Below, one piece after another: positions 1 to 63,296 of a stretch of 63,296 bases of DNA. The notes under the pieces were generated by a model that saw only the letters and a program-made list of their open reading frames with translations, did no database searches and was not told where the DNA came from. Source of the stretch: a virus (lineage: Duplodnaviria; Caudoviricetes). The position numbers and the translations under genes were made by a program. Location: IMG/VR virus record IMGVR_UViG_3300017978_000310, positions 1 to 63,296 of that record, one strand, 5' to 3'. Positions within the stretch are counted from its first letter, which is position 1; every line of letters starts with the position of its first letter.

Positions 1-55
1 CCAGATAAAAATGGCAGGTTCTTGGTATCTTGGATACCTGAAATATCAATGCGTA
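1..55. repeat. Terminal direct repeat (assembly overlap), copy 1
   Basis: Identical to 63242-63296; lies inside the terminase ORF, so it marks a circular assembly and not a physical end. Confidence 0.95.
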
Positions 56-756
56 ATAATTTTATAAATAAAAATGGAACACGTTATCCTCAAAACGAAC
101 ACGTTGGTGCTTTTGGATGTGACCCTTACGATATTTCGGGTGCTACTTTTGGCGGTTCGAATGGCTCTCTTCATGGTCTCACTAAGTTTAATATGGCGAA
201 TGCTCCATCAAATGCGTTCTTCCTAGAGTATATTGCTCGTCCACAGACAGCAGAGATATTCTTTGAAGAGGTGCTGATGGCTTGCGTATTTTATGGTATG
301 CCAATACTTGCTGAGAATAATAAAGCTCGTTTGCTGTACCACTTTAAGAACAGAGGCTATAGGGGATTCTCAATGAATAGACCCGATAAGCATAAGGCTA
401 AGTTGTCGTTTACTGAACTTGAGATTGGTGGCATACCATCATCGAGTGAGGATATGAAACAGGCTCATGCAGCTGGTATTGGTACATACATTGAAAAGTA
501 TGTAGGGTATGACCTTGAGGCAACATATAGGAATCCTGACGAGATTGGCGATATGCCATTCACGAGAACACTTCAAGATTGGTCAAAATTTAATGTAAAT
601 GATAGAACAAAGTATGATGCTTCTATTAGTTCTGGATTAGCTATTATGGCTAACCAAAAACATATTTACTTACCTGAGAAAAAAGAGTCAAAAATTAGCA
701 TTAAATTTGCAAGATACGATAACAGCGGTTCAGCGAGTAGACTGAAAAATATATGA
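1..756 (+). CDS. terL: Terminase large subunit, C-terminal nuclease part (continues from 61784)
   Basis: In frame with 61784-63241 across the join (~737 aa total); RNase H-like GAFGCDPYD motif; directly upstream of portal. Confidence 0.9.
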   Translation, partial: PDKNGRFLVSWIPEISMRNNFINKNGTRYPQNEHVGAFGCDPYDISGATFGGSNGSLHGLTKFNMANAPSNAFFLEYIARPQTAEIFFEEVLMACVFYGMPILAENNKARLLYHFKNRGYRGFSMNRPDKHKAKLSFTELEIGGIPSSSEDMKQAHAAGIGTYIEKYVGYDLEATYRNPDEIGDMPFTRTLQDWSKFNVNDRTKYDASISSGLAIMANQKHIYLPEKKESKISIKFARYDNSGSASRLKNI

Positions 757-3182
757 ACGACCCTTTAATAATGATTAATCCATCCAACTTTCCAACACAG
801 TTGGCTACTGATGCAGAAAAAGCATCACAAGAGTTTGGATTAAAAGTAGGACAAAGTATTATGTGGGAATGGTTTGCCAAGACAGGTAATAACTGTCGCT
901 ACTATTCTCAATGGATTGATTTTCATCGAATCAGGCTATATGCTCGTGGTGAACAGCCAATAGCAAAATACAAAGAACAATTTCAAGTAGATGGTGATAT
1001 GTCACATATCAACCTAGATTGGACACCTGTACCTATCATTCCTAAGTTTGTTGATATCGTTGTTAACGGAATGAATGATCGCCTTTTTGAAGTTAAGACA
1101 TATGCACAAGATTCAATGTCTATGGAGAAAAGAACTCAGTTTCAGGAAATGGTGGAAGCTGATATGGTAGCAAAAGAATTTTTATTACAAACTCAAAAAG
1201 AATTTGGAATTGATGCTTTTAATGTACCACCTCAAGATTTACCTGAAAACGACCAAGAGTTAAATTTATTTATGCAGCTTAGATATAAGCCTGCGATAGA
1301 GATTGCTGAAGAAGAAGCAATCAACACTATATTAGATGTTAATCATTATTCAGATGTACGGAAAAGAGTTGATTACGATATTACTACTATTGGTATTGGT
1401 ATGGTTAAACATTCTTTTGTTCCAGGAACAGGAGTCAGAGTAGAGTATGTTGACCCTGCTAATATGGTATATAGTTACACGGAGTCTCCAACTTTTGACG
1501 ATTGTTTCTATTTTGGTGAAGTTAAGCAAGTACCGATTACTGAACTTATTAAAATCAAGCCAAATATTACTAATGAAGAACTGGCAGAAATTCAACAGCT
1601 TGGTACAGCTTGGTATAATTACTATGGCGTACTTCGTCCTTATCGTAGTGATTTATTTAATCGCGATGTTGTTACGCTTATGTATTTCAACTATAAGACT
1701 GACAAAACGTATGTTTACAAAAAGAAGTACACAGATAACGGAGGATCAAGAGTAATAGAAAAAGACGAAAGCTTTCAGGTTCCAGAAGGAATGGAAGAGC
1801 GTTTTGAGCGAATAGAAAAACGTATTGATGTTTGGTATGAAGGTGTAATGGTTATGGGTTCCCCTTATCTATTGAAATGGGAACTTGCTAAAAACATGGT
1901 TCGCCCTAAATCATCATCTCAATACGCATTGCCTCAGTATATTGCTGTAGCACCTCGTATGTACAAAGGAGTTATCGAGTCATTGACTCGTAGAATGATC
2001 CCTTTTGCCGACTTAATACAACTTACCCACTTAAAGCTACAACAAGTATTACAACGTGTTGTGCCTGATGGTGTGTACATTGATGCTGATGGTATCAATG
2101 AGGTAGACTTGGGAACAGGTGCTGCCTACAATCCAGAGGATGCATTACGTTTATATTTTCAGACAGGTAGTGTTATTGGTAGAAGCTCAACAGTTGATGG
2201 AGATTTCAACAATGGCAGAATACCAATTCAAGAACTTAATACAAATAGCGGCCAAGGAAAAATTACTGCATTAATTAATGCATACAATCAGTACCTATCA
2301 ATGATCAGGGATGTTACCGGGTTAAATGAAGCTAGAGATGCATCAACTCCAAACCCTGATGCATTGGTAGGTGTACAAAAACTTGCAGCACTTAATTCAA
2401 ATACAGCAACTCGTCATATCTTAGAAGGTAGCTTGTTTATTACGAAGCGTTTATCTGAGGCTTTATCTTGCCGTATTGCTGATATATTAGAATACTCTGA
2501 TTTCAAAGAAGAGTTTACTATGCAAATTGGTAAATACGCTGTTGGAGTTTTAGATGAAATAAAGCATTTATATCTACATGATTTTGGTGTATTTATTGAG
2601 GTTGCTCCAGACGAAGAACAAAAGGCTCAATTAGAAGCTAATATTCAAATGGCATTACAGCGTGATCAAATTACACTAGAAGATGCTATTGATATTCGTC
2701 AGATGAAGAATCTTAAACTTGCTAACGAGCTTCTTAAATTAAAGCGTAAGAGAAAGCAACAAGAAGACATGAAGAATGAGCAAGCAAAAATTCAAATGCA
2801 AACTCAAGGCAATATTCAGTCATCTCAAGCATCGGCTCAATCTGCACTACAAAAGGTTCAAGCAGAGTCACAAGCTAAAGCACAATTGGCTCAAGCTCAA
2901 ATGGAGTTTGATATCCAGCGTATGCAGGCTGAGGCTCAGATTAAAGAGCAATTAATGCAAGTTGAATTTTCTTATAATATGCAACTGAAGGGGATGGAGG
3001 TAGACCAAATAAAGCAGTTGGATATGGACAAAGAAAAAGCTAAGGATAATAGAACTAAATTGCAAGCAACACAGCAGTCTAAGTTAATTGAGCAACGCCA
3101 AAAAGACTTACCTGCTATGACTTTCGAGTCTGAAGAAGATTCATTAGATGGCTTTGATTTAGAGCAGTTTAATCCAAGATAA
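753..3182 (+). CDS. Portal protein
   Basis: 809 aa after terL; PIIPKFVDIVVNG motif; long Q/A-rich C-terminal coiled coil as in podovirus portals. Confidence 0.85.
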   Translation: MNDPLIMINPSNFPTQLATDAEKASQEFGLKVGQSIMWEWFAKTGNNCRYYSQWIDFHRIRLYARGEQPIAKYKEQFQVDGDMSHINLDWTPVPIIPKFVDIVVNGMNDRLFEVKTYAQDSMSMEKRTQFQEMVEADMVAKEFLLQTQKEFGIDAFNVPPQDLPENDQELNLFMQLRYKPAIEIAEEEAINTILDVNHYSDVRKRVDYDITTIGIGMVKHSFVPGTGVRVEYVDPANMVYSYTESPTFDDCFYFGEVKQVPITELIKIKPNITNEELAEIQQLGTAWYNYYGVLRPYRSDLFNRDVVTLMYFNYKTDKTYVYKKKYTDNGGSRVIEKDESFQVPEGMEERFERIEKRIDVWYEGVMVMGSPYLLKWELAKNMVRPKSSSQYALPQYIAVAPRMYKGVIESLTRRMIPFADLIQLTHLKLQQVLQRVVPDGVYIDADGINEVDLGTGAAYNPEDALRLYFQTGSVIGRSSTVDGDFNNGRIPIQELNTNSGQGKITALINAYNQYLSMIRDVTGLNEARDASTPNPDALVGVQKLAALNSNTATRHILEGSLFITKRLSEALSCRIADILEYSDFKEEFTMQIGKYAVGVLDEIKHLYLHDFGVFIEVAPDEEQKAQLEANIQMALQRDQITLEDAIDIRQMKNLKLANELLKLKRKRKQQEDMKNEQAKIQMQTQGNIQSSQASAQSALQKVQAESQAKAQLAQAQMEFDIQRMQAEAQIKEQLMQVEFSYNMQLKGMEVDQIKQLDMDKEKAKDNRTKLQATQQSKLIEQRQKDLPAMTFESEEDSLDGFDLEQFNPR

Positions 3183-3192
3183 AATTTATTAC

Positions 3193-3200
3193 TACTTTTG
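3193..3200 (+). promoter_or_regulatory. Bacteroidota -7 promoter box
   Basis: TACTTTTG matches TAnnTTTG, intergenic before the scaffold gene. Confidence 0.6.
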
Positions 3201-3221
3201 TGCAAATTAAATTAAATAATA

Positions 3222-4349
3222 ATGGAAAATTTTCAAGTAAAATTGGTTGACTTTGAAGAAAAGTCTATCCAAGAAGTAGAAGAAAGTCTACTTAGAGTAC
3301 ATGAGGAAAAAACAGGAATCGAACAATTCGAGACCTCTGAAGAAGTTAAAATAGATCTCTCTGCTGAACCCGACACAGCATTGAATCAAAATGAAGAAGG
3401 GCAACCTTCTTCACCTGCATCGCAATTTGGCGATGAAGACGTTCTTTCATATTTGAAAAGCAAGTATAATAGAGAGGCTAACTCTTTGGATGATTTGTTT
3501 ACACCTGTTGATACTCAGAAGGAATTACTTCCGGATGACGTTGAAGCGTTTTATCGTTTCAAAAAAGAAACAGGTCGTGGACTAGAAGACTTCTATCGTG
3601 TTAACCAGGATTTTTCATCTGAAAAACCTGAGCGTTTATTGGCTACTTACATGAAGGAAATAAATCCAGAAATGGATGATGATGATATCCAATATGAAAT
3701 GAGCGAACTATATTCTTATGATGAGGATTTAGATGATGACCGCGACATTAAAAAGAAAAAACTTGCATTTAAAAAAGAACTTACTAAGGCAACAAAGTAT
3801 TTCGAGGAACGAAAAGAAAAGTACAGAGCACCACTCGAGTCGATTGGTACATCATCTGTCTCTTCAGAGGACCAAGAGGCTTTGAAATCTTATAAGGAAT
3901 ATATGAGTACCGCTTCTGCCCAACAGCAAGAGCAATCAAAGAAATCTGAATTCTTTGTGCAAAAGACTAATGAATTGTTCTCTAATGAATTTGAAGGTTT
4001 CAAGTTCGGTATTGGAGATAAGGATCTGTCTTGGAAGCCATCGAATGCTGAGGACTTAAAAAACAAACAAATGGATATCTCCAAATTCTTTGGCAATTTT
4101 GTCGATGACAATGGATATATCAAGGATGCTAAAGCGTATCATAAGACAATCGCTGTAGCCATGAACCCCGATTCTTTTGCAAAATTCTTTTACGAACAAG
4201 GTAAATCTGATGCAATTGATCAATCTGCTAAACAAAGCAAGAATATTGACATGGGATCTGTTCGTACAACAGGACAGCCAATTGATAAGGGAGGTTTTAA
4301 GGTAACAGCTTTGGATTCGGATCACGGCAATAGACTCCGAATTAAATAA
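3222..4349 (+). CDS. Probable capsid scaffolding protein
   Basis: Very acidic, helical, 375 aa, between portal and capsid genes. Confidence 0.65.
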   Translation: MENFQVKLVDFEEKSIQEVEESLLRVHEEKTGIEQFETSEEVKIDLSAEPDTALNQNEEGQPSSPASQFGDEDVLSYLKSKYNREANSLDDLFTPVDTQKELLPDDVEAFYRFKKETGRGLEDFYRVNQDFSSEKPERLLATYMKEINPEMDDDDIQYEMSELYSYDEDLDDDRDIKKKKLAFKKELTKATKYFEERKEKYRAPLESIGTSSVSSEDQEALKSYKEYMSTASAQQQEQSKKSEFFVQKTNELFSNEFEGFKFGIGDKDLSWKPSNAEDLKNKQMDISKFFGNFVDDNGYIKDAKAYHKTIAVAMNPDSFAKFFYEQGKSDAIDQSAKQSKNIDMGSVRTTGQPIDKGGFKVTALDSDHGNRLRIK

Positions 4350-4378
4350 TTTTAAAACAAAAAACTAATTTTTAAAAA

Positions 4379-5794
4379 ATGGCTGGATCAGTTCAAGCTA
4401 CCCCGGGTTTTCAATTACAACCCTCAGCGGTAAAGGCAACATTGCCTACAAACTACATTACCAACTTCGACTTCATGAATCAGTATCTTCCAGATACTTA
4501 TGAGAAAGAATTCGAGCGTTATGGTAATCGCTCTATTGCATCTTTCTTACGTTTAGTAGGAGCAGAGATGCCGTCTAACTCTGACTTAATTAAGTGGGCA
4601 GAGCAAGGACGTTTACACACAAAGTACGTTAACGTAACAACTACTGCAGTTGCAGGTGCTGACACAGCTACTTGGACTGTTAATGATGCTAACGTATCAG
4701 TTAACTTCCGTGTTAACCAAACTGTATTCTTGTCAGCTAACGCTGGTTCTGCTTCTGATAAAGCAATCATTACTGCAGTTGACTCTGCTAATGATACATT
4801 TACTGTAGCTTACTACGCAGGTGGTGGACAAACTATTGCTGCTTCTGCTGTATCTACTGCTTTCGTTTACGGTTCAGAATACACTAAAGGATCTACTGGA
4901 ATGGTTGGTTCATTAGAAGCACAAGATATCTTCTTCGAGAACAAGCCTATCATCATCAAGGACAAGTACACAGTATCTGGTTCTGACATGGCTCAAATCG
5001 GATGGGTTGAAGTAACTTCTGAGAATGGTGCTACTGGATACTTATGGTACATCAAATCTGAGCACGAGACTCGTTTACGTTTCGAAGATTACTTAGAGAT
5101 GTCAATGGTTGAAGGTGTTCCTGCTGAGGCTAGTTCAGGTGCTTTGGCTTACTTAACAGTTGCTGCTTCAAACGTACAACCTGGTGCTGCTGGTACTGAA
5201 GGTTTATTTGATGCTGTTGCAACTCGTGGTAACGTATGGGCAGGTGGTAACCCTACTACATTGTCAGACTTCGATTCAATCATCCAACGTCTAGACAAGC
5301 AAGGTGCTATCCAAGAGAACGTAATTTTCTTGAATCGTCAATTCTCATTCGATATCGATGATATGTTGGCTTCTCAGAACTCTTACGGTACTAACGGTAC
5401 TTCTTACGGTTTGTTTAACAACGATGAGAACATGGCTTTGAACTTAGGTTTCAAAGGCTTCAAGCGTGGTTATGACTTCTACAAGACTGACTGGAAATAC
5501 TTGAACGATGCTACTCTTCGTGGTGGAATCGTAGGTGGAGCTATCAACGGTATCTTGGTACCTGCTGGTTCTACTTCAGTATACGATCAAATCTTAGGCA
5601 AAAACGCTAAGCGTCCGTTCTTACACGTTCGTTACCGTGCTTCTGAGACTGAAGATCGCCGCTACAAGACTTGGATCACAGGTTCTGCCGGTGGTGCTCA
5701 AACTAGCGATCTAGATGCAATGGAGGTTAACTTCTTATCTGAGCGTGCTTTATGTACACTTGGTGCGAATAACTTCTTCTTGTTCGAAGCTTAG
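4379..5794 (+). CDS. Major capsid protein
   Basis: 471 aa; strongly biased codon use; position after scaffold; followed by a strong terminator. Confidence 0.85.
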   Translation: MAGSVQATPGFQLQPSAVKATLPTNYITNFDFMNQYLPDTYEKEFERYGNRSIASFLRLVGAEMPSNSDLIKWAEQGRLHTKYVNVTTTAVAGADTATWTVNDANVSVNFRVNQTVFLSANAGSASDKAIITAVDSANDTFTVAYYAGGGQTIAASAVSTAFVYGSEYTKGSTGMVGSLEAQDIFFENKPIIIKDKYTVSGSDMAQIGWVEVTSENGATGYLWYIKSEHETRLRFEDYLEMSMVEGVPAEASSGALAYLTVAASNVQPGAAGTEGLFDAVATRGNVWAGGNPTTLSDFDSIIQRLDKQGAIQENVIFLNRQFSFDIDDMLASQNSYGTNGTSYGLFNNDENMALNLGFKGFKRGYDFYKTDWKYLNDATLRGGIVGGAINGILVPAGSTSVYDQILGKNAKRPFLHVRYRASETEDRRYKTWITGSAGGAQTSDLDAMEVNFLSERALCTLGANNFFLFEA

Positions 5795-5803
5795 TAAAAT
5801 ATT

Positions 5804-5836
5804 GGGGAGGAGCAATCCTCCCCTTATTTCTTTTTT
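5804..5836 (+). terminator. Intrinsic terminator after capsid gene
   Basis: GGGGAGGA-GCAA-TCCTCCCC followed by a T-rich tract. Confidence 0.85.
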
Positions 5837-5857
5837 AAAAATTTAAATTTAAATCAA

Positions 5858-6604
5858 ATGTCAAAATTAGTACTCGAGGACAAAGTCTATGTCCTAAAAA
5901 GAAAAATATTTCCAATGTCGTTAATGTTGAATTCGAGAAACACAGCTCGTAAGCCATTATTATATTTCGATGAGGAAACAGGACAGAATCGTCCATTGCG
6001 TTATGCACGTAATCAGAAATCACCATTTGAAGATGAGCAAGATGGCCACGCTATCTTAGAGCCAATTATCTTTGAAGATGGTGTACTAACTGTACCAAAA
6101 AATAATCAAGTATTACAAAAATTCTTAACATACCATCCAGATAATGGTTCTATATTCCAAGAGTTGGATACTAGAAAAGATGCAACTGAGCAAATCGATT
6201 GGATGATGGTTCAATTAGAAGCACAGAATATTGCTATTAATTTGGATATTGCAACTCGTGAGGCCATTGGTCGCATTGTATTAGGTTCTCGTGTTGATCG
6301 TTTATCAAGCGAAGAATTGAAGCGTGATGTATTAATGTACGCACGTAACAATCCAGACGAGTTCTTGCAAATGACTAATGATCCTGAGTTACGTTTACAA
6401 AACATTGCAGCTAAAGCATTACAAGACAACTTGTTTATGCTAAAGAACAATAAACGTGATATCTACTTTAATTTGCCAGACAATAAAAAGAAATTAATGG
6501 GTGTTCCTTTCGGTGAGGATCCTGTTAAATTGTTAACTTCTTATCTTCAAAGCGATGATGGGATTGAGTTATACAAAGTTCTCGACAAGAGATACACCAA
6601 ATAA
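5858..6604 (+). CDS. Protein of the head module, function unknown
   Basis: 248-aa ORF, A-rich start context, between capsid and tail genes. Confidence 0.6.
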   Translation: MSKLVLEDKVYVLKRKIFPMSLMLNSRNTARKPLLYFDEETGQNRPLRYARNQKSPFEDEQDGHAILEPIIFEDGVLTVPKNNQVLQKFLTYHPDNGSIFQELDTRKDATEQIDWMMVQLEAQNIAINLDIATREAIGRIVLGSRVDRLSSEELKRDVLMYARNNPDEFLQMTNDPELRLQNIAAKALQDNLFMLKNNKRDIYFNLPDNKKKLMGVPFGEDPVKLLTSYLQSDDGIELYKVLDKRYTK

Positions 6605-6610
6605 TAAGAG

Positions 6611-6635
6611 GGAGGACAAAAGTCCTCCTTTTTTT
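6611..6635 (+). terminator. Intrinsic terminator
   Basis: GGAGGAC-AAAA-GTCCTCC followed by T7. Confidence 0.85.
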
Positions 6636-6636
6636 A

Positions 6637-6644
6637 TATCTTTG
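6637..6644 (+). promoter_or_regulatory. Bacteroidota -7 promoter box for the tail operon
   Basis: TATCTTTG directly after the terminator and 5 nt before ATG 6650. Confidence 0.65.
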
Positions 6645-6649
6645 TCATC

Positions 6650-7342
6650 ATGATAAATTCTGTTCGCAACACCGTGATGTCCATTCTTAACAAGGATAAT
6701 AATGGATATATAACTCCTGAAGAATTCAACTCGTTTGCAAAGCAAGCTCAGTTAGAAATCTTTACGCAATACTTTTTTGATTTTAAAAACTCAAAAGTAT
6801 CAGATTATAAGGGTGAGTATACATCAGGTTACTCTGATATAACAAAGCAAATAGATCAGACTATTGACTATTTCTCAGAAAATGTTCCTTTAGTATACGA
6901 TACTCCTTCTCAAAAATTTATAATGCCAGAAGGATGGTTTTTATTAAATGCTTTATATTACAATCAAAAACAAATTGAGCACGCTGATCAATTAAAGGTG
7001 TATAATTTGTTACAATCAAACTTAACTGCACCTAATGAATTGTACCCTGCATATGTTATGCAAGGTAATGAGATGACAGTATATCCATTGACAATTACTA
7101 GTGGAGTTGAAACATATTATGTACGGTATCCATACGACCCTAAGTGGACGTATACGATGGTGAATGGTAGCCCTTTATTTAATCAAAGTGCTAACGACTA
7201 TCAAGATTTTGAATTAACATTATCTGATTTTCCAAAATTAGTTATTAAGATTTGCGAATATGCCGGTACAAGTATTAGAGAGCAAGATGTAGTATCTGCT
7301 GCTAAACAACAAGAAGTTTACATGGATCAAAGAGCACAATAA
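6650..7342 (+). CDS. Tail adaptor/ring protein
   Basis: GYITPEEFNSFAKQAQLEIF N-terminus resembles crAss-like ring proteins; position. Confidence 0.6.
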   Translation: MINSVRNTVMSILNKDNNGYITPEEFNSFAKQAQLEIFTQYFFDFKNSKVSDYKGEYTSGYSDITKQIDQTIDYFSENVPLVYDTPSQKFIMPEGWFLLNALYYNQKQIEHADQLKVYNLLQSNLTAPNELYPAYVMQGNEMTVYPLTITSGVETYYVRYPYDPKWTYTMVNGSPLFNQSANDYQDFELTLSDFPKLVIKICEYAGTSIREQDVVSAAKQQEVYMDQRAQ

Positions 7343-8238
7343 TGACTCAAGAAGAATATTACACCAATAACGGGACAAACCCACAAGATGCCAATTGGGG
7401 CAACTATCAAAATGTTACATTAAAAGAAGTTGTTAATAACTTCCAATTAATGTACATGGATGATGGCGATTTGTTGAATAACATCAATCGTTACAAAATC
7501 TTATTTCATGCAAAGCGTGGATTGCAGGAATTGCAGTATGATGGCAATCGTGTTGTTAATGTTTTGCAATTGGAAGTTGGCAATGACTTAAAATTTGTAT
7601 TGCCTTCGGACTATGTTAACTGGGTTCGTATATCATTGTTCTGCGGAGGCGTATTATACCCTATGCATGAAAACTTGCAAGCTAACTCTGCTGTAGAATA
7701 CTTGCAAGATCAGTATTATAATATTTTATTTGATGAAGATGGCAATGCATTAATTGGTACATCTAAATTAGACGAGTCTCGTTTGATTGGATTGAACCAA
7801 TGTTATTGCGAACAGAACGACCAATGGGGTTGGTATTTGGATGGATTGTGGTATTTTAACTATCCAGGTGGTCAATACTACGGATTAAACACAGAGGCCG
7901 CTACAGCCAACCCCACGTTTACTATCAATAAAACAGAAGGTGTTATTAATTTCAGCACAGGCGTTCATCGTCAATCTGTTGTATTAGAGTATATCTCTGA
8001 TGGGTTATATGGACTTACTGATGATAAGATACCGGTACCAAAGTTAGCTGAGGAGTATTTATACTCATATATCAAATGGGCTATCTTAAACACAAAAGCT
8101 AATCAGCCAGAGTACATTATTAACAGAGCTCGTAAAGAGAAAACCTCCAATTGGAGAAACGCTAAAATCAGATTAAGTAATTTACATCCTGGTCGCTTGT
8201 TAATGAACATGAGAGGCCAATCTAAGTGGATAAAATAA
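7342..8238 (+). CDS. Second tail ring/tubular protein
   Basis: LPSDYVNWVRIS motif; translationally coupled within the tail module. Confidence 0.6.
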   Translation: MTQEEYYTNNGTNPQDANWGNYQNVTLKEVVNNFQLMYMDDGDLLNNINRYKILFHAKRGLQELQYDGNRVVNVLQLEVGNDLKFVLPSDYVNWVRISLFCGGVLYPMHENLQANSAVEYLQDQYYNILFDEDGNALIGTSKLDESRLIGLNQCYCEQNDQWGWYLDGLWYFNYPGGQYYGLNTEAATANPTFTINKTEGVINFSTGVHRQSVVLEYISDGLYGLTDDKIPVPKLAEEYLYSYIKWAILNTKANQPEYIINRARKEKTSNWRNAKIRLSNLHPGRLLMNMRGQSKWIK

Positions 8239-8239
8239 A

Positions 8240-11200
8240 ATGGCAGAATTACAAAGAAACTTCCTAAAGGGGGTAATGAACAAGGATTTAGATCCTCATT
8301 TTCTCCCTGATGGTCAATATCGTGATGCACTAAATATTATTGTTTCCGATTCAGATGCTACGTTTAGTACTTTTGAAGGAGAGCATAATGGTTCTGTACA
8401 GAACTATTTAGGCAACACGCTTATGAATACTTCTTTGGGATTAACAAATGCCAAGTGTATTGGTGCTTTATCTTATGGTGCATCCAACTTAATTTATTGG
8501 TTAGTTACAGCAGATAATGCTGATGCTATTTACGAGTACAATGAGTCTCTTGATTTAACGACAATTGTATTAAAGTTTCCGAAGGCTCCGGGTGGTACAA
8601 CATTACTTAACTTTAATGAGAAATTTTTAGTAACAGGGATTAACTACATTAATGGTTTATTATTTTGGACTGATAATTATAATCCTCCAAGAAAGATAAA
8701 CATTGAGAGATGTAAGAACTTTGCAGTTAATAATTTTACTACTGTAACAGAAGCAGATATTAATGTTATTGTTCAGCCTCCTCTTTCATCACCTACAATA
8801 TCTTTCCCTTCTCTTGTTAATCCAAATCCGAATAACTTAGAAAATAAGTTTTTATATTTTTCATATAGATATAAGTATGTTGATGATGAATATAGTTCGT
8901 TGTCTCCATTTTCTCCTGTAGCATTTTTTCCTAAGCCTTTTGAATACGATTATGGTGTATCTGAAAATATATCCATGGTTAATAGCAAGAATGCTGTAGA
9001 TATTAAATACAATACTGGAGGACCAAATGTTAAAGAAGTTCAATTAATATTTATTGATACATTAAGCACAAACGCATATGTAATTGATAATATAAATAAG
9101 GAGGCTAGTCAATTTGGTAATAATCAAATTAAAACTTTCAGGTTCCAAAATAACAAAGTATATACAGTTTTACCTGCTGATCAAATAAATAGACTATTTG
9201 ATAATGTTCCGTTAAAAGCAAGGTCACAAGAATTAATTGGAAGTCGTTTAGTGTACGGTAACTATACTCAATTCTTTAACTTAATTGATTATACAGGAAC
9301 CCCTATTAATCCTAATTTTTCAGTATCTCTTGAAACAAGTGAAATTACAGATAACTTGCCTCATGCAACATTTAAAAGCAATAGAGATTATGAGGTTGGT
9401 ATAGTTTATTTGGATGACTATGGTCGTTCTACTACTGTAATAGTTCCAACTGCTAATACTAATACATTATTTATTCCATCTGATAAAGCAAATTATTCAA
9501 ACGACATAAAGATTACTATTGATGAATCTTATGCACCACCTGAATTTGCTACATATTATCGTTTTGTTTTAAAGCAAAATAAGCAACAATATTATAATAT
9601 ATTCCCGTTGACTTATTTTCAAGATGGTCAGTTTAAGTGGTTCTTAATAAACCAAGCAGATGTTGATAAAATATCTGTTGGATCATATTTATATTTAAAG
9701 AATGTTGGTTCCGATAGTAGCACTCAAATAAAGGTATTAGATATAGAATCTAAGTCTGCTAATTTTTTAAATACAAATAACCAAGGTCAACCAGCTGGTG
9801 TTTATTTTAGAGTAAAAATAAATTCATCTGCATTGCCAAATGTATATGTTTACAATAGATATAATTTTGGTTCTGCTGCGGTGTCATATCAGCCAGTATC
9901 TAATAAATTCAATGTAGCCGAAAAAGCTATTTTTTATGGAGTAGGAACAGCTTCTAATTTAGAGGTTACTGATGGTAATATTTATTCAGGAGATAATGAC
10001 TCGAGATTCTATATAGAAATAGAGTCTGTAGGTGTTACTAATAAATATCGAGTTTATGTTATTGAAAATGGAAGACCAAAAACTCAAATACTTGACAATC
10101 AAACAATTAATGTTGGTACTGATGTAACTATTAATTACACAGCTCCTAGCACAACAAATCCTTACTCTTTTAAATTCAGATTTACATCTGTATTAAATTT
10201 AAATGTAGGAGACTATTGGGTTGTAAATTGTAGAAATGGTGTAGTTGTTGCAAATGCAAGTTATAATATATTTGGAGGATTTAATTACTCTATATCAAAT
10301 AGTGTCCCTGCAACTTTATTAATGAATACAGATTGGAATATAGATGGTGCATATATAGGAGATAGGCCAATAAAACCAGGAGCTGTTTTATCATTTAAAA
10401 TAAAAGAGCCAGAAAATGGAAATATTGATACTGTTCAAACATTTATATCTACAAAAGAATATGTAAATATAGAGGAGTGGTTTATTGAAGATGGTGTATA
10501 TTTAAAATGGAACCAATTCTATCAAACAACAAATGTGTTTGCTGCACCTGTTAATTTTAGAAGAGGTCATAATCTATCTATTGTTCCCGGAACTAGCGGT
10601 AATACTACTATATATACGGTATCACAAGGTGGATCTATTTCTGCTTTCTCTCTTAGCTATCCTATATATATGTATATAAATGGATACAGAAATAGTGGAA
10701 CATCTACTATATCAATAACTTTTAATTTATCACAACAAGAAGAACCGACATTATTTGAAACGGTTCCTACCGATACAAACCAAGATATCTATTACGAATT
10801 AACTAATACATATCCTATTATAAATAATAGCCATCAGACAAATGGAACTAATCAAGTATTAGGTTCGGTTGATGGAATCGCATATCTTAAAAAAGAAGAT
10901 AGCGTGGCTTACCCTAACTATGACTTTAATGCTTTTGCTTGGAGTAATGGTGTAGAAAGCTTTAGGATTAGAGATGACTTTAATGCAACTACAATGCAGT
11001 TTAGTCCACGTGCTAACTCAACTGTTGAAGGATATGCAGAGCAAACACTTGTTCAGGCGTTGACATATAGTGGTGTGTACCAACAAACTACAGCCATTAA
11101 CAGACTTAATGAGTTTAACTTATCACTTGGTAATTTTGTCTATTTGGATTTGTTCTTTGGTTCAATTCAAAAGCTACATTCTCGTGACACAGATTTAGTC

Positions 11201-13225
11201 GTATTTCAGCAGGATAAGATATCAAAGGTTCTTTATGGTAAGAACTTAATTAGCGACTCTGTTGGTGGTGGAACGATTGCTTCTATTCCAGAAGTACTTG
11301 GAACACAAATTTCATATACAGGAGAATATGGTATTAGTAACAACCCTGAAAGCTTTGCTATTTGGGGTAATAACTTATACTTCACAGATACTAGACGTGG
11401 GTCTGTATTGCAGTTAACTGAAGCTGGTTTATTTGAGATATCATCAAATGGTATGAAGAACTGGTTTAAGGCACACTTAGATCCATCGACTCAAAAAATT
11501 GGAATGTTTGACCCATACTTTGAGCATTATGTTTTGGCAAGCAATGAGGATGCTATAGAATATTGTATATTCGATGTATCTGAAGATGCTGTTAGTTTTG
11601 GTTCTGGTTCTATAGCTAATCAATATGCATTCCGTATACAATCTAATAGTGAATGGTATATTAGTGTTCCAACAAACAATTGGCTAACCATAAATACTTT
11701 GTATGGAAATGGTGACTCGCTTATATATTTTAGTGCTTTAGCTAATAGTGGTGCACAAAGAAGTGTTACCATTTCAGTACAAGGATGTTCGGTTGATCCG
11801 CATGATGTTATTTTTACGCAAGCTAGTTTAATACCTACTACTACGATTGCACCAACGACTACGATTCCTCCAACTACAACAACTATAGCACCAACTACTA
11901 CATTACAGCCTGTTTGGTATAGAACGACAGCTTGTGTAGATGGATCAACCGTTTTCACAACTCAGCGAACAATAGGGACATTTGCGATTAATGATAGATT
12001 GACATTTGGTGGAGCTTTCTTTGTAGTTCAAGAGGAATTAACTACTCTTCCTGGTGGTCCATTAATTGCCATGACAGGTACTGGTTTAACAGGATGTCCT
12101 GCGACAACTACTACTATTGCTCCTACTACTACATTGCCTCCGGTAACATTTACGTATACTACGTCATGTGCTGGTGGAGCAGGGACAGGGGTAATTACAA
12201 TTACAAGCATTACAGGAGGAACAGGAACTGGCTATCAGTACAGCATCCAGCCTACGCCAGGTATTTGGTATGATTACCCTGCTACAAATCAATTGACAGG
12301 GTTAGCAAACAATACATATAATGTGGCAGTTAGAGATAGTTTAGGTAACGGATCAAGTATCACAGGAATAGTGATAAATTGTGGTTCTCCAACTACAACA
12401 GTTGCACCAACTACAACAGTTGCACCTACAACTACATTGCAACCAGTATGGTACAGAACAACTGCCTGCGTAGATGGGTCTACAGTCTTTACTACACAAA
12501 GAACAATCGGATCGTTTGCTATTAATGATAGACTAACATTCGGTGGAGCATTCTTTGTGGTTCAGCAAGAGTTATACTCAAATCCAGGTGGATCATTAGT
12601 AGCTATGGTAGGAACTGGACTAAGTGGATGCCCTGCAACAACAACGGCACCAACTACCCCTGCCCCTACTACTACATTGGCTCCAATTAACTTTAGCTAC
12701 AGTACCTCATGTGCAGGTGGAGCTGGTACAGGAGTGATTACAATCACAGGTATATCAGGTGGTACAGGAACGGGATATCAATATAGTATTCAGCCTACAC
12801 CGGGTATTTGGTATGATTATCCTGCAAGCAATCAGTTGACTGGATTAGCAAATGGAACATATACCGTAGCCGTACGTGATAGCTTGGGCAATGGAACTAG
12901 TACGCCAGGTATATCAATATCTTGCGTTGATCCAACGACTACTTTAGCACCCACAACTACTGTAGCACCGACAACTACTGTACCACCAACAACTACAACT
13001 ATAACACCGACAACTACTGTACCACCAGCCACTTGTCGTATATATAGATTTATTGATGATACAGGAACAGGTGGAAATGTGATATATACACCATGTGGGA
13101 CTAATACAGAAATAGTGGTATACGTAGATCCATTTACATCGCCAGCATATTGTGTTTTAGATGGAACTTTCCCATTCTCTCCTGATGGAATAATTATAGA
13201 TGGGCCGCTTGCTAATTGTACTTAA
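8240..13225 (+). CDS. Tail stabilisation/nozzle protein with C-terminal BACON-like, mucin-like PTTT and SprB-like repeats
   Basis: GVMNKDLD..LPDGQYRDALN and LFWTDNYNPPRKIN are typical of P22 gp10/crAss-like stabilisation proteins; SNSEW..WLTI..GNG..AN.G..R looks BACON-like; five PTTT tracts. Confidence 0.75.
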   Translation: MAELQRNFLKGVMNKDLDPHFLPDGQYRDALNIIVSDSDATFSTFEGEHNGSVQNYLGNTLMNTSLGLTNAKCIGALSYGASNLIYWLVTADNADAIYEYNESLDLTTIVLKFPKAPGGTTLLNFNEKFLVTGINYINGLLFWTDNYNPPRKINIERCKNFAVNNFTTVTEADINVIVQPPLSSPTISFPSLVNPNPNNLENKFLYFSYRYKYVDDEYSSLSPFSPVAFFPKPFEYDYGVSENISMVNSKNAVDIKYNTGGPNVKEVQLIFIDTLSTNAYVIDNINKEASQFGNNQIKTFRFQNNKVYTVLPADQINRLFDNVPLKARSQELIGSRLVYGNYTQFFNLIDYTGTPINPNFSVSLETSEITDNLPHATFKSNRDYEVGIVYLDDYGRSTTVIVPTANTNTLFIPSDKANYSNDIKITIDESYAPPEFATYYRFVLKQNKQQYYNIFPLTYFQDGQFKWFLINQADVDKISVGSYLYLKNVGSDSSTQIKVLDIESKSANFLNTNNQGQPAGVYFRVKINSSALPNVYVYNRYNFGSAAVSYQPVSNKFNVAEKAIFYGVGTASNLEVTDGNIYSGDNDSRFYIEIESVGVTNKYRVYVIENGRPKTQILDNQTINVGTDVTINYTAPSTTNPYSFKFRFTSVLNLNVGDYWVVNCRNGVVVANASYNIFGGFNYSISNSVPATLLMNTDWNIDGAYIGDRPIKPGAVLSFKIKEPENGNIDTVQTFISTKEYVNIEEWFIEDGVYLKWNQFYQTTNVFAAPVNFRRGHNLSIVPGTSGNTTIYTVSQGGSISAFSLSYPIYMYINGYRNSGTSTISITFNLSQQEEPTLFETVPTDTNQDIYYELTNTYPIINNSHQTNGTNQVLGSVDGIAYLKKEDSVAYPNYDFNAFAWSNGVESFRIRDDFNATTMQFSPRANSTVEGYAEQTLVQALTYSGVYQQTTAINRLNEFNLSLGNFVYLDLFFGSIQKLHSRDTDLVVFQQDKISKVLYGKNLISDSVGGGTIASIPEVLGTQISYTGEYGISNNPESFAIWGNNLYFTDTRRGSVLQLTEAGLFEISSNGMKNWFKAHLDPSTQKIGMFDPYFEHYVLASNEDAIEYCIFDVSEDAVSFGSGSIANQYAFRIQSNSEWYISVPTNNWLTINTLYGNGDSLIYFSALANSGAQRSVTISVQGCSVDPHDVIFTQASLIPTTTIAPTTTIPPTTTTIAPTTTLQPVWYRTTACVDGSTVFTTQRTIGTFAINDRLTFGGAFFVVQEELTTLPGGPLIAMTGTGLTGCPATTTTIAPTTTLPPVTFTYTTSCAGGAGTGVITITSITGGTGTGYQYSIQPTPGIWYDYPATNQLTGLANNTYNVAVRDSLGNGSSITGIVINCGSPTTTVAPTTTVAPTTTLQPVWYRTTACVDGSTVFTTQRTIGSFAINDRLTFGGAFFVVQQELYSNPGGSLVAMVGTGLSGCPATTTAPTTPAPTTTLAPINFSYSTSCAGGAGTGVITITGISGGTGTGYQYSIQPTPGIWYDYPASNQLTGLANGTYTVAVRDSLGNGTSTPGISISCVDPTTTLAPTTTVAPTTTVPPTTTTITPTTTVPPATCRIYRFIDDTGTGGNVIYTPCGTNTEIVVYVDPFTSPAYCVLDGTFPFSPDGIIIDGPLANCT
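11909..12930 (+). repeat. Tandem duplication of a ~178-codon unit
   Basis: PVWYRTTACVDG.. begins at 11909 and 12443 (534 bp apart); proteins nearly identical, DNA synonymously diverged. Confidence 0.9.
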
Positions 13226-13238
13226 ATAAAATAAAATA

Positions 13239-14993
13239 ATGAGGGAATTAAGGTATGTATGTGCTCAACCTGCTAACACGTTTTATGTATGGCAGGTTGA
13301 GACAATAATTAATAATTTTACAAAGAATGGAATAAGCCCTAGCAGTATTGATATATTATTGTCAATTAATGATAATGTTATTCCTGAGGATTGGATTAAG
13401 TTAAAGAATTATTATAGTGGCGTAAATTTTTATTTCTATAATGATACAAGGGATGATAAGTCATATCTACCTGGTGTTTATTTTTTCTTACTAAAAAGGT
13501 ATTCAGAAACTAATGACTTGTCAGATAAGGTATTATTCTTGCATGACAGCGACATAGTATTCACTAGGAGAGTAGATTTCTCTCAAATGCTTAATGATAA
13601 CATTTGGTATTTAAGCGACACAAATAGCTACATAAACTACGACTACATTCAGCAGAAAGGTAACCATGTTTACGAGAGTATGTGTGACATAGTTGGCATC
13701 AATAAACTGATACCAAAACTAATGAATTCTAATTCAGGTGGAGCTCAGTATATAGTTAAAAATACTACTCCTGATTTTTGGGACAAAGTAGAAAAGGACT
13801 CTCTTAAGCTATACAACCATTTCTGTGCTACCGAGCATTTACATATACAAAAGAATGACCACGACTATCCAATACAAAAATGGACAGCAGGTATGTGGGC
13901 TGTGTTATGGAACGCTTGGTTGTTTGGTCATGAAACTAAGGTAGATAAAAGATTAGATTTTGGGTGGAGTACCAATGATATTAGTGATGTAGATAAATAT
14001 TGTATCTTACATAACTCTGGCGTGCTAGATAAAAATAGCGGATTGTTCTTTAAGACAGACTACTTAAACAAGTTGCCTTACAATGACAATTTAGACATAA
14101 CCAAAACAAAGGCATCTTATTATTATTGGTCAGAGGTAAAAGAAGCAGGTAAAAAATCATTTATAAATAAAAAAGAAGTAAGCGATAAGGTATCTTTTAT
14201 TTGCACCACATACGGCAGGTTTAATTGTGTACGTAGAATTGTTGCACAATACCATGCACAGACTCACCCTAATAAAGAGTTAATAATATTTAACACAGAT
14301 GTTGACCATCCGTATGAATTAGGGTTTAATGATCCATCAATTATTGTTGTTAATAATAATATCGATTATAAAACTCAAAAGCCATACACTAATCGTGGTG
14401 ACATTTGCAGAGATGCTATTATCTATGCTTCAGGGGATTATTTTATGTTAGCAGATGATGATGATATATACCTTCCTTGGCATATGGAGCAAGCAGTAAA
14501 TGGAATCATTCTAAATAACAAAGATGCTTGGAAGCCTGAGAAAAGTTTTTACGCAAACATTAATCATCTTGAGATATCTAAGAATGTAATGGAGGCATCT
14601 GTTATTGTTAAAATGGATAGGATCCGGGAGATTGGATTTAGAAATGATATCACAGGATACGAAGGATTATCTTGGTATATGCAATTAGCTTCTGAGGGCC
14701 AGCTTAATGAGCAGGATACATACTATGTTCCTTCTTATTGTTTTAATTGGTCTGATCCACAGGAAATAGGTGGACACAAGCAAAGTGGACACATAGATGA
14801 TGTAAATAATTTTGATAATCATAAATTAAATTGCACAGATTATGCTACTTCACCGCTTACGCCAATTAATAAAGATGAGCTTTATGGGGAGTATTTAAAG
14901 TATTATAATTTTATTATTGAGAACAAGAGTTTATTTAATAATGATTTATTTGAAAAATATATTTCAAGTCATTTATTAAAAGATAATATGTAA
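13239..14993 (+). CDS. Two-domain glycosyltransferase (GT-A domain + GT2-like domain)
   Basis: N-domain LFLHDSDIVF (DxD); C-domain VSFICTTYGR..YFMLADDDDIYLP is a classic GT2 pattern. Confidence 0.8.
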   Translation: MRELRYVCAQPANTFYVWQVETIINNFTKNGISPSSIDILLSINDNVIPEDWIKLKNYYSGVNFYFYNDTRDDKSYLPGVYFFLLKRYSETNDLSDKVLFLHDSDIVFTRRVDFSQMLNDNIWYLSDTNSYINYDYIQQKGNHVYESMCDIVGINKLIPKLMNSNSGGAQYIVKNTTPDFWDKVEKDSLKLYNHFCATEHLHIQKNDHDYPIQKWTAGMWAVLWNAWLFGHETKVDKRLDFGWSTNDISDVDKYCILHNSGVLDKNSGLFFKTDYLNKLPYNDNLDITKTKASYYYWSEVKEAGKKSFINKKEVSDKVSFICTTYGRFNCVRRIVAQYHAQTHPNKELIIFNTDVDHPYELGFNDPSIIVVNNNIDYKTQKPYTNRGDICRDAIIYASGDYFMLADDDDIYLPWHMEQAVNGIILNNKDAWKPEKSFYANINHLEISKNVMEASVIVKMDRIREIGFRNDITGYEGLSWYMQLASEGQLNEQDTYYVPSYCFNWSDPQEIGGHKQSGHIDDVNNFDNHKLNCTDYATSPLTPINKDELYGEYLKYYNFIIENKSLFNNDLFEKYISSHLLKDNM

Positions 14994-14998
14994 ATTTG
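14991..14998 (+). promoter_or_regulatory. Bacteroidota -7 promoter box
   Basis: TAAATTTG overlapping the glycosyltransferase stop codon, 7 nt before ATG 15006. Confidence 0.5.
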
Positions 14999-15005
14999 TA
15001 AATAT

Positions 15006-15728
15006 ATGGCTTATACTATCACATATTCTCCCAATCAAAACGGATGGACATCGTTTCATTCTTACATTCCTGATTGGATGGTTTCAATGAATAACGCTCT
15101 TTATACATTTAAAGATGGGAATTTGTATAAGCATAATTCTAATGAAGTTAGGAATAGCTATTATGGCACGTTGTATCCATCTAAAATAAAAACGATATTT
15201 AATAATGAGCCTTATCAAACTAAGCAATTTAAAACAATTGCAACCAACTCCACTAGTGCTTGGGACACTATTGTGGCATCTGATCAGGGTGATGGGTTTA
15301 TTGATGCTGATTACTACGCTTTAAAAGAAGGTGTATATTATGCATATATAAGAAGAAATCCAGATGACAATAATTTGTCTATGATTTCTGCTCAAGGTGT
15401 GGGTAATGTTACGACATACGCATCCAATGTACTTACATTTAATTTTCAAATTGGATTTATTGTTAGTGTTGGTGACGATCTATATTGGATGAACGGAAGC
15501 ACTATGACATTTGCTGGAACTGTTACAGCTCATAATGCAAATACAATCACTATAAATCAAACAGGGATTGCTCCTGCTAACGGAAGTTTTATTCTTTACA
15601 TTAAGAATAGCGTAGCAGAATCAAGCCCTACACGAGGAACCTACCTTGAAGTTGAGTTTACTAATAATGATACAGAGTACACAGAAATGTTCATGATAAC
15701 ATCTGATGTATTTAAATCATATTCTTAA
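15006..15728 (+). CDS. Tail protein, probably the separated C-terminal part of the stabilisation protein
   Basis: TITYS..GWTSFHSYIPDWM..LYTFKDGNLYKHN resembles the C-terminal propeller segment of such proteins. Confidence 0.6.
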   Translation: MAYTITYSPNQNGWTSFHSYIPDWMVSMNNALYTFKDGNLYKHNSNEVRNSYYGTLYPSKIKTIFNNEPYQTKQFKTIATNSTSAWDTIVASDQGDGFIDADYYALKEGVYYAYIRRNPDDNNLSMISAQGVGNVTTYASNVLTFNFQIGFIVSVGDDLYWMNGSTMTFAGTVTAHNANTITINQTGIAPANGSFILYIKNSVAESSPTRGTYLEVEFTNNDTEYTEMFMITSDVFKSYS

Positions 15729-15734
15729 TATAAC

Positions 15735-15742
15735 TATCTTTG
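15735..15742 (+). promoter_or_regulatory. Bacteroidota -7 promoter box
   Basis: TATCTTTG 3 nt before ATG 15746. Confidence 0.55.
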
Positions 15743-15745
15743 CAA

Positions 15746-16153
15746 ATGGAATTTAATATTAGGTTGCTAAACGACAGCGACTATGATAACACACTAGTTA
15801 AATGGTGGCGTGATTGGGATTGGACAGCACCAGGAAAAGCATCCTTGCCATTAGGTGGCACAGGTGGTTTTATGGTATCCAAAGGAGATGTAGATATTTG
15901 TGCAGGGTTTGCATATTTTACTAACTCTAATATTGCTTGGTGTGAGTTTATTATTTCCAATAAAGAGTACAAAGACAAAGATCGCAATCAAGCGATAGAA
16001 TATTTGATAAATTCTTTGTCTGAGTCTTGCGAAAATGCTGGATATAAAGTTATATTTACAAGTGTTTCGCATAAGAATTTGATTGATAAATACCAGAATT
16101 GTGGCTTTATTAAGACACAAGAAGGTGCAACAGAAATGATAAAATTTTTATAA
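15746..16153 (+). CDS. GNAT-fold acetyltransferase-like protein
   Basis: IRLL..DY start, central beta strands, KNLIDKYQNCGF end; precedes the ejection proteins. Confidence 0.55.
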   Translation: MEFNIRLLNDSDYDNTLVKWWRDWDWTAPGKASLPLGGTGGFMVSKGDVDICAGFAYFTNSNIAWCEFIISNKEYKDKDRNQAIEYLINSLSESCENAGYKVIFTSVSHKNLIDKYQNCGFIKTQEGATEMIKFL

Positions 16154-16154
16154 T

Positions 16155-17018
16155 ATGGCAATAGGAACAGCAGCTGCAATAGGATTAGGCATATCTGCCG
16201 CAGGTTCAGCTAGTCAAATCATACAAGGTGCTAGTGCTAAATCTAAAGCAGATGTAGCCGCATCTAATGCTGCTAATCAATTAGCACGTATACAAGAGGC
16301 TGATAGGCTTCAATCATTACAAGTACCAACTCTTGGACTTGAGTTAGCACAACAAAATATTCAAGCACGCCAAGCACAGCAACTGCAAGGATTGCAAGAC
16401 ATAGGAGCTGCCGGTGTTCTTGGTGGATTAACTTCCATGAATCAGCAAGGACGTGCACAAGATTTGCAATTAGCAGCACAAGCTAATGAGATGGAGGCTC
16501 AAAGAAATCAAATGGTGGCACAAAATGCACAGCAAATTGAACAGAGAAGAGCACAAAGAGAAGGTGCTTTGGCATCGGCTAGATTAGCAGGTGCACAAAC
16601 AATGGCAGCTCAAGGGATGAGTAATGTTCAAGCAGGTATTGCTGGATTAGGTCAGACAGCAGGTCAATTTGCTTTGGCCGCTTATAAAAATAGACCATTA
16701 TATAATACAGAAACTAATACACAAACTAACGCATCAATGGGGTCGGCTGAAGGTCAACAAGCTGCATTAAATGCACGAGCAGCATTTGCACCACAGATTG
16801 CATCTATGAGGCCAGAAGGTATTAATATAAATAATCCAACACTAAACCAATCTAGAGCAAATGTAGCCCAAGCAAATTATATGGATGGTCTTCGTGGATC
16901 ACAAGGTCAATATGAGGCAAGTCAATTAGCAGGGCTTAGGGCAGCACAAGGAAATTTTGAACAACAATATCAATTTGATCCTTTTAATAATCAATACATT
17001 CAAAACGCACCCTTTTAA
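16155..17018 (+). CDS. Internal virion/ejection protein
   Basis: Hydrophobic G/A-rich N-terminus, A/Q-rich helical body. Confidence 0.6.
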   Translation: MAIGTAAAIGLGISAAGSASQIIQGASAKSKADVAASNAANQLARIQEADRLQSLQVPTLGLELAQQNIQARQAQQLQGLQDIGAAGVLGGLTSMNQQGRAQDLQLAAQANEMEAQRNQMVAQNAQQIEQRRAQREGALASARLAGAQTMAAQGMSNVQAGIAGLGQTAGQFALAAYKNRPLYNTETNTQTNASMGSAEGQQAALNARAAFAPQIASMRPEGININNPTLNQSRANVAQANYMDGLRGSQGQYEASQLAGLRAAQGNFEQQYQFDPFNNQYIQNAPF

Positions 17019-17028
17019 TTAATAAAGA

Positions 17029-18591
17029 ATGGCAGAATTTGCAGGATATATAGGTAATCAATATCCACCAACAGATTGGGGTAAGATTGGTAGCGACCTT
17101 TTAGGACAATTCGATAAAGAAGACCAAAGAAGAAAAGAGGAGAAGGAGAAGATTGATAATGATTACGCTGACTCGTTTGCTAAAATTGGACAATACGAGC
17201 AGACTACCGATCAGGATGTTAATGAGTTTATCTACAAAGGTGTGGATGAAGTTCGAAATGGAATGAAGACTCAATACGACTTACTTAAAAAGGGAGCCAT
17301 TACTATGGCCGACTATAAGTTGTATAAAAATACAGCAATGTCTGATTGGTCTAATTTAAATAAAGCAGTAAAAGGTTTTGGTGGAACCATTGAGGCAAGC
17401 CAAAAACTTATTACAGAAGGAAAGATGTCGGGCCTTGGTCAATATAATTCATTAAACTTTGCTAAGTTAGGTGATTTGAAGACAGCTAAGATTATGATTA
17501 ATCCACAGACTGGCAGAATATATCGTACTAATATTGATCCAAAGACAGGAAAGATTGCATCACCTGATGATGTTTATAGCCCATCTGCTATGATTAATCC
17601 TGCAAACTTAGTAGATTTAAAAGTTAATTTAGATGATCAAATTGACCCTTTCTTAAAGCGTTTAGAAAAGGTTGGTGTTGCCAAGAACTTGGGTAACGGA
17701 GTTATTGAAATCGATGAGTCAGCAAGAAACAATCCTGCATTTAAAGAAGCTTTACAAGCACAAATAAATGCTGTCACAGCAACTCCTCGTTCAACGACAA
17801 GTATATTAACAGACTATGTTGGAGACTATCAATTCTTTGAGTCTGATGCACAGAAAAGAGAGTTAGTATCCAAAGGTGTTAGCCAAGATAAATTAATTCA
17901 AGTAAAGCGAAAGAATGGTATTGCTGAACCTGTTTTGACAGATGCTCAAGAGAATGTTGCAAAAGAATTTGTTCGCAATCAAATTGAAGTAGGTGTTGGT
18001 GGAAAAGAAACAATGACTAGGCCATTTCAACCTCGTGCACCTCGTTTAGGTGGATCGGGAAGACCTGAGAAGCTAACGCAAACTGAGGAGGCAATATTAG
18101 CCGCAGGTGACTTTGCGATGAGTGTGATAGATGATGTTGCATTAAGAGGTGCAAATACGCAATATAAATTGCAAATTATAAAAGGGTTAAGAGATGCTGG
18201 ATTTGCAGTTGATCGGAATTCTAAAGTAGAACTTAATAGTAATGGAGGCTTAGATATATATGATACCTCAGGAAAAAGACTTACAGCTTTAAATGCTCCA
18301 GTTGACTTTTTAAGAGTTTTAGGTAAAAAGACTACTGCACAGGCTAATTCTGACATGAACAGATATAACCAATTAAGTCAAGGGGCAATGGGTTACACTA
18401 GCACAAGAGGGCAACAAGCACCTCAACCTGCTCCTGCACCTCAACCTGCTACTGCACCAAGTGGTAATGTAAAAATAGTTCCATTAAATATGGTAAAGCA
18501 AAAGTTGGGTAAAAATGCCACTCAATCTCAAATTGATGCATATATAAAACAACTTGAATCAAGTGGTAATTTTAAAGTAGACAAAAAGTAA
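17029..18591 (+). CDS. Internal virion/ejection protein
   Basis: 520 aa, second of three genes of increasing size at the end of the tail operon. Confidence 0.55.
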   Translation: MAEFAGYIGNQYPPTDWGKIGSDLLGQFDKEDQRRKEEKEKIDNDYADSFAKIGQYEQTTDQDVNEFIYKGVDEVRNGMKTQYDLLKKGAITMADYKLYKNTAMSDWSNLNKAVKGFGGTIEASQKLITEGKMSGLGQYNSLNFAKLGDLKTAKIMINPQTGRIYRTNIDPKTGKIASPDDVYSPSAMINPANLVDLKVNLDDQIDPFLKRLEKVGVAKNLGNGVIEIDESARNNPAFKEALQAQINAVTATPRSTTSILTDYVGDYQFFESDAQKRELVSKGVSQDKLIQVKRKNGIAEPVLTDAQENVAKEFVRNQIEVGVGGKETMTRPFQPRAPRLGGSGRPEKLTQTEEAILAAGDFAMSVIDDVALRGANTQYKLQIIKGLRDAGFAVDRNSKVELNSNGGLDIYDTSGKRLTALNAPVDFLRVLGKKTTAQANSDMNRYNQLSQGAMGYTSTRGQQAPQPAPAPQPATAPSGNVKIVPLNMVKQKLGKNATQSQIDAYIKQLESSGNFKVDKK

Positions 18592-18594
18592 AAT

Positions 18595-21500
18595 ATGGCA
18601 AAACAACCTGTTAAACAGAAAGTAGCAACATTAGATGAATTACCTGCTTTTGAAACAGCTACCTTAGATGAATTACCTGATTTTGGTGAACCTGTAAAAA
18701 AAAAAGGCCAACCTCAGTTAGTAAAACCTACTACTTCGGTTTCAAGTTCTGTATCGCAACCTACGAAGCCTTCTTCGGAATTACCTGGTCAAGTGGTGTC
18801 TGGACCATCGGCATCATTCACAGCCGCACCAACTAAAAAGAAAGAAACTCCTAAGCCTGTAACTCAGAGTGAGGGTACTTTATTGCAACCAACTAAAACT
18901 AAAGAAGGATTAGATGTTGCAGGTAGATTTGACGTGTTTAAAAAAGGATGGAAGAATCTTGATACAGACATTTCAACTAATGTCAATCGTCAACGTCAAT
19001 TACAGCAGACTCAAATGAAAGACTTGACTTATTCTGCTAATAAATTAGAGCAGGATAAGAATAAATTTCAACAGCGTGTTGATCAATTTGAGCAAGAATA
19101 TAATGCTGATAAAACAAATCCTGAATTAATCAAAAGACAAAAGGAATTACAGAAAGAGCAAGAGAAAATAAATGCTCGGTTAGATGCATTTAAATTTCAA
19201 AAAGATGCTTTAGAAAAAAGCGATGCTGTTGTTTCTCAAACAATCAAGGATAAGAATGCTACCATTGGTGAATTAGAAAACTTTGGTAACAAACTAAGGG
19301 GAGCAGGGGCACAAGTAATTGCTATGTTTGATGCTATCCCAGCATATGCATCTAATTTAGCACTTGATTTACAATTGGCAGCTTACGGACAAACAGATGA
19401 GTTTAATAAACTTCCTGCTGCCGCAAAACAAGAAGTCCGTAACATAGTATTAGGAAATGCAAACCCTGCTTATAAGGGATCGCAAATGGCCTATGATTAT
19501 TGGAATAATTTATCCGAAAAAATTCTTGAAAAAACAATCGAACAAGAAGGTGATTTGTTTGATGATATCGCAAGTTTTGCATCTAAGCCATCTGTTGAAA
19601 ATGCAGGCAATGTAGTGCGTAGAGCTACATCTGGATTAGCTGAAGCTATTCCTTACATGGCACAAGGTTTAATGCCTGGAGGTTTAGTAACCATGGGTAT
19701 TACTTCGGCCGCAGGAAAGAGAATGGAAGATATAGATGAGGATGGTAATGCTGGACTTGGATATGCTTTAACATCAGGTATCCATGGAACTGCGGAGGCT
19801 TTCTTTGAAGGAAAGACAAATGAAATATTAAAGAAGGCTGGTGCAAGGATAATGGGAAATCCTAAAGCTTTAAAAGAGTTAAATACAGGTTTGTGGAGAG
19901 AGATACTTAAAGACTTTAATGAAGAAGGTTTATCAGAAGGATTTACCACATTATTTCAAGATACTCAAGATAAAATAAATAAAGGGGAATCTATAGATTT
20001 AGTAAAACTTGCTCGCAAGATTGGAGAAAGTTATGTGATGGGTGGTGTTATTGGAGGAGGAATTACTGGTGCTGGTGGCACATTAAAGGGTTCATTCAAT
20101 AAATTAAAAGAATCTATTGCAGGTAAAAACTTATTAACAAATGCTGTAATTACACCAGAAGATAAGAAGCGTTTAGAAGAAATTAGAGACACTACTCAAG
20201 ATTTATCAACACAAAAAGCTGATGATAACGACCCTGTTGTTAATCAAGTTATTGATGAAAAGTTAAATGATCTTGAAGCAGAGTATCGTGAGATTACCAC
20301 AAAGTATGATAATGTTGTTGAAGGATTAACAGAAGAACAAGCTCGTGATTTATTTAATGTCGATGATAAAATTGATGAGATAAGAACACGTGCAGAAGCT
20401 ATTAAGAATGATCCTAATTTAACAGAGGATGCCAAGAAATTATTGTGGCAAAAACTTAAACAAGAATTTGAACCATTAAAACAACAAAGAGATGCCATTC
20501 AAAAGCAAGCAACAAGTGAAGTACCTGTACAGCCAGAAGCCGGAGGTAGCCTCCAAATGGCGGAAGGAGAACCCCAAGCAGAACCTCAAGTCCCTGCCGA
20601 AGAAGGTAAAGTCGAAAAAATAGGACAAGCCTTAGATTCAGATAATACATTTACCATGCGTGGCAATGAGGGTAACCTTTTTGTTGATGACAATGGATTA
20701 GTATTATTTGAGTCAGGAGATGAGATTGTTGAACTTGGTAACATTGCCGATTTAAGTGAGTCGGATCTTAAGGACTTTGGAATAGAGCCTAAAACTCCTG
20801 TGCCTATTGAGATTGGCGAGGATGGATCAATTCAAGTTGCAGGGAAGAAATATGTTAATGTTGCTGAGGCTCCTATGGATGCGATTACATTTGATCAAGA
20901 TGGCAATGTTAAAGCAGTAAGATTAGAAACCGAGAATGGACAAAGTCGTTTCTTTAGAGGAAAGCGTGCTGAGTCTATTGCTTATCAATATACACTACAA
21001 AATTTTGAGAATAATGCAACAGACGAGCAAATCGACAATGCCATCAACCAGGCAACAGAAATTGCAACAACTGAAGGACCAGTTGAGCAAGTTACAGCCG
21101 AAGGACCAATTGAGGTTGTTGAGCCTACCGAAGAAGTCGTAGTAGAAGAAGGAAAACAAAAATCACCTCCATCGGCTAAGAAAATTTTAGGTATTAAGCC
21201 TAAAAAAGTTACAGTAGATGAGATGGCATCTTTAAAGGGCCAATTAAGACTTCAAGCTAAAGCTGCTAAGACTGCTTACGACTTTGCTGAATCAGCAAGA
21301 AAGTTAGTGGCAACCTACATTAAAAATAATGTACAAGGTGCTCTATCCCCTGCCGATCAAAAAGCTATCTTCCGTGCTATGGAGGGTAAGCTTGATACGC
21401 CTGAGAACAAGAAGAAGATGATCGATAAGATTACTGGAATCTTGCAAAAGTCTGAGGGCAAGATTGCAATCAAAGAACTTGATGCTCTTGGTCGTATGCT

Positions 21501-24500
21501 TAAGTCTATGGAAAAGGGCTCCAAGTTAGGGGCTAAGGCTGTTGCTGATCAAATCAAATCCGTTGTCGATACAATCAAAGCAATGGGTGTTAAAAATAGA
21601 CTTAAGGCTGCCCAAGTAAAATTGTTGCTTAATGGAATGAAAAAGAATTTAATGAACGCAACTGTTCGTGATAAATTCTTAGCAAGTGCACAGCGAGTTC
21701 TTAATAATGCAGCATATGCAGAGCAGGTTACAGAGGCTCAAAAGTTAAGAGGAAAGTTACGCAAGATGCTAAAGACAGGCAAAGAGATTGCCGAAGTCGA
21801 GCAGTCTGTTCGTAACTTCTTGAAACTTGATCCTAAAATGGTTGAGGATATTGAAGAGTATATGGATTATGCTACTGAGATATTTGATGCCATTAGAAAC
21901 GTACAGGTTAAAGATGGAAAGGTATTAGGTAAACGTGCTGCTGTATTAGCTAACATTGATGCATATGCTACTGAACAGAATGCAATACAAGATGAGATTA
22001 ATAAGAACTACTTATTAGATGAATACAACTATCTAGTTGAAGCAGGTTTGATTAGTGGAGATATGTCATTGGATGAAATTCAATCATATATAGCATCTGT
22101 TGAAGAAAATCCAGAAAGTTCCGAGTCGACTAAGTCTGATACAATTAGAGAGTTCACCAAGAATGCGTTTGAAGGATTCGCTAATACAGTTAATGAAATG
22201 ATTGAGGATGGTGAAATTGAAGAGCAGGATGTAGATTTTGATATGGTGAAGAAATTCACAGAGATGGACATTGAGGCTCTTCCTTTAGACCAACAATTAG
22301 CAGCTGTAGAATCCCTTGAAAACTTTATTGTTAATGGAGTTACAAGTCGTATGGGTGCCATATTGCAAGGATATACTGGAGTATCAAATGCTGTAAACGA
22401 TGCCAAATCAGGCATGAAAGCTAGACCATTATCATACGGATTAATTGGACGAATAGGATACTTAAAGCAGTTAGCAAACAAAGGAATTACTGGAAATTTA
22501 TTAAAAGGTATTGCATCAATTGGGGATGCATACAATGAAATAATGGCAACCTATATTTCTAAAGCTGATTCATTGGTTGTAAGTGTATTTCGTAGCACCA
22601 AACTTGGAATGAGATTTATGAAAAACTCTGGATTCGCAGGCGTTGTTCGTGGTTTTGTTGAAGGCAAAAAGATTGCTAACAATTTTGCTAAAAAGTACTC
22701 AGAGAAGTTTGATGGATCTAAGCCAAATGGTATGGATTTTAAATCTGCTTTAAACATTTACGAGCGTGGTATTTTCGCTGACTTATCTAGAACCATTCTG
22801 AATGGGACTACTGAACAAATTCAAAAAGAATTTAATCGTAAGAAGAAGCAATTAGAACTTACAATTAAAACTCTTCGTGAATCAGGTAAGCAAGAATTGA
22901 TTGATAAGGCAGATCTTTATGATTCTATTTATCAGAAAATTAAAGATGCTAAAAGCATTGAAGATGTTAAGCAAAATGTTGACCCAATCAATCAGGCTGC
23001 TGTAAAAGAGGTTCAGGATATGTGGAGAAAATACTATCCTGAGTTCAGAAGAATGGCAGCTGATTATTACAATGTAATTTTAGAAGAGGATGTAGACTAT
23101 TCTCCAGATATGTACGAAAAATTGTCGGAAGAAATATCTGATGACTTAATTACAAAAGGTGCATTTAAAATGGCGTTTGATTTAGTAAGCACAGAGAAGA
23201 CTGGCACTTTGCAGAAAAACAAAAGAATTGAGGGACTTCCAAAAAATTCTAAAACAAAAGAAATAAATCGTGTTAGGGATTATGACTTTGATTTCAATAA
23301 CATATCTGCGTTAGAAAAAACTTTAATCGATGTAAGAACAACACCATCTGTTCAGCAGTTTATGGGTTACACAAACTCAGCTTCATTCAGGGAGATATTT
23401 CCTGATATGGATGAGAGAGCGTTAATCTTGAAGCGATTAAACTTTAATATTAATGCATTGCGTGAACGACAAGATACGTATTCTTCTAAGTTAGCACGTA
23501 AATTAAATAAGATTACTACAGCACTTAGTAAGTATGGTACTCGTATTGGTTTAGGATCGTTATCTTCTGCCCCTAAACAATCAATCCCAATGGTAGCAAA
23601 TACAGCTATTAATATGATTAATGACTTGGGAAGCTTTGGGATGGGTATTGCAGATTTTTGGAATGATGATGCAATGGCATTCTTAGAGAACTCCGGGTAT
23701 GGAATCTCGTTGCGTGGTGCTGAATCTCAGACATCAATTGACTTTGCGGAAAAGTTGGTTGACCGTGCTAACCAAGGCAAAGTGGGTAATATTCAACAAG
23801 CTTTATCTAAGCTAGGTGATATGTACATCGAAAAATTCCTAAAGAATCCTGACGTGTTTGTAGCTAACATGGCTTGGTTAGGATATTATAGAAGTAAATT
23901 AAAGTCAATGGGTGTTGACATGAACACATTTGATTGGAAGAATCATGAGTTGAATGAGGAGGCAGCTGACTATGCTGAATTTATGGTTCAGGATCAGCAG
24001 AATATGAACATATCTGAATTGGGTGGTAAGTTGTTGGCATCAAAAGATGCTACGACTAAAATCATTCGTCAGTTATTGTTCCCATTTGCTTCTTATCAAT
24101 TTAACTTAAAAGATAAGAACAATAGAAACTTGACTTTATTAACATCTAAGACATCAACGAACGAAGAAAAAGTAAACGCTACTAAATCCTATGTGGCTGG
24201 ATTGGTCGAGTCGTATACATTCCAAACTATCCAAGGTTTAATTGGTAGTTTGTTACTAGGTGCTGCATATTCAGCAATCGGATACGATCAACCAGAAGAA
24301 GAGAAGACAGAAGGTGTCTTAGATGCCTTAGCTAAAGCGATGCCATTCCTTAGATCAAAATCTTCTAGTGAGAAATGGAATGATAGTTTGTTTACAGGTA
24401 AAAGTATATTTGAATTTGTAACACCATTGCCATTACCTGGTACACTTGAAACCTACACATTATTAGGTTTAAATAGCCTAATGGACATGGCTCAAGGAGG

Positions 24501-24993
24501 ATCACCAAAAGAACAAGCTAAAGCCAAAAAAGAATTATTAAAACAACAGGAAAATTTATCTGGATTTAAACCAAGAAGAGGTAAAAAACTTTTTGGTGAG
24601 CCTGTAGTAGATAAGGAGAAAGCAAAGATTGAAGAAAGATTGGAAGAGCCATTCAGATTCCCTGTTAAAGAAGAACAGCGTGTTAGCCAAACAGTTGGAG
24701 ATATTATGGGTGGTGTGCCGAGTGTTGGTATCGAGGCTGTTTGGGATATGGGAGTTAGAGCAGGTGAAGCTTATGGAGATTCTTATGAAGATAAATACGG
24801 CAACGTATATGAATACTCAGATGAGCAGAAAAAGATTCTTAAGACATCATTAATCCCTAGAGCTATGGTGGCAATGAATATTGCTCCAAGAGAATTCTTA
24901 ACTATCTCTAATAACATCGTCAAGGCTGTAAACCAAAAAGCTAAAGAGGATACTAAAGCAAAAAAAGAGAAAGAAAAAAGTGGTGGATTCTAA
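18595..24993 (+). CDS. Giant internal virion/ejection protein
   Basis: 2132 aa, helical, Gly-rich hydrophobic patches, last gene of the structural operon. Confidence 0.6.
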   Translation: MAKQPVKQKVATLDELPAFETATLDELPDFGEPVKKKGQPQLVKPTTSVSSSVSQPTKPSSELPGQVVSGPSASFTAAPTKKKETPKPVTQSEGTLLQPTKTKEGLDVAGRFDVFKKGWKNLDTDISTNVNRQRQLQQTQMKDLTYSANKLEQDKNKFQQRVDQFEQEYNADKTNPELIKRQKELQKEQEKINARLDAFKFQKDALEKSDAVVSQTIKDKNATIGELENFGNKLRGAGAQVIAMFDAIPAYASNLALDLQLAAYGQTDEFNKLPAAAKQEVRNIVLGNANPAYKGSQMAYDYWNNLSEKILEKTIEQEGDLFDDIASFASKPSVENAGNVVRRATSGLAEAIPYMAQGLMPGGLVTMGITSAAGKRMEDIDEDGNAGLGYALTSGIHGTAEAFFEGKTNEILKKAGARIMGNPKALKELNTGLWREILKDFNEEGLSEGFTTLFQDTQDKINKGESIDLVKLARKIGESYVMGGVIGGGITGAGGTLKGSFNKLKESIAGKNLLTNAVITPEDKKRLEEIRDTTQDLSTQKADDNDPVVNQVIDEKLNDLEAEYREITTKYDNVVEGLTEEQARDLFNVDDKIDEIRTRAEAIKNDPNLTEDAKKLLWQKLKQEFEPLKQQRDAIQKQATSEVPVQPEAGGSLQMAEGEPQAEPQVPAEEGKVEKIGQALDSDNTFTMRGNEGNLFVDDNGLVLFESGDEIVELGNIADLSESDLKDFGIEPKTPVPIEIGEDGSIQVAGKKYVNVAEAPMDAITFDQDGNVKAVRLETENGQSRFFRGKRAESIAYQYTLQNFENNATDEQIDNAINQATEIATTEGPVEQVTAEGPIEVVEPTEEVVVEEGKQKSPPSAKKILGIKPKKVTVDEMASLKGQLRLQAKAAKTAYDFAESARKLVATYIKNNVQGALSPADQKAIFRAMEGKLDTPENKKKMIDKITGILQKSEGKIAIKELDALGRMLKSMEKGSKLGAKAVADQIKSVVDTIKAMGVKNRLKAAQVKLLLNGMKKNLMNATVRDKFLASAQRVLNNAAYAEQVTEAQKLRGKLRKMLKTGKEIAEVEQSVRNFLKLDPKMVEDIEEYMDYATEIFDAIRNVQVKDGKVLGKRAAVLANIDAYATEQNAIQDEINKNYLLDEYNYLVEAGLISGDMSLDEIQSYIASVEENPESSESTKSDTIREFTKNAFEGFANTVNEMIEDGEIEEQDVDFDMVKKFTEMDIEALPLDQQLAAVESLENFIVNGVTSRMGAILQGYTGVSNAVNDAKSGMKARPLSYGLIGRIGYLKQLANKGITGNLLKGIASIGDAYNEIMATYISKADSLVVSVFRSTKLGMRFMKNSGFAGVVRGFVEGKKIANNFAKKYSEKFDGSKPNGMDFKSALNIYERGIFADLSRTILNGTTEQIQKEFNRKKKQLELTIKTLRESGKQELIDKADLYDSIYQKIKDAKSIEDVKQNVDPINQAAVKEVQDMWRKYYPEFRRMAADYYNVILEEDVDYSPDMYEKLSEEISDDLITKGAFKMAFDLVSTEKTGTLQKNKRIEGLPKNSKTKEINRVRDYDFDFNNISALEKTLIDVRTTPSVQQFMGYTNSASFREIFPDMDERALILKRLNFNINALRERQDTYSSKLARKLNKITTALSKYGTRIGLGSLSSAPKQSIPMVANTAINMINDLGSFGMGIADFWNDDAMAFLENSGYGISLRGAESQTSIDFAEKLVDRANQGKVGNIQQALSKLGDMYIEKFLKNPDVFVANMAWLGYYRSKLKSMGVDMNTFDWKNHELNEEAADYAEFMVQDQQNMNISELGGKLLASKDATTKIIRQLLFPFASYQFNLKDKNNRNLTLLTSKTSTNEEKVNATKSYVAGLVESYTFQTIQGLIGSLLLGAAYSAIGYDQPEEEKTEGVLDALAKAMPFLRSKSSSEKWNDSLFTGKSIFEFVTPLPLPGTLETYTLLGLNSLMDMAQGGSPKEQAKAKKELLKQQENLSGFKPRRGKKLFGEPVVDKEKAKIEERLEEPFRFPVKEEQRVSQTVGDIMGGVPSVGIEAVWDMGVRAGEAYGDSYEDKYGNVYEYSDEQKKILKTSLIPRAMVAMNIAPREFLTISNNIVKAVNQKAKEDTKAKKEKEKSGGF
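20492..20623 (+). CDS. Small basic protein nested in the +1 frame of the giant ejection gene
   Basis: MPFKSKQQVKYLYSQKPEVASKWRKENPKQNLKSLPKKVKSKK*; A-rich upstream; local GC rise; resembles stand-alone MPFKSK.. phage mini-proteins. Confidence 0.6.
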   Translation: MPFKSKQQVKYLYSQKPEVASKWRKENPKQNLKSLPKKVKSKK

Positions 24994-25002
24994 AATAAAA
25001 AT

Positions 25003-25024
25003 GGGGACCATGAGTCCCCTTTTT
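25003..25024. terminator. Terminator at the convergence of the two transcription arms, probably bidirectional
   Basis: GGGGAC-CATGA-GTCCCC flanked by A and T tracts. Confidence 0.75.
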
Positions 25025-25072
25025 ACTTAACAAAAACCTTACTCAAAACATACTATGAAAAAACGCAATTTA

Positions 25073-25291
25073 TTAATCTATTAATTTAGAAATAAAACTT
25101 TGCTCAATAATGTCCTCTTGATTTTTCTTGGCACGAACGATAGCATTGTTTAATTCAACATTAGATAACATCAATGGGATTGTTGCTCCAGAGATATTAC
25201 TCTTCACCCAAACAAAATGATAATTCTCTAATTCAGAGGATTTCTTGTTTTTGTTGTTAATGTAATTCAGATGTCCAATTCTTGTTTTCAT
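25073..25291 (-). CDS. Hypothetical protein
   Basis: 72 aa; TAAATTTG box at 25296-25303 on the minus strand. Confidence 0.6.
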   Translation of the reverse strand: MKTRIGHLNYINNKNKKSSELENYHFVWVKSNISGATIPLMLSNVELNNAIVRAKKNQEDIIEQSFISKLID

Positions 25292-25300
25292 AATGCAAAT

Positions 25301-26497
25301 TTACAATTTCTTTTTTAAATCAAAATAATAATCTGTGTGAGATATCTCTCCATTAAATTTAGGAATAGTTTGAATAGAATATCCACTATAACAATCTCCA
25401 AAGTTATGTGACACCCAAGCAGATGGAGGTGCAAAGGTCATATAGTTTCGATAGTCAAATTTCTTTGTCCGATCGTAACCTATCCTATGAAGGTCTCCTT
25501 TCTCAACGTGGATGTATTTTGTGTTTATGTTGTAATGGTCAATATAATCATTAATAAATGATACAGCCTTGTCATTTAGATTGTAAGGCAATCCTTTGAA
25601 CATATGCTTGGCATCCTTTCCGTGCGTTAAGATAAACGTGTGGTCACCATATTGGAAGTGCTCCATGAACCTGTTAAGGATATGGAACTTAACATCCTCG
25701 TTTGAATATGTACGATTAAGTAGCATCTGTATGGTCATATTCGCAATAGATGCGAACGATCCACTATGGTTATCATTTGCTACATTCCGAACAATAACTT
25801 CGTTAGCAATGCCAGCTCGTATGCAATTCTCGATAAGAGCAAGTTTGCCTTCAACAAAAACTCTAAACATTTCCTCATTTGACATATTCTGGTCTAAAGG
25901 ATGACCGCCTCGAGTAGTATGGCCGTTCCAACCATCAAGACCATCGCCAAGATCATCAATAACAAGTATATCAAATCTTCCTTGATTATCATATTCCTTA
26001 CAGAGCGAATTAAATACTTTGTCAAGGTTTTGTTTGAAAATGGCTTCATTATACTCATATGCAAATAGTGATGTCCCTCCAGGGTTAGGCTCCAAGCCAA
26101 CGTGCATATCTGACACGGTTGCTTTAATTGCCACAGGAGAGTTGATTTTTATTTTCGGGATAGATTGTATCTTCTCTGGATTATAGTTGCTGACGATGTC
26201 ACGAATGACGTCTATCATAGCTTCTGCTTGCTCGTTGTCGGAGACTTTAACAAATGCGGAGTGGGTTTTAGTTTTGACCCAATAGTGCGTTACGTTTGTA
26301 ACCGGTGCACCTACTTCATCACACTCATCTTTGAGGCCGGAGTGCTCGCTCTCAATTATCTTTCTTGAAATCCTTTTGCGTAATGTCTCAATATCTGAAT
26401 CGAGATTAAACTTTTCTTTTACTTCTCTAGCAATCTCAGCTTTAGTCCGTGTCCCTTCTTGGTACAACTCTATAGCGTACTTGATGTAGTCTGTCAT
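25301..26497 (-). CDS. Calcineurin-like metallophosphoesterase with N-terminal HTH-like region
   Basis: SDMHVG, DLGDGLDG, NDNHS, THG and GDLH motifs. Confidence 0.8.
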   Translation of the reverse strand: MTDYIKYAIELYQEGTRTKAEIAREVKEKFNLDSDIETLRKRISRKIIESEHSGLKDECDEVGAPVTNVTHYWVKTKTHSAFVKVSDNEQAEAMIDVIRDIVSNYNPEKIQSIPKIKINSPVAIKATVSDMHVGLEPNPGGTSLFAYEYNEAIFKQNLDKVFNSLCKEYDNQGRFDILVIDDLGDGLDGWNGHTTRGGHPLDQNMSNEEMFRVFVEGKLALIENCIRAGIANEVIVRNVANDNHSGSFASIANMTIQMLLNRTYSNEDVKFHILNRFMEHFQYGDHTFILTHGKDAKHMFKGLPYNLNDKAVSFINDYIDHYNINTKYIHVEKGDLHRIGYDRTKKFDYRNYMTFAPPSAWVSHNFGDCYSGYSIQTIPKFNGEISHTDYYFDLKKKL

Positions 26498-26651
26498 TTT
26501 GGAGTTTGGTTAAATATTCGATTAGGATTTGGGTAGAGTCGTAGAGATCCTCGTACTCCTTGTCGATTAGAGATTCATAAATTTCATCAGTTATTTTATT
26601 GATGAAACTCATCGTTGTATTTGTAAAATCTATATGTTCTTTATCTTTCAT
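26442..26651 (-). CDS. Hypothetical protein
   Basis: 69-aa ORF coupled to the phosphoesterase. Confidence 0.55.
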   Translation of the reverse strand: MKDKEHIDFTNTTMSFINKITDEIYESLIDKEYEDLYDSTQILIEYLTKLQNDRLHQVRYRVVPRRDTD

Positions 26652-26656
26652 TGCTT

Positions 26657-26698
26657 AAAAAAATAGGGAGACTGTAAACGAAAAAACCAGCCTCCCTA
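26657..26698 (-). terminator. Terminator-like hairpin just before ATG 26651
   Basis: Minus strand TAGGGAGGCTG-13 nt-CAGTCTCCCTA-T7. Confidence 0.7.
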
Positions 26699-26805
26699 AC
26701 TAATCGCATTTAACCCAGATAAATTTAACAAATAAAATAATAAGTTGTATACCTATATGCGTATAAATATTAAAATTTCGCAAGTTTTATACTTTTTAAG
26801 GTACA

Positions 26806-26844
26806 AAATGAGGGGTAAGCAGTTCTTACGGTTTGTTTACCCCT
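26806..26844 (-). terminator. Hairpin ending the replication operon
   Basis: Minus strand AGGGGTAAACA..TGCTTACCCCT-CATTTT just after a stop codon. Confidence 0.6.
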
Positions 26845-26845
26845 A

Positions 26846-26986
26846 CTATTGTATACTAACAATAAACTCTAAGGTCTCAATAATCTTATCAATGCTCATG
26901 CCTGTAGTGAGTATATCAAACTCGGCAACGTATCCATTCTCATGAACAACACGAAAGTAAATACTATTTCTTTTTCCTTTGGACAT
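26846..26986 (-). CDS. Small hypothetical protein (46 aa, not in ORF track)
   Basis: MSKGKRNSIYFRVVHENGYVAEFDILTTGMSIDKIIETLEFIVSIQ fills the gap before the hairpin. Confidence 0.5.
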   Translation of the reverse strand: MSKGKRNSIYFRVVHENGYVAEFDILTTGMSIDKIIETLEFIVSIQ

Positions 26987-27248
26987 TTTTAGCAGCGAGC
27001 ATAAACTCAGTTAAAGATTGAATGTCATCGAAGTAGTACTCATAATAATCAAATAACTCTACCTTCCATTTAGAGTTGATAACCTCATCGTTGGCATTAG
27101 AGATTAAGCATGGGCCATCTCCCTCAAAAAGATTAATCACATAATAATAGAAATCATTATCACCTCCATGCTCATGCTTGCTAACAAAAACCATATTGAA
27201 GCCAAGGTCTATTAGATCCTGCTCTTCTATTTCTTTTTTTCCTATCAT
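26964..27248 (-). CDS. Hypothetical protein
   Basis: 94 aa, ATGA-coupled. Confidence 0.6.
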   Translation of the reverse strand: MIGKKEIEEQDLIDLGFNMVFVSKHEHGGDNDFYYYVINLFEGDGPCLISNANDEVINSKWKVELFDYYEYYFDDIQSLTEFMLAAKNVQRKKK

Positions 27249-27598
27249 TCTATTCCGTAAGTTTTTAGTAAAATGTTTAGTTGCGTATCAAACCCCTGTA
27301 CTTTAATCGGGTCTAGCTCTTGAAGTTTTAACCCAATACGAAAGAACTCTTTCATTCTCTCAGCCGCCTCAACGTGCTGATCGACTGCCTTCTCCCAATC
27401 TGGCTTATCGCAATCCTCCATAGGCAGGATTTTAGATATCTGCTTATTAATCGTGCGTATAAGCTCCCAGGTTCTCTCTTTGATAATGGGCTTATCAAAT
27501 GGCTTAGATTTAAAATCTAAATCATCTGCCATCTCATATGTTGTTTGCAGTAATGCCAAGAACATAAGAGCATTTTCTTTCTCAGTCTTGGTTAGCAT
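27245..27598 (-). CDS. Hypothetical protein
   Basis: 117 aa within a tightly packed operon. Confidence 0.6.
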   Translation of the reverse strand: MLTKTEKENALMFLALLQTTYEMADDLDFKSKPFDKPIIKERTWELIRTINKQISKILPMEDCDKPDWEKAVDQHVEAAERMKEFFRIGLKLQELDPIKVQGFDTQLNILLKTYGIE

Positions 27599-27809
27599 AT
27601 TTCTCTAGGAGTTTATCAAACTGAGCTTTAGTAATTTTAACGTGCTTTCTTCTGATAAAGAATGCTTCGATACGATCGGTAGCTGCCCCAAGGCACCATC
27701 TCTTTACACCTTCTTTGGTGTAGTGGTCATGGTACAATCGGTCATAGTTAATCTCGATTGCTTCATTTGCATCTTCTGTTTTGTAATAAATTAAATTGGT
27801 CTTTTTCAT
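27582..27809 (-). CDS. Hypothetical protein
   Basis: 75 aa, ATGA-coupled. Confidence 0.55.
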   Translation of the reverse strand: MKKTNLIYYKTEDANEAIEINYDRLYHDHYTKEGVKRWCLGAATDRIEAFFIRRKHVKITKAQFDKLLEKYANQD

Positions 27810-28177
27810 AATACACTATATTTAAGTAAAATTCTTTTTGTTTCGCTATTTTTAATTATCTGATTACCTACTAATACATTATCAAGAAATTCATCTATTT
27901 CAATTCTTTCTAGTTCATCTATAACAAACATATCTCGTTCTACATCACCATCTAATTCTATAAGACCTTTGCCTACATTCATCTTAAAGTATTCTGGAAT
28001 TTCGCCCATGGTAGCAAATACAATAGTTGTTTCGTCATCGAACTCATTATCAAAATGAATAATAGAATCCATTACTTGATCCATCTTGTCATCGTTGAAA
28101 GACTCAACCCATTTAAATAGACTAGACGATATTGCTATCAAGTCTGTCTCCTCTAAAAACTTCAGTTCTAAATCCAT
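27806..28177 (-). CDS. Hypothetical acidic protein
   Basis: Start moved to MDLELK to reduce overlap with VRR-NUC. Confidence 0.55.
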   Translation of the reverse strand: MDLELKFLEETDLIAISSSLFKWVESFNDDKMDQVMDSIIHFDNEFDDETTIVFATMGEIPEYFKMNVGKGLIELDGDVERDMFVIDELERIEIDEFLDNVLVGNQIIKNSETKRILLKYSVL

Positions 28178-28388
28178 AATCTTGTAATTCTTTGAGTCTA
28201 AATTCCTGTAATTTTGATAGCCTACCTGTAGGCGTTTTGACTTCGGAGAATAAGACTCCCTTGTCAGGGTGAAGAGCCAAGATATCAGGAAGGCCATTCT
28301 TGTTTGCCTTGATAATCTTGATGACATAGTATCCTTCTGATTCAAGTTGCTTAATACGTTTAGATTGTATCTGCTGTTCAGTTGCCAT
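28122..28388 (-). CDS. VRR-NUC nuclease (Holliday junction resolvase-like)
   Basis: TEQQIQ..GLPDIL..FSEVKTPTGRLSKLQ. Confidence 0.85.
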   Translation of the reverse strand: MATEQQIQSKRIKQLESEGYYVIKIIKANKNGLPDILALHPDKGVLFSEVKTPTGRLSKLQEFRLKELQDYGFRTEVFRGDRLDSNIV

Positions 28389-28406
28389 TGCTTTGCTAAA
28401 TTATAA

Positions 28407-29741
28407 TTACTTATTTATATATGCAAATATATAAGCAATAACATCAACTGTCCAACCATTTCCAAGCATCTTATATCGCTGTGCATTTGACACATGGGCA
28501 GTATAATTGTCATTAACAGTTTGTAATCTCTCGCATTCTACCGGTGTGAGTTTCCTAATCCTGGAAGAGTTTATCATTAAGTCTGACCTATCCTTACATA
28601 ACGCAGGTGATATCCCCTCAGTATCATATACTCTATTTTGTTGGTAAGGCTGTGTTCCGTTGTTACTTTCTCCGGATTGATTAAGTTGTCTAACCTCCCG
28701 AACCAATTGACCACAAGACTCATCCTCTCTTGCTCTTGCAGCTAAGGTTCCTGACTTGCCATTCTTTCGATCGCGGAATCCCTCATCAGTACGATAGTCG
28801 CATCCCACAATCTCAACTGCCTGGCAGTTAATTGTATCCAAGCAATATGTCTTGCCATCTGCTCTTGATAAAGGACCAGCACCACCTGCATTCTTGTTGT
28901 TCTTTAAAGATGGTCTATCAGGGCTACGTCTCTGCAATGAATGGACAATATGTGTATGATTGGATGCATCAACACGAGTAGATATTGTAATTGATTTTTG
29001 CGTATGAATACTTTGATTATAACAATCAAGCATTGTTCCTTCAGCTAAATCTTCATGAGCTCCTGTTAATTGCTTAAGCCTTCTATTGGTCTCAACACTA
29101 ACATAATACTTCGGGTCAACCTCAGGTTCTAATATATCCCTTAGTAATATTCCACAATCTTCAGGTTGCTTAATACCACACTTAAGTTCACCAAACAAAC
29201 CATCCTTTATAGCACCAATGTTTGTCCAATACAAACGCTTACGATTCTGAGCAGACATTAATGCAGAATTAATCATTATGGGATCAATACCAATTGCACC
29301 TGTTAAAACTTCCTTCCACTTTTGTGACATCATTACATTCTCAAGAAGAAAGTATGTTGGCTTTACTTCATTAAGAAGTCTCATGTATTCCCAAAATAAA
29401 TACGACTGACCTTCAAACTCAAATCCTTCTTCCTTTAGTTGTAGATAGTGGTTAAGAGTTAATATGTCTTGACTATCTTTTGTTGACATACCTTTACGCT
29501 TGCCAGCAAAACTAAACGATTGACAAGGCGATCCACCAATAATCAAATCAATCTTTGGAAGGTCTGACCCCTTGACATCAACCACGGATCCGAGTTGAAT
29601 TGTATCCGGGTAGTTTGCCATTGTAACCTGAATGGCATACTTGTCAATCTCAGAAGCAAAGTACTTGTCGACTTTTATTCCTGCCCTTTCAAGAGCTTGT
29701 TGTCCACAGGACATCCCATCAAATAGGCTTAGTACATTCAT
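28407..29741 (-). CDS. DNA (cytosine-5)-methyltransferase
   Basis: LSLFDGMSCG, GGSPCQSFS, ENV, QNRKRLYW and LGNGW motifs. Confidence 0.92.
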   Translation of the reverse strand: MNVLSLFDGMSCGQQALERAGIKVDKYFASEIDKYAIQVTMANYPDTIQLGSVVDVKGSDLPKIDLIIGGSPCQSFSFAGKRKGMSTKDSQDILTLNHYLQLKEEGFEFEGQSYLFWEYMRLLNEVKPTYFLLENVMMSQKWKEVLTGAIGIDPIMINSALMSAQNRKRLYWTNIGAIKDGLFGELKCGIKQPEDCGILLRDILEPEVDPKYYVSVETNRRLKQLTGAHEDLAEGTMLDCYNQSIHTQKSITISTRVDASNHTHIVHSLQRRSPDRPSLKNNKNAGGAGPLSRADGKTYCLDTINCQAVEIVGCDYRTDEGFRDRKNGKSGTLAARAREDESCGQLVREVRQLNQSGESNNGTQPYQQNRVYDTEGISPALCKDRSDLMINSSRIRKLTPVECERLQTVNDNYTAHVSNAQRYKMLGNGWTVDVIAYIFAYINK

Positions 29742-30967
29742 GATAAAAAATGTTTTTTAAAATAAGTTAAAGTGTAATCTTTCTTTTCTTGCACGGTTTC
29801 ATAAATCTTTTCCTCAATACCACCCTTGGCAAATATCCAATAGACATCATTAAACTTCCTGTCAATGGTTGTCATGCGATCTCGTGATTGCCAATACGAT
29901 ACAGCCGAGAAGTCAATATTAAAGTAAACCAATACATCTGCATTGCGGAGGCTTATGCCCTCTCTACCACTAACAATCTGAAGTGCTATGTTCTTGTCGG
30001 TTGAATTAAATACCTCAAGATCATCAGTCAATGCATCACCATAAACTTCTTTAAGTAGATCCCACTCAGCTTTAAACTTGTAGAATATTCCAATCTTTTT
30101 ATTACGGAAAGTATTCTTAATAAACTGAGCCTTTGAGTCATCAAGTATCTGTCTTTTACCTGACTCAAGTATAATGGTACCACTATACATCTGATGCAAC
30201 TTATTCATAAGCTTTGCACCTGTGTCAGCAAGTATTACATCGTCCTTACCTTGTATAACTAAATGCTTTTTTAATTTACCACACATAACATATGTGGAGT
30301 CTTTCATAGGAACCGTGTAAACAATTTCGTTTATCTTGGACTCAAATCCTGCAGCCTCCTGTGTGTAGGTAATCATCAATGCATTAACCTTGGCAGTAAT
30401 CTTATCCTTCAAAGCCCCCGAGTAGTCATTGACCTTCATAGCACCTATGTATTTAATCTTAACCTTGACATAGTCATTAGCCCACCGGTAAAAGTTTATA
30501 TGCTCTTTAAAAGGATTGTTTGGGTGAATATACAACTGATGATATATCTGGCTATGCGACTCCGGGGTAGGTGTGCCTGATAAGAATATAACTTTTGACT
30601 TATACTTCTTCACCAAGTCTTTAACTTGTTTAGCACGCTTGCTAGGTTTAGGGAATGCCCCTAGGGTGTGAGCTTCATCGCAGATAATAACATCAAAGTT
30701 TGATCCTTCAAGTTTATGTAACGACTCATAGTTTATACACATAAGTTTAAACTTTGCACCTAAATCTTTATGATCCTTTTGTATGCCAGGTACAACCTTT
30801 AGTTTAGTGATAAACAAAACGTCCTTACATTTTAACTCATCGCATATGGCTAATGATGTTAATGTCTTCCCTGTCCTAACCTCCATGGCTAGATATAGTA
30901 AACCATGTTGACTAATAATGCCAAGCCCTTCTTTTACTATTTTTTTCTGATAATTTCTTAGTTCCAT
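29738..30967 (-). CDS. SF2 (SNF2-like) helicase
   Basis: LRNYQ, RTGKT, DEAH, SGTP and QSRDR motifs; start set at MELRNYQ. Confidence 0.88.
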   Translation of the reverse strand: MELRNYQKKIVKEGLGIISQHGLLYLAMEVRTGKTLTSLAICDELKCKDVLFITKLKVVPGIQKDHKDLGAKFKLMCINYESLHKLEGSNFDVIICDEAHTLGAFPKPSKRAKQVKDLVKKYKSKVIFLSGTPTPESHSQIYHQLYIHPNNPFKEHINFYRWANDYVKVKIKYIGAMKVNDYSGALKDKITAKVNALMITYTQEAAGFESKINEIVYTVPMKDSTYVMCGKLKKHLVIQGKDDVILADTGAKLMNKLHQMYSGTIILESGKRQILDDSKAQFIKNTFRNKKIGIFYKFKAEWDLLKEVYGDALTDDLEVFNSTDKNIALQIVSGREGISLRNADVLVYFNIDFSAVSYWQSRDRMTTIDRKFNDVYWIFAKGGIEEKIYETVQEKKDYTLTYFKKHFLS

Positions 30968-31142
30968 TTTGTTTTTCGTTTTGCCAATAGTATTCACAAG
31001 TATTGTCTTCTTTAATCGGAGCATTTGTAAAAAACGATTGCCTATGGTAAAATAACATAAGCTCATCCGAATTTGCAGTAAACCTATAGCAGGTTTCTTT
31101 CATTGGGCAACCATCCCCTTTACACATTGTTATGTCTGGCAT
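30912..31142 (-). CDS. Small Cys-rich protein
   Basis: MPDITMCKGDGCPMKETCYRF..CEYYW. Confidence 0.6.
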   Translation of the reverse strand: MPDITMCKGDGCPMKETCYRFTANSDELMLFYHRQSFFTNAPIKEDNTCEYYWQNEKQNGTKKLSEKNSKRRAWHY

Positions 31143-31143
31143 T

Positions 31144-31398
31144 TTAATAAAAGTTTAAGTAAACCAAAATTGGACCGTTCTCTATGAATGGAGCACCACG
31201 AGCTGTTGTGTATTCGTAATAATCAATAGCCTCCTCTTGTGTCATTCCTTGCTCAACATATAATTCAATTATAGCATTAACTGAGTAAACAAGTCTTTCA
31301 AAATTCTGATCAACGCCAATGACAGCCTCATCCAATCCTTCCAACATAACAAATGGTTGGTCTGGATAATTATACAATATTTCTTGTAGTGTCAGCAT
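31144..31398 (-). CDS. Hypothetical phage protein
   Basis: GLDEAVIGV..LVYS..GMTQEEAIDYYEY pattern recurrent in phages. Confidence 0.6.
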   Translation of the reverse strand: MLTLQEILYNYPDQPFVMLEGLDEAVIGVDQNFERLVYSVNAIIELYVEQGMTQEEAIDYYEYTTARGAPFIENGPILVYLNFY

Positions 31399-31651
31399 CT
31401 AAGTATCTATTAATAGCGTTAGTTAATTGATTGTAGTCTATGGCATATGCAGTCTTAATCTGAAAGTGTCTGCGTTGATGCATCCATAGTTCAGGCATAT
31501 CAAAGAATTGGATAACCAAGTAATGATACGATCCTGCCGACCTAAGAACCATTATGTTCTTAGAGTTATTCACGTTAATAAATGGAAGGTCATTGTCTTT
31601 CAAATACTTCCTTATCTTATCTATAAAAGAGTTTGTTATTCTATTTGACAT
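31370..31651 (-). CDS. Hypothetical protein
   Basis: 93 aa, coupled to the primase-helicase. Confidence 0.55.
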   Translation of the reverse strand: MSNRITNSFIDKIRKYLKDNDLPFINVNNSKNIMVLRSAGSYHYLVIQFFDMPELWMHQRRHFQIKTAYAIDYNQLTNAINRYLDADTTRNIV

Positions 31652-31652
31652 C

Positions 31653-34025
31653 TTATAAAAGTTCTAATTGTTCTTTGTATTGAATTAACATCCACTTCCC
31701 AGCTGCATCACGCCCCTCCTCAGGGTTATGTCCTGTCTTATGCAAAGCATAGGTGCGTAGCCACGAATTGAATCGTTGCTTGGAAAGCATTCTAAACATA
31801 CCATTGTTGTCAATGATAAACTTATCGAACGCCTTGTCAGGTCTGAACTTCTCATTGAATGGCACAACCGATGCACCAAACTCAGCGATCCACTCAACAA
31901 ACTCAGCGTTGGTCTCTGCCCTGAACTTACGCTCCTTAAGGTTGACAAACTCACAACGAACCAAGCCTGTAGTCAGGTATGTCTGAAGCAACTTCATCAT
32001 GTAGTTATCGAACGCACACCAATCATCAGCACCCCAATCGTTGAATAGCAATCTGCCAAACTCATCCTGTGGCGTGAAGTCCTTCGTGTAGAACTGCTTA
32101 AACTCCATCTCCCATTTACGTCTCTCGAATGAGTTACCCTTACCCTGAATAGCGTAGTTAGTTGTGATGACAACCTTGGGTGACTTATGGAATGGAATCT
32201 TAATCGCATCCTTGTTCTTACGCTCGATCGTGATGCCCTCAGTAATAACCGAGAATAATCGCTCGAAGTCAAAGTTCTTCTTCACGTCATCAAACACCAA
32301 CACCTGGGTGTCAGTAGTCACCAACTGATAGGCAAAAGACTTATCGAAAGAGAATGACTTACCATCAATGGTGACAAGCTTCTTCATCCGGCTAACACCA
32401 TTCATGAACAAGCCTTTACCGGTACCCCCCTCAGGGTTCTCAGATATCACCTCGTCATTAATAATAACAGCCGGGCAGTATCCTCCATTCTTAAATGCGT
32501 GCAACATGAAGCCAATGGTTGACTCGATTGATGAAATACGTTTCTCATCGTTGCCACCGATGTTGCGAATGAACTGCTTGTAGTCACACTCATCTGATGG
32601 GCAGAATATGAAGTCACGTTGGATAACTTGGTCAGCCCAAATGTAGCCACCCAGGTCCTCATAGTTTAATAGCACAGTTGCATCTTTGGTCACCTTGACT
32701 ACGCCATTGCGATAGTACAGGTACGCCTCATCCTTGGTGTCTTCGACAAAGTAAATGTTCACCGAGTCAAGCATCGACAGGAAGTCTTCACGGAAGAACC
32801 GAGTCTTGTCAGCAAAGAAATTGTACACGCTCAGATCCTGGAAGTTTGTAAGGATATGGTTAAGCACGAAGTCTTTAATGTCATCCTCAGTACACATCTC
32901 AATCAGGTTCTGATTAATACGCACAAAGATGAATCCTTTGTTGCCCTCAGGCACATACTTACGATAGCCATGCTCTTCCAAGAATCTTTTAAGATCGTAG
33001 TGCACTAATGTCACCACACCCTTATCGCTCTTAGTCCAGAATATATTCTTGCTCTCCTCCTCTTCAATCTTAGTTAAGACTGAATCAATTGTTCCATCCT
33101 CAAACCCGGAGGCTTTAAGTTGAGAACGGACGTCCTTTTTTGGCACACCACGATTTAACTGCACCTTCACCTCGTTGACTCTTTGTGTGTCCTCGAAGTA
33201 CTTGGTTGCGTGTTGATCCCTAAGCTTGTATGCTGACTCGACAATAGACTTGACCTCTGACTGAGAGAAATCCTCAGACACAAATCCTGCAAAGCGAAAC
33301 ATCGCCTCAGACTTACTTACTCCGTACTGATTGAAGGCTGATGCCAAGATGAAAAGATTGTTGTTCCTGGATCCACTAACGAAGCCATACTTGCCTTCCC
33401 ACCATTTAGCAAGGCGTGAGATAATCTCATCCTCATCGTCAATGGGAATAGTAGGTCGTTGGTCTTTGGTCACGTGATCAATCTCTCCCTCCTCTATCTG
33501 ATTCCAAATATGCGAATTAGTATTGACAAAGATTGTCGGGTCATAAGACTCATAGCATACCCGAGAGATATTCTTAGATGTCTTGTCAAACTCTTGGCAA
33601 TTGTAATACTTTTCTAAGGCATTGAAGTATGCCTTATGCTTCTCAGGGTTAGTAGGTATCTTAACCAATACCTTCAATCCATTTCCTGATGGAGATACGA
33701 ATACGGAGAACGTATAGTTGTCAGCAGACAACTCCTCCTTCTTAGCCAGCATCTCTGCGTGCGAGGGGAAATTGTCCATGTCTATACATATCAAACCGCT
33801 GTGCTTAATCAATGATGCATCGTCACGCTTAGAGAATGTACCGGAGAAACATATCGCAGGTAAATCCTGCTTAAGTTTATTACGCTCCTCCTTATTCTTC
33901 TCTAATCTGATCTTGCGAACAAGTTCTTTAGTCTTTCCTTCCTTGATGCGAACAAGTATATCTAACACATCCTTGTGGAAAGGTACAGCGGTCTCTTTTA
34001 TGTTGCGAAAGATTGTTACTTCCAT
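31653..34025 (-). CDS. Primase-helicase (VirE-N/BT4734-like + PriCT + SF3-like ATPase)
   Basis: LPAICFSGTF, HSGLICIDMD, FVSPSGNGLK; GSRNNNLF; Walker A GGTGKG, Walker B LVFDD, ITTN. Confidence 0.85.
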   Translation of the reverse strand: MEVTIFRNIKETAVPFHKDVLDILVRIKEGKTKELVRKIRLEKNKEERNKLKQDLPAICFSGTFSKRDDASLIKHSGLICIDMDNFPSHAEMLAKKEELSADNYTFSVFVSPSGNGLKVLVKIPTNPEKHKAYFNALEKYYNCQEFDKTSKNISRVCYESYDPTIFVNTNSHIWNQIEEGEIDHVTKDQRPTIPIDDEDEIISRLAKWWEGKYGFVSGSRNNNLFILASAFNQYGVSKSEAMFRFAGFVSEDFSQSEVKSIVESAYKLRDQHATKYFEDTQRVNEVKVQLNRGVPKKDVRSQLKASGFEDGTIDSVLTKIEEEESKNIFWTKSDKGVVTLVHYDLKRFLEEHGYRKYVPEGNKGFIFVRINQNLIEMCTEDDIKDFVLNHILTNFQDLSVYNFFADKTRFFREDFLSMLDSVNIYFVEDTKDEAYLYYRNGVVKVTKDATVLLNYEDLGGYIWADQVIQRDFIFCPSDECDYKQFIRNIGGNDEKRISSIESTIGFMLHAFKNGGYCPAVIINDEVISENPEGGTGKGLFMNGVSRMKKLVTIDGKSFSFDKSFAYQLVTTDTQVLVFDDVKKNFDFERLFSVITEGITIERKNKDAIKIPFHKSPKVVITTNYAIQGKGNSFERRKWEMEFKQFYTKDFTPQDEFGRLLFNDWGADDWCAFDNYMMKLLQTYLTTGLVRCEFVNLKERKFRAETNAEFVEWIAEFGASVVPFNEKFRPDKAFDKFIIDNNGMFRMLSKQRFNSWLRTYALHKTGHNPEEGRDAAGKWMLIQYKEQLELL

Positions 34026-34038
34026 TGGTTATTGTTGT

Positions 34039-34296
34039 TTAAAAAAATTCCTTAAGATGCTGAAATACCGACTGAGGTCTTTCCCAATTTTTATATGCAT
34101 CATCGACCACTTCTTCAAAATGTTTTTTGAATACAGAAATTGCAGTAGGATAGTTCTTAAAAAATTTAGCGAATGCTATGTAATCCTGTAAATGATATAA
34201 CTCTCCACGTGAGTTGCTTGTAAATATTCTTTCTTTATATTCTTCTATATCAAGAATTTTTAAAGCTTCATTAAAATTTATTTCATTATTTTCCAT
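34039..34296 (-). CDS. Hypothetical protein
   Basis: 85-aa AT-rich ORF. Confidence 0.5.
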   Translation of the reverse strand: MENNEINFNEALKILDIEEYKERIFTSNSRGELYHLQDYIAFAKFFKNYPTAISVFKKHFEEVVDDAYKNWERPQSVFQHLKEFF

Positions 34297-34527
34297 TGTA
34301 CTTTTCTTAGATAAATTGGATTATTTATAAAGTTGTACATTTTTATGTATAAAAAGTGTACAAAATATTTTAAAGTTTACATGGATAACTAATTGATTAT
34401 TAGTTATTTATATTCTTTAGTGTACAAAATGTAGAAAATAAAAGGGGAAAACGAAAAAAATAAAAAAAGAACTAGTAAAGTTTTTATATATAGTCGTAAG
34501 CCCCCTCTATTTTATACATTTGTACAT
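34294..34527. repeat. AT-rich iteron-like element, copy 1 (candidate replication origin)
   Basis: Multiple TGTACA/TGTAGA motifs and a central palindrome with IHF consensus; aligns with 45568-45810. Confidence 0.7.
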
Positions 34528-34528
34528 G

Positions 34529-34837
34529 CTAGAACGGCAAGTCATCACCCTCTTCCACCTTAGGTGCAGGAGTAGGTGCTGTCTTAGCAGGAGCAGGTGC
34601 TGTTGAGCCACCATCAGATGACCAAACTAATTTGCCATTAGCAATATAGTTCTTCTTCTCTTTTGCTTCACGCTCCTCCTTAGTATGTGACTCATAAATA
34701 GATAGTACATTACCGTACTGGTCTGCCTCATCATTTACTGAGATAGTAATGTTAAGGTAGTTTCCTTTTGCTCCTTTGATTAATTTATCCTTGGAGATTT
34801 TTGATACATCTAAAGATGCTGAAAATAATTGTGCCAT
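34529..34837 (-). CDS. Probable single-stranded DNA-binding protein
   Basis: Beta-rich core, Pro/Ala linker and acidic DDLPF tail. Confidence 0.7.
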   Translation of the reverse strand: MAQLFSASLDVSKISKDKLIKGAKGNYLNITISVNDEADQYGNVLSIYESHTKEEREAKEKKNYIANGKLVWSSDGGSTAPAPAKTAPTPAPKVEEGDDLPF

Positions 34838-34851
34838 AATTTATTGTTTGT

Positions 34852-35250
34852 TTAATTGTTTAACTTTTCTATTTCCTGTTTAACTTCTTGCCAATAAGTA
34901 ACTTCTGCTTGCGTATCATTATAAATTGATACTACTTTTAGTATCTCATCTACTGCAATTATTGCACATTGTTTAGCAGCATGCAAATCTGATTCAATCC
35001 ATCCATCTGCATATTTTTCTGTAAATAAAATATACTTATTAATTAATTCTTCTACTTTTTCTTCTGGTGTCATAGTTTGTATTTTAAAAGGTTCAACCTT
35101 CTTAAAATTATTTTTTAAAATATAATTAATCTCATTATAAGTATCTAACCCAAAATAAATAATATTATTATATTGATCAGTGGCACTCTTCAATGCTTGC
35201 TCTGATGCTTTTTGTTTTTTAACAATTTTTTTAAGTTTAATATATGTCAT
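34852..35250 (-). CDS. Hypothetical protein; C-terminal half belongs to a three-member paralog family
   Basis: MTPEEKVEEL..AKQCAIIAVDEIL..EVKQEIEKL. Confidence 0.6.
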   Translation of the reverse strand: MTYIKLKKIVKKQKASEQALKSATDQYNNIIYFGLDTYNEINYILKNNFKKVEPFKIQTMTPEEKVEELINKYILFTEKYADGWIESDLHAAKQCAIIAVDEILKVVSIYNDTQAEVTYWQEVKQEIEKLNN

Positions 35251-35507
35251 AGTTTATCTATTTCATTTAAAACTTTAATGTAATGTTGTTTATTAGATAT
35301 AAGATTTTTCATTGAGTCTTTATCATAAGTATATGGCACTACATTAGAATTTATAAAAGTTAATATCAGATTAACTGCAATAAGTGCACATCTCTTAGCT
35401 TCTAAATCATTAACATAGTATTCAATACCTTCTTCATCTGTACCTAAATAAAGGGTAAATTGGTCAAACAAATCTTTAGCTTCTTCAGCTGGCTTCATAT
35501 ATCTCAT
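35247..35507 (-). CDS. Hypothetical protein, paralog of 48048-48284
   Basis: Shares SNVVPYTYDKDSMK..NKQHYIKV. Confidence 0.7.
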   Translation of the reverse strand: MRYMKPAEEAKDLFDQFTLYLGTDEEGIEYYVNDLEAKRCALIAVNLILTFINSNVVPYTYDKDSMKNLISNKQHYIKVLNEIDKL

Positions 35508-36232
35508 AACGTTTCCGATTTAAAATACTGAGTAATGTCATCGGTAGCATTTGCTCCGAAGAACTTTTGGTACACCTCGATAGCCTTGTATACTTTCTCC
35601 CTGCCACGATCCATGAACTCATCGCTGCATTCAAATAGACCTGTCCGACAGGTTTCTTTTTCAACAACGATGAATACCATAGGCTTACCGAACAATTGAT
35701 TGTATATATATGCTTGACTTTCGTAATTATATTTGCGAGCTGAAAATCGGAAATCATCGAGGTTTCCAGTTGTCTTCAGGTCAATGAGTAACTCGCTACC
35801 GACTATGTCTGACTTGCCTTTCCATTGTACTCCACCAATCTCACCGATAGCCGGAACCTCGTACTCGTTATCAGCATCACGAATCATGTCGTAGAAGGTG
35901 AAGTTACCAAGCAAAGCCTTGACCATTCGATCGATGTCATCTGCTTCCTTCTGAAGCAATAACATATCCGTGCCATGAGCTGCGATGGCCTCCTTGTAGA
36001 TATTAGTCGTGCGAGTCGATGCCTCCACCTTGGGAAAGTTAACTACCTTCTCAGGCTCAAGGATCGATGCGTGGAAATAAGACCCAGCAAGCATTGCCGG
36101 AGTCTTATCTTTGTCCTTACCAAACTGCATCGGATTGTATAACAACGCACCAATGTCTGAGTTCGATAAGTAGTTCTTGCCGATACCCGAGTAGTACTCG
36201 GTGTCGTTGCGTAGGGTTTCGATGATGCTCAT
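35504..36232 (-). CDS. RecE-like (PD-(D/E)xK) exonuclease
   Basis: LSNSD, GSYFHASILEP, KGKSD..IDLKTT, YESQAYIY. Confidence 0.85.
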   Translation of the reverse strand: MSIIETLRNDTEYYSGIGKNYLSNSDIGALLYNPMQFGKDKDKTPAMLAGSYFHASILEPEKVVNFPKVEASTRTTNIYKEAIAAHGTDMLLLQKEADDIDRMVKALLGNFTFYDMIRDADNEYEVPAIGEIGGVQWKGKSDIVGSELLIDLKTTGNLDDFRFSARKYNYESQAYIYNQLFGKPMVFIVVEKETCRTGLFECSDEFMDRGREKVYKAIEVYQKFFGANATDDITQYFKSETL

Positions 36233-36834
36233 TACTTGCGAAGTTTAGTAATTGCTTTCTTAGTTGCTTCTGAGATGTCGTACTTAACCGACAACTTTTT
36301 GATCACCTCATCGGTGCTTAGTCCCATGTTGTCAATGACAAAGTTGGATACCTTCTGCCAGTTGGCATCGCCTTCTACCAATGCCACCTTAGATGTAGCC
36401 TTAGGCTGTGCCTTGACAGCTTGCATACTTGAGTCTGATTCAGATGGGAAGTCCTCCTTAGCGTAGATATTTAACGCCAAGCCATGCAAGGCCAATGCCT
36501 TCACCGTAGATCGTTGGATAGTCTTGTTAACCTGCATCGATGTGATGTTAGCCAATGGCACGGACTGATTACGCATATCCATTACAGGCAGGTAGTCAAT
36601 GTGTTCCTGACCTTGGATGGTCACTCCAACCTTGACCCAAGCAGTTGATCCATCCGTGAAGTAGTTCATGTAGGTGTCTGACTCGTAAACTGTACGCGAC
36701 ATATCCGGGAACAACTTCTTGCATTCTGCCCAAGCATGAGCCCAAGATAGGTAAGTTAGGTTGCCTCTCTTTTCCGTTTTAGACGAGAGGTTGAGCGAGC
36801 TGAGTTGCTCGAATACTGATTTTTCTTTTGACAT
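36232..36834 (-). CDS. Sak3/Rad52-like ssDNA annealing protein (DUF1071-like)
   Basis: LTYLSWAHAW, LPVMDMRN, QRSTVKALALHGLALNIYAKED. Confidence 0.85.
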   Translation of the reverse strand: MSKEKSVFEQLSSLNLSSKTEKRGNLTYLSWAHAWAECKKLFPDMSRTVYESDTYMNYFTDGSTAWVKVGVTIQGQEHIDYLPVMDMRNQSVPLANITSMQVNKTIQRSTVKALALHGLALNIYAKEDFPSESDSSMQAVKAQPKATSKVALVEGDANWQKVSNFVIDNMGLSTDEVIKKLSVKYDISEATKKAITKLRK

Positions 36835-36858
36835 AATTGAATTGGATTAAATGTTCGA

Positions 36859-36888
36859 CAAAGATAAAATTAAATTTGATATACGCAA
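36859..36888 (-). promoter_or_regulatory. Full Bacteroidota promoter for the recombination/replication operon
   Basis: Minus strand TTG-N19-TATCTTTG. Confidence 0.75.
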
Positions 36889-36899
36889 TAAACTTCTTT

Positions 36900-37214
36900 T
36901 TAATGTTCAGCACTTTCTTTATATAGTGCAAAACCAAGTAATAAATAGTTGTATAAATCAGCCCACCGGCTATCTAAAGGCTCGGCCTGGACTAAGTTTG
37001 GATTCTTAATGTGTGCCTGAATGCTTGACAACTGCTTGTCAAAAAATATAGACCACACCTGCATAGGAGACACGCCAGCTCTGATGGCTGACTGCTTAAA
37101 GTTGTTAAGCACATCCAAATTCTCAAGCGTGTACTCAGGTTGTTTGACCGATCTAATATACATAGCATTCTCGCTTAAAATATTGTATACGTAACTAAAT
37201 TCTTCCTGTGTCAT
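36900..37214 (-). CDS. DUF1599-like (nucleotide-modification-associated) protein
   Basis: K..EY..DVLNNF..DK..EPLDSRWADLYNY; start set at MTQEEF. Confidence 0.55.
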   Translation of the reverse strand: MTQEEFSYVYNILSENAMYIRSVKQPEYTLENLDVLNNFKQSAIRAGVSPMQVWSIFFDKQLSSIQAHIKNPNLVQAEPLDSRWADLYNYLLLGFALYKESAEH

Positions 37215-37701
37215 TTTCTTTTTGTTTAGGGAAGCGTACTTGTACCCATCCCGATTTGATTTTACGTTGTTTTTTGTAATCCGTGTATGGGTATAAATTA
37301 TAAAACCCAGACTTACTCCTGTTGACAAGCACCTTCTGCCTGCAATGTTCACAAGTCAAGTTCATCGCAGTCTTATTACCTGACTTGATAAAGAACTTGT
37401 CAATGACATTCACATCATTAGCCTTCTTGCAGTAAGGACAATTAGGGCGATGCTTTAAATAACCACCCCTATCCCTGTCCATGTCATCGCCTACATCTGA
37501 ATACCCATTGTGCAATGGGTAAACCTTAATAGCCCCACTCGTGTTGATCCGGATCGTGACTCGCTTAGTACACTCCTTGCAGAAGCCTGATACTATGCTT
37601 AAGTTTGATGTAGTATCAAATCTCTCAGCTATGTAACTCTCCTGGAATGTGTAATCACAATGTGGGCAGCCTAATACATTCTCTCTAATTTTAACTCCCA
37701 T
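37195..37701 (-). CDS. Double zinc-ribbon protein
   Basis: CPHC..CKEC and CPYC..CEHC in two similar halves. Confidence 0.65.
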   Translation of the reverse strand: MGVKIRENVLGCPHCDYTFQESYIAERFDTTSNLSIVSGFCKECTKRVTIRINTSGAIKVYPLHNGYSDVGDDMDRDRGGYLKHRPNCPYCKKANDVNVIDKFFIKSGNKTAMNLTCEHCRQKVLVNRSKSGFYNLYPYTDYKKQRKIKSGWVQVRFPKQKENDTGRI

Positions 37702-37707
37702 AAGTTT

Positions 37708-37947
37708 TTATTTAAGATGTTCAACCCAGTCTTTTGGAATTATGCAAGGAAGTTCATTTTCGTAACATCTGATACAAAATTTTGCATAGTCTTGCATATC
37801 TTCTTCACTATAAATTGTTTCTATCTGCTCTTGCTCCATTATTTTAGCCCTCTCAAATGTCTCATAATTATATGTGAAATCTTCTTGGCTACGTGGTGCA
37901 TGAATAAGATTACTATCTAACCAATCTACTGCTGTTTGCTTTTTCAT
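37708..37947 (-). CDS. Hypothetical protein
   Basis: MKKQTAVDWL..AKIMEQEQI pattern; A-rich start. Confidence 0.6.
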   Translation of the reverse strand: MKKQTAVDWLDSNLIHAPRSQEDFTYNYETFERAKIMEQEQIETIYSEEDMQDYAKFCIRCYENELPCIIPKDWVEHLK

Positions 37948-38253
37948 TTTTTATAGGGTTTATATTCCGGATATCTCCGATGGATGTAATTTTTAGTTTC
38001 TTTAGATTTCTTGTCGGGCTTTATATAGCACTCCCGATAGCATGAGTAAAGCCCAAAGGCCACTATTAATATTAGTATGTATTTCATTGTTTGTATTTTG
38101 TTAAAATCATTAATACAATAGCCAATGGTAATACAAATACTACATTAATCACGCTGAAAAAAATAAATCTTGCTAAGTTCTTTATCATAAGATTTTTTGG
38201 TTTTAGTGTAAATTTTAATACCTGTTTTGTCAATATAAGATGAATCAAAAGTA

Positions 38254-38631
38254 TCATCCCAATTCTGATCCTGCAATGGCAGGTTCACATTCACGATTTT
38301 TGGTGAGGGTTTTGTCGAGCCTGGCTTCGAGCCAATCACGATTAATAATACCACCGAGCTTATTATAATTAGCGACATTCTTTTCATTTGATTTGAATTT
38401 TTTAATACCATACAATACCGATGCGTGATCTATAGGATACCCATATCTCTCGCAATACCTTTGAATCTCGCACACCTTAACACCTGCATCCTTGCACAGG
38501 TAATAAAAGTGATGCCGAGCGTTGACTACCGGAAACACCTTAGTGTTGCGAAACATATCAAGCTTCTTAATCCGGTGTCTATAAATAATTTTCTTTGCGA
38601 TCTCATCGATCAATTCTACATTTGTTATCAT
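38254..38631 (-). CDS. DnaA C-terminal domain-like HTH protein
   Basis: VNARHHFYYLC..EI..DHASVLYGIKK resembles the DnaA domain IV signature. Confidence 0.65.
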   Translation of the reverse strand: MITNVELIDEIAKKIIYRHRIKKLDMFRNTKVFPVVNARHHFYYLCKDAGVKVCEIQRYCERYGYPIDHASVLYGIKKFKSNEKNVANYNKLGGIINRDWLEARLDKTLTKNRECEPAIAGSELG

Positions 38632-38917
38632 CTACAAAAAATTATTACTAATAAAACAAAAACTATCCAAGTTATTATGGTGAACACACCTCCAGCTTGC
38701 TTCTCGCTCATACCTTATAGATGTAATGTGCCAACCAAAAAATAACAATACTGAATACCAGCCATAACCCGATGGCCAATAAAATTCTATTTCTTTCTTC
38801 CATTGTAAATTATAAATAAGATTAAAATTGTTGCAGATAAAAAAAGTAATGCTTGCCACACGAACGAATTAATCGCACAGGTAATGGTCGAAGCAATCCC
38901 CATATAGGAGAGTAAGA

Positions 38918-39163
38918 TTAGTCTATACATAAATAGTTATTCATTAGATCGTCAAAGTCTTTTAGTAATCGAGAACTATCGTTCTCATATGCCGTGAATA
39001 GCCAAGTGGCATTCTCGTAAGCCTGCAAGATAAACTTCTTGCTCACAGGGTCTCGGTCAAACTTTAGTTGCAGATGACTCCAGTTGCTCAATGGCACTAT
39101 AAGTCTTCCCTTCTTTCTGCCCGAAATTATTAATTCGCGAAAAGGTTCGAGGGCTTGTCTCAT
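38918..39163 (-). CDS. Hypothetical protein
   Basis: 81 aa, A-rich start. Confidence 0.45.
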   Translation of the reverse strand: MRQALEPFRELIISGRKKGRLIVPLSNWSHLQLKFDRDPVSKKFILQAYENATWLFTAYENDSSRLLKDFDDLMNNYLCID

Positions 39164-39464
39164 ATAATTTTTGTTTAGCGATTGATAATTGAAATTCTAA
39201 ATTGTCATGCCATTGCTTTGGTGCATAGGCTATGTTAAACTCTATTTGATGTGCGAACTCATTCTCGAATTCACGAAAGTTTAAATGATCCTCGGCATAC
39301 ATACAAAGCTTACGATAACTGTAGGAATCTTTGTCCGAGTAATCCACACAAAAGTCTGAGATTGCCTCCAATATGTCGGAGGTATTGTAACTCTTTATTG
39401 TGCCGTTAGCGATTTGATTAAGCACATAGTTACGGCAGTCGATTAGAAATTCTTGTTTTTTCAT
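39057..39464 (-). CDS. Hypothetical protein
   Basis: 135 aa, A-rich start. Confidence 0.55.
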   Translation of the reverse strand: MKKQEFLIDCRNYVLNQIANGTIKSYNTSDILEAISDFCVDYSDKDSYSYRKLCMYAEDHLNFREFENEFAHQIEFNIAYAPKQWHDNLEFQLSIAKQKLYETSPRTFSRINNFGQKEGKTYSAIEQLESSATKV

Positions 39465-39514
39465 TTGATAATTGAGTTAAATTTGAGTTGAAAGTTAGTA
39501 GAATAATCTGGCAT

Positions 39515-40195
39515 TTACAAGAGCTTACTCCATTGATTCGCTATCGCCTTGGCCATACCTGTGAAAGTTTTAGATCGCAATGTCCTTCTTTGTGCATCAG
39601 TCTTAGCCTCACTCAATGCTTTGTAGTACCACATCGGTTGCCTTTTTACCTTGCCATTCTTATCAGTCCACTCAAAGAACTCGCCACGATCTACCACATC
39701 AGTCGGTGTAATTAATGGTAGTCCCTTGAGCCATAAGCAAGTTGACTTACTCGCCTTATCACCAAACATCCAAGGTTGTATAATCTGGTCCGGCTTTCTC
39801 CACCTGCTCGACAATGACCCGATCGGATTCTCAATAGCAATTCGTGGAATGTTAGCATCGGCAAGCTTGCGAACAAACTCAATCGCTGACTGCCGGTCTG
39901 CCTCACGATTTGGATATCGTGGATGAGGTCTACGCTCGCTTGTCGGCAGGTGCTTGTCCTCTGGATGGTAGTACCACGCCGCCCCACTCGATGACAAGAA
40001 GGTGCAAGGTGGATGTGCTATCATCAAGTCCCATCCCTGATCTATTATATCAAACACATCGCCTTGTATGTGCCACTCAGGATGCCCTCCCGAGCAAGGC
40101 AGAAGGTCACAACTGAATGCATTGTATCCGAGTGATCTAAACTCTTTGGTAATTGCTTGGCTCTCTTCACAAGCTATAAGGATTTTCTTGCTCAT
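39515..40195 (-). CDS. Short phage-type C5 cytosine methyltransferase-like protein
   Basis: ILIACEES, SCDL, DLMIAHPPC, IENP and RSKTF motifs; start set at MSKKIL. Confidence 0.75.
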   Translation of the reverse strand: MSKKILIACEESQAITKEFRSLGYNAFSCDLLPCSGGHPEWHIQGDVFDIIDQGWDLMIAHPPCTFLSSSGAAWYYHPEDKHLPTSERRPHPRYPNREADRQSAIEFVRKLADANIPRIAIENPIGSLSSRWRKPDQIIQPWMFGDKASKSTCLWLKGLPLITPTDVVDRGEFFEWTDKNGKVKRQPMWYYKALSEAKTDAQRRTLRSKTFTGMAKAIANQWSKLL

Positions 40196-40196
40196 A

Positions 40197-40451
40197 TTAA
40201 ATTGCATTGTTAAAGATGTCAGAAATTTTATCGCCAATGATTTGATACATACTCTCCACGATGGTGTCAGACATCAAGGTATCGGTAACGATGTCCATCT
40301 TCTCCTCATCAGTTAAGGTATGGCTTGTGCCATTCTCCTCATTGTATACATCAAGTTCCATCTCGACATCCGTAATAGTCCACAGGCCATCAGTCACATA
40401 GCCACGCTTACCTAATTCTGCGAGCAATTGCTCAGTAGTTAAATTTTCCAT
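40197..40451 (-). CDS. Early hypothetical protein
   Basis: 84 aa, acidic, in the packed early array. Confidence 0.6.
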   Translation of the reverse strand: MENLTTEQLLAELGKRGYVTDGLWTITDVEMELDVYNEENGTSHTLTDEEKMDIVTDTLMSDTIVESMYQIIGDKISDIFNNAI

Positions 40452-40455
40452 TTGA

Positions 40456-40641
40456 TTAAAGTTTAGTTAAATTATAAGGTGATGCATCCAGACCGTACTC
40501 ACAAGTGTAGCCTAATTCTTCAAGATCAAAAACCAATTGTTGGCATGACTCATAAGAGTACTCATCGTTCTTTAAAAATTTTGCGATTACTACCTGTACT
40601 TCCACAGGTAGTGTATCGACTTGGCCAAATAAATCTTCCAT
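40456..40641 (-). CDS. Early hypothetical protein
   Basis: 61 aa. Confidence 0.6.
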   Translation of the reverse strand: MEDLFGQVDTLPVEVQVVIAKFLKNDEYSYESCQQLVFDLEELGYTCEYGLDASPYNLTKL

Positions 40642-40642
40642 A

Positions 40643-41110
40643 TTAATTTTCGTTTAAGGTTTCTAAATAAATTTCTTTTAACTCAGCGATCTCCTCATCG
40701 CTACAAAAATCGAACTGCTCGATAAACTCATCAAGCGACTCATCATTATCCAATCGCCACATCACCTCACCCTCGATGAAATCATTCCAATCCAAGCTGT
40801 TGTATTTGCCTTCAAGATATCCCATCTCGATCTCAAAGATTTTCTTGCCATTCTTGAATCCAAACTTGCACCAATAGTCGCACCCACATTCCTCCGACTC
40901 GCACTCGACTATTACATTGTACTCTCGGCTGATCTCTTCAAGCCACGCCACCGGTGCCACCCATTTTGATTCGATCGATAACACCAATAGACCAGGCTCA
41001 GTCACCTCTCTAATGTCTGCCTCATTATCGGCCACCAATCTCTTTCTTAACTTATTGATTGATTTCGTTTCTCCCACGATTTCAATCCAATTGTAACAGG
41101 TATTTGCCAT
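40643..41110 (-). CDS. YubB/DUF1281 ferredoxin-fold-like protein
   Basis: MANTCYNWIEIVG..ESKWVAPVAWLEEIS..E.GC. Confidence 0.55.
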   Translation of the reverse strand: MANTCYNWIEIVGETKSINKLRKRLVADNEADIREVTEPGLLVLSIESKWVAPVAWLEEISREYNVIVECESEECGCDYWCKFGFKNGKKIFEIEMGYLEGKYNSLDWNDFIEGEVMWRLDNDESLDEFIEQFDFCSDEEIAELKEIYLETLNEN

Positions 41111-41111
41111 T

Positions 41112-41309
41112 TTAATTTTCGTTTATAAGTTTTAAAATTTGTTCAGCACTTTCTAATACATTCCACCCTCCATTATTATGGGTCGTGACACCTACCTTTG
41201 TGAGTTTTCTATTGTCCTCCTCCCATTCAATTATGTCTCCGATATGGTCTATGTTTATATAGACTTTTCTGATCTTATCTCTATATGTTAATTCGATAAA
41301 CTTTGCCAT
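41112..41309 (-). CDS. Early protein, weakly FlbD-like
   Basis: FIELT..VYINIDHI..V.ESAEQILKLI. Confidence 0.5.
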   Translation of the reverse strand: MAKFIELTYRDKIRKVYINIDHIGDIIEWEEDNRKLTKVGVTTHNNGGWNVLESAEQILKLINEN

Positions 41310-41310
41310 C

Positions 41311-41628
41311 TTATTGATTATCTAAAAGGTTTAAAATTGGACATATTGTATCTTGAATATCTTGCATCAAATCCACGATCTCATCATCCTCCTGTTCACC
41401 CTTCGCCCACTCCAATCGTGACCAATACACCTCGCCTAATTTAAATGGTTGGCCATCGGCCTCTTGCCAATTGTCCCAATCGATTGAATGCAAAGCATTC
41501 GCCATTCGATTGTTCATCTCGCTTTTCTCGTGAATCGCATTTATGTCGTAGCCTCTGCGAGATAACTCTTGTAATAAATCTGCTGAACTGCACAAATGAA
41601 TGTCGTTCGAGTTGTTCATTAGTTCCAT
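41311..41628 (-). CDS. Early hypothetical protein
   Basis: 105 aa, TAA-N-ATG coupling. Confidence 0.6.
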   Translation of the reverse strand: MELMNNSNDIHLCSSADLLQELSRRGYDINAIHEKSEMNNRMANALHSIDWDNWQEADGQPFKLGEVYWSRLEWAKGEQEDDEIVDLMQDIQDTICPILNLLDNQ

Positions 41629-41629
41629 C

Positions 41630-41830
41630 TTAATTTTGGGTTAATTGATTTAAAATTTCAAATTGCCAATAGGTTGGTAAATCGGTAGTCGGTATTACAA
41701 TCTCATTGCCATAGCAATCACTTAAAGCCTCTTGCTTGTCAGCATACAATACGATCTCACCATTTGAGAATCTAATGGGATTGTCATTTGCAACATCGTA
41801 AACGACATAGTCTAATTTTAAATTTTTCAT
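41630..41830 (-). CDS. Early hypothetical protein
   Basis: 66 aa, TAA-N-ATG coupling. Confidence 0.6.
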   Translation of the reverse strand: MKNLKLDYVVYDVANDNPIRFSNGEIVLYADKQEALSDCYGNEIVIPTTDLPTYWQFEILNQLTQN

Positions 41831-41831
41831 A

Positions 41832-42041
41832 TTAAATTTGGTTTAAATAGTTTAAAATTGGTTCTACTTTCTTGGTATAGTTAGCCAAATGGTCGGCCAG
41901 ATGGTCACCCACTTCCGTAAAGATGGAATGATCCATCTCCTCATTTGTATCTCGGTTATATACCTTTACAATAATGACCCCTCCTATAGAGGTCACTATG
42001 TGGAGCGAATACTCGCCTGCCTTAATGATTTTCTTGCTCAT
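41832..42041 (-). CDS. Early hypothetical protein
   Basis: 69 aa. Confidence 0.55.
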   Translation of the reverse strand: MSKKIIKAGEYSLHIVTSIGGVIIVKVYNRDTNEEMDHSIFTEVGDHLADHLANYTKKVEPILNYLNQI

Positions 42042-42177
42042 TGAATTCTGATTTAATAAAGTGAATTATATTAATTAAAAGGATGCCACCACCAAGGAAG
42101 GTCCAGAAACCATTTGGTCGGTCGACCTCGATGAATAGCATTAAGATTGCGATTAAATTAATTATTGATTTTGCCAT
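42022..42177 (-). CDS. Small membrane protein (51 aa, not in ORF track)
   Basis: MAKSIINLIAILMLFIEVDRPNGFWTFLGGGILLINIIHFIK.., two hydrophobic segments. Confidence 0.5.
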   Translation of the reverse strand: MAKSIINLIAILMLFIEVDRPNGFWTFLGGGILLINIIHFIKSEFNEQENH

Positions 42178-42197
42178 TTCGTGAATGTGAGCTTGGC

Positions 42198-42554
42198 TCA
42201 TTTAGTTAAAAATTTATTTATCTTTTGGCTAAAAACATGAGCCAAAAATCCATCGAGATTTTTAATCTCCTCATTCCAAAAGTAATCGGAATACATCTCG
42301 CTTTCTATTGCCTCAATGACTCTCAAGTACTCGGCCATCTGCTCGGCCTTATTTCCGGGGGATAGAAAAAATCCCTCGCCATCCGACTCGTATTCATTCC
42401 CATTCTCACCCTTCACCCATACCAAAAGCTCCACTAATCGGTCGGCATATGAGTCATTGCGAGTCGCATAAATTCGCACCCAATCGCTCGACCAACATAA
42501 CTCGCCGGTCTGCTGATCTATATTTAATTTTAAGTCACCTATTTGATTTATCAT
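42198..42554 (-). CDS. Early hypothetical protein
   Basis: 118 aa, preceded by a hairpin repeat. Confidence 0.6.
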   Translation of the reverse strand: MINQIGDLKLNIDQQTGELCWSSDWVRIYATRNDSYADRLVELLVWVKGENGNEYESDGEGFFLSPGNKAEQMAEYLRVIEAIESEMYSDYFWNEEIKNLDGFLAHVFSQKINKFLTK

Positions 42555-42569
42555 TTCTATTTTGTTTAA

Positions 42570-42587
42570 GAGGGGATTGCTCCCCTC
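42570..42587 (-). repeat. Early intergenic hairpin, copy 4
   Basis: Minus strand GAGGGGA-GCAA-TCCCCTC. Confidence 0.8.
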
Positions 42588-42592
42588 GTGAA

Positions 42593-43102
42593 TTATTTAT
42601 TTAGTAACTCGATAAATTGTGATTTAAAATTCTCACTATTCATTACCTCGACAATATCGTGAAACATATATCCTCCGAACATTACTATAGTCCACCCAAG
42701 CACATCGATATTCTCAAGATAGTTATATGTCTCACGACTCAAAGTCGGCAGTTCATATTTAATCACGGGACCAGTCCATCGCTCGCTTTGTATGTAGATA
42801 TAACTATGAGGATTACTATGCTCGACCTTTACAAATAGTCCTTTGTCGAGCTCATTCAATAAGCATTGCAACTCATTCGCATCCTCCTCACATCGCTCAC
42901 GATTGTCCTCCCTTGCTCCCTTGTTTCTTGCCTCGATGCTCGCACGATCTAACTTTTCTTTATCCCTTAATGAGTCAAACTCATTGGCAATATTTAGCAA
43001 AGGATTTGATGATGCATCTGGTCGGTATGCCTCATTAATTTTGGTAAACTCACTTACTAAATTTGAAATGATTTCGTTTTGTTTTTTTGATAAATTTTCC
43101 AT
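42593..43102 (-). CDS. Early hypothetical protein
   Basis: 169 aa. Confidence 0.6.
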   Translation of the reverse strand: MENLSKKQNEIISNLVSEFTKINEAYRPDASSNPLLNIANEFDSLRDKEKLDRASIEARNKGAREDNRERCEEDANELQCLLNELDKGLFVKVEHSNPHSYIYIQSERWTGPVIKYELPTLSRETYNYLENIDVLGWTIVMFGGYMFHDIVEVMNSENFKSQFIELLNK

Positions 43103-43160
43103 TTTGATTTTTTTTTGTGGCGATCTTGGTCGCCGATGAAATTTATTTTTTTAGTTTATA

Positions 43161-43181
43161 AGGGGAGAATTTTTCTCCCCT
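43161..43181 (-). repeat. Early intergenic hairpin, copy 3
   Basis: Minus strand AGGGGAGAA-AAA-TTCTCCCCT. Confidence 0.75.
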
Positions 43182-43190
43182 CTTTACGAT

Positions 43191-43889
43191 CTATCTTACT
43201 ACGAAACCGAAGGTATCTTTTTTGGCCTTGCCTTTTGCCTTCAGTCCTAACACCACACCCTCGAGGTTCAACATCAAGTCATCGGCCTCATCACCATCCA
43301 CTACTTTGGATCCAAGGTAGGTTTTTGGCATTGGCTTTTTATGGTCGAATACTACGGCCACATTTGTACCCGACAGGAGAGCTCGGAAGGCATCATCCTC
43401 ATTGGACTCAGTCCGACTGAAGGTCAAGGTGTAGCGACTGCCTTTATACTTTAAGACCTTGCCTAAAATTTTGGTATAGTCATAAAATTCAAGGTTTGGA
43501 AAATCGTTTAGGATGTCGATGCCGACTCTATTGTTTACGATGGCAATCAAATCTAAATCGGATGTACCATTTAAACGGACTGCAATCTTGCCTCCTTTTT
43601 TCTCAGCTTTTTTATTAAGCAAGGCCAACTCCTTTGCAATCTGCTCGCAAAATTCTTGGCGATTATTCAAGTACATTTCCGTGCGATTTTTCCGTGCCTC
43701 CTGGATGCTATTGAATGCCCCACGGCCTGCCGTGAACAAGCAGGCAAGGATGCATGATTGGGTCGCATTAGGGCAAAGGTTGACACCTTTTGAATTTTGA
43801 TTGTAAGGACTCAAATATAAAATGTGAGTCTCTAAAAAATTCTTTTTTGTCTTGGCATTTGTATCGCCTTTTGATATTAATTTTGTCAT
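43191..43889 (-). CDS. Gp88-like Cys-motif protein
   Basis: CPNATQSCILACL..GRG, RLNGTSD, FYDYTK, DGD..DL, LKAKGKA. Confidence 0.7.
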   Translation of the reverse strand: MTKLISKGDTNAKTKKNFLETHILYLSPYNQNSKGVNLCPNATQSCILACLFTAGRGAFNSIQEARKNRTEMYLNNRQEFCEQIAKELALLNKKAEKKGGKIAVRLNGTSDLDLIAIVNNRVGIDILNDFPNLEFYDYTKILGKVLKYKGSRYTLTFSRTESNEDDAFRALLSGTNVAVVFDHKKPMPKTYLGSKVVDGDEADDLMLNLEGVVLGLKAKGKAKKDTFGFVVR

Positions 43890-43906
43890 GATCTTGTAAG
43901 GTTTAA

Positions 43907-43926
43907 GAGGGGGAAAAATCCCCCTC
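43907..43926 (-). repeat. Early intergenic hairpin, copy 2
   Basis: Minus strand GAGGGGGA-TTTT-TCCCCCTC then TTAAACCTTACAAGATCATG. Confidence 0.8.
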
Positions 43927-43934
43927 GTGATTAA

Positions 43935-44120
43935 TTAAATATATTTACTATAAAGGTATTTTTGCAATTCCGAATAATCGCACTCAAATAACTCATGGAA
44001 ACAATCGGCATAGTTATCAATTATGTCATAAGCATTAAAAACACCTATGTCGTTTGCTTGCCTCACATGGCTTTGAAATGTGGCTAAAATTTGAGGTAAA
44101 TTTTTCTCGATATTTGTCAT
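43935..44120 (-). CDS. Early hypothetical protein
   Basis: 61 aa between hairpin repeats. Confidence 0.6.
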   Translation of the reverse strand: MTNIEKNLPQILATFQSHVRQANDIGVFNAYDIIDNYADCFHELFECDYSELQKYLYSKYI

Positions 44121-44136
44121 GATCTTGTAAGGTTAA

Positions 44137-44154
44137 GAGGGGATTTCTCCCCTC
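44137..44154 (-). repeat. Early intergenic hairpin, copy 1
   Basis: Minus strand GAGGGGA-GAAA-TCCCCTC then TTAACCTTACAAGATCATG. Confidence 0.8.
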
Positions 44155-44170
44155 GATTAGTGAATGTGAA

Positions 44171-44485
44171 TTAGTCGATTGTGTCAAATGTATAGCCAAA
44201 ATCAGCGAAATTATAATAGACTTTTCCATCTATCTCGATAGGTTCTAAGTAGTCTATTACTACATCGCAATTATCAGCGAAAAAAATAGTTGCTCGGCCT
44301 CCTTCAACATAATCCACTTGATAAAAGTCGACATTTAATTGACTTACTAATGTAGGCATTGAGTCGGCCGATATGAATGGCATCGCGTAGCCATTCCAAA
44401 AACGGGTAGGATTATGTAGGCCAAGCATTGGCGTGCCTTCGCCATCGAAGGTGAATTTTGCAGGTACTAAATTTGAATTGTTCAT
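44171..44485 (-). CDS. Early hypothetical protein
   Basis: 104 aa with WNGYAMP motif. Confidence 0.6.
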   Translation of the reverse strand: MNNSNLVPAKFTFDGEGTPMLGLHNPTRFWNGYAMPFISADSMPTLVSQLNVDFYQVDYVEGGRATIFFADNCDVVIDYLEPIEIDGKVYYNFADFGYTFDTID

Positions 44486-44505
44486 AATAGTTATTTTTTA
44501 AGGTT

Positions 44506-44718
44506 TTAAAATTGAAAATCGGAATAGTTTTTTGCAAGGTATTTATTTAGCGTTTCTATCTTTTTAAATCGCTTTATTGTCTCCTTGTTAGTCCAAGGAG
44601 TAGCGTATGTATACTCCTTAATCATTGCAATGTAGCCTCCTTCAAAAACTTTGTTTGAGTCGGCCAAATAAAGCGTGTCATCATTTAGTACACTCTCTCT
44701 TAAAATGAATGTTTGCAT
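44506..44718 (-). CDS. First early hypothetical protein
   Basis: 70 aa; leader nearly identical to that of 44485. Confidence 0.6.
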   Translation of the reverse strand: MQTFILRESVLNDDTLYLADSNKVFEGGYIAMIKEYTYATPWTNKETIKRFKKIETLNKYLAKNYSDFQF

Positions 44719-45130
44719 AATAGTTATTTTTAAGGTGATAAAATTTTTGTTTTTGTTGAATCTGAAGGCAAGTAAAAAGGAATAAATTTAATACGCAAAT
44801 AATTTGTAGAAAAAATGTTGAATAGTCTATACGATCCATCGTACCAAAATTTGTGGTTTCCAGGTACAAATATGCCGGATCCGGTGCGTATAGGCCGTTT
44901 TTGGTTAAAAATTGGAGGGCAAAACTATGTAGAAAAAATCTTTTTGGTGATGGGAAATAATTTTAATAAAGGTTAAAAATGTATGAATTTTGGGGGGAGG
45001 GTAAGCCATCGGATGCAGGCGATTTATCGCATATTTTTTGTGAGTTTTTTGAAGGCCAAAAAAAAGATCAATACAAACTTTGTCGGAATTTGTAGCCAAA
45101 ATACCTACCCTACTCCCATTCGATTTATAG

Positions 45131-45234
45131 ATAATTAGCCGACCATCTAACAACTAATATAGATAGTTAGTCAAGCGTCTAATTAGCAAAGCGACTAATT
45201 AGAAGGATGACTAATTAGCAAAAAAGCTAAATAT
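45131..45234. repeat. 16-bp-period array of the CTAATTAG palindrome
   Basis: Perfect copies at 45179, 45195 and 45211; degenerate copies in register at 45131, 45147, 45163 and 45227. Confidence 0.75.
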
Positions 45235-45353
45235 TTGCAGGCAAAATTCCCAAATCGCACCCCCCCTGGCAAGGATCGGCCCGTTTCCGGTGAGGGCCCG
45301 CCGGTGAAAAACCTAGCGGGTACCCACTACCCCTATTTTTCTAACAAAATTTT

Positions 45354-45361
45354 TACCTTTG
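45354..45361 (+). promoter_or_regulatory. Bacteroidota -7 promoter box
   Basis: TACCTTTG before ATG 45373. Confidence 0.6.
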
Positions 45362-45372
45362 CAAAAAAAACT

Positions 45373-45501
45373 ATGGCAAAGTCAAACACATCAGGTGGTT
45401 CAAGAAAGATTTCCTTTGGAAAAAAGGGTACTGGTAAACCTAAAAAAAGCTACGGTCCCAAGGACCAAAAACCAAAAAAGTATCGAGGTCAGGGGAGGTA
45501 A
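45373..45501 (+). CDS. Small Lys/Gly-rich basic peptide
   Basis: MAKSNTSGG..KKYRGQGR; own promoter box. Confidence 0.6.
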   Translation: MAKSNTSGGSRKISFGKKGTGKPKKSYGPKDQKPKKYRGQGR

Positions 45502-45567
45502 AATTATAAGACAGGTCTTTTTTTTGTTCTGATTTATTTCTATTTAACATAATGTTAGTATAAAAAT

Positions 45568-45810
45568 CATTGTACTATTCTAAGATGAATTGTACTATTT
45601 GTAAAGTTGTACATTTTTATGTAGAAAAGATGTACAAAATATTTATAAGTTTACATTTATAACTTATTGATTATTAATAAGTTATATTATTTATTATTAA
45701 TAAATGTACAAAATGTACAAAATATAAAGGAAAATTAGAAAAAATATTTTTTCACTCAGAAATAAAAAAAATATATATAAGTAATGGGGGGTAAAGTTGT
45801 ACATCTTTGC
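45568..45810. repeat. AT-rich iteron-like element, copy 2
   Basis: Colinear with 34294-34527; TGTACAAAAT x3 and AAAGTTGTACAT x2. Confidence 0.7.
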
Positions 45811-45857
45811 ATGGAGAAATTTTACTGACAGGTATTGTTTGGCACGCCAATTGTATA

Positions 45858-45865
45858 TAGATTTG
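45858..45865 (+). promoter_or_regulatory. Bacteroidota -7 promoter box for groEL
   Basis: TAGATTTG. Confidence 0.55.
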
Positions 45866-45884
45866 TAACAAATTAAATCGAAGC

Positions 45885-47429
45885 ATGATAGTTAAAGAAA
45901 TCTCATTCGGCAAAGAAGGCCGAGACAAATTAATCAAAGGTGTGGATGCGGTGGCGAACGCTGTCGGCTCTACATTAGGGGCACGGGGTCGGACTGTGCT
46001 CATCGAGTCAGAGCAACACGTTGGAGGGATCACGGTCACAAAGGATGGGGTGACAGTTGCTAAGTCAATTAACTTATTGGACCCGGCTGAGAACCTAGCG
46101 GTGATGATCATGCGAGAGGCATCAGAGAAGACTGCCAACTCGGCAGGCGATGGGACAACGACAAGTATGGTGCTGGCACAGGCCATCATCCATGAGGCCA
46201 TGGCTCAGATTGAGCCGAGCGATAACTTGACACAGGTGCTAAGAGATATCCAAGAGGCGAGCACAGAGGTGCTGGCTAAGTTAGATCAGATGTCGGTCGA
46301 GATTACTAACGACAAGCTTGAGTCAGTTGCTACAATCTCTGCTAATGGGGACACGGACACGGGTGGCATAATTGCTGATGCGTACAGTAAGGTGGGGCTG
46401 ACCGGAGTGGTGAGCGTTGAGCCAAGTAAGGATGCGATGACATACTCGGAGATTATTAGTGGCATGAAGATAGATCGTGGGTTCACAAGTAAGTACTTTG
46501 TGACTGACCATAAGAAGCAAGAGTGCGTGCTAGACGATCCATATATCTTGGTGACTGACCAGCCTATTAGTCATATTAATGACATCTTCCCAATACTTGA
46601 GTATATACTTGAGGGTAACAAGTCATTGCTAATCATTGGCGAGTTAGAGGAGAATGCTCTGAACACGCTGAACGCCAACAAGATTAAGGCGAAGTTAAAG
46701 GTGTGCACAATTACTCCTCCGCAGTTTGGCTACAAGAAGCATCAGTTGATGGCAGACATTGCTCATGCGACAGGGGCTAAGTATTTCTCAGAGCAGACAG
46801 GGGACAACTTGGCGATGGTGAGCATCGATGACCTGGGGCGTGCTAAGAAGATTATTAGTGGCCGGTTCAATACTTTGATCCGTGAGCCAGGTGGCTTGGT
46901 GGATGAGCGAGTGGCAGAGCTACAAGAGCAGTTAAATGTGGAGACAAGCGGGATCGAGAAGGACTTCTTAAAAGAGCGTATAGCTAACCTTGGTGGTGGG
47001 GTTGCGGTGATCTATGTTGGGGCACAGTCTGACATTGAGCAGAAGGAGAAGAAGGACAGAGTGGACGATGCGGTGTGTGCTGTCAGAGCTGCACTTGAGG
47101 AGGGCATTCTACCAGGTGGTGGGGTGGCACTAAAAGATGTGGCGGTTGAGATGGCTGTTTTAAACAAAGGGGCGTATATTCTTAAAAACGCTATGTTGGC
47201 TCCTATGAACAAGATATTATCTAATGCTGGCTATGACCTACATAGTGAAACAATTAGTAGTATGACAGAAGGCGTTGGGGTAAACGTGGTGAACATGGCC
47301 ACGGCTAATATGATGGACATAGGGATCATCGATCCAACGAAGGTGACAAAGGAGAGTTTAAGGAATGCTGTTAGCGTAGCAACTACATTACTTTCTACCG
47401 ACACAGTTATTACTAATATTAGGGCATAA
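45885..47429 (+). CDS. groEL: Chaperonin GroEL (Cpn60), no GGM tail
   Basis: TKDGVTVAK, AGDGTTT, EEGILPGGG and GIIDPTKVT motifs. Confidence 0.95.
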   Translation: MIVKEISFGKEGRDKLIKGVDAVANAVGSTLGARGRTVLIESEQHVGGITVTKDGVTVAKSINLLDPAENLAVMIMREASEKTANSAGDGTTTSMVLAQAIIHEAMAQIEPSDNLTQVLRDIQEASTEVLAKLDQMSVEITNDKLESVATISANGDTDTGGIIADAYSKVGLTGVVSVEPSKDAMTYSEIISGMKIDRGFTSKYFVTDHKKQECVLDDPYILVTDQPISHINDIFPILEYILEGNKSLLIIGELEENALNTLNANKIKAKLKVCTITPPQFGYKKHQLMADIAHATGAKYFSEQTGDNLAMVSIDDLGRAKKIISGRFNTLIREPGGLVDERVAELQEQLNVETSGIEKDFLKERIANLGGGVAVIYVGAQSDIEQKEKKDRVDDAVCAVRAALEEGILPGGGVALKDVAVEMAVLNKGAYILKNAMLAPMNKILSNAGYDLHSETISSMTEGVGVNVVNMATANMMDIGIIDPTKVTKESLRNAVSVATTLLSTDTVITNIRA

Positions 47430-47445
47430 TTTAATTTATATTAAT

Positions 47446-47453
47446 TATATTTG
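47446..47453 (+). promoter_or_regulatory. Bacteroidota -7 promoter box
   Basis: TATATTTG upstream of the structured leader. Confidence 0.6.
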
Positions 47454-47461
47454 CATATACA

Positions 47462-47550
47462 AATCCGAGTTGGTAATATTGCAGCTTACTAATTCGGATT
47501 ATCAAGGAAACTTGACCGCCCCCTTCGCTGCAATCGTTGGGGGTTTTTTT
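47462..47550 (+). ncRNA. Candidate structured leader RNA (three hairpins, loop-loop pairing, U tract)
   Basis: 15-bp stem, GAAA-capped stem, C5/G5 stem + T7; loop ATTGCAGC is complementary to GCTGCAAT. Confidence 0.55.
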
Positions 47551-47553
47551 ATT

Positions 47554-48051
47554 ATGGAAATCTGGAAACCAGTAAAAAATTACGAAGGCTTATACGAAAT
47601 AAGTAACTTAGGAAGAGTAAATAGTTTGTTTACTAGAAAAGGTAGAATTATAATACCTAAAACAGAAAAAGGTGGATACCAAAGGATTGGTCTTAGAAAA
47701 GATAATTCACAAAAATTATTTAATGTTCACAGATTGGTTGCTGAAACTTTTTTAGAAAAAGAAGAGTACCAAAATCAGGTAAACCATAAAAATAAAATAA
47801 GATCCGACAATAGGGTTGATAATTTAGAATGGGTATCATCTATTGAAAATCATTTTCATAAAAATTTAAATTCAAATACAACTAGTAAATACGTAGGTGT
47901 AGCATGGGATTCAAAAAAAAGAAAATGGGTTTCATATATAAATTTTAATAAAAAGAAAGTACATTTGGGTGTTTTTAATTCTGAATCTGAAGCATATAAT
48001 GCAAGATTAAATTTTCAATTAAATAATAATATAAAAAATAAATACGCATGA
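47554..48051 (+). CDS. NUMOD4-HNH-AP2 homing endonuclease
   Basis: MEIWKPVKNYEGLYEISNLGRV; HRLVA..VNHKN..DNRVDNLEWV; SKYVGV..KW..HLGVF. Confidence 0.9.
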   Translation: MEIWKPVKNYEGLYEISNLGRVNSLFTRKGRIIIPKTEKGGYQRIGLRKDNSQKLFNVHRLVAETFLEKEEYQNQVNHKNKIRSDNRVDNLEWVSSIENHFHKNLNSNTTSKYVGVAWDSKKRKWVSYINFNKKKVHLGVFNSESEAYNARLNFQLNNNIKNKYA

Positions 48052-48284
48052 GATATATGAATCCAATAAAGGAGGCAGAAGAGTTATTAGATAAATTTTC
48101 TATGCCAATCAATGGGCACAAAAATATATATTATAAGCAATGTGCAATAATTTCAATAGATAAGATATTAGACTTTATAGCCTCTAATGTAGTTCCATAC
48201 ACATACGACAAAGATTCAATGAAGGCTGTTATCGCTAACAAACAACATTATATAAAAGTTAAACAAGAAATAGAAAAATTATAA
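48048..48284 (+). CDS. Hypothetical protein, paralog of 35247-35507
   Basis: Shares MRYM.P and SNVVPYTYDKDSMK. Confidence 0.7.
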   Translation: MRYMNPIKEAEELLDKFSMPINGHKNIYYKQCAIISIDKILDFIASNVVPYTYDKDSMKAVIANKQHYIKVKQEIEKL

Positions 48285-48288
48285 TACA

Positions 48289-48546
48289 ATGCGAGTAATA
48301 GGAAATAATATTTTAATCGTGCCTCAAGAAGAGGAGACAAAATCAAAAGGGGGGCTATTGATGTCAGCATCTGACACAAAAGAACTTCGATACAAAAAAG
48401 CTACTGTGGTTGCCGTTGGCGATCAGGCCATAAGTGTCAAGCCAGGCAACTTTATCTATTTCGATAAGGCGGCAGGCCACAGCATCCGTGTAAATGAGGA
48501 TATGTACACGGTGATTCGCTTGCAGGATGTAGTAGTTGTGCTATAA
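48289..48546 (+). CDS. groES: Co-chaperonin GroES
   Basis: EETKSKGGLLM mobile loop, ATVVAVG, VKPG..IRLQDV. Confidence 0.88.
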   Translation: MRVIGNNILIVPQEEETKSKGGLLMSASDTKELRYKKATVVAVGDQAISVKPGNFIYFDKAAGHSIRVNEDMYTVIRLQDVVVVL

Positions 48547-49029
48547 TCCAAACTCAGTCTTGGACTTCTGATCCTTAAAGTCCTCATTGGCCCGCTTTGC
48601 TACTCTATTGAACTGACGTTCGGAGTACTTAGTGGGCCTTTTTATTTCTGTGATGGGCTTCTCTCCCAATAATCTTGCGTAAACATCACGCATAATGGCT
48701 CTGCCCTTAGCAGATAGTTCATACATTGGCACAGTACGCCAAGTTCCGGGTCTAAAAAGGTGGACAAGACCCATGTCGATCATATCTTTACGCTTTTTTG
48801 GAGCAAATCCAAGTATTTGGTTGTACTTCTCGATGGACTTGACGTTAAATATACCTTCCGAGTGCAGAAAGCAGAGCATTTGGAAGTAAGGGGCCGATAG
48901 TCCGTAGTGACGAAGGACATATTTTTGCACAAGCCCTATGTATTTTAGAAAGTCGTGCTGAATTTCCATGCGTGTTACGGCAGGGTATTTCTTTGGTCGG
49001 TACACTTTTGGTACCATATATGTTTTCAT
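48541..49029 (-). CDS. Winged-helix (MarR-like) protein
   Basis: YGLS..FQMLCFL..GLV..YELSAKGR; divergent promoter boxes upstream. Confidence 0.55.
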   Translation of the reverse strand: MKTYMVPKVYRPKKYPAVTRMEIQHDFLKYIGLVQKYVLRHYGLSAPYFQMLCFLHSEGIFNVKSIEKYNQILGFAPKKRKDMIDMGLVHLFRPGTWRTVPMYELSAKGRAIMRDVYARLLGEKPITEIKRPTKYSERQFNRVAKRANEDFKDQKSKTEFGL

Positions 49030-49045
49030 TTGATTTTATTTTTAA

Positions 49046-49062
49046 CAAATTTACTATCTTTG
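49046..49062. promoter_or_regulatory. Back-to-back divergent -7 boxes
   Basis: TAAATTTG on minus (49046-49053) and TATCTTTG on plus (49055-49062), between divergent genes. Confidence 0.7.
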
Positions 49063-49084
49063 TTCGATTATTAATAATACTAAC

Positions 49085-49432
49085 ATGGCAAAGAAACAAG
49101 GAGGTGCTCCTAAAATTAAAATTGGTGAACTAAAGAATGTGGTAAGTGGTTTGAAAGAACGCAATACTAAACTATCGGCAGATTACGATAAGACAAATGA
49201 AGGTTTAGCAATGGGAGCAGGTATTAACCAAATAGGAATTGGTCCTATGCAAATGATCCGTTCTCGTGAAATGGACCACAATGATAGCAAGATTAATCGT
49301 TACAGTCGTATTATCGACAGCACTACTATTGCTCACGATCGTGCTCGTTTGGCTGAGAAAGAAGCTTCATTCAAGCGTGACTATCCTTTATCAGAAACAT
49401 TTATCTCAAAACCTGCTAAAAAGAAACAATAA
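49085..49432 (+). CDS. Small basic protein
   Basis: MAKKQ..; RDYPLSETF motif. Confidence 0.65.
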   Translation: MAKKQGGAPKIKIGELKNVVSGLKERNTKLSADYDKTNEGLAMGAGINQIGIGPMQMIRSREMDHNDSKINRYSRIIDSTTIAHDRARLAEKEASFKRDYPLSETFISKPAKKKQ

Positions 49433-49433
49433 T

Positions 49434-49808
49434 ATGGCAAAGCAAAAAATGGTTGCACCTAAAATGGTTGCCAAGAAAGATAATACTAATGTTGCTCGTA
49501 AAAAAGTAAGTCAATTAGTTGGAGATAAACCAAACTATTCATATCTAGAAGCTACTACAGATGTAATATCAGGTAGAAAACGTAATGTAAATAAAAATGA
49601 CTCTACAATGTATGAATATGGATTTAGAGAGCAAATAAGCCGAGATAAAAAAGCAGGTAAATCGACAGAACCATATACAGCATTATATGATAGTATGAAT
49701 CAAGGAAGACAAGAGGCATCAGAAAGAAGAAAATATAATGATTTAGATAAAAAAGCTATGTTCCGCGACTCATCTATTCCATTAGCACCAACACAATTTC
49801 CAGACTAA
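49434..49808 (+). CDS. Small basic protein
   Basis: Start set at MAKQKM; ends RDSSIPLAPTQFPD. Confidence 0.65.
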   Translation: MAKQKMVAPKMVAKKDNTNVARKKVSQLVGDKPNYSYLEATTDVISGRKRNVNKNDSTMYEYGFREQISRDKKAGKSTEPYTALYDSMNQGRQEASERRKYNDLDKKAMFRDSSIPLAPTQFPD

Positions 49809-49912
49809 TGAAAAAGATTATTAAGAAGGCAGCTAAGTATGAGTCTGAGAAGTCTTTGAACGGGGCTATGAAGTTTTTAAAAGGAAATGTTAAAAAAATA
49901 ACTAAGAAATAA
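49808..49912 (+). CDS. 34-aa Lys-rich peptide
   Basis: TAATG-coupled on both sides. Confidence 0.6.
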   Translation: MKKIIKKAAKYESEKSLNGAMKFLKGNVKKITKK

Positions 49913-50085
49913 TGGCAAAGCAAAAAGTAAATTTTAATAGAGATTACCCATTGTCTCCAACATTTAAAAGTGAGATGTCTGCTCCAACTAAAAAACAAAC
50001 AACTAAATTACCTAAAGGTATTATAAGTGGTATTGTAAGTGAAGGAATAAGTGAAGCTGTAAGTAATTTTAAACAAAAAAAATAA
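49912..50085 (+). CDS. 57-aa basic peptide
   Basis: MAKQKVNFNRDYPLSPTF..; TAATG-coupled. Confidence 0.6.
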   Translation: MAKQKVNFNRDYPLSPTFKSEMSAPTKKQTTKLPKGIISGIVSEGISEAVSNFKQKK

Positions 50086-50225
50086 TGGCAAAGCAAGAAA
50101 ACACACCAATGACACGTAAAATGCCTCCTCAAATGATGGGCATTAGCAAGATTGTCGCAGCATCTAAGATGATCGATTTAGTTAAACAAGTAGCCACTAA
50201 AAAGATGGCTAAAAAAATGTGCTAA
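50085..50225 (+). CDS. 46-aa Met/Lys-rich peptide
   Basis: MAKQENTPM..; TAATG-coupled. Confidence 0.6.
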   Translation: MAKQENTPMTRKMPPQMMGISKIVAASKMIDLVKQVATKKMAKKMC

Positions 50226-50226
50226 C

Positions 50227-50415
50227 ATGGAAGGCTTAGGAGATTTGGTTGCTAAGGTAACTGAGGCTACTGGCATTAAGACAGTTGTTGAGGCAGTCGC
50301 AGGTAAAGACTGTGGCTGTGCACAACGTCAGCAGAAATTAAATGAAATGTTTCCATTCGGTTCTCCGAAGGATCAATACAACATTGATAAAATTAATGAA
50401 AGGGAAAACAGCTAA
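50227..50415 (+). CDS. Small CGC-motif protein
   Basis: GLGDLVAKVTEATGIK..DCGCAQRQQKLN..FP. Confidence 0.65.
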   Translation: MEGLGDLVAKVTEATGIKTVVEAVAGKDCGCAQRQQKLNEMFPFGSPKDQYNIDKINERENS

Positions 50416-50677
50416 ATATTATGCGTCAAATCCGGAGGCTCGCAAAAAACGCTTAGAATATCAAGCTGAGTACAACAAGCGACCTGAGCAGTTAAAGAGA
50501 CGTGCCGAGTTGAATAAAATCAACAGAGATCGTGGACAATATGCTGACAAGGATGGCAAGGATATGAGCCACAAAAAGAACGGCAGAGTTGTTGAAGAAT
50601 CTGCTAGTAAAAACAGAGGCTCAAAAAGTAATTCTCCTGGAGACGTACGTGCTCGTGGAACTAAAAAGAAAAAGTAA
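50396..50677 (+). CDS. Basic protein with minimal HNH-like motif
   Basis: DGKDMSH..ESASKNRG; start set at MKGKT. Confidence 0.55.
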   Translation: MKGKTAKYYASNPEARKKRLEYQAEYNKRPEQLKRRAELNKINRDRGQYADKDGKDMSHKKNGRVVEESASKNRGSKSNSPGDVRARGTKKKK

Positions 50678-50982
50678 TGGCTGATATTAAAAATATGTTG
50701 GACCGATATGGTTTGGCTGGTGTTAACAAGCCTAAACGCCAAACGTCAGGTGGTAAGTCACACGTTGTGCTTGCAAAAGAAGGAGACAATGTTAAGTTGA
50801 TCCGTTTTGGCCAAGCAGGTGTAAAGACTAATCAAACTGTTGGTCAGCGTGAGGCATTTAAATCTCGTCACGCAAAGAATATTTCAAAAGGTAAGATGTC
50901 AGCAGCTTACTGGGCCGATAAAGTTAAGTGGTCTCCAAGCAAAACAGCATCTCCATCTAAAAAATGGGTAAAAGGATCATAA
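50677..50982 (+). CDS. Basic hypothetical phage protein
   Basis: KLIRFGQAG..FKSRH..SAAYWADKVKW. Confidence 0.65.
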   Translation: MADIKNMLDRYGLAGVNKPKRQTSGGKSHVVLAKEGDNVKLIRFGQAGVKTNQTVGQREAFKSRHAKNISKGKMSAAYWADKVKWSPSKTASPSKKWVKGS

Positions 50983-50983
50983 T

Positions 50984-51121
50984 ATGGCAAAGCTAAATAA
51001 ATTAGGCGTAGAAAACTCTTTGTGGAATAACATTAGAGCAAGCAAAGGATCAGGCAAAAAGCCTACCAAGGAAATGATTAAGCAAGAAAAAAAGATTAAA
51101 AAGCAAGAGAAAAAAAAGTAA
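50984..51121 (+). CDS. 45-aa Lys-rich peptide
   Basis: MAKLNKLGVENSLWNNIRA.. Confidence 0.6.
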   Translation: MAKLNKLGVENSLWNNIRASKGSGKKPTKEMIKQEKKIKKQEKKK

Positions 51122-51150
51122 TATCTTTGTAAGTATATAAACAACAAACA

Positions 51151-51291
51151 ATGCAAAAGCAAGCTAAAAAAGGTGGTAAGTCATTTCCTGATATGAACAA
51201 GGATGGAAAGGTTACAAAGAAAGATGTTATGATGGCTAAAGGTGTTATGCCAGCTAAGCCAGGCATGAAAAAAATGGCAAAAAAGAAATAG
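51151..51291 (+). CDS. 46-aa basic peptide with EF-hand-like loop
   Basis: FPDMNKDGKVTKKD; TATCTTTG box at 51122-51129. Confidence 0.6.
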   Translation: MQKQAKKGGKSFPDMNKDGKVTKKDVMMAKGVMPAKPGMKKMAKKK

Positions 51292-51293
51292 TC

Positions 51294-51425
51294 ATGAAAA
51301 AAGTAACTAAAAAAACAGCGTTTGATATCAAAGAGGCAAGCAACCAAAAGTTGAAGCCAGGAGCACGTAAGCACTATGCTGAGAATGCACAAGCTGCGAT
51401 GAAGAACCAAAAGAAAAAGAAATAA
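51294..51425 (+). CDS. 43-aa basic peptide
   Basis: MKKVTKKTAFDIKEAS..ARKHYAEN. Confidence 0.55.
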   Translation: MKKVTKKTAFDIKEASNQKLKPGARKHYAENAQAAMKNQKKKK

Positions 51426-51426
51426 T

Positions 51427-51690
51427 ATGGGAGTTTTAAATTACACACAAGCAGGTCGTGCTGCTGCGGTAACCCCTTCTAACACGGTTAATATTCCTAG
51501 CGTATCAGGAGGAGATAACACCCAAGGGTGTACTCTTTACTCGGGATCGGGAGGAATCATTAAGGTGATGACAATTGGCGGTGACATTGTTACGTTTAAC
51601 GCTGTTCCTGCTGGCACAATTTTGCAGGTAAAAGTTTTGCGTGTTTACGCAGAGGTAACTACTGCAACTGGCATTGTAGCACTTTGGTAA
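51427..51690 (+). CDS. Capsid spike-base-like protein (RcGTA Rcc01079-like)
   Basis: AAAVTPSNT..LYSGSGG.IKV..VTF..VPAGTIL.V.V.RV..IVALW. Confidence 0.6.
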   Translation: MGVLNYTQAGRAAAVTPSNTVNIPSVSGGDNTQGCTLYSGSGGIIKVMTIGGDIVTFNAVPAGTILQVKVLRVYAEVTTATGIVALW

Positions 51691-51691
51691 A

Positions 51692-51862
51692 ATGACAGAA
51701 GAGGACTTGAAGATAGCATTTATTAATTCATTGACATTTATTTTGTCGTTCTCTACCCTTGAATCGTGGTTTAAGGTTATTCTACTTGTTGTGACCATTG
51801 GTTATACAATTACCAAGTGGGTAATGTTATTAAATGGCAAAAAGAAAAAATCAGATGATTAG
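51692..51862 (+). CDS. Holin-like membrane protein (56 aa, not in ORF track)
   Basis: Two hydrophobic segments, basic tail, upstream of the endolysin. Confidence 0.55.
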   Translation: MTEEDLKIAFINSLTFILSFSTLESWFKVILLVVTIGYTITKWVMLLNGKKKKSDD

Positions 51863-52043
51863 CGATTTTTTTAAGTTTAACGGACAGTATTCACACACGA
51901 GACTCATTTCACTAATTGGGTCTCTTGTTGTTTTTGGGACTTTTATATATAATCCTACCAATACAGGTTTGCAGAATTTAATGGCGATTATTATATCAGG
52001 ATCATTAATCAATGCAACGGCATCTAAATTTAGTAGAAAATGA
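51855..52043 (+). CDS. Holin-like membrane protein
   Basis: Two predicted TM segments; ATGA-coupled to the endolysin. Confidence 0.55.
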   Translation: MISDFFKFNGQYSHTRLISLIGSLVVFGTFIYNPTNTGLQNLMAIIISGSLINATASKFSRK

Positions 52044-52486
52044 AATTATCAGAACATCTAGACTTAGTCGAAGTTACTCGTTCTGCATATGCTAAAAGAA
52101 ATGGCATTAATAATATGCCTAATGCAGAACATACTGAGAACCTAATCGAATTAGCTCAAAAGATATTCGAGCCAATTAGAAGACATTTTAATAAACCCAT
52201 ACACGTATCAAGCGGATATAGGTCAAAAATTTTAAATGAAAAAATTGGAGGTTCTAAAAATTCTCAGCACACAAAAGGTCAAGCAATTGATATTGACCAA
52301 GGAAATAGAAAGGATAATATAGAGATATTTGAGTTTATAAAAAATAACTTGCCTTTTGATCAGTTAATAAACGAATTTGGTTATGATTGGATTCATGTAT
52401 CTTATAATACTGATGGCAGACAGCGTGGTGAAGTTCTTGATGCGATCAAAGAAGGCGGTAAAACGAAATATATAGCACACAAATGA
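52040..52486 (+). CDS. Endolysin, peptidase M15 family
   Basis: SGYRS..N..GGSKNSQH..GQAIDI..WIHVSY. Confidence 0.88.
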   Translation: MKLSEHLDLVEVTRSAYAKRNGINNMPNAEHTENLIELAQKIFEPIRRHFNKPIHVSSGYRSKILNEKIGGSKNSQHTKGQAIDIDQGNRKDNIEIFEFIKNNLPFDQLINEFGYDWIHVSYNTDGRQRGEVLDAIKEGGKTKYIAHK

Positions 52487-52932
52487 AACATTTAATATTT
52501 TTACTATTAATTTTTGCAGTATCTTGTAAGCCGTTACAAACTGTAACGGTTTATAGAGACGTTATTAAAACAGACACGCTTCGTGACATTAAGACGATCA
52601 CAAAATTTCAAGCTGTTCACGACACGTTAACCATAGAGAATCCATGCGATTCTTCTGGCATTTTAACGAACTTTTATACTAAGATTAAGGTACCACAAGG
52701 GAAGATAATAATTCGTTCGGTACAGGGCAAAATACAGGCCACAGTAGACATTGATTCTATTGAATCTGTGTACCGAGATAAATATAAATCTCAATCGACA
52801 AATAGTACGTACAAAAGCGAGAAAGTTATACGTACAAATGAAATTCCTAAATGGGCTATTTGGTTTATGGCTATTAGTGGTGTTTTGTCATTTTTATATA
52901 TTAGAGATAAAGTTAGTATTTTTGTAAAATAA
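52483..52932 (+). CDS. Unimolecular spanin-like lipoprotein
   Basis: Signal peptide with lipobox AVSC, beta-rich middle, C-terminal TM; follows the endolysin. Confidence 0.65.
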   Translation: MKHLIFLLLIFAVSCKPLQTVTVYRDVIKTDTLRDIKTITKFQAVHDTLTIENPCDSSGILTNFYTKIKVPQGKIIIRSVQGKIQATVDIDSIESVYRDKYKSQSTNSTYKSEKVIRTNEIPKWAIWFMAISGVLSFLYIRDKVSIFVK

Positions 52933-52950
52933 CTAGCAAACAAAAAGCCA

Positions 52951-55900
52951 ATGGCAAGAATTAGTACATATCCCAATGATACAAATGTTATAGGGGCAGA
53001 TAAGTGGATTGGATCAGATGCAAATAATAGCAACGAAACAAAGAACTTTACAGCTGATGCTGTAGCTGCTTACTTTAATAGAGCAAGCGTTATTGATACA
53101 GGACAGTTCTCTTGGGACTTTGTTGTTTACTCTGATACTGTTATTCAAACAGACAAGACATTTTCTTTAGTTGGCTACACAAATACAAACATTAATATTA
53201 ATCAGTTAGAGGGTATTTTAAAAGTATCCTTCTTAACTCTCGCTAATACAACTCCAGGGGTATTTATTCAAGATCAATGGCTAAATAAAATTATCTTAGC
53301 CCATATCCCTAATTCACCAAGCAGTTATGCTTTGTATCGTATTGACGATATTGAGCTGGTTGGAGATTTTTATTATTTGACTACGCATCTTGTGGATGCT
53401 TCAACAGGTAATATTCTTGTTAACACCCCTGTTGCTTTTGGTATTTTTGAGGGTGTATCAGGAACTAATGGTACATCAGGAAGTTCAGGCACATCAGGAT
53501 CAAGTGGTATCAACGGAACCATGGGTACCTCAGGTACAAGTGGTACGACAGGAACTTCTGGTTCTAGTGGAACTACGGGAACCTCAGGGACTTCAGGTAC
53601 GACAGGTACTTCAGGTACGACAGGTACAAGTGGTATATCGGGTGATAGATATCGTGGCACATCAACAACTTCATTTACATTAGGAAATGCAGGCACAATT
53701 ACAACTCAATTAGGGTTGTCATTTACTACTGCACAATCTATCATTATTGTTTATGATTCTAGTAATTACCAAGAGTGCGAGATTATATCCTATGATGCAG
53801 GTAATGGACTATTAACTTTTGCTGCACCTAATAGAACAGTTGGAGCAGGAACATATAATTCTTGGACTATCAACTTAGATGGTGCAAGTGGTGGAGATGG
53901 ATCGTCAGGTACATCGGGTACAAGTGGAGTGAACGGAACAAGTGGAGTGAACGGAACAAGTGGTACTAATGGTACTTCAGGAACAACAGGTACTTCAGGG
54001 TCTTCGGGTACTACAGGTACATCCGGATCTAGTGGAGTAAATGGTACATCAGGAACGACAGGAACTTCTGGTATTAATGGCACAAGTGGGTCGAGTGGAT
54101 TTAATGGGTCAAGTGGCACATCAGGTTCTAGTGGACTTACAGGTACATCAGGTGTCTCCGGATCTTCAGGAACCTCAGGTGCAAATGGTATAGCAGCTGG
54201 TAGAACTTTTTATTTCAACCAATCTCAAAACTCAGATGTATCACCATATAAGGTGTTAAGTGAGGAGCCATCGGGTGCTGTAGAGCAAGTGGTTACAAAA
54301 ACATTAACAGGTAGCCAACAAGGTGTTTTAGTTCAAGAGTTTTTAACTCCTCAATTAGGTTTCCCTATTATTCCATCGGGAGTTCAAAGATTTCATTTGC
54401 ACTTTTTAAAACCTGCATCTAATGATAACATTGATGCATATGTGAGTATTGAGTTAGCAAACTCAGCGGGTATATCATATGGTACTGTAATCGAATCAAA
54501 TAAATCATTAATTGGTTGGGTTAGTTCAACTTCATCTGTTGAAGTTTTTGTAGATATAACTTTGCCTACAACAGGTATAAATAGTACAGATAGAATGATT
54601 GTTAAGATTTATCTTGACAACAATACATCTTCTTCTAAAATTGTAAATTGGTATACAGAAGGCAATTCTGCTTATTCTTATGTAATAACATCTGTTGGTA
54701 CAAGTGCTGGTACATCAGGAGTAAATGGTACAAGTGGAACTAGTGGCACTACGGGTACATCGGGGACTGCTGGATCTTCTGGTTTAACAGGAACATCAGG
54801 TGTTAATGGAACGAGTGGTACAGATGGATCATCAGGAACAAGCGGTTCTACAGGATCATCGGGTGCATCTGGAACTTCAGGAACAAGTGGAGTTGATGGT
54901 ACAACAGGCTTGTCAGGAACATCAGGTACAAGTGGAGTTGATGGTACAACAGGTACTAATGGTACATCTGGAACTAGTGGCCTAGCAGGAACATCAATTC
55001 GTGTAGAACAGAATTTTGTAGCGACAGCAGGCCAAACTACATTTACCATTACAGGTGGATATACTATTGGACTTATTGATGTATACATTAATGGTGCTAG
55101 AATTTTACCTACTGACTATACAGCAACCAATGGAACAACAGTTGTATTATCAACAGGTGCTGCATTAAATGATACTGTAACGGTATTAAATTATACAGGT
55201 ACAATAGCTGGTGGTGTATTAGGAACAGGTACAACAAACTATGTGCCTAAGTTTACTTCATCTTCAACTATTGCAAATTCGTTAATTTTCGATAATGGCA
55301 CTAATGTTGGAATTGGAACTACTTCTCCTGCACAAAAATTAGATGTAAATGGTGCAATTAGAACATCAGGTAATTTCTTTGCAGTAAATAATACTCCACT
55401 TAGTACAAACGGAACAATTACATATCATGATACGGTTGGTTTAGTTTTAAAAGGTGCGACAGGTTTTGCATTTGATTTTTCAGTTTACAATCCTGCTGGC
55501 AATATTTTAATTTCAAATCCTACTGGTACTAATAATATTGCATTTAGTTCGGGTAATGTTGCAATATCCAATGGTAGTTTTAGTATTAATGGTGGAACTC
55601 AACCAACTGGTAACGGATTGCATTCTTATTTTGCATCAAATGTTTCAAACATTGAATCTTTGCAAGCTGGAGTAGCTTGGAGAGATTTATCAATAGCTGG
55701 TAATGATGTATATTTTAAAAGTGGTGGTATTGAAAGAATGCGAATTAATTCAGCAGGAAACGTTGGAATTAATTTAGCTAATCCATCACAAAAATTGATG
55801 GTAAATCAAGGTGCAACAGGTTTTAATCAAGGTATCCCTGCAACAAGTGGTTCAACACAAAATGGAATATTTAGATTAGTTCCTGCAAATGGAATTTATG

Positions 55901-56385
55901 GTGAAGTTTTAGACTTTGGAATGAATATTGCAACTACCTACGCATGGATTCAAGCAACAAATGCAGGCAATTTAGGAGTAAACTATGACCTTTCATTAAA
56001 TCCTAATGGAGGAAGTGTTGCAATAGCAAGGGCTGTACCAAATTACACACTTCATGTTAACGGGTCAGTAGCAGGGACTTCTGCTTATATCAATTTATCA
56101 GATAGTCGATTTAAGAAAAATATAAAACCATTATCTAATTCACTTTCAAAAGTTCTTCAATTAAGTGGTATTTCTTTTGATTGGAATAAAGAATTTGATG
56201 AATCAATTAATCTTGATGAATTAAATCATATTGGTTTACTTGCACAAGAAGTTGAGAAAATTATTCCTCAATCTATATTTACTGCAAATGATAAAAATAA
56301 AACTAAATCTGTTGCTTATACTGATTTAGTACCTGTGTTAATTGAAGCCATTAAAGAACTAAATGCAAAAATAGAAGCAAAATAA
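52951..56385 (+). CDS. Fibre protein with three Gly-Thr/Ser collagen-like blocks and a C-terminal S74 intramolecular chaperone
   Basis: (G-X-Y)n at ~53452-53643, 53881-54189 and 54697-54996; NVGIG repeats; SDSRFKKNI..GLLAQEV..LIEAIKEL. Confidence 0.85.
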   Translation: MARISTYPNDTNVIGADKWIGSDANNSNETKNFTADAVAAYFNRASVIDTGQFSWDFVVYSDTVIQTDKTFSLVGYTNTNININQLEGILKVSFLTLANTTPGVFIQDQWLNKIILAHIPNSPSSYALYRIDDIELVGDFYYLTTHLVDASTGNILVNTPVAFGIFEGVSGTNGTSGSSGTSGSSGINGTMGTSGTSGTTGTSGSSGTTGTSGTSGTTGTSGTTGTSGISGDRYRGTSTTSFTLGNAGTITTQLGLSFTTAQSIIIVYDSSNYQECEIISYDAGNGLLTFAAPNRTVGAGTYNSWTINLDGASGGDGSSGTSGTSGVNGTSGVNGTSGTNGTSGTTGTSGSSGTTGTSGSSGVNGTSGTTGTSGINGTSGSSGFNGSSGTSGSSGLTGTSGVSGSSGTSGANGIAAGRTFYFNQSQNSDVSPYKVLSEEPSGAVEQVVTKTLTGSQQGVLVQEFLTPQLGFPIIPSGVQRFHLHFLKPASNDNIDAYVSIELANSAGISYGTVIESNKSLIGWVSSTSSVEVFVDITLPTTGINSTDRMIVKIYLDNNTSSSKIVNWYTEGNSAYSYVITSVGTSAGTSGVNGTSGTSGTTGTSGTAGSSGLTGTSGVNGTSGTDGSSGTSGSTGSSGASGTSGTSGVDGTTGLSGTSGTSGVDGTTGTNGTSGTSGLAGTSIRVEQNFVATAGQTTFTITGGYTIGLIDVYINGARILPTDYTATNGTTVVLSTGAALNDTVTVLNYTGTIAGGVLGTGTTNYVPKFTSSSTIANSLIFDNGTNVGIGTTSPAQKLDVNGAIRTSGNFFAVNNTPLSTNGTITYHDTVGLVLKGATGFAFDFSVYNPAGNILISNPTGTNNIAFSSGNVAISNGSFSINGGTQPTGNGLHSYFASNVSNIESLQAGVAWRDLSIAGNDVYFKSGGIERMRINSAGNVGINLANPSQKLMVNQGATGFNQGIPATSGSTQNGIFRLVPANGIYGEVLDFGMNIATTYAWIQATNAGNLGVNYDLSLNPNGGSVAIARAVPNYTLHVNGSVAGTSAYINLSDSRFKKNIKPLSNSLSKVLQLSGISFDWNKEFDESINLDELNHIGLLAQEVEKIIPQSIFTANDKNKTKSVAYTDLVPVLIEAIKELNAKIEAK

Positions 56386-56386
56386 T

Positions 56387-57037
56387 ATGTCAAAGAATAC
56401 AGATTTAGGTAATTTAGTTAATGGACTTTTTGTTAGTTCTGCTAATAATGTTGGAATTGGTACGACTGCTCCAAGTTATAAACTTCATGTTACAGGAACT
56501 TCTGGAGTAGGAGCAAGAACAATTCAAGCCGATGGAACGGGTACTGCATTTAATATAGTATCAGTTATCAACAATGGTTCGCAAATGTTTTTAGCTGCCG
56601 AGGGTAGTACAGCTGGAACGGTTGCAACTGGATCGCTAGCGTATGCTGGATTAATTGACATGAATACCAATACTGCTTTGCAATTCGCAACTTTTGCAAC
56701 GGTAAGAATGACAATAAGTAACGGCGGAAATGTAGGAATAGGAACTACTAATCCAACTTATAAACTACAAGTTGAAGGAAATACATTTTTACACGGAGAT
56801 ATTAGCTTTGGTTTATATGGCGAAACAACATATTTTAGATCGGTACAAGTATTAAATTATTTGGTAATTGGAGGTTCTGAAAATATTACTTTTCAAACTT
56901 ATAATAATGATGCCTGGGGGGCAAGAATGACTATAAAGAAAAATGGTATTATAAATTTTTCAAATGTGCCTAGTTCGTCATCAGGTTTATCAAGTGGAGA
57001 TGTTTATAAAATTGGTGGTACCTTAATGATAGTTTAA
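56387..57037 (+). CDS. Short fibre protein
   Basis: Two NVGIGTT.P..KL.V.G repeats. Confidence 0.7.
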   Translation: MSKNTDLGNLVNGLFVSSANNVGIGTTAPSYKLHVTGTSGVGARTIQADGTGTAFNIVSVINNGSQMFLAAEGSTAGTVATGSLAYAGLIDMNTNTALQFATFATVRMTISNGGNVGIGTTNPTYKLQVEGNTFLHGDISFGLYGETTYFRSVQVLNYLVIGGSENITFQTYNNDAWGARMTIKKNGIINFSNVPSSSSGLSSGDVYKIGGTLMIV

Positions 57038-57069
57038 AATAATATTTTAAAAAACACAAACAAATAATT

Positions 57070-57402
57070 ATGACAACAGAATATACTTGGCAGGTAGTAC
57101 AAATGGATACTAAGCCACAAGAAGGAAATTTAATCGATGTAGTAGTAGTAGTACATTGGATTAGAAATGGAGTAGCTGTAGATGGAGATAAGACATACTC
57201 GGCATTTCTATATGGAACTATGGCGTGTCAAACTCCATCTGAGACTGACTTTACTGCATATCCAGATTTGACATTTGAGCAAGTTTGTGGATGGTTAGAT
57301 GCTGGATTAGATGTGCCTGCATTAAATGCTAACATAGATTCTCAAATTGAGGGTCAAATTAATCCTCCAATTATAATTTTACCGCTTCCTTGGATTTCTT
57401 AA
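57070..57402 (+). CDS. Fibre-associated small protein
   Basis: YTW..VVVHW..FTAYPDLTFEQVCGW..LPW pattern; follows the fibre genes. Confidence 0.6.
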   Translation: MTTEYTWQVVQMDTKPQEGNLIDVVVVVHWIRNGVAVDGDKTYSAFLYGTMACQTPSETDFTAYPDLTFEQVCGWLDAGLDVPALNANIDSQIEGQINPPIIILPLPWIS

Positions 57403-57423
57403 TGTTATTATTTAAATTGCTTT

Positions 57424-58119
57424 ATGGCATATTTATACAGACACATTAGGTTAGATAAAAATGAGCCATTTTATGTGGGGATTGCGACTCACTTAAAAAG
57501 AGCTTATGATAAATCTTCTAGAAAAAATAAAATTTGGAAATCAATAATTGCTAAAACTGATTATGAAGTTCAGATTTTATTTGATGATTTAACTAGGGAA
57601 GAAGCTTTAGAAAAAGAAAAAGAATTTATTTCTATTTATGGAAGAATAGATTTGAAAAATGGTACTTTATCTAATCACACAGATGGGGGAGAATATTTTA
57701 ATGGATTGTGGAATAAAGGAAGAAAGGCTTCAGAAGAAACTAAAGCTAAACAACGTGAGGCAGCAAAAAATAAGCCTCCTATGTCTGAAGAAACAAAAAG
57801 AAAAATATCTAATTCTCATAAAGGAAAATCTATTTCTGAAGAAACTAAAATAAAATTATCATTAATTAATATAGGTACAAAAAAAAATCCCTGGACTGCA
57901 GAAAGAAGGATTAAGATTGAAAATTCATGGAAATCTAAAATAGAAAAAATATCTCAATATGATTTAGAAATGAATCTTATAAAAATTTGGGACAATAGAA
58001 TAATTGCTAGTGAAGAATTAAATATAAAAAAAGATTGGATAAGAAATTGCTTAAGAGGTAAAATGAAAAATGCCGGTGGATTTATATTTTCTTATTTAGA
58101 TTCTAATATAATTTCTTAA
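57424..58119 (+). CDS. GIY-YIG-like homing endonuclease with NUMOD3 repeats
   Basis: YLYRH..FYVG..RAY; three SEETK repeats; C-terminal HTH. Confidence 0.85.
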   Translation: MAYLYRHIRLDKNEPFYVGIATHLKRAYDKSSRKNKIWKSIIAKTDYEVQILFDDLTREEALEKEKEFISIYGRIDLKNGTLSNHTDGGEYFNGLWNKGRKASEETKAKQREAAKNKPPMSEETKRKISNSHKGKSISEETKIKLSLINIGTKKNPWTAERRIKIENSWKSKIEKISQYDLEMNLIKIWDNRIIASEELNIKKDWIRNCLRGKMKNAGGFIFSYLDSNIIS

Positions 58120-58140
58120 TTTTACAAAAAAAATAATAAA

Positions 58141-58410
58141 ATGAAAATAGACTTTAATTTTAGCTTATTGGATTTGGATGGTAATCCAATTGAAAATGCA
58201 AACGTAGGAAAGCTTATTGCTAACATCCTTGTACAACAATCTAAAGGCGATCCACTTAAGTTTTGGGATTGGGCTTTAGATTTAAATAAAGGTAAAGAGC
58301 TAGATCTTGACTCTTCCGATCAGGAAACATTTAGAAACTTTATTAAAGAAAATGAGCAGATTACAATTATTGCTAAGGCTCAGATTCTTAAAGCTTTAAA
58401 GAAAGATTAA
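58141..58410 (+). CDS. Hypothetical protein
   Basis: 89 aa, A-rich start. Confidence 0.6.
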   Translation: MKIDFNFSLLDLDGNPIENANVGKLIANILVQQSKGDPLKFWDWALDLNKGKELDLDSSDQETFRNFIKENEQITIIAKAQILKALKKD

Positions 58411-60427
58411 TTTCTTTTATTACATCCTCAGCAGAGATACTCTTATGGCATTCAAATTGTCTTGGAGTATCTTTGTGTCTTGGGCACCAATCCCAATCTC
58501 CTTTGTCAAATTTTAAATTAGGATCGTTCCAGCATCCGTTGCATACTGATTTGTTTTCGACACGAATACATTGAAATTCGTGTGATTCCACGGAAAAGTT
58601 TGCTATCATAACCACAGGTTTGCCTAAAGCCCAAGCCAGCCAGCTTACGCCTGAGCCTAATCCAATAAAAAACTGACTCATGTTTATTAATGACATAGTA
58701 TCTTCTATGTTGTGATTAATAATCTGCTCGCAATTATCAAATGGGTTTTCTTCTAGAGACACGTTTATAACTTTGTACCCTTTCTCGTGCAAGTAATTAA
58801 TAACACCTTGCCATCCTTCTTTGGTCCAAAACTTACACCCGGCTGTTGAGTTGGTTGCAATAGTAACTGTCTTTTTAATATATACCTTAGATTTAGTTGG
58901 CTTGTACTTTAACTTGGGCTTAATCTCGCTAAAATCTAATCCAAGAATATTAGTAGCAGCTTGTTGTAATGGGATAGTATTTGGCAAGACAGGCTCACGA
59001 TTTGAATCATAGTACCAGCCTATGTTATATTGTGCTGCGATGTTCTCAACTTTTGATCCTGGCTCTACTATTTCTATCTCAGGATAGTCCAGTATATTTG
59101 CAAAAAAACTGGACAAAATTACTTTGCAGTTATGCTTTTTTTGAAACTCTAAAGCGTAAGGAGCCCAAGCAATATTGTCACCAAGTGATTTACTATCGAT
59201 ACAAATCAAAACACGCTTTCCTTCTAAATTAAGCGTACTTTCGTAAATCTTCTCCCCTTTCTCATATACTTCAACAGACCATTTCTCGTAGTATTGTCTG
59301 TTTAATCTAGCCCAAGAATTGTTCGAAATTGTGTTCTCGTAAACAACTTCACCTATACCATTTTTCCATACTAGGTGGAACCAAGATTTGACAGCAGATT
59401 TTATCTCAAAATATGGGCCGTTAACATTGTGTTCTATTATCTGAACGTCTTGATCTTCGATTGGATTTTCTAAACATTTTGTATATGTAATAGATAGTTT
59501 AGTTACAAATTCCATCCAATTGTCATATGTAGGAGTAACATAGTTAGCTTTGATTGTATTTAAGTCTGTGTCAATTGGCTGTATGTAAGCCGCATATCTT
59601 CCGTGGTACTGTGGTAGGTTATGTCCAATAATTGGTAAGTTATATGCAATAGCCTCACGCAATGCAAGTGGATTGCATTCAATTGTGCTATTGAACATAA
59701 AGACATTAGAGTACTTTAAAAAATCATCTACATCATCACGTTCTCCCCATACTTTAACATTAGGAGGTAAGTCTTTCATCAACGGCTCCCAATACTCTTG
59801 GAAGTTTCCTGCTTGGTTTCCAACAAAGTGAAATATCCAATCAGGATTCTTTCTTGCAATCTCTATGCCCTCAGCTTGATTTTTTCCTGGTGTCCACAAA
59901 CCAACATTAACGACATACTTTGTGTCTTCTTGTTTTTCGGATTCTTTAGGATCAATAGGGAATTCAATAACATACTTTGCCTTTGTAGGCATATTCTTAA
60001 ATGTAACTTCTTTATGATAACTCGAGCAGAATGCATATGCATCAGGATGAAACTTTCTTTCTTTATCCGGATTAAAGAATACATCATGACAAGTCTCAAT
60101 AATGCGATGTGATCTTGTTGGCGTGTATAACTCTGCCATTACATCGTGATCAAATCTCTCAGCCACATCATGAAGATGAATGATATCAGGCTTTATACTT
60201 GCTACTATGTCAAGTAATTCTGATTTGGTATCACCAAGAGTATATACTTTGTTGCCAAGTATTTCTTTTATTGCATTGCGATGAACCACAAAATCTGCTG
60301 TAAAGAACCTATATTCAACTACGTGTATATCGTACATTTCGTTTAATAATTGTACTTGCTTAAGAAGAAAAGATGGCATCCCTCCTGTAGATAAGTGAGG
60401 GGCTAAGTATAAAATCTTGGATTTCAT
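58388..60427 (-). CDS. GT4-like + TibC/AAH-like (autotransporter O-heptosyltransferase family) fusion
   Basis: PHLSTGGMP, KNQ and FNSTIECNPL..REA (GT4); KRVLI..SLGDNIAW, FFIGLGSGVSWLAW and C-x2-C-x15-C-x11-C. Confidence 0.85.
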   Translation of the reverse strand: MKSKILYLAPHLSTGGMPSFLLKQVQLLNEMYDIHVVEYRFFTADFVVHRNAIKEILGNKVYTLGDTKSELLDIVASIKPDIIHLHDVAERFDHDVMAELYTPTRSHRIIETCHDVFFNPDKERKFHPDAYAFCSSYHKEVTFKNMPTKAKYVIEFPIDPKESEKQEDTKYVVNVGLWTPGKNQAEGIEIARKNPDWIFHFVGNQAGNFQEYWEPLMKDLPPNVKVWGERDDVDDFLKYSNVFMFNSTIECNPLALREAIAYNLPIIGHNLPQYHGRYAAYIQPIDTDLNTIKANYVTPTYDNWMEFVTKLSITYTKCLENPIEDQDVQIIEHNVNGPYFEIKSAVKSWFHLVWKNGIGEVVYENTISNNSWARLNRQYYEKWSVEVYEKGEKIYESTLNLEGKRVLICIDSKSLGDNIAWAPYALEFQKKHNCKVILSSFFANILDYPEIEIVEPGSKVENIAAQYNIGWYYDSNREPVLPNTIPLQQAATNILGLDFSEIKPKLKYKPTKSKVYIKKTVTIATNSTAGCKFWTKEGWQGVINYLHEKGYKVINVSLEENPFDNCEQIINHNIEDTMSLINMSQFFIGLGSGVSWLAWALGKPVVMIANFSVESHEFQCIRVENKSVCNGCWNDPNLKFDKGDWDWCPRHKDTPRQFECHKSISAEDVIKEINLSLKL

Positions 60428-60470
60428 TTTTGAATTAATTAGATTAGCAGTAAATATAAAAGGAAAATGC

Positions 60471-60478
60471 TAAATTTG
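60471..60478 (+). promoter_or_regulatory. Bacteroidota -7 promoter box for the packaging operon
   Basis: TAAATTTG in a divergent intergenic gap. Confidence 0.6.
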
Positions 60479-60501
60479 CATATCAATTAAATAAAATAAA
60501 A

Positions 60502-60756
60502 ATGAAAAAATTAGAAGAACAAGAATTATCACGTCTTAACGAAACAACAAAAGGTCTTCGTGAAGCACGCACAACAATCGCAGATATTGAGATTTCTTTA
60601 AATCGATTAAAGACTCAAAAGCAATCAGTATTATTTAATGCTGAGAAGTTTGCAGAAGAATTAAATAACATCCAGGGGGAGCTTCAAGAAAAATATGGCA
60701 ACGTATTGATTGACACCGTAACTGGAGAAATCAAAGAACAAAATGCTAATTCGTAA
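60502..60756 (+). CDS. Small coiled-coil protein
   Basis: Heptad pattern ending KYG..IDTVTGEI. Confidence 0.6.
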   Translation: MKKLEEQELSRLNETTKGLREARTTIADIEISLNRLKTQKQSVLFNAEKFAEELNNIQGELQEKYGNVLIDTVTGEIKEQNANS

Positions 60757-60961
60757 AATATCTATTGGTCCTGATTACAAGAATGCTATGAACTATACTC
60801 ACGGGCAAGAAGTCCTTGATAAGTCATATCGTATTCATTTAATTAAACAAGAGGATAGTGGCTCGGTTAGTATTTTTATTGAGAAGAATACTGAAGTTAT
60901 TCTTTGGAAATCAATTGCATCAACTACACCATTTGTCCTCGAGTATAACATCGAGTTCTAA
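60743..60961 (+). CDS. Hypothetical protein
   Basis: 72 aa, coupled on both sides. Confidence 0.65.
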   Translation: MLIRKISIGPDYKNAMNYTHGQEVLDKSYRIHLIKQEDSGSVSIFIEKNTEVILWKSIASTTPFVLEYNIEF

Positions 60962-61509
60962 TGAAGTCTCCATTTTATTTTATCGTAAAGCCAAAAGATG
61001 GTAAGCGATATGATGATGAGCGTAATGGCATCATTTTATCCACGTCTAAGGAAGATTATAAAACAGCCACTCGTGAGGCTGTTGTAATCGCTACACCAAT
61101 TGGATATAAAGGTCCTATTCAAGAGGGTGATGTAATCATTGTTCATCATAATACTTTTAAGTATTACTATGATATGCGTGGCCGTGAGAAGTCATCATGG
61201 AATTATTTTCGTGATGATTTGTTTTTTATCGATGATCCATACGCATACAAGCATGAGTGTGAAGATTGGAAAGGAGTTGGCCGATATGTGTTTGTTTCTC
61301 CTGTTGAGAACGACCATACTGGCATTACCACTATTGATGCAGAAAAGCCTCTTGTTGGCACGATAAAGTATGCGAATGATGAAGTACTTGACCTTGGTCT
61401 TAAAGTGGGCGATATGGTCACGTTTGAGCCTGAATCCGAGTATCCTTTCTGGATTGACGAAACCAAGGTTTATAGAATGTACACCAAAAATCTAACTATT
61501 AAGTTATGA
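60961..61509 (+). CDS. Tandem GroES-fold-like protein
   Basis: Two units of V.P..GI..V/I..GD.V. Confidence 0.55.
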   Translation: MKSPFYFIVKPKDGKRYDDERNGIILSTSKEDYKTATREAVVIATPIGYKGPIQEGDVIIVHHNTFKYYYDMRGREKSSWNYFRDDLFFIDDPYAYKHECEDWKGVGRYVFVSPVENDHTGITTIDAEKPLVGTIKYANDEVLDLGLKVGDMVTFEPESEYPFWIDETKVYRMYTKNLTIKL

Positions 61510-61787
61510 GTCGTATAACAGAATTAAAGAAACGCATTATTGACTCAGGATATAAAGCCGTTGAAGAGTTAATTAAAGTTGCTGAAGAGAAGATTGTTAC
61601 GCACCAAGACGATGACTTAAGTGCAGACAAATTAAAGAATGCTGCCCAAGCTAAGAAGTTAGCCATCATGGATGCATTTGAAATACTTAAACGTGTAGAG
61701 GAGGAAAGCAACATTATAGAGGGCGTTGTTAATAATCAAGTTAATACCAACCGAGGTTTTGCTGAGTCTAGAGCCAAGAACAAATGA
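61506..61787 (+). CDS. Probable terminase small subunit
   Basis: Helical, 93 aa, ATGA-coupled to terL. Confidence 0.55.
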   Translation: MSRITELKKRIIDSGYKAVEELIKVAEEKIVTHQDDDLSADKLKNAAQAKKLAIMDAFEILKRVEEESNIIEGVVNNQVNTNRGFAESRAKNK

Positions 61788-63296
61788 GTCTATACAAATT
61801 AGTTTACGATCTTGTTCCACAAAAGATTCTTGACAAGAAGAATGCCAAGAAAGAGTGGGAGTACGGATATAATCCAGAGTATGATATTATTATTATATCT
61901 AAGGATGGAACTCTAGGAGATATATACGACATACAGAATCTTAGAGTAGGATTACCTAAGACACCTGAAAAGGTATCATACAAAGGCAATAAGTGGGAGC
62001 CTGTTGAGTTACCAAAAGAACTATCACGCATTAAAACAATTTTTGATTGGAATAGGCGTGATAACTCGTTTAAGAACCAATGGGTTGATTTTGTTGAACA
62101 AGAGTTTGATCGAAGAGAGTTTGGCTATTGGTTTATAAACAAGGGTGTAAAGACTTATATGTCAGGGCACCATTATATGTATCTTACTTGGTCAAAGACT
62201 GACGTTGGTCATCCTGACTTTCGTGAATCAAACCGAATATTCTTTTTATTCTTTGAAGCTTGCAAAGCAGACACTAGATGCTTTGGAATGTGCTATCTAA
62301 AAAATAGACGTTCTGGCTTTTCTTTTATGGCCTCCTCTGTTTCCGTAGATATTGCTACCTTAGCAAAAGATGCTCGTATTGGTATGGTTTCTAAAACAGG
62401 CCCGGATGCTAAGAAAATGTTTACGGATAAGGTTGTTCCAATTGCAAATAACTATCCATTCTTTTTCCAGCCTGTGCGTGATGGTATGACCACACCAAAG
62501 ACTGAACTTGCATTCCGTGTACCTGCATCTAAGATTACACGCAAGAACATGGATCAGGAGCAGGATGAGGAAATTGATGGATTGGATACATCTATTGACT
62601 GGAGAAACACAGCTGATAACTCCTATGATGGCGAGAAGCTTCGATTCTTAATTGAGGACGAGGCTGCTAAATTAGAAAGGCCAATGAACATTGAGAATGG
62701 TTGGCGTATTCGTAAGACTTGTTTGCGACTAGGGGCAAGAATTATTGGTAAGTGCATGATGGGTTCTACATCTAACTCACTAGACAAAGGAGGAGAAAAC
62801 TATAAAAAATTATATCATGATTCAGATGTCACGAAAAGAAACAAAAATGGTCAGACGTTATCGGGTCTTTATTCGCTCTTTATACCGATGGAGTATAACT
62901 TTGAGGGATACATTGATGAGTACGGTCACGCAGTATTAGAGACTCCTGAAAAGCCAATTAAGTCTGCTGAAGGTACTTGGATAACGCAAGGAGTGATTGA
63001 GTATTGGAATAACGAGGTGTCATCTTTAAAATCAAATCCTGATGCACTTAATGAATTTTATCGTCAGTTCCCAAGAACAGAATCTCACGCATTCCGTGAT
63101 GAGACTAAATCATCTATTTATAACCTAACCAAAATCTATCAGCAGATAGATTATAACGATGGGCTTATTCAGGATCACGTATTAACCAAAGGATTCTTTC
63201 ATTGGAAAAATGGTGAAAAGGATACAGAGGTTATTTGGACACCAGATAAAAATGGCAGGTTCTTGGTATCTTGGATACCTGAAATATCAATGCGTA
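61784..63296 (+). CDS. terL: Terminase large subunit, N-terminal ATPase part (missed by the ORF track; runs off the end)
   Basis: ATG 61784; KNRRSGFS (Walker A variant), FLIEDEAAK (Walker B), MMGSTSN. Confidence 0.9.
   Translation, partial: MSLYKLVYDLVPQKILDKKNAKKEWEYGYNPEYDIIIISKDGTLGDIYDIQNLRVGLPKTPEKVSYKGNKWEPVELPKELSRIKTIFDWNRRDNSFKNQWVDFVEQEFDRREFGYWFINKGVKTYMSGHHYMYLTWSKTDVGHPDFRESNRIFFLFFEACKADTRCFGMCYLKNRRSGFSFMASSVSVDIATLAKDARIGMVSKTGPDAKKMFTDKVVPIANNYPFFFQPVRDGMTTPKTELAFRVPASKITRKNMDQEQDEEIDGLDTSIDWRNTADNSYDGEKLRFLIEDEAAKLERPMNIENGWRIRKTCLRLGARIIGKCMMGSTSNSLDKGGENYKKLYHDSDVTKRNKNGQTLSGLYSLFIPMEYNFEGYIDEYGHAVLETPEKPIKSAEGTWITQGVIEYWNNEVSSLKSNPDALNEFYRQFPRTESHAFRDETKSSIYNLTKIYQQIDYNDGLIQDHVLTKGFFHWKNGEKDTEVIWTPDKNGRFLVSWIPEISMR
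63242..63296. repeat. Terminal direct repeat, copy 2
   Basis: Identical to 1-55. Confidence 0.95.

Follow-up and report, generated by a model that had tools for sequence, protein, structure and literature searches.

The gene at positions 13239..14993 (+ strand; 584 aa, two domains) of the 63,296-nucleotide phage DNA analysed here, which we call the window, probably encodes a soluble two-domain glycosyltransferase (GT) that O-glycosylates, in the cytoplasm, the Thr linkers displaying small beta-domains on a muzzle-type virion protein. This proposal starts from the anatomy of the two genes, the fold and conserved catalytic-type residues of the enzyme and the statistics of its gene neighbourhood. 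The virion protein is encoded by the ORF immediately upstream (8240..13225, + strand, 1661 aa), which ends with TAA at 13225, leaving an intergenic gap of 13 nt before the ATG at 13239. No terminator-like site was detected on the + strand between 8523 and 18700, and the two genes appear to be co-transcribed. The initial annotation had reported five PTTT tracts starting at 11834, followed 13 nt downstream by a GT gene whose translation contains FYVWQ..NNF, SYLP, LFLHDSDIVF, GGAQY and WTAGMW; all of these are present, the first tract begins exactly at that position and the motifs stand in the claimed order.

The C-terminal part of the upstream protein carries the five tracts. Residues 1199-1661 contain 16 runs of at least three Thr, 14 of them PTTT, against none in residues 1-1198 and two in the remaining 49 ORFs of the window (15,881 aa), and the Thr content is 24% in this tail versus 7.7% in the core. 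Such a concentration is far beyond chance. The protein had been described as a mucin-like PTTT tail protein; it is a tail protein, of the muzzle type, but the tracts serve to link its domains and do not form a single mucin-like block (Table 1). The core shows 34% identity to aa 1-1072 of gp097 from Cellulophaga phage phi38:1, and the ORF that follows the GT gene matches the muzzle C-terminal domain family with E 5.8e-14 (52.7 bits, cut-off 27). Its product aligns to aa 1077-1322 of gp097 (E 8e-39) and, in phage elemoA_11-5C, which has one protein of 1470 aa, to aa 1237-1470 (E 2e-36). As in the crAss-type muzzles of phi38:1 and the Flavobacterium 'elemo' phages, the two conserved parts are collinear with the single-gene forms; unlike these, the window protein is divided over two ORFs, and a 562-aa linker-and-domain array plus the GT gene lie between the parts.

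Among the added domains, the first matches Pfam BACON_2 weakly (E 0.059; 13.7 bits, cut-off 25; profile positions 4-83 of 94). In the AF2 model of A, linker 2 and B (mean pLDDT 84.6), domain A consists of beta strands only, with blocks at 91-94, and the linker is without secondary structure at a pLDDT of about 74. Foldseek against PDB returned no match for domain B at E<=0.001 (best E 0.085), and the weak rows include FN3 and phage decoration domains. The first and second A-linker-B units share 149 identical residues over 185 and 181 aa, and 399 identical nucleotides over 555 and 543. For domain C, no Pfam family was found at a meaningful score. All five linkers are kept in place in the sister phage locus L092 with different lengths, linker 1 being 5 aa longer there and linker 5 being 7 aa shorter.

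Table 1. Features of the muzzle-type protein, the glycosyltransferase and associated genes in the window.
Feature	Position	Strand	Basis or remark
Conserved muzzle core (aa 1-1099)	8240..11536	+	phrog_14478 'virion structural protein', E 7.5e-194
First added domain (aa 1100-1198), possibly BACON-like	11537..11833	+	missing from unsplit relatives
Thr-rich linker 1 (aa 1199-1224; PTTTIAPTTTIPPTTTTIAPTTTLQP), proposed O-glycosylation site	11834..11911	+	
Domain A (aa 1225-1286), small all-beta	11912..12097	+	AF2 model
Thr-rich linker 2 (aa 1287-1301; PATTTTIAPTTTLPP)	12098..12142	+	
Domain B (aa 1302-1383), beta-sandwich, weakly FN3/Ig-like	12143..12388	+	AF2 model
Thr-rich linker 3 (aa 1384-1402; PTTTVAPTTTVAPTTTLQP)	12389..12445	+	
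Second unit copy: domain A', Thr-rich linker 4 (12632-12685, aa 1465-1482), domain B'	12446..12931	+	
Thr-rich linker 5 (aa 1565-1596; PTTTLAPTTTVAPTTTVPPTTTTITPTTTVPP)	12932..13027	+	
Terminal domain C (aa 1597-1661) and stop codon	13028..13225	+	
GT N-domain (aa 1-305), PHROG 4417, GT-A fold, D103-x-D105 and H258; proposed initiating Thr O-glycosyltransferase	13239..14153	+	
GT C-domain (aa 317-584), GT2-like, D406-D409 acidic motif; proposed glycan-extending transferase	14187..14993	+	
C-terminal muzzle part as separate ORF	15006..15728	+	Pfam crAss_MUZ_C (PF25729)
Second GT gene, GT4 and GT9-like domains; possible further glycan-extending enzyme	58388..60427	-	Pfam

The N-domain of the GT matches phrog_4417, an unnamed phage family, at full length (E 5.4e-70, 236.8 bits; aa 5-303 against profile positions 2-291 of 293), and on this significant profile match it belongs to PHROG 4417, a family for which our literature search found no publication. 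Its structure model is very confident (pLDDT 97.2) and predicts a GT-A fold, nearest to retaining GT8-type enzymes, with solved GT-A enzymes matched over most of the Rossmann-like alpha/beta domain. A DxD motif, H-D103-S-D105, lies between the strands at 97-102 and 106-108. Across 66 family sequences, D105 is invariant, as is H258, and D103 shows a conservation of at least 90%. Several residues of the motifs named in the initial annotation are conserved family-wide: W18, D103, D105, G168, A169, Q170, W215, M219 and W220. The resemblance to GT8 is at the fold level only: no Pfam family was found in the window N-domain at E<=0.1, and Pfam Glyco_transf_8 (CAZy GT8) was matched by none of the 66 members at E<=1. 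No membrane segment was detected in the GT (maximum 19-residue Kyte-Doolittle mean 0.71). The sister GT (L004) is of equal length, with 80% identity in the N-domain. A tblastn search of 50,697 phage records with the whole 584-aa protein matched 77, all of them within the N-domain (aa 1-312).

Analysis of the gene neighbourhoods points to the Thr tracts as the acceptor. In 79 viral loci whose GTs are 55-80% identical to that of the window, a Thr/Ser tract was found in the -1 gene in 61/78 cases, compared with 0/76 for the +1 gene and 2/73 for the +2 gene; the -1 gene was always on the same strand as the GT (78/78), and the gap between the two had a median of 12.5 nt. When the GTs were collapsed at 90% identity, the tract was present at -1 in 25/33 clusters, at +1 in 0/32 and anywhere within -1 to -3 in 30/33. 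These loci are mutually related, and collapse at 70% GT identity left only seven clusters, of which six were positive. A second set of 80 loci from bacterial genomes (GTs 31-49% identical) gave, for strict poly-Thr, 43/76 at -1 and 0/79 at +1. Additionally, all eight isolate phages inspected out of the 77 matching records had poly-Thr tracts in GT-adjacent proteins (capsid, tail or small ones), and all that such capsid, tail and small proteins of Gram-positive phages have in common is a bare stretch of 7-10 Thr at the C-terminus. The one-sided association, seen in three independent sets, supports the earlier proposal that the GT would act on the Thr tracts of its neighbour. It is not universal, as the -1 tract is missing in 17/78 viral loci and 33/76 genome loci, and loci titled Chitinophaga, Pedobacter, Mucilaginibacter, Sphingobacterium and kin have it in only 3/28. 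The window tracts are short T3-T4 runs between hydrophobic-Pro pairs and most other loci have far longer ones (T7-T26), which might make this phage a weaker case of a substrate, or a different one.

The same insertion point was compared within the lineage, in 61 loci holding the muzzle C-part. The GT is present in nine, and in eight of these the large ORF upstream of it encodes poly-Thr linkers; the remaining one, L113, has a Cys-rich, Asn-Thr-rich upstream protein without poly-Thr. The 52 loci without the GT showed no true poly-Thr run, and the unsplit relatives phi38:1 and elemoA have neither tracts nor GT. The muzzle is split in 31/61 loci, nine of them GT-bearing, and the split is thus also found in GT-less relatives. 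Identity to the window is 39-80% for the nine GTs and 34-82% for their muzzle C-parts (68-82% in seven of the nine), which suggests that the GT was acquired or exchanged repeatedly.

We consider it unlikely that the GT targets a host envelope polysaccharide, a lipid-linked glycan, phage DNA or a small molecule, with the Thr-rich neighbour being co-inserted accessory cargo of the tail module. The closest folds do include LgtC (lipo-oligosaccharide) and WbbM (O-antigen), the GT junction also accepts insertions without a GT (809-811-aa ORFs in L093 and L101), and the gene at 28407-29741 encodes a C5 cytosine methylase; glycosylation of modified cytosines by phage GTs is known (10.1101/2023.12.21.572611 and PMC13326640). 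However, hitch-hiking leaves unexplained the one-sided pattern of the viral and genome sets, its recurrence in unrelated Gram-positive phages next to genes for the capsid and tail tube, and the near-perfect co-occurrence within one lineage. The enzyme is also devoid of a membrane segment, and the 52 window ORFs scanned gave no match to TET/JBP, hydroxymethylase or nucleotide-sugar synthesis families. Slightly less plausible is a modification of Ser, Thr or Tyr in the globular domains A, B or C, with the tracts serving as flexible spacers or a docking tag. These domains are themselves Thr-, Ser- and Gly-rich, L113 combines a GT with a neighbour free of poly-Thr, and glycogenin, the best fold match, has Tyr as its acceptor; against this, the partners in Gram-positive phages share only the bare Thr run, homologues of the A-B array retain Thr runs flanking the domains in their consensus, and between sister phages the linkers conserve composition and not length.

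O-glycosylation of the linkers would further involve the C-domain, which gave E 9.7e-4 and 19.5 bits against the Pfam GT2 family (PF00535; aa 319-429), a score below the cut-off of 23.3 bits that counts against the proposal. The C-domain of the sister L004 scored 22.6 bits, and the window C-domain matched SpsA (1h7l) with E 6.6e-4 over aa 317-451. It has 820 homologues and, among the 120 listed (61-70% identity), most carry PF00535 in the precomputed annotation. It is highly improbable that the GT is a decayed or non-catalytic remnant next to unmodified spacers, in spite of this low GT2 score, considering the intact ORF, the equal length and 80% N-domain identity of the sister copy, the very confident model and the retained DxD and His.

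Other members of the family also occur with additional enzymes. Among 71 longer members, 17 have another GT domain (GT2, 6, 7C, 29, 32), three a methyltransferase and two a radical-SAM domain, and among the 33 cluster representatives, 11 have a methyltransferase, seven a fused radical SAM/SPASM and five an extra GT. RiPP-like clusters house the family in 2/4 chromosomal loci inspected; a LanC-like gene adjoins the GT in both, and one also includes a C39-peptidase ABC exporter and HlyD. The second GT of the window matches Glycos_transf_1 (E 2.6e-12) and Glyco_transf_9 (E 5.3e-7), and its GT4 part shares 37% identity (E 1e-57) with the product of the gene two after the PHROG 4417 GT in locus L057; this enzyme may share a pathway with the PHROG 4417 GT.

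Our view of the acceptor and donor sugar, of the anomeric outcome and of the biological benefit is inferred and runs as follows. In the cytoplasm of the infected cell, the N-domain would move the first sugar from a host nucleotide-sugar to the hydroxyl groups of Thr in the five PTTT linkers (aa 1199-1596), the fused GT2-like C-domain would then lengthen the glycan, and the distant GT4/GT9 protein may lengthen it further. The product would be stiff, hydrated, protease-resistant mucin-type stalks, which would hold the BACON-like domain and then A, B, A', B' and C outward at the tail muzzle. Counting against the proposal, Pro/Thr linkers without dedicated GTs also occur, for example in cellulases.

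The initial annotation had proposed a kinship of the GT with plant and algal enzymes of GT95 and GT96, and our data support it weakly. Of 80 family members scanned, one (P0204) matches HPAT (PF23452), which we take to be CAZy GT95, with E 1.3e-4, and the match is collinear (aa 9-242 against profile positions 9-230 of 307). At E<=1, HPAT is matched by 2/66 members and is the top-listed Pfam family, tied with DUF6492 (2); these are the only Pfam families touched by more than one member, the HPAT match being the longer. In the cluster of language-model neighbours, HPAT is found on 10% of the members. The window GT gave no HPAT match at E<=10, nor did five other phages with family members (0/5). 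Membership in HPAT/GT95 is not supported by score, as even P0204 reaches 21.9 bits, below the curated cut-off of 23.9. HPAT enzymes are Golgi type-II proteins with an N-terminal membrane anchor; the window GT lacks such an anchor by the same hydropathy measure, and its residues 3-11 are a beta strand of the fold. HPAT enzymes are hydroxyproline O-arabinosyltransferases, which attach arabinofuranose to Hyp, whereas the peptidyl-Ser galactosyltransferases, presumably GT96, attach galactose to Ser. Like both, the window GT would be a peptide-directed O-glycosyltransferase acting on a Pro-rich repetitive protein; unlike them, it would use Thr as acceptor instead of Hyp or Ser, and it has no membrane anchor.

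The N-domain also resembles the retaining GT-A group of the GT8 clan, comprising glycogenin, LgtC, GlyE, the UGGT catalytic domain and Skp1 alpha-galactosyltransferase, at 7-13% sequence identity. GlyE glycosylates a pneumococcal serine-rich repeat adhesin. Unlike this clan, PHROG 4417 proteins have an extra conserved W/Q/M-rich segment (Q213, W215, M219, W220), and the window N-domain is without a Pfam GT8 match. Virion O-glycosylation in mycobacteriophages Che8, Corndog and Myrna (Freeman et al. 2023, Cell Host Microbe) is outlined in PMC12363180, according to which GTs encoded by these phages act in the cytoplasm on capsid and tail-tube proteins of the phage itself. No mycobacteriophage, the source of the GTs Che8 gp110 and Corndog gp38, was found among the 77 of 50,697 phage records matched by the N-domain with tblastn, a comparison at the sequence level only. 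Unlike the mycobacteriophage system as outlined there, the acceptor proposed here would be poly-Thr or PTTT linkers on a crAss-type muzzle with displayed domains, and the host of the window phage is probably a Flavobacterium-type bacterium. As in that account, the Gram-positive PHROG 4417 phages bear short tails on capsid and tail-tube proteins beside the GT.

The Thr-rich tracts lie in the 1661-aa muzzle-type virion protein, whose gene ends 13 nt before that of the 584-aa glycosyltransferase (GT). The initial annotation had described five such tracts and an adjoining GT gene, and both its coordinates and this gap were recovered in our analysis, with all five tracts falling within the last 463 residues of the protein. 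Runs of at least three Thr occur 16 times in this tail, never in the first 1198 residues, and twice in the 15,881 residues of the phage's remaining ORFs. The tracts act as linkers: the parts that they hold apart are a weakly BACON-like domain, two copies of a small-domain pair (A-B and A'-B', identical at 149 of 185 residues) and a terminal domain C. The AF2 model of A-linker-B (pLDDT 84.6) consists of two all-beta domains with an unstructured linker between them; Foldseek returned no solved fold for the A-B unit at E ≤ 0.001, and it can be named only as small beta domains. Pfam searches with the separate array domains gave a weak BACON_2 match and otherwise nothing meaningful. By sequence, the PDB held no match to the 1661-aa protein at E ≤ 1 and only chance matches to the 240-aa protein that forms the muzzle C-part. 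All five linkers are kept in place, with changed lengths, in the sister locus L092, which lies on the contig of L004. Relatives of the A-B array number only 32; in three of these (metagenome proteins P0394, P0395 and P0410) the A-B domains are joined to the muzzle C-part (PF25729) at its N-terminal end instead of to the C-terminus of the large protein.

The position of tracts relative to the GT was scored in 80 viral loci encoding relatives of its N-domain, with ORFs called mechanically and L046 dropped for having no ORF over the match. To count as a tract here, 10 residues had to contain 7 or more Thr/Ser, including 4 or more Thr, and no more than one Gly. Tracts were found in 61 of 78 genes directly upstream of the GT (-1), in 23/72 at -2 and in 20/62 at -3, and downstream in 0/76 at +1, 2/73 at +2 and 1/69 at +3. 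In 78 of 78 loci the -1 gene shared the strand of the GT, and the median gap between them was 12.5 nt. When the GTs were collapsed at 90% identity, 25 of 33 clusters had a tract at -1 and none of 32 at +1; at 70% identity, six of seven clusters were positive. A second set of 80 loci from bacterial genome assemblies (31–49% identity), scored with a stricter tract (six or more consecutive Thr/Ser, five or more of them Thr), had tracts in 43 of 76 genes at -1 and in none of 79 at +1. In prophages of Bacillota, tracts were seen in all of genes -6, -5 and -1, whose sizes would fit capsid, small head and tail-tube proteins. Isolate phages were represented by 77 matching records, and in all eight inspected (Enterococcus phiFL1A, Chryseobacterium MA9V-3, Arcanobacterium TPWB06, Staphylococcus vB-SscS-F1, Lactobacillus Semele and iLp84, Lactococcus P1046 and CHPC836) poly-Thr stands at the end of or inside proteins beside the GT; these proteins are the major capsid or major tail protein in six and unannotated in two. 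Gene context, the chief line of evidence, backs the earlier proposal that the GT acts on the Thr tracts, and this targeting is a prediction well supported by context. The short poly-Thr ORFs that accompany the major tail genes of an Arcanobacterium and a Staphylococcus phage locus (L086 and L087) may represent a frameshifted or read-through longer form of the tail-tube protein.

The N-domain of the GT (aa 1–305) matches PHROG 4417, annotated as 'unknown function', with an E value of 5.4e-70; neither Pfam nor NCBIfam has a family that it matches. Metagenome protein sets contain more than 1,500 relatives of this domain, and 826 representatives were counted at 50% clustering. Its AF2 model, built with 66 sequences, reached a pLDDT of 97.2; among predicted viral structures, the close matches were all uncharacterised phage proteins, followed by GT8-like enzymes of giant viruses. 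The profile of the 66 sequences gave only chance matches to PDB sequences (geminin, E 0.03). The conserved residues include D103 and D105, which form the DxD motif, and H258, and no hydrophobic segment was found in the GT. The C-domain aligns to SpsA and, just below the cut-off, to Pfam GT2, and most of its listed relatives at 61–70% identity carry a GT2 annotation. Since no nucleotide-sugar synthesis enzyme was detected among the 52 ORFs scanned in the window, the donor sugar is probably supplied by the host.

In phi38:1 and elemoA_11-5C, one gene spans both residues 1–1099 of the 1661-aa protein and the 240-aa C-part, and these single-gene muzzle proteins have no tracts. The muzzle C-part was found in 61 viral loci, of which 30 have an unsplit and 31 a split muzzle gene; nine loci carry the GT, all of them split, with the GT between the two parts. 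That GT insertion had caused the split was considered and rejected because 22 of the 31 split loci carry no GT, which makes the split independent of it. We regard the junction instead as a hot spot for differing inserts: in L093 and L101, two muzzle loci with no GT, it holds a different extra ORF, and therefore takes varied cargo. True poly-Thr linkers are present in the large upstream ORF of eight of the nine GT-bearing loci, the exception being L113. Three of the 52 muzzle loci with no GT pass a loose criterion; the two inspected are not poly-Thr runs, and the third is L127. The muzzle loci L109 and L114 comprise almost no upstream DNA. The nine GTs are 39–80% identical to that of the window, against 34–82% for the muzzle C-part of the same loci (68–82% in seven of nine), which suggests that the module of tract plus GT was acquired or exchanged repeatedly.

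Other enzymes are frequently associated with the family. Among 71 longer members, another GT domain was found in 17, a methyltransferase in three and a radical-SAM domain in two; among 33 cluster representatives, a methyltransferase was found in 11, a fused radical SAM/SPASM in seven and an extra GT in five. Family members thus often appear fused to or preceding other sugar-acting enzymes. The seven viral loci with the radical SAM and SPASM fusion (L023, L025, L045, L049, L057, L059 and L071) come after proteins with very long poly-Thr/EAP repeats. The radical SAM and SPASM pair is characteristic of peptide-modifying maturases. The window itself encodes a second GT, far from the cassette and on the opposite strand; its GT4 part is 37% identical to a gene within the GT cassette of L057, and its C-terminal half shows about 40% identity to genes of jumbo phages and a Microcystis phage.

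Tracts were rare (3/28) in loci titled Chitinophaga, Pedobacter, Mucilaginibacter, Sphingobacterium and kin. Four of these were inspected (L193, L201, L229 and L183), and a LanC-like gene adjoins the GT in L193 and L201; the latter additionally has a C39-peptidase ABC exporter, an HlyD and a methyltransferase. The setting of these two loci resembles a RiPP cluster that includes glycosylation. The LanC-adjoining loci, two of the four inspected, hint that the setting is again a peptide-modifying one.

The virus record that forms the window is complete, measures 63,296 bp and bears direct terminal repeats. Its structural genes are akin to those of podoviruses of Flavobacteriaceae, namely the Cellulophaga phages phi38:1, phi40:1 and Calle (Pervagoviridae), the Flavobacterium 'elemo' phages, Tenacibaculum Gundel and Maribacter Panino, and it carries the crAss-type muzzle C-terminal domain PF25729. 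Because these relatives infect Flavobacteriaceae, the host is probably a member of that family. A megablast of positions 11000–16200 against the phage collection found no near-identical DNA. The Thr/Ser-rich collagen stretch of the tail-fibre-like protein is another repeat type than the PTTT linkers. The C5 methylase raised the possibility of DNA glycosylation, which was rejected after a scan of 52 ORFs showed neither a TET/JBP nor a hydroxymethylase family.

Coordinates of the features discussed, in the window and in related loci
Record	Positions	Strand	Feature
Window	8240–13225	+	Muzzle-type virion protein with Thr-rich linkers
Window	13239–14993	+	Two-domain GT
Window	15006–15728	+	Muzzle C-part
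Window	28407–29741	-	C5 cytosine DNA methylase (E 5.5e-42), adjoining SNF2/ResIII helicase
Window	45885–47429	+	Phage GroEL-type chaperonin (Cpn60_TCP1, E 4.4e-54)
Window	47470–48051		HNH/NUMOD4 homing endonuclease, after the chaperonin gene
Window	52951–56385	+	Tail-fibre-like protein; collagen repeats of Gly-Thr-Ser triplets, C-terminal S74 intramolecular chaperone domain
Window	57424–58119		Homing-endonuclease-like gene flanking the second GT
Window	58388–60427	-	Second GT, GT4 and GT9-like domains
L086 (Arcanobacterium phage)	3164–3926		Major tail protein ending in Thr run, overlapping short, almost wholly poly-Thr ORF
L087 (Staphylococcus phage)	3203–3925		Major tail protein ending in Thr run; short poly-Thr ORF after gap
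L093	6540–8969		Extra ORF at muzzle junction, 809–811 aa, no Thr tracts
L101	6534–8969		Extra ORF at muzzle junction, 809–811 aa, no Thr tracts
L193 (Chitinophaga chromosome)	5037–7970		Two-domain GT relative (579–581 aa) and adjoining LanC-like gene
L201 (Mucilaginibacter chromosome)	1497–8631		Two-domain GT relative (579–581 aa) with LanC-like, C39-peptidase ABC exporter, HlyD and methyltransferase genes

We give an even chance to a wider reading, in which PHROG 4417 would found an unrecognised and very widespread phage system with Thr runs as the encoded tag. The enzyme would be a soluble O-glycosyltransferase dedicated to peptides, with the plant Hyp/Ser O-glycosyltransferases as distant relatives, and it would turn these runs on capsids, tail tubes, fibres and muzzles into glycan stalks of mucin-like type. 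The system would extend across Bacteroidota, Bacillota and Actinomycetota phages, and in soil Bacteroidota members of this enzyme family would in addition glycosylate the ribosomal peptides of RiPP-type clusters. The window would hold a modular version, in which the initiating and extending transferases form one protein and, along with a display array, were inserted at the crAss-type muzzle hinge. If the family does act as its gene context suggests, sugar-coated virion proteins would be common in aquatic, gut and dairy phages, which would bear on phage adhesion to hosts and mucus, on appendage stability, on recognition by antibodies or defence systems and on the reading of crAss-type tail structural maps. 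Additionally, a new glycosyltransferase family would be defined, and glyco-engineering would gain a soluble enzyme of the bacterial cytoplasm with a very simple acceptor tag, poly-Thr. To our knowledge, self-glycosylation of phage particles is documented so far for a few mycobacteriophages only.

Concerning known enzymes, the initial annotation had likened the GT to the plant and algal GT95/GT96 families. HPAT (the plant/algal Hyp O-arabinosyltransferase family, GT95) and DUF6492 were the only Pfam families matched by more than one member of the GT family (2/66 each at E ≤ 1), all below the cut-offs, and HPAT gave nothing in the window at E ≤ 10. Searches for HPAT and DUF7164 in five phage records with family members also found nothing; these blanks, that of the window included, carry little weight since the control genomes were likewise blank. 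The sub-cut-off matches make kinship with the plant enzymes a weak lead and do not amount to family membership. No publication dealing with the PHROG-4417 GT family, with virion tags of poly-Thr or with GTs beside crAss-type muzzle genes came up in our literature search. The nearest documented biology is that of the mycobacteriophages, whose capsid and tail-tube proteins are reported to be self-glycosylated (PMC12363180).

What the first reader, a model, noticed from the sequence alone, without database searches (positions are those of the whole stretch)
20492..20623. Small basic gene nested in the +1 frame of the 2132-aa ejection gene
Seen: the ATG at 20492 follows an A-rich stretch and opens MPFKSKQQVKYLYSQKPEVASKWRKENPKQNLKSLPKKVKSKK*. 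The host frame here reads as a disordered linker (AIQKQATSEVPVQPEAGG), and GC rises just over this span. Recalled, not searched: MPFKSK.Q..YLY...PEVA..W occurs as a free-standing mini-gene in environmental phages. Inference: a real overlapping gene, either captured by or overprinted with the large ORF.
Basis: partly seen in the sequence, partly recalled or inferred. Interest (0 to 1): 0.7.

Follow-up and report, generated by a model that had tools for sequence, protein, structure and literature searches.

The report
Conserved mini-gene embedded in giant phage gene
A 43-codon gene for a small, very basic protein lies hidden in a shifted reading frame inside a giant virion-protein gene of a Flavobacteria-type phage, and it evolves as a genuine protein-coding gene that is far better conserved than the gene around it.

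Summary
ATG 20492..TAG 20623 encodes a 43-aa, net +11.5 peptide in the +1 frame of the 2132-aa ORF 18595..24993.

Its length is not unusual. Its conservation is:
- It belongs to a large phage mini-protein family (phrog_1375-like; 3225 representative clusters). Members stand alone or form the N-terminal module of longer proteins.
- In 80 of 80 peptide-selected relatives it is an intact ATG-started ORF at +1 inside a giant ORF. The same holds for 16 of 16 portal-selected relatives that carry it (11 of 11 near-complete genomes) and for 68 Flavobacterium phage "elemo" records.
- Nucleotide differences fall on its own third codon positions (60%). They are 74% synonymous in its frame and 6.5% in the host frame.
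- The stretch upstream is A-rich and unstructured, like a Bacteroidota initiation region.
- No frameshift site is conserved.
- Related phages carry it embedded at +1 in a different gene, the scaffold-position gene.

The family is much more widespread than the host gene, so capture (engulfment) fits better than de novo overprinting.

Function is unknown. I infer a small capsid-interior or nucleic-acid-associated protein, with low confidence. Translation was not shown directly.

The parts
20492..20623 (+). Embedded mini-gene: ATG, 43 codons, TAG. It encodes a 5.2-kDa protein with pI 10.4 and net charge +11.5. Residues 6-26 are predicted as a two-helix hairpin, followed by a Lys-rich tail.
   Evidence: sequence; family; frame-specific purifying selection; AF2: pLDDT 73, helices 6-15 and 17-26; charge; no Cys; no hydrophobic run longer than 3.
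20471..20491 (+). Inferred SD-independent translation-initiation region of the mini-gene. It is A-rich: A at -14 to -11 and at -6 in the window. Across relatives A is at -3 (0.85), -6 (0.65), -12 (0.73) and -13 (0.89).
   Evidence: The positions match the positive determinants reported for Flavobacterium johnsoniae (PMC6847099, section 15 read). Its function as an initiation site is inferred, not shown.
18595..24993 (+). Host gene: a 2132-aa giant ORF at the end of the virion-structural block. It evolves fast, at about 31% identity to relatives in residues 950-1900.
   Evidence: (synteny with elemoC gp20 'structural protein').
20491..20625 (+). Dual-coding segment as read in the host frame (host residues 633-677, an E/Q/A/P/G-rich linker). 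The frame is kept open but its residues are weakly constrained.
   Evidence: host-frame pairwise identity 0.54 against 0.82 in the mini frame; 0 of 74 have a stop in the host frame, 65 of 74 have one in the third frame. AAG makes up 79% of Lys codons in embedded copies and 30% in free-standing ones, and 0 of 28 free-standing copies keep this frame open.

Best explanation
window:20492-20623 is a genuine, separately translated gene embedded in the +1 frame of the giant virion-protein gene.

SHOWN:
(1) Its product belongs to a very large family of phage mini-proteins or N-terminal modules (MPFKS..Q..YLY...P..A..W/F plus a basic tail).
(2) Throughout a lineage of Flavobacteriia podoviruses the ORF is intact, ATG-started and always at +1 inside the giant gene.
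(3) Purifying selection acts on the small frame, while the host frame is merely kept open across it.
(4) It is the only copy of the family in this complete 63.3-kb genome.

INFERRED:
- Ribosomes start internally at ATG 20492 on the late structural mRNA. They would use the A-rich, weakly structured, Shine-Dalgarno-independent initiation context typical of Bacteroidota.
- The arrangement arose when a fast-evolving capsid-interior gene extended across an older free-standing mini-gene (engulfment). Synonymous sites were then retuned (T avoided at third positions, AAG preferred over AAA) to keep the host frame open. This retuning also explains the local GC rise.
- Function (low confidence, about 0.3): a small basic two-helix protein that acts inside the capsid or on nucleic acid, together with the internal or ejected virion proteins. 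The grounds are its charge, its embedding in two different capsid-interior genes, a free-standing copy between the portal and head genes in another phage, and the module heading longer proteins, one of which carries an SLT transglycosylase domain.
For: Family:
- phmmer finds 46 proteins of 40-59 aa at E 3.8e-16 to 1e-2.
- 24 of 47 family members hit phrog_1375, best E 7.5e-7.
- A profile search of 1.84 billion representatives gives 3225 hits at E<=1e-3 and 129 at E<=1e-10, nearly all starting at residue 1.

Intactness and position:
- 80 of 80 IMG/VR loci selected by the peptide carry a 41-66-aa ATG ORF at offset +1 in open frames of up to more than 4000 aa.
- MW202828.1 and 68 elemo phage records do the same.
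16 of 18 records have exactly one copy, as do 11 of 11 records that are at least 90% complete. All 16 copies are intact and embedded.

Selection (74 unique 114-nt cores):
- Differences at mini-frame codon positions 1/2/3 are 27/13/60%.
- Single-nucleotide codon differences are 74% synonymous in the mini frame and 6.5% in the host frame.
- Pairwise amino-acid identity is 0.82 (mini), 0.54 (host) and 0.56 (third frame).
- Control in the same loci: the host C-terminal domain varies 33/25/43% by host codon position at 0.49 nt identity, while the overlap varies 64/24/13% at 0.81 nt identity.
- The only significant BLASTP segment between the window and elemoC giant proteins is the overlapped stretch.

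Initiation context:
- A fraction at -21..-1 is 0.59 against 0.36 background.
- Host third positions upstream are 0.65-0.87 A against 0.35 background.
- The window's own 51 long ORFs average 0.50.
- Predicted dG for -25..+15 is -0.8 against -4.5 kcal/mol for background windows.
- No other ATG lies within +/-30 nt.
- The pattern agrees with PMC6847099, section 15.

Other:
- Host-frame constraint.
- Single copy in a complete genome with direct terminal repeats.
- Second embedding site: 20 loci carry it at +1 in a 405-432-aa gene between portal and capsid genes. That gene is homologous to window 3222..4349 (36% identity, E 1e-44).
Against: - There is no direct evidence of translation. No ribosome profiling or proteomics was available, and a Lys-rich 5-kDa protein is easily missed by tryptic MS.
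- P0001 alone hits phrog_1375 only weakly (E 0.035) and has no Pfam family.
- The pairwise counts are not corrected for shared ancestry.
- The 80 loci were selected by the peptide itself. The unbiased sample covers only close relatives (portal identity 68-96%) and only 18 of 80 loci.
- More distant isolates of the lineage show no copy: Maribacter phage Panino by profile search, and Cellulophaga and Tenacibaculum phages by tblastn only. The gene is therefore not universal.
- The functional inference is weak. Other family members sit among early-region small genes (P-RSP2) or beside a holin (Streptomyces phage FlowerPower). The fold is a low-information two-helix hairpin with no PDB match. BFVD matches are only uncharacterised family members.
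- E-values from searches with alignment A2 include the window's own row.
Confidence: 0.88

Rival explanations
1. Chance or by-product ORF. The +1 frame is open and looks conserved only because the host protein is conserved here, or because an acidic linker read at +1 gives lysines.
For: ORFs of 52 and 68 aa occur in the +1 frame of the same gene. GAA-rich host codons do read as AAG (Lys) at +1, so the basic tail alone could be a by-product.
Against: Variation peaks at host codon position 1 and is lowest at host position 3, the reverse of a host-driven pattern. Only 6.5% of single-nucleotide codon changes are synonymous in the host frame. The ATG is invariant in 74 of 74 unique sequences. Free-standing homologues exist with different nucleotide sequences.
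Confidence: 0.02
2. Frameshift isoform. The small frame is not a stand-alone product. It is joined to the host frame by programmed ribosomal frameshifting, for example -1 at the Lys-rich 3' end. That would give the C-terminal 1450 aa an MPFKS N-terminal module, like the long forms of the family.
For: In many family members the module is the N-terminus of proteins of 100-831 aa. One metagenomic protein (P0051, 1075 aa) has the peptide fused in frame to an upstream giant-gene part.
Against: Only 2 of 75 unique embedded ORFs have an in-frame X XXY YYZ heptamer in their last 8 codons, and none has a run of 7 or more A. The tails differ in length and sequence. Stop codons lie 2-15 codons upstream of the ATG in the small frame (open frames of 45-58 aa), which leaves little room for entry from the host frame.
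Confidence: 0.04
3. Function rival: a cationic lysis peptide (disruptin-like, as phiKT gp28) or another membrane-active peptide, embedded in the way Rz1 is embedded in Rz.
For: It is small and strongly cationic. One family member in Streptomyces phage FlowerPower lies between a 'peptidase' and the holin. phiKT gp28 is a 56-aa cationic peptide that disrupts the outer membrane (abstract of 10.1101/515445).
Against: It is very hydrophilic (GRAVY -1.55, mean helix hydrophobicity negative, muH 0.36-0.44). It has no lipobox, no Cys and no signal peptide. It is embedded in capsid-interior genes, not in a lysis cassette. The family also occurs in phages of Gram-positive hosts and as the N-terminus of long proteins.
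Confidence: 0.08
4. A non-coding signal (RNA structure, promoter or packaging site), or an unexpressed relic of a captured gene.
For: It is an island of nucleotide conservation (0.81 identity) in a region otherwise at about 0.49.
Against: The conservation has strict three-base periodicity in the small frame, with 74% synonymous changes. The reading frame, ATG and stop are kept in every relative examined. A relic would have decayed at the divergence seen in the flanks.
Confidence: 0.02

Closest known systems
Lambda Rz/Rz1 embedded spanin genes (passages of Kongari et al. 2018, PMC6139136, read)
   Same: A complete small gene lies in the +1 frame of a longer phage gene. It is usually missed by gene callers. 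That paper also proposes a 'separated to embedded' route through loss of a stop codon.
   Different: The product is not an o-spanin: no lipobox, Cys or signal sequence. The host gene is a giant virion protein (or the scaffold-position gene in relatives), not an i-spanin. There is no link to a lysis cassette in this genome.
phrog_1375 / free-standing 'MPFKS' mini-genes, e.g. CDS URG13095.1 of phage 023Pt_psg01 and unannotated ORFs in Synechococcus phage S-CBS2 and Prochlorococcus phage P-RSP2
   Same: They share the N-terminal motif, size and basic tail, and are homologous by phmmer and profile searches.
   Different: Those copies stand alone between genes. None of 28 unique free-standing copies keeps the overlapping frame open, and they use AAA rather than AAG for Lys. 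The function of the whole family is unknown.
Overprinted genes of small phages (phiX174 E within D, B within A; recalled, not checked here)
   Same: Two proteins are read from one DNA stretch in different frames.
   Different: In overprinting the embedded frame is the young, lineage-restricted one. Here the embedded gene is the old, widespread one, and the host-frame reading is the unconserved by-product.
Small basic capsid-interior or DNA-associated phage proteins (T4 internal proteins, phiX174 J; recalled, a functional analogy only)
   Same: Small size, high positive charge and genetic association with head-interior components.
   Different: No sequence or fold similarity was found. Virion location and DNA binding are untested.

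Membership tests
MPFKS mini-protein / N-terminal module family (phrog_1375-like) | Significant sequence similarity to family members over the whole module | tested here: met
   phmmer with P0001 finds 46 proteins at E 3.8e-16 to 1e-2. Distant members such as P0036 score E about 1e-3. The direct hit of P0001 to phrog_1375 is weak (E 0.035), but 24 of 47 aligned members hit it, best E 7.5e-7.
MPFKS mini-protein / N-terminal module family (phrog_1375-like) | Invariant motif positions (P2 F3 K4 S5 Q8 A20; near-invariant L12 S14 Q15 K16 P17), with the module at the very N-terminus | tested here: met
   All are present in the window peptide. The module starts at residue 1 in nearly all of the 150 best profile hits.
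Embedded out-of-frame gene architecture (Rz/Rz1 type) | The whole small ORF lies inside a longer same-strand gene in the +1 frame, and both frames are maintained | tested here: met
   Offset +1 in the window and in 80 of 80 plus 16 of 16 relatives. The host frame is open in 74 of 74, and the small frame is under purifying selection.
o-spanin (Rz1-like) | Signal peptide with a lipobox Cys | tested here: not met
   No Cys, and no hydrophobic run longer than 3 residues.
Disruptin (phiKT gp28-like cationic lysis peptide) | Small cationic peptide with amphipathic, membrane-binding helices, encoded with lysis genes | tested here: inconclusive
   Cationic and small: met. Amphipathicity is modest and mean hydrophobicity negative. 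It is not in a lysis cassette here. Sequence similarity to gp28 was not tested because no sequence was at hand. Lysis activity cannot be tested with these tools.
Pfam DUF3008 (PF11450) | Match to the Pfam model | tested here: not met
   0 of 47 family members match at E<=1. The only link is a feature-space lead of 0.86 to a cluster in which 15% of members carry PF11450.
Programmed -1 frameshift product | Conserved in-frame slippery heptamer at the junction | tested here: not met
   2 of 75 unique ORFs.
De novo overprinted gene | The embedded frame is younger and more narrowly distributed than the host gene | tested here: not met
   The family is found in phages of Cyanobacteria, Streptomyces and marine hosts, and in 3225 representative clusters. 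The giant host proteins are not even BLASTP-alignable between the window and elemoC outside the overlap.

The most novel reading that the evidence does not exclude
An ancient, widespread phage mini-protein has become an obligatorily embedded, dual-coded gene in a whole lineage of Flavobacteriia podoviruses. It sits at +1 inside either the giant internal virion gene or the scaffold-position gene. This means that it was engulfed at least twice, or that it moved as a dual-coding cassette between disordered linkers of capsid-interior proteins. Embedding would lock the small protein genetically, and perhaps stoichiometrically, to a capsid-interior partner. The MPFKS module would then be a general virion-targeting or genome-end-binding module. 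That would make this an embedded gene family of tailed phages outside the lysis cassette, in which the embedded gene is the old one and the host frame the newcomer.
Probability: 0.3. Interest if true: 0.8.

Novelty: new variant of a known kind. Interest (0 to 1): 0.68.

Why it matters
- It adds a well-supported embedded gene to tailed-phage genomes. The gene is unannotated in at least 69 GenBank phage records (68 elemo records and MW202828.1), and the free-standing copies in S-CBS2 and P-RSP2 are also unannotated.
- It reverses the usual polarity of overlapping genes. The conserved, old gene is the small embedded one, and a fast-evolving giant gene reads through it. This gives a natural system for studying how two frames share synonymous sites; T-avoidance and AAG bias are visible here.
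- It flags a very large family of unknown function (3225 representative clusters) for experiment, in a culturable phage-host pair (the elemo phages).
- It shows that the only alignable piece of some giant virion proteins is not conserved for their own sake. That is a caution for homology-based annotation.
- I found no description of this family or arrangement in three full-text searches.

Tried and rejected
I used alignments instead.
- A search anchored on the host C-terminal domain (alignment A4) failed for lack of conserved stretches. The gene just upstream was too divergent to anchor on (25-36% identity). I anchored on the portal instead.
- Programmed frameshifting is rejected: slippery heptamers in 2 of 75.
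- Spanin identity is rejected: no lipobox.
- DUF3008 is rejected by HMM.
- Structure gave nothing functional. AF2 pLDDT was 73 with a two-helix hairpin. Foldseek PDB gave 0 hits. The PDB sequence profile gave one chance-level hit, E 0.17. BFVD returned only uncharacterised family members at E>=0.33. The ESM Atlas returned only 'hypothetical protein' clusters.
- Pfam on 10 long forms found one SLT domain and one sub-threshold AAA match. PHROGs on 9 proteins (two of them scaffold-position host proteins, the rest family members with the module) found only unknown-function families.
- Megablast of the giant gene against cultured phages found no match.
- Literature searches for the motif string, the elemo phages and nested small phage genes found nothing relevant.
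- I did not run complex prediction (no specific partner is claimed), the look-up of sequencing runs or read laying (RNA coverage cannot separate two frames of one mRNA).
- L058 was dropped from the control because its stored translation did not match.
Full report
**What is there**

The window is a complete 63,296-bp phage genome with direct terminal repeats. The ATG at 20492 opens a 43-codon ORF that ends at TAG 20621-20623. It lies at offset +1 inside the 2132-aa ORF 18595..24993.

- The host frame over it reads as an E/Q/A/P/G-rich stretch.
- GC rises to 0.46-0.51 over the span, against 0.28-0.34 just upstream.
- The 21 nt upstream are 62% A.
- Length alone means nothing. The same gene contains +1-frame ATG ORFs of 68 and 52 aa, and the window has many alternative-frame ORFs of at least 80 aa.

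**The phage**

The portal, capsid and other structural proteins place it among podoviruses of Flavobacteriia.

- tblastn of the portal finds 87 cultured-phage records: 68 Flavobacterium 'elemo', 15 Cellulophaga, 2 Tenacibaculum, 1 Maribacter and 1 uncultured (MW202828.1, 65% identity).
- Gene order is portal, a scaffold-position gene, capsid, several virion proteins, then the giant gene. This matches elemoC, whose 3694-aa gp20 is annotated 'structural protein'.
- The giant ORF has no significant Pfam or PHROG match. 'Ejection protein' is therefore a positional guess, not a finding.

**The peptide belongs to a real family**

- phmmer finds 46 proteins of 40-59 aa (E 3.8e-16 to 1e-2 among 59 candidates). 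They share MPFKS..Q.KYLYSQKPEVAKKF/W and usually a ..LPKKVKKK tail.
- 24 of 47 aligned members hit phrog_1375 (unknown function; best E 7.5e-7). The window peptide alone hits it only at E 0.035. No member hits a Pfam family convincingly.
- A profile search of 1.84 billion representatives returns 3225 proteins at E<=1e-3 and 129 at E<=1e-10.
- Among the 150 listed, the module almost always starts at residue 1. The proteins range from 40 to 831 aa.
  - unannotated ORFs in intergenic gaps of Synechococcus phage S-CBS2 and Prochlorococcus phage P-RSP2;
  - an annotated 39-aa CDS between the portal and head genes of marine phage 023Pt_psg01;
  - a 72-aa gene beside the holin in Streptomyces phage FlowerPower;
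  - 28 unique free-standing short forms among 80 further IMG/VR loci.

**The embedded arrangement is conserved**

- In 80 of 80 loci the ORF is ATG-started, 41-66 aa, and sits at offset +1 in an open frame of up to more than 4000 aa. L079, which my pattern missed, was checked by hand.
- The same holds in MW202828.1 and in elemoC. All 68 elemo records carry it under the 'structural protein' CDS without annotation.
- Those loci were chosen by the peptide, so I drew an independent sample by portal similarity (164 relatives, best 80 kept).
- I searched the whole records of the 18 loci that lie on contigs of at least 35 kb. 16 of 18 have exactly one copy, as do 11 of 11 records at least 90% complete. 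The two misses are fragments that are 64-69% complete.
- All 16 copies are intact 41-44-aa ATG ORFs embedded at +1.
- More distant isolates appear to lack it. Maribacter phage Panino has no match by profile. Cellulophaga and Tenacibaculum phages gave no tblastn hit.

**Which frame is under selection**

Over 74 unique 114-nt cores:

| Measure | Mini frame | Host frame | Third frame |
|---|---|---|---|
| Mean pairwise amino-acid identity | 0.82 | 0.54 | 0.56 |
| Single-nucleotide codon differences that are synonymous | 74% | 6.5% | 15.5% |
| Sequences with a stop | not counted (the ORF itself) | 0 of 74 | 65 of 74 |

- Pairwise nucleotide differences fall 27/13/60% on positions 1/2/3 of the small frame. 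Small-frame position 3 is host position 1.
- The ATG is invariant.
- As a control in the same loci (23 sequences, L058 dropped), the host's C-terminal domain varies 33/25/43% by host codon position at 0.49 nucleotide identity. The overlap varies 64/24/13% by host position at 0.81 identity.
- The host protein is about 31% identical among relatives in residues 950-1900 and barely alignable just downstream of the overlap.
- Between the window and elemoC, the only significant BLASTP segment is the overlapped stretch itself.
- The small frame therefore carries the constraint. These are pairwise counts without phylogenetic correction, but shared ancestry cannot create a codon periodicity in the 'wrong' frame.

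**The host frame is also maintained**

- None of the 28 unique free-standing copies keeps the equivalent frame open, whereas all embedded ones do.
- Embedded copies use AAG for 79% of Lys codons. Free-standing copies use it for 30%, and the window's other genes for 39-44%.
- T is nearly absent at small-frame third positions.
- A third-position T before an AA, AG or GA codon would create a host-frame stop, and AAG gives the host G-starting (Glu-type) codons.

**How it is probably expressed (inferred)**

- Upstream of the ATG there is no nucleotide conservation except A-richness.
- Across 75 unique loci, A frequency is 0.85 at -3, 0.65 at -6, 0.75 at -11, 0.73 at -12, 0.89 at -13 and 0.65 at -14.
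- The -21..-1 stretch is 59% A against a 36% background.
- Upstream host third codon positions are 65-87% A against 35% elsewhere. Synonymous host sites are therefore recruited.
- These are the positions reported as positive determinants of Shine-Dalgarno-independent initiation in Flavobacterium johnsoniae (Baez et al. 2019, PMC6847099; abstract and section 15 read).
- The window's own 51 long ORFs show the same signature.
- The -25..+15 window is predicted to be almost unstructured: -0.8 against -4.5 kcal/mol. A median of 7.6% of background windows are as open.
- No other ATG lies within +/-30 nt.
- A frameshift origin is not supported: 2 of 75 have a slippery heptamer near the 3' end, and small-frame stops lie a few codons upstream of the ATG.

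**A second embedding site**

In 20 of the 80 loci, a sister subfamily (MPFKSEKQRKYLWANEPEIAKKW...) is embedded at +1, about 60-75 codons into a 405-432-aa gene.

- In L126 that gene lies between the portal (50% identical to the window's) and the capsid gene (51%).
- It is homologous to window 3222..4349 (36% identity, E 1e-44). The window's gene lacks the insert.
- Variation there is 27/27/46% by small-frame position, with identity 0.78 against 0.61.
- Each record searched has a single copy.
- So within one phage lineage the mini-gene is embedded in either of two capsid-interior genes, always in a disordered, acidic part.

**Origin**

The family is far more widespread than the host genes, and the host-frame reading is an unconserved linker. 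This fits engulfment or capture of an older gene, not de novo overprinting.

- A stop-loss route from 'separated' to 'embedded' was proposed for spanins (Kongari et al. 2018, PMC6139136, passages read).
- One metagenomic protein (P0051) has the peptide fused in frame behind an upstream giant-gene part.
- elemoC carries a 10-codon relic of a second copy 396 nt upstream.
- Both observations hint at frame fluidity here.

**Function**

- The product is 5.2 kDa, pI 10.4, net charge +11.5 and very hydrophilic, with no Cys.
- AF2 with the family alignment gives two short helices (6-15 and 17-26) and a disordered Lys tail (pLDDT 73).
- There is no informative structural or PDB match.
- It is not an o-spanin. 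A disruptin-like lysis role (abstract of 10.1101/515445) is possible but poorly supported.
- The module heads longer proteins, one with an SLT transglycosylase domain.
- Its embedding in capsid-interior genes makes a capsid-interior or nucleic-acid-associated role my best guess, at about 0.3. This is inference only.

**Verdict**

This is a real embedded gene that is unannotated in public records. It is a new variant of the known embedded-gene architecture, with the unusual polarity that the old gene sits inside the young reading. Translation and function remain to be shown.

I found no prior description in three full-text searches.

Noticed in passing
window 45885-47429 (+): The phage encodes a GroEL-type chaperonin (phrog_5725, E 5.8e-127). 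The related elemoC and Panino records are annotated with GroEL and GroES too.
   Followed up: no
L085 1105-1137 (NC_062743.1), 396 nt upstream of the embedded gene: A truncated second copy of the mini-gene start (MPFKSKKLMK, then a stop) lies in the same +1 frame of elemoC gp20. It looks like a relic of a duplication.
   Followed up: partly
L001 6001-6132; L085 1501-1629: The elemo and MW202828.1 versions replace YLY...EVA..W with ACY...WDCKKW. This introduces two conserved Cys that are absent from the window's version.
   Followed up: no
protein P0051 (metagenomic, 1075 aa): The mini-peptide is fused in frame to the end of an upstream giant-gene-like part. This is either a natural frame variant that splits the giant gene, or an assembly indel.
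   Followed up: no
L003 1001-1111 (S-CBS2); L002 1001-1123 (P-RSP2): Free-standing family members sit in gaps of the GenBank annotations of two cultured cyanophages and are not annotated as CDSs.
   Followed up: yes
L126 5952-6080 and 19 further loci: A sister subfamily of the mini-gene is embedded at +1 near the 5' end of the scaffold-position gene. That gene is the homologue of window 3222-4349, and the window's copy has no such insert.
   Followed up: yes
window 18595-24993 versus L084 34318-42414: The giant proteins of the window and of elemoC share no significant BLASTP similarity except the roughly 50 residues overlapped by the mini-gene.
   Followed up: yes
L001 and L085, host-frame translations: HExxH-type motifs are visible by eye in the giant proteins of MW202828.1 and elemoC in the printed translations. 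I did not look for one in the window's giant protein.
   Followed up: no
window 20621-20623 and relatives: The embedded ORFs end only in TAG (38) or TAA (37) among 75 unique sequences, never in TGA.
   Followed up: no

Follow-up and report, generated by a model that had tools for sequence, protein, structure and literature searches.

A proline-free collagen-like tail fibre and a TibC/Aah-type glycosyltransferase are encoded close together in the uncultured phage described here, and the window (the whole analysed stretch of DNA, 63,296 nt) is the complete genome of this tailed phage, whose host is probably a member of the Bacteroidota. The enzyme is homologous to TibC, its catalytic residues are conserved, and it co-occurs with fibres of this kind; the pairing is widespread in phages, and we found no paper in the literature describing it. 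Because the enzyme accompanies Pro-free G-X-Y fibres in many phages, it most likely sugar-coats the fibre. We think it likely that it O-glycosylates Ser, and perhaps Thr, of the fibre's G-X-Y blocks, and it is purely from gene neighbourhood and co-occurrence that we infer the fibre to be its substrate.

The fibre, the enzyme and the genes between them

The tail fibre gene (52951..56385, plus strand) encodes 1144 amino acids and matches Pfam Collagen (8.6e-35), Peptidase_S74 and PHROG tail-fibre families (e.g. phrog_5073 at 3.7e-37). Its product consists of an N-terminal domain, three G-X-Y blocks with globular domains between them, a distal beta-rich region and an S74 chaperone. A regular-expression search of the translation found all three G-X-Y runs, on the plus strand, to be unbroken and without Pro: block 1 (aa 168-233; 53452..53649) has 22 triplets in 66 aa, block 2 (aa 311-415; 53881..54195) 35 triplets in 105 aa, and block 3 (aa 587-682; 54709..54996) 32 triplets in 96 aa, compared with lengths of about 64, 103 and 100 aa in a preliminary description of this DNA. 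That description also had the blocks as Pro-free with mostly T, S and N at X and Y, and the counts bear this out. None of the 267 G-X-Y residues is Pro, with 28 across the whole fibre; over the 89 triplets X is mostly Thr (T 52, S 14, V 9) and Y mostly Ser (S 55, T 13, N 12). Runs of 22-35 perfect triplets cannot have arisen by chance. The underlying DNA repeats are degenerate (nine of ten rows match at 60-82%, and one 44-bp array at 100%), and therefore the G-X-Y periodicity is maintained at the protein level.

The Peptidase_S74 match (PF13884, 1.3e-14, 54.6 bits against a cut-off of 22) spans aa 1050-1107 of the fibre, and the intramolecular chaperone domain takes up aa 1050-1144 plus the stop codon (56098..56385, plus strand); this region weakly matches 6f45, a long tail fibre distal subunit. 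An S74 intramolecular chaperone domain is a mark of trimeric fibres, and it indirectly supports the predicted collagen-type trimeric triple helix of the fibre blocks. Between the G-X-Y blocks lies a 77-aa domain without a Pfam match (aa 234-310; 53650..53880, plus strand), for which blastp gave matches in 22 of 81 enzyme loci vs none of 80 enzyme-less TerL loci, and which recurs between G-X-Y runs in the fibres of other enzyme-bearing phages.

Four plus-strand genes separate the fibre from the enzyme, whose gene ends 2003 nt from the fibre stop codon. The 216-aa fibre-like protein orf216 (56387..57037; phrog_9942 tail fibre, 3.1e-12) may be a second fibre or tip component, and its homologues are present in five of 80 enzyme-less loci too. 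In the distal fibre region and in orf216 beta-type motifs recur, and a beta-helical trimerisation domain is weakly matched there. A 110-aa DUF7936 protein (57070..57402; PF25590, 2.8e-25) has homologues in loci with and without the enzyme. A homing endonuclease gene (57424..58119; NUMOD3, group I intron endonuclease-like by profile matches) is probably a mobile insert separating the fibre module from the enzyme gene. The last of the four, orf89 (58141..58410), runs convergently towards the enzyme gene, with which it overlaps at that gene's 3' end; its homologues, of which 17 distinct sequences listed are all 89 aa long, occur in 23 of 81 enzyme loci vs none of 80 enzyme-less loci, so that orf89 is co-inherited with the enzyme, and its predicted structure (pLDDT 92.4) found no fold match in the PDB.

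The enzyme ORF (58388-60427, minus strand) is the sole long minus-strand gene amid the plus-strand genes of the region, about 2 kb from the fibre as previously described, and encodes a 679-aa fusion of a GT4 and a BAHT (TibC/Aah-type) domain. The GT4 (Glycos_transf_1) domain, aa 1 to about 320 (59468..60427), is defined by PF00534 (2.6e-12, 47.1 bits against a cut-off of 26.4), conservation, the model and Foldseek matches to BshA, PimA and WaaG at about 1e-9, and its E250-x7-E258 motif is invariant in 67 distinct phage homologues. A beta-barrel at aa 328-398 (59234..59446), recognised from strands of the model and the TibC alignment, is the counterpart of the N-terminal barrel of TibC and likewise precedes the catalytic domain (aa 405-679 including the stop codon; 58388..59215), which was delimited with TIGR04414, phmmer, Foldseek and conservation. 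With TIGR04414 the enzyme reaches 255.3 bits (cut-off 200) over aa 352-674 (256.7 bits in a six-frame search), vs 19-22 bits for LPS heptosyltransferase I and RfaQ, which match weakly. TibC (4rap) is matched by phmmer at E 4.4e-50 and by the enzyme model (pLDDT 89.3) in Foldseek at E 1.7e-26, with TM 0.82-0.84 on the target and about 370 aligned columns. Judged by sequence and model, the C-terminal half is a true BAHT/TibC-type domain, in keeping with the TibC-like transferase proposed earlier.

That proposal rested on SLGDNIAW, which begins at aa 414, and on C-x2-C-x15-C-x11-C, here Cys 629, 632, 648 and 660. On alignment to TibC the LGD Asp and all four Cys fall on their TibC counterparts. 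D417 corresponds to the catalytic base D110, is invariant in 67/67 phage homologues, and has Ala opposite it in 4rb4, the TibC D110A mutant. C629, C632, C648 and C660 are aligned by phmmer, are invariant in the 67 homologues and have spacing identical to that of the TibC iron ligands Cys-339, 342, 358 and 370 (PMC4358343, in excerpt), which confirms the spacing proposed earlier; they form a predicted iron finger, the TibC finger being 1Fe-0S according to the same excerpt. T528, K532 and W596, mapped by hand on the alignment to T226, K230 and W305, are likewise invariant (67/67), and three of the four TibC sugar-binding residues are retained, the roles of D110, T226, K230, W305 and other TibC residues being as given in the excerpt of PMC4358343.

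Other positions differ. TibC Arg-286, which contacts the adenine of ADP-heptose, is replaced by T577, a Thr in 67/67 phage homologues, and this column is varied in the wider family (T 55, R 37, V 27, L 12 and I 12 of 184 rows). The counterpart of Pro-300 is Gly or Ser in the phage enzymes. The beta-hairpin thumb of TibC (Phe-265, Val-266) has no equivalent, as TibC residues from about 261 to 270 lie opposite a gap and the model has no thumb hairpin between strands 552-555 and 566-568; across the wider family a 12-residue loop occurs at this site more often than any other form (95/184 rows). The thumb builds the TibC dodecamer (PMC4358343, in excerpt), and with its deletion a TibC-type dodecamer is therefore unlikely for the phage enzyme. 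These three differences fall at places important to the mechanism of TibC itself, and both donor and oligomeric state may therefore differ from those of TibC.

Co-occurrence of enzyme and fibre

From 205 enzyme relatives in viral contigs, 80 were kept, all of them full-length fusions with 48-85% identity on contigs of 4-326 kb. A G-X-Y ORF of at least eight triplets was present in 51 of these 80 loci; nearly all such ORFs have 0-1 Pro and a Thr+Ser fraction of 0.6-0.97, and all are encoded on the strand opposite the enzyme gene, mostly 0.3-5 kb beyond its 3' end. When the enzymes were grouped at 75% identity, nine of the 19 clusters had large G-X-Y genes (>40 triplets), five had small ones, and five had no G-X-Y gene within 10 kb. 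Whole records were examined for five loci without an adjoining gene, and in four of them collagen-like genes were found elsewhere on the record, again Pro-free and with Thr+Ser of 0.74-0.97. Across 61 distinct enzyme-linked G-X-Y ORFs, Ser occupies Y in 74.7% and Thr occupies X in 61.5% of the 6,924 triplets; Pro makes up 0.04% and charged residues 4%, and the known helix stabilisers are therefore absent from these ORFs.

As a control, we took 80 loci around relatives of the phage's terminase (TerL), with 61-91% identity. The enzyme was found in one of them, which is on the same contig as enzyme locus L003; a Ser/Thr-rich G-X-Y ORF was seen in 0/80 and a Pro-containing one in 1/80, and neither Collagen nor TIGR04414 was found in five sister genomes with a completeness of 99% or more. 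These enzyme-less sisters do retain homologues of S74, the distal domain, orf216 and DUF7936, and therefore the enzyme goes with the G-X-Y blocks rather than with those modules.

In the reverse test, a (G-[ST]-[ST])x7 DNA pattern gave a list of 80 loci on 63 contigs, and 44 of 50 contigs of at least 15 kb were examined. TIGR04414 matched in 16 of these 44 records (above cut-off in 14), or in 16/38 after six records with simple GCS, GSC, GAS, GQQ or GTT repeats, all without the enzyme, were dropped; of the eight true Gly-Ser/Thr records with a completeness of 60% or more, seven had the BAHT domain. The 22 of 38 records without it are mostly fragments, and one is 84% complete, so such fibres can exist without the enzyme. 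With a (G-P-X)x5 pattern the domain was found in just one of 45 records, and that record also has Gly-Ser/Thr collagen. Fisher's test of 16/44 vs 1/45 gives p = 2.7e-5, a statistic that ignores relatedness; the loci are mutually related and the co-occurrence counts are therefore not independent. A mobile fibre-plus-enzyme cassette moving as one piece would be expected to give the same pattern. The idea that the fibre is the glycosylation substrate gains strong comparative support from the co-occurrence, the controls and the reverse test.

Proposed glycosylation and its alternatives

We suggest that the fibre would be a trimer nucleated by its C-terminal S74 chaperone domain, with the three (Gly-Thr/Ser-Ser/Thr)n segments forming collagen-type triple helices of perhaps 75 nm in total (at about 0.29 nm per residue). 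The enzyme would act in the host cytoplasm, its BAHT domain adding the first sugar to G-X-Y hydroxyl side chains and the fused GT4 domain presumably adding a second, thereby extending the glycan. The acceptor would most likely be Ser at Y, since TibC, as far as the excerpt of PMC4358343 goes, acts on Ser rather than Thr; by analogy, such Ser-specific chemistry fits the most conserved G-X-Y position. The resulting coat may provide hydration and stability in place of hydroxyproline, Pro or salt bridges. Such stabilisation of the triple helix, proposed in the preliminary description, is plausible, as the blocks are without Pro or charge pairs and glycosylated Thr is a published stabiliser (PMC11923368, in excerpt). 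The coat might also serve as a shield or lend the fibre stickiness, and roles in shielding, solubility or adhesion would be on a par with helix stabilisation.

The donor would most likely be host ADP-heptose, from which BAHT heptosyltransferases transfer heptose to Ser of an autotransporter passenger domain (PMC4358343, in excerpt). Neither ADP-heptose genes nor an autotransporter are present in the window. An equivalent of rfaE domain II scored above cut-off in 96 of 151 genomes sampled from the phylum of the MAG holding a related contig. In three related loci HldD-like, HldE-kinase-like and HldE-adenylyltransferase-like genes come immediately after the enzyme, each with that family as its best match at a score below the curated cut-off; GmhA was found in 0/11 enzyme-bearing phage records. 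Fusion partners or neighbours of the enzyme in relatives are SAM and FkbM methyltransferases, a pyruvyl transferase, GT25, GT9 and GT2, as well as an aminotransferase, a NeuD/PglD-type acetyltransferase and an APS kinase with a sulfotransferase.

The enzyme could instead glycosylate another phage protein, such as capsid, tail, orf216 or the distal part of the fibre, and lie near the fibre through a shared mobile structural cassette. TibC's natural substrates are beta-helical repeats, not collagen, in the excerpt of PMC4358343, and both the distal fibre and orf216 have beta-type repeat motifs with a weak beta-helical trimerisation match; virion glycosylation is known on capsid and tail-tube C-termini (Freeman 2023, cited in the excerpt of PMC12619734), and five of 19 clusters are without a G-X-Y gene within 10 kb. 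We nonetheless consider this unlikely, since homologues of the distal domain, S74, orf216 and DUF7936 exist in enzyme-less sister phages, BAHT is enriched in Gly-Ser/Thr (16/44) and not Gly-Pro-X (1/45) records, and the non-adjacent G-X-Y gene is still on the same record in four of five cases.

It appears highly improbable that a host surface protein or lipopolysaccharide is modified during infection, for instance as a means of blocking superinfection or altering adsorption. Phages are known to encode glycosyltransferases that change the serotype of the host (PMC12619734, in excerpt), and GT9 and GT4 include LPS core enzymes, with weak matches here to LPS heptosyltransferase I, RfaQ and WaaG. 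Nevertheless, the best match by far is the protein-specific BAHT family (255 vs 19-22 bits), a scan of 49 ORFs revealed neither an integrase nor a lysogeny gene, and BAHT was found in none of 400 other genomes sampled from the candidate host phylum, which therefore has no host system for the enzyme to plug into; the link with G-X-Y fibres would also go unexplained. We give similarly little credence to a genuine gene pair with unglycosylated G-X-Y blocks, acting as flexible Ser/Thr linkers or folding sugar-free, and an enzyme that glycosylates DNA or is a non-catalytic assembly factor. GT-B enzymes do glycosylate phage DNA (Pyle 2024, cited in the excerpt of PMC12619734), and there are Gly-Ser/Thr records without a BAHT domain. 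Against this, 67 homologues show no variation in the catalytic Asp, in the Lys and Thr that bind phosphate, in the sugar-binding Trp or in the GT4 E-x7-E, a pattern of sequence conservation that argues for activity; the window yielded DNA methyltransferases only and no sign of a hydroxymethyl-pyrimidine pathway, and BAHT enzymes, so far as studied, are protein-specific (PMC4358343, in excerpt).

Comparison with known systems

Glycosylation of the fibre by the enzyme, the reading we favour, most resembles the TibC-TibA and Aah-AIDA-I systems of E. coli (BAHT, TIGR04414, PDB 4RAP/4RB4; PMC4358343, in excerpt), with which the phage enzyme shares the catalytic domain and the preceding beta-barrel. 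TibC and the phage enzyme have in common the LGD Asp, the T226/K230/W305 equivalents and the iron finger Cys spacing. TibC and Aah work in the cytoplasm and hyper-O-glycosylate a long, repetitive fibrous protein whose gene lies close by, an arrangement to which the phage pair, known from its genes, may be likened. Unlike TibC, the enzyme is phage-encoded and fused to an N-terminal GT4 domain, with relatives fused to methyl- or pyruvyl-transferases, and it has an invariant Thr for Arg-286, Gly/Ser for Pro-300 and no beta-hairpin thumb. The TibC substrate is an autotransporter beta-helix, whereas the substrate here is presumed to be a collagen-like tail fibre without Pro.

BclA of the Bacillus exosporium and Riftia cuticle collagen resemble the phage fibre in having G-X-Y repeats rich in a hydroxyl residue that replaces hydroxyproline. 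Their repeats keep Pro at X (GPT), whereas the phage fibre is without Pro, has Ser dominant at Y and is part of a virion. To our knowledge, the enzymes that glycosylate these two collagens are unrelated to BAHT. According to the excerpt of PMC11923368, BclA's collagen-like region is O-glycosylated and Riftia cuticle collagen has galactosylated Thr at Y, and O-glycans are proposed to stabilise the triple helix, as shown for (Gly-Pro-Thr)10 (citing Daubenspeck 2004, Mann 1996 and Bann 2000). Scl2, and also EPclA of E. coli prophages (see PMC3368898), have trimeric collagen-like segments with flanking trimerisation domains, as predicted for the phage fibre, but they depend on Pro at X and Lys-Asp/Glu salt bridges (PMC11923368, in excerpt), whereas the enzyme-linked fibres have 0.04% Pro and 4% charged residues. 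Viral records with Gly-Pro-X collagen almost never carry BAHT (1/45), unlike those with Gly-Ser/Thr repeats.

The mycobacteriophage system of virion glycosylation reportedly has neither a BAHT domain nor a collagen-like substrate. Its sugars are carried on C-terminal extensions of capsid and tail-tube subunits, unlike the G-X-Y sites proposed here (PMC12619734, in excerpt). In both cases, if our proposal holds, phage-encoded glycosyltransferases act on the phage's own structural proteins (Freeman et al. 2023, via the excerpt of PMC12619734).

The fused enzyme and the TibC fold

By sequence, the 679-aa product of the ORF at 58388-60427 (minus strand) is a real member of the TibC fold, in which a GT4 domain is joined to a BAHT domain of the TibC/Aah type. 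The NCBIfam model TIGR04414, which describes the Aah/TibC O-heptosyltransferases, matches amino acids 352-674 with 255.3 bits against a cut-off of 200, and Pfam Glycos_transf_1 matches amino acids 158-271; PHROGs holds no family for the enzyme. The AlphaFold model, built with 25 homologues (pLDDT 89.3), divides into a GT4 domain (amino acids 1 to about 320), a beta-barrel (328-398) and the BAHT catalytic domain (405-679). When this model was searched with Foldseek, E. coli TibC was the top match (E 1.7e-26, TM 0.82-0.84 on the target), followed by GT4 enzymes such as BshA, PimA and WaaG.

The preliminary description had reported an SLGDNIAW motif and four cysteines with the spacing of the iron ligands of TibC. 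Both are exact: the motif lies at amino acid 414 and the cysteines at 629, 632, 648 and 660, and the x2/x15/x11 spacing is that of Cys-339, 342, 358 and 370, the ligands named in the available part of the TibC paper (PMC4358343). The alignment to TibC that the description had proposed, made with phmmer, matches the catalytic Asp and all four Cys. Set onto the residue roles given in that part of the paper, it pairs the catalytic base D110 with D417, the phosphate-binding T226 and K230 with T528 and K532, the sugar-binding W305 with W596, and the iron ligands with C629, C632, C648 and C660. In contrast, R286, which contacts adenine, is replaced by T577, P300, assigned to heptose stereoselectivity, by G591, and the thumb (about 261-270, with F265 and V266) by a gap. 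Two features that the available text (PMC4358343) presents as important for TibC are unmatched in the enzyme, and therefore neither its donor nor its oligomeric state should be carried over from TibC.

The conserved residues, T577 and the GT4 pair E250-x7-E258 are invariant across 67 distinct phage homologues, which argues for membership of the fold and suggests that both halves of the enzyme are very probably active. The BAHT domain family comprises 1,416 cluster representatives at E <= 0.001. Multi-domain proteins are the majority of the best 150, and in the best 149 the column of Arg-286 is variable and a short loop is the commonest form. E. coli TibC, rather than the phage enzyme, is therefore the unusual member.

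Proline-free collagen genes and the enzyme

The fibre gene (52951-56385, plus strand; 1144 aa) is exactly as first described: its three G-X-Y runs are perfect, comprise 22, 35 and 32 triplets, and lack Pro. Across these 89 triplets, X is Thr in 52 and Ser in 14, and Y is Ser in 55, Thr in 13 and Asn in 12. The protein scores as Collagen at 8.6e-35, ends in a Peptidase_S74 intramolecular chaperone domain, and is grouped with tail fibres by PHROGs.

Viral contigs yielded at least 205 relatives of the fused enzyme. We kept 80, all full-length and 48-85% identical, whose contigs measure 4-326 kb. In 51 of these 80 loci an ORF contains 8 or more G-X-Y triplets; it always runs in the opposite direction to the enzyme gene and mostly lies just beyond that gene's 3' end, and nearly all such ORFs have 0-1 Pro and a Thr+Ser fraction of 0.6-0.97. 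Many of the other 29 loci have short flanks. At 75% identity the relatives form 19 clusters, with large G-X-Y genes in nine, small ones in five and none within 10 kb in five. When whole records were searched for five loci lacking an adjacent G-X-Y gene, four had collagen-like genes elsewhere, also Pro-free and rich in Ser/Thr.

Loci around relatives of the window's terminase gave a different picture. Only one of 80 carries the enzyme, and it belongs to the closest relative, on the same contig as one of the enzyme loci (L003); none has a Ser/Thr G-X-Y ORF, and one has a Pro-containing one. Neither Collagen nor TIGR04414 has a match in five sister genomes whose completeness is 99% or higher. These sister phages nevertheless keep homologues of the S74 domain, the distal domain, DUF7936 and orf216 (a 216-aa fibre-like protein encoded after the fibre), so the enzyme goes with the G-X-Y blocks and not with the rest of the fibre.

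A reverse test began from viral records chosen solely by the pattern (G-[ST]-[ST])x7, with 63 contigs listed, 50 of them at least 15 kb and 44 examined. TIGR04414 was found in 16 of the 44; another six are simple GCS, GSC, GAS, GQQ or GTT repeats, none of them with the enzyme. Of the true Gly-Ser/Thr records with a completeness of 60% or more, seven of eight have the domain, whereas only one of 45 (G-P-X)x5 records had it, and that record has a Gly-Ser/Thr collagen too (Fisher p = 2.7e-5 for 16 of 44 against one of 45, with relatedness ignored).

We think it likely that the enzyme O-glycosylates the G-X-Y blocks of the fibre. The loci are non-independent samples and the link between enzyme and fibre is one of co-occurrence, which leaves some room for other explanations. 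The substrate could be another virion protein, which we regard as unlikely; that the enzyme acts on a host target, or that the fibre is not glycosylated at all, seems in each case very improbable. None of the three accounts for the fact that the domain goes with Pro-free Ser/Thr G-X-Y genes but not with Gly-Pro-X collagens or the other fibre modules.

Glycosylation of the fibre by the enzyme would also suit the composition of these collagens. The 61 distinct G-X-Y ORFs linked to the enzyme contain 6,924 triplets, of which 48.5% are GTS and 21.8% GSS; Y is Ser in 74.7%, Pro accounts for 0.04% and charged residues for 4%. According to the available part of PMC11923368, prokaryotic and viral collagens are stabilized by Pro at X and by Lys-Asp/Glu salt bridges, Thr glycosylation is a possible alternative stabilizer, and (Gly-Pro-Thr)10 folds only when galactosylated. 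Since TibC modifies Ser and not Thr, as stated in the available part of PMC4358343, the conserved Y-position Ser is the natural candidate for the acceptor.

Two further elements are found alongside the enzyme. A 77-aa domain of the fibre (amino acids 234-310; 53650-53880, plus strand) lies between G-X-Y blocks. Domains 41-84% identical to it turn up in the fibres encoded at 22 of 81 enzyme loci, jumbo-phage fibres among them, and in every case they too stand between G-X-Y runs. The domain has no Pfam match and is absent from the 80 sister loci; it may serve as a trimerization knot or as the enzyme's docking site. The second, orf89 (58141-58410, plus strand; 89 aa), is convergent with the enzyme gene, and the two overlap at the 3' end of the latter. 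A homologue is encoded in this position at 23 of 81 enzyme loci, versus none of 80 enzyme-less sister loci, and the 17 distinct sequences among those listed are all 89 aa long. The orf89 model is confident (pLDDT 92.4), with no Pfam match, no PDB fold match at E <= 0.001, and only viral hypothetical clusters as matches in the Atlas.

Donor supply, genome and distribution

In relatives the GT4-BAHT core grows to 990-1506 aa through SAM or FkbM methyltransferase, pyruvyl-transferase, GT25 or second GT9 domains. Its neighbours include GT9 and GT2 enzymes, an aminotransferase and a NeuD/PglD-type acetyltransferase, and others are radical-SAM, 2OG-Fe(II) and carbamoyltransferase genes and an APS kinase with a sulfotransferase. 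To judge by these sequences, the set looks like machinery for building a decorated oligosaccharide. In three jumbo-phage relatives (L063, L073 and L056), genes for a 2OG-Fe(II) oxygenase of the P4H-type family, a radical-SAM protein and a carbamoyltransferase adjoin the enzyme; these clusters have no adjacent G-X-Y gene, and inteins interrupt neighbouring genes.

At locus L077 (12544-16381), and also at L060 and L076, HldD-like, HldE-kinase-like and HldE-adenylyltransferase-like genes directly follow the enzyme gene, with ADP-heptose 6-epimerase, heptose-7-phosphate kinase and heptose-1-phosphate adenylyltransferase as best matches, all below curated cut-offs; a cupin, an APS kinase and a sulfotransferase come next. 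Such a gene set may be a phage-borne supply of an ADP-heptose-type donor together with sulfation, and its Hld-like genes favour a donor of that type. Genes for an APS kinase paired with a sulfotransferase are present at 10-12 loci, among them those of the window phage's closest relatives, L002 and L004. A tblastn search found none of these accessory genes (APS kinase, sulfotransferase, HldD/E-like or others) in the window, so its phage would depend on the host for the donor. Among 11 enzyme-bearing phage records, none has GmhA and five have rfaE domain II-like matches, all below cut-off and beside the enzyme gene in one only; an rfaE domain II equivalent occurs in 96 of the 151 genomes sampled from the candidate host phylum.

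The window spans an entire IMG/VR virus record (63,296 bp), which has direct terminal repeats and an estimated completeness of 100%. The terminase large subunit (phrog_6681) is split across its two ends (61784-63295 and 22-756), as expected of a circularly permuted or terminally repeated assembly. The 49 ORFs scanned include a portal protein, virion proteins (one match being to a crAss-type muzzle C-terminal domain), a BT4734-like primase, a Sak annealing protein, an exonuclease, two DNA methyltransferases and an M15 endolysin; no integrase was seen among them. GroEL (Cpn60) is encoded at 45885-47429 (plus strand; 4.4e-54) and a GroES-like protein at 60961-61509 (plus strand; phrog_13932), with homologues of the latter in 71 of 80 sister loci. 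One homing endonuclease (57424-58119, plus strand; NUMOD3 / group I intron endonuclease-like) separates the fibre module from the orf89-enzyme pair, and another (NUMOD4-HNH) lies at 47470-48051 (plus strand). In the virion module, a 584-aa protein (13239-14993, plus strand) matches phrog_4417 in its N-terminal half and weakly resembles GT-A/GT2 enzymes in its C-terminal half (Pfam 9.7e-4; SpsA 1h7l 2.2e-4); it may be a second glycosyltransferase.

No deposited phage record covers 80% of the 7.5-kb fibre-enzyme region, and the nearest records share only G-X-Y-coding stretches with the window. With tblastn, deposited phages matched the C-terminal domain only, at 32-41% identity in four records (Microcystis phage Mel-JY01 and three uncultured megaphage records). 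A scan of bacterial genome contigs with GT4-domain patterns only gave nine MAG contigs, all probably mis-binned phage DNA and two of them with Ser/Thr G-X-Y ORFs; TIGR04414 was absent from 400 other genomes sampled from the candidate host phylum. MAG bins that hold related contigs (Sediminibacterium, Chitinophaga, Flavobacterium and Bacteroides) are a weak hint of a Bacteroidota host.

A possible glycosylation system and its known counterparts

A wider proposal, which as a whole we find doubtful and put forward tentatively, is that, in lakes and seas, phages have a protein O-glycosylation system of their own and that this system is widespread. Its core would be a variant of the TibC fold that lacks the thumb and has Thr in place of Arg, joined to additional sugar-building and sugar-decorating domains. 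The dedicated substrate would be a distinct, Pro-free and uncharged collagen class, (Gly-Thr/Ser-Ser)n, whose triple helix would form only after the Y-position Ser receives its sugar, with the 77-aa inter-block domain and orf89 acting as docking or assembly factors. Such a sugar would add a third way of stabilizing collagen to those provided by hydroxyproline and salt bridges.

If the fibres are glycosylated, the stability of a collagen helix without Pro or charge pairs would be explained, and phage virion glycosylation would be far commoner than the mycobacteriophage case suggests. The available part of PMC11923368 asks whether Thr/Ser glycosylation precedes or follows helix folding, a question that one enzyme and one substrate would make testable. 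Such enzymes could also be of use in making glycosylated recombinant collagens.

Our literature search, which took in few subscription journals, found no paper that ties a TibC/BAHT-type enzyme to phages or collagen-like proteins; automatic annotation already names such viral proteins 'Aah/TibC' or 'strand-loop-strand O-heptosyltransferase'. To our knowledge, BAHT enzymes are otherwise known only as partners of autotransporter adhesins of Proteobacteria. Here the fold is encoded by a gene common in phages, and its presumed substrate differs. The BAHT fold itself is known, and what is new is the architecture, the presumed substrate class and the carrier.
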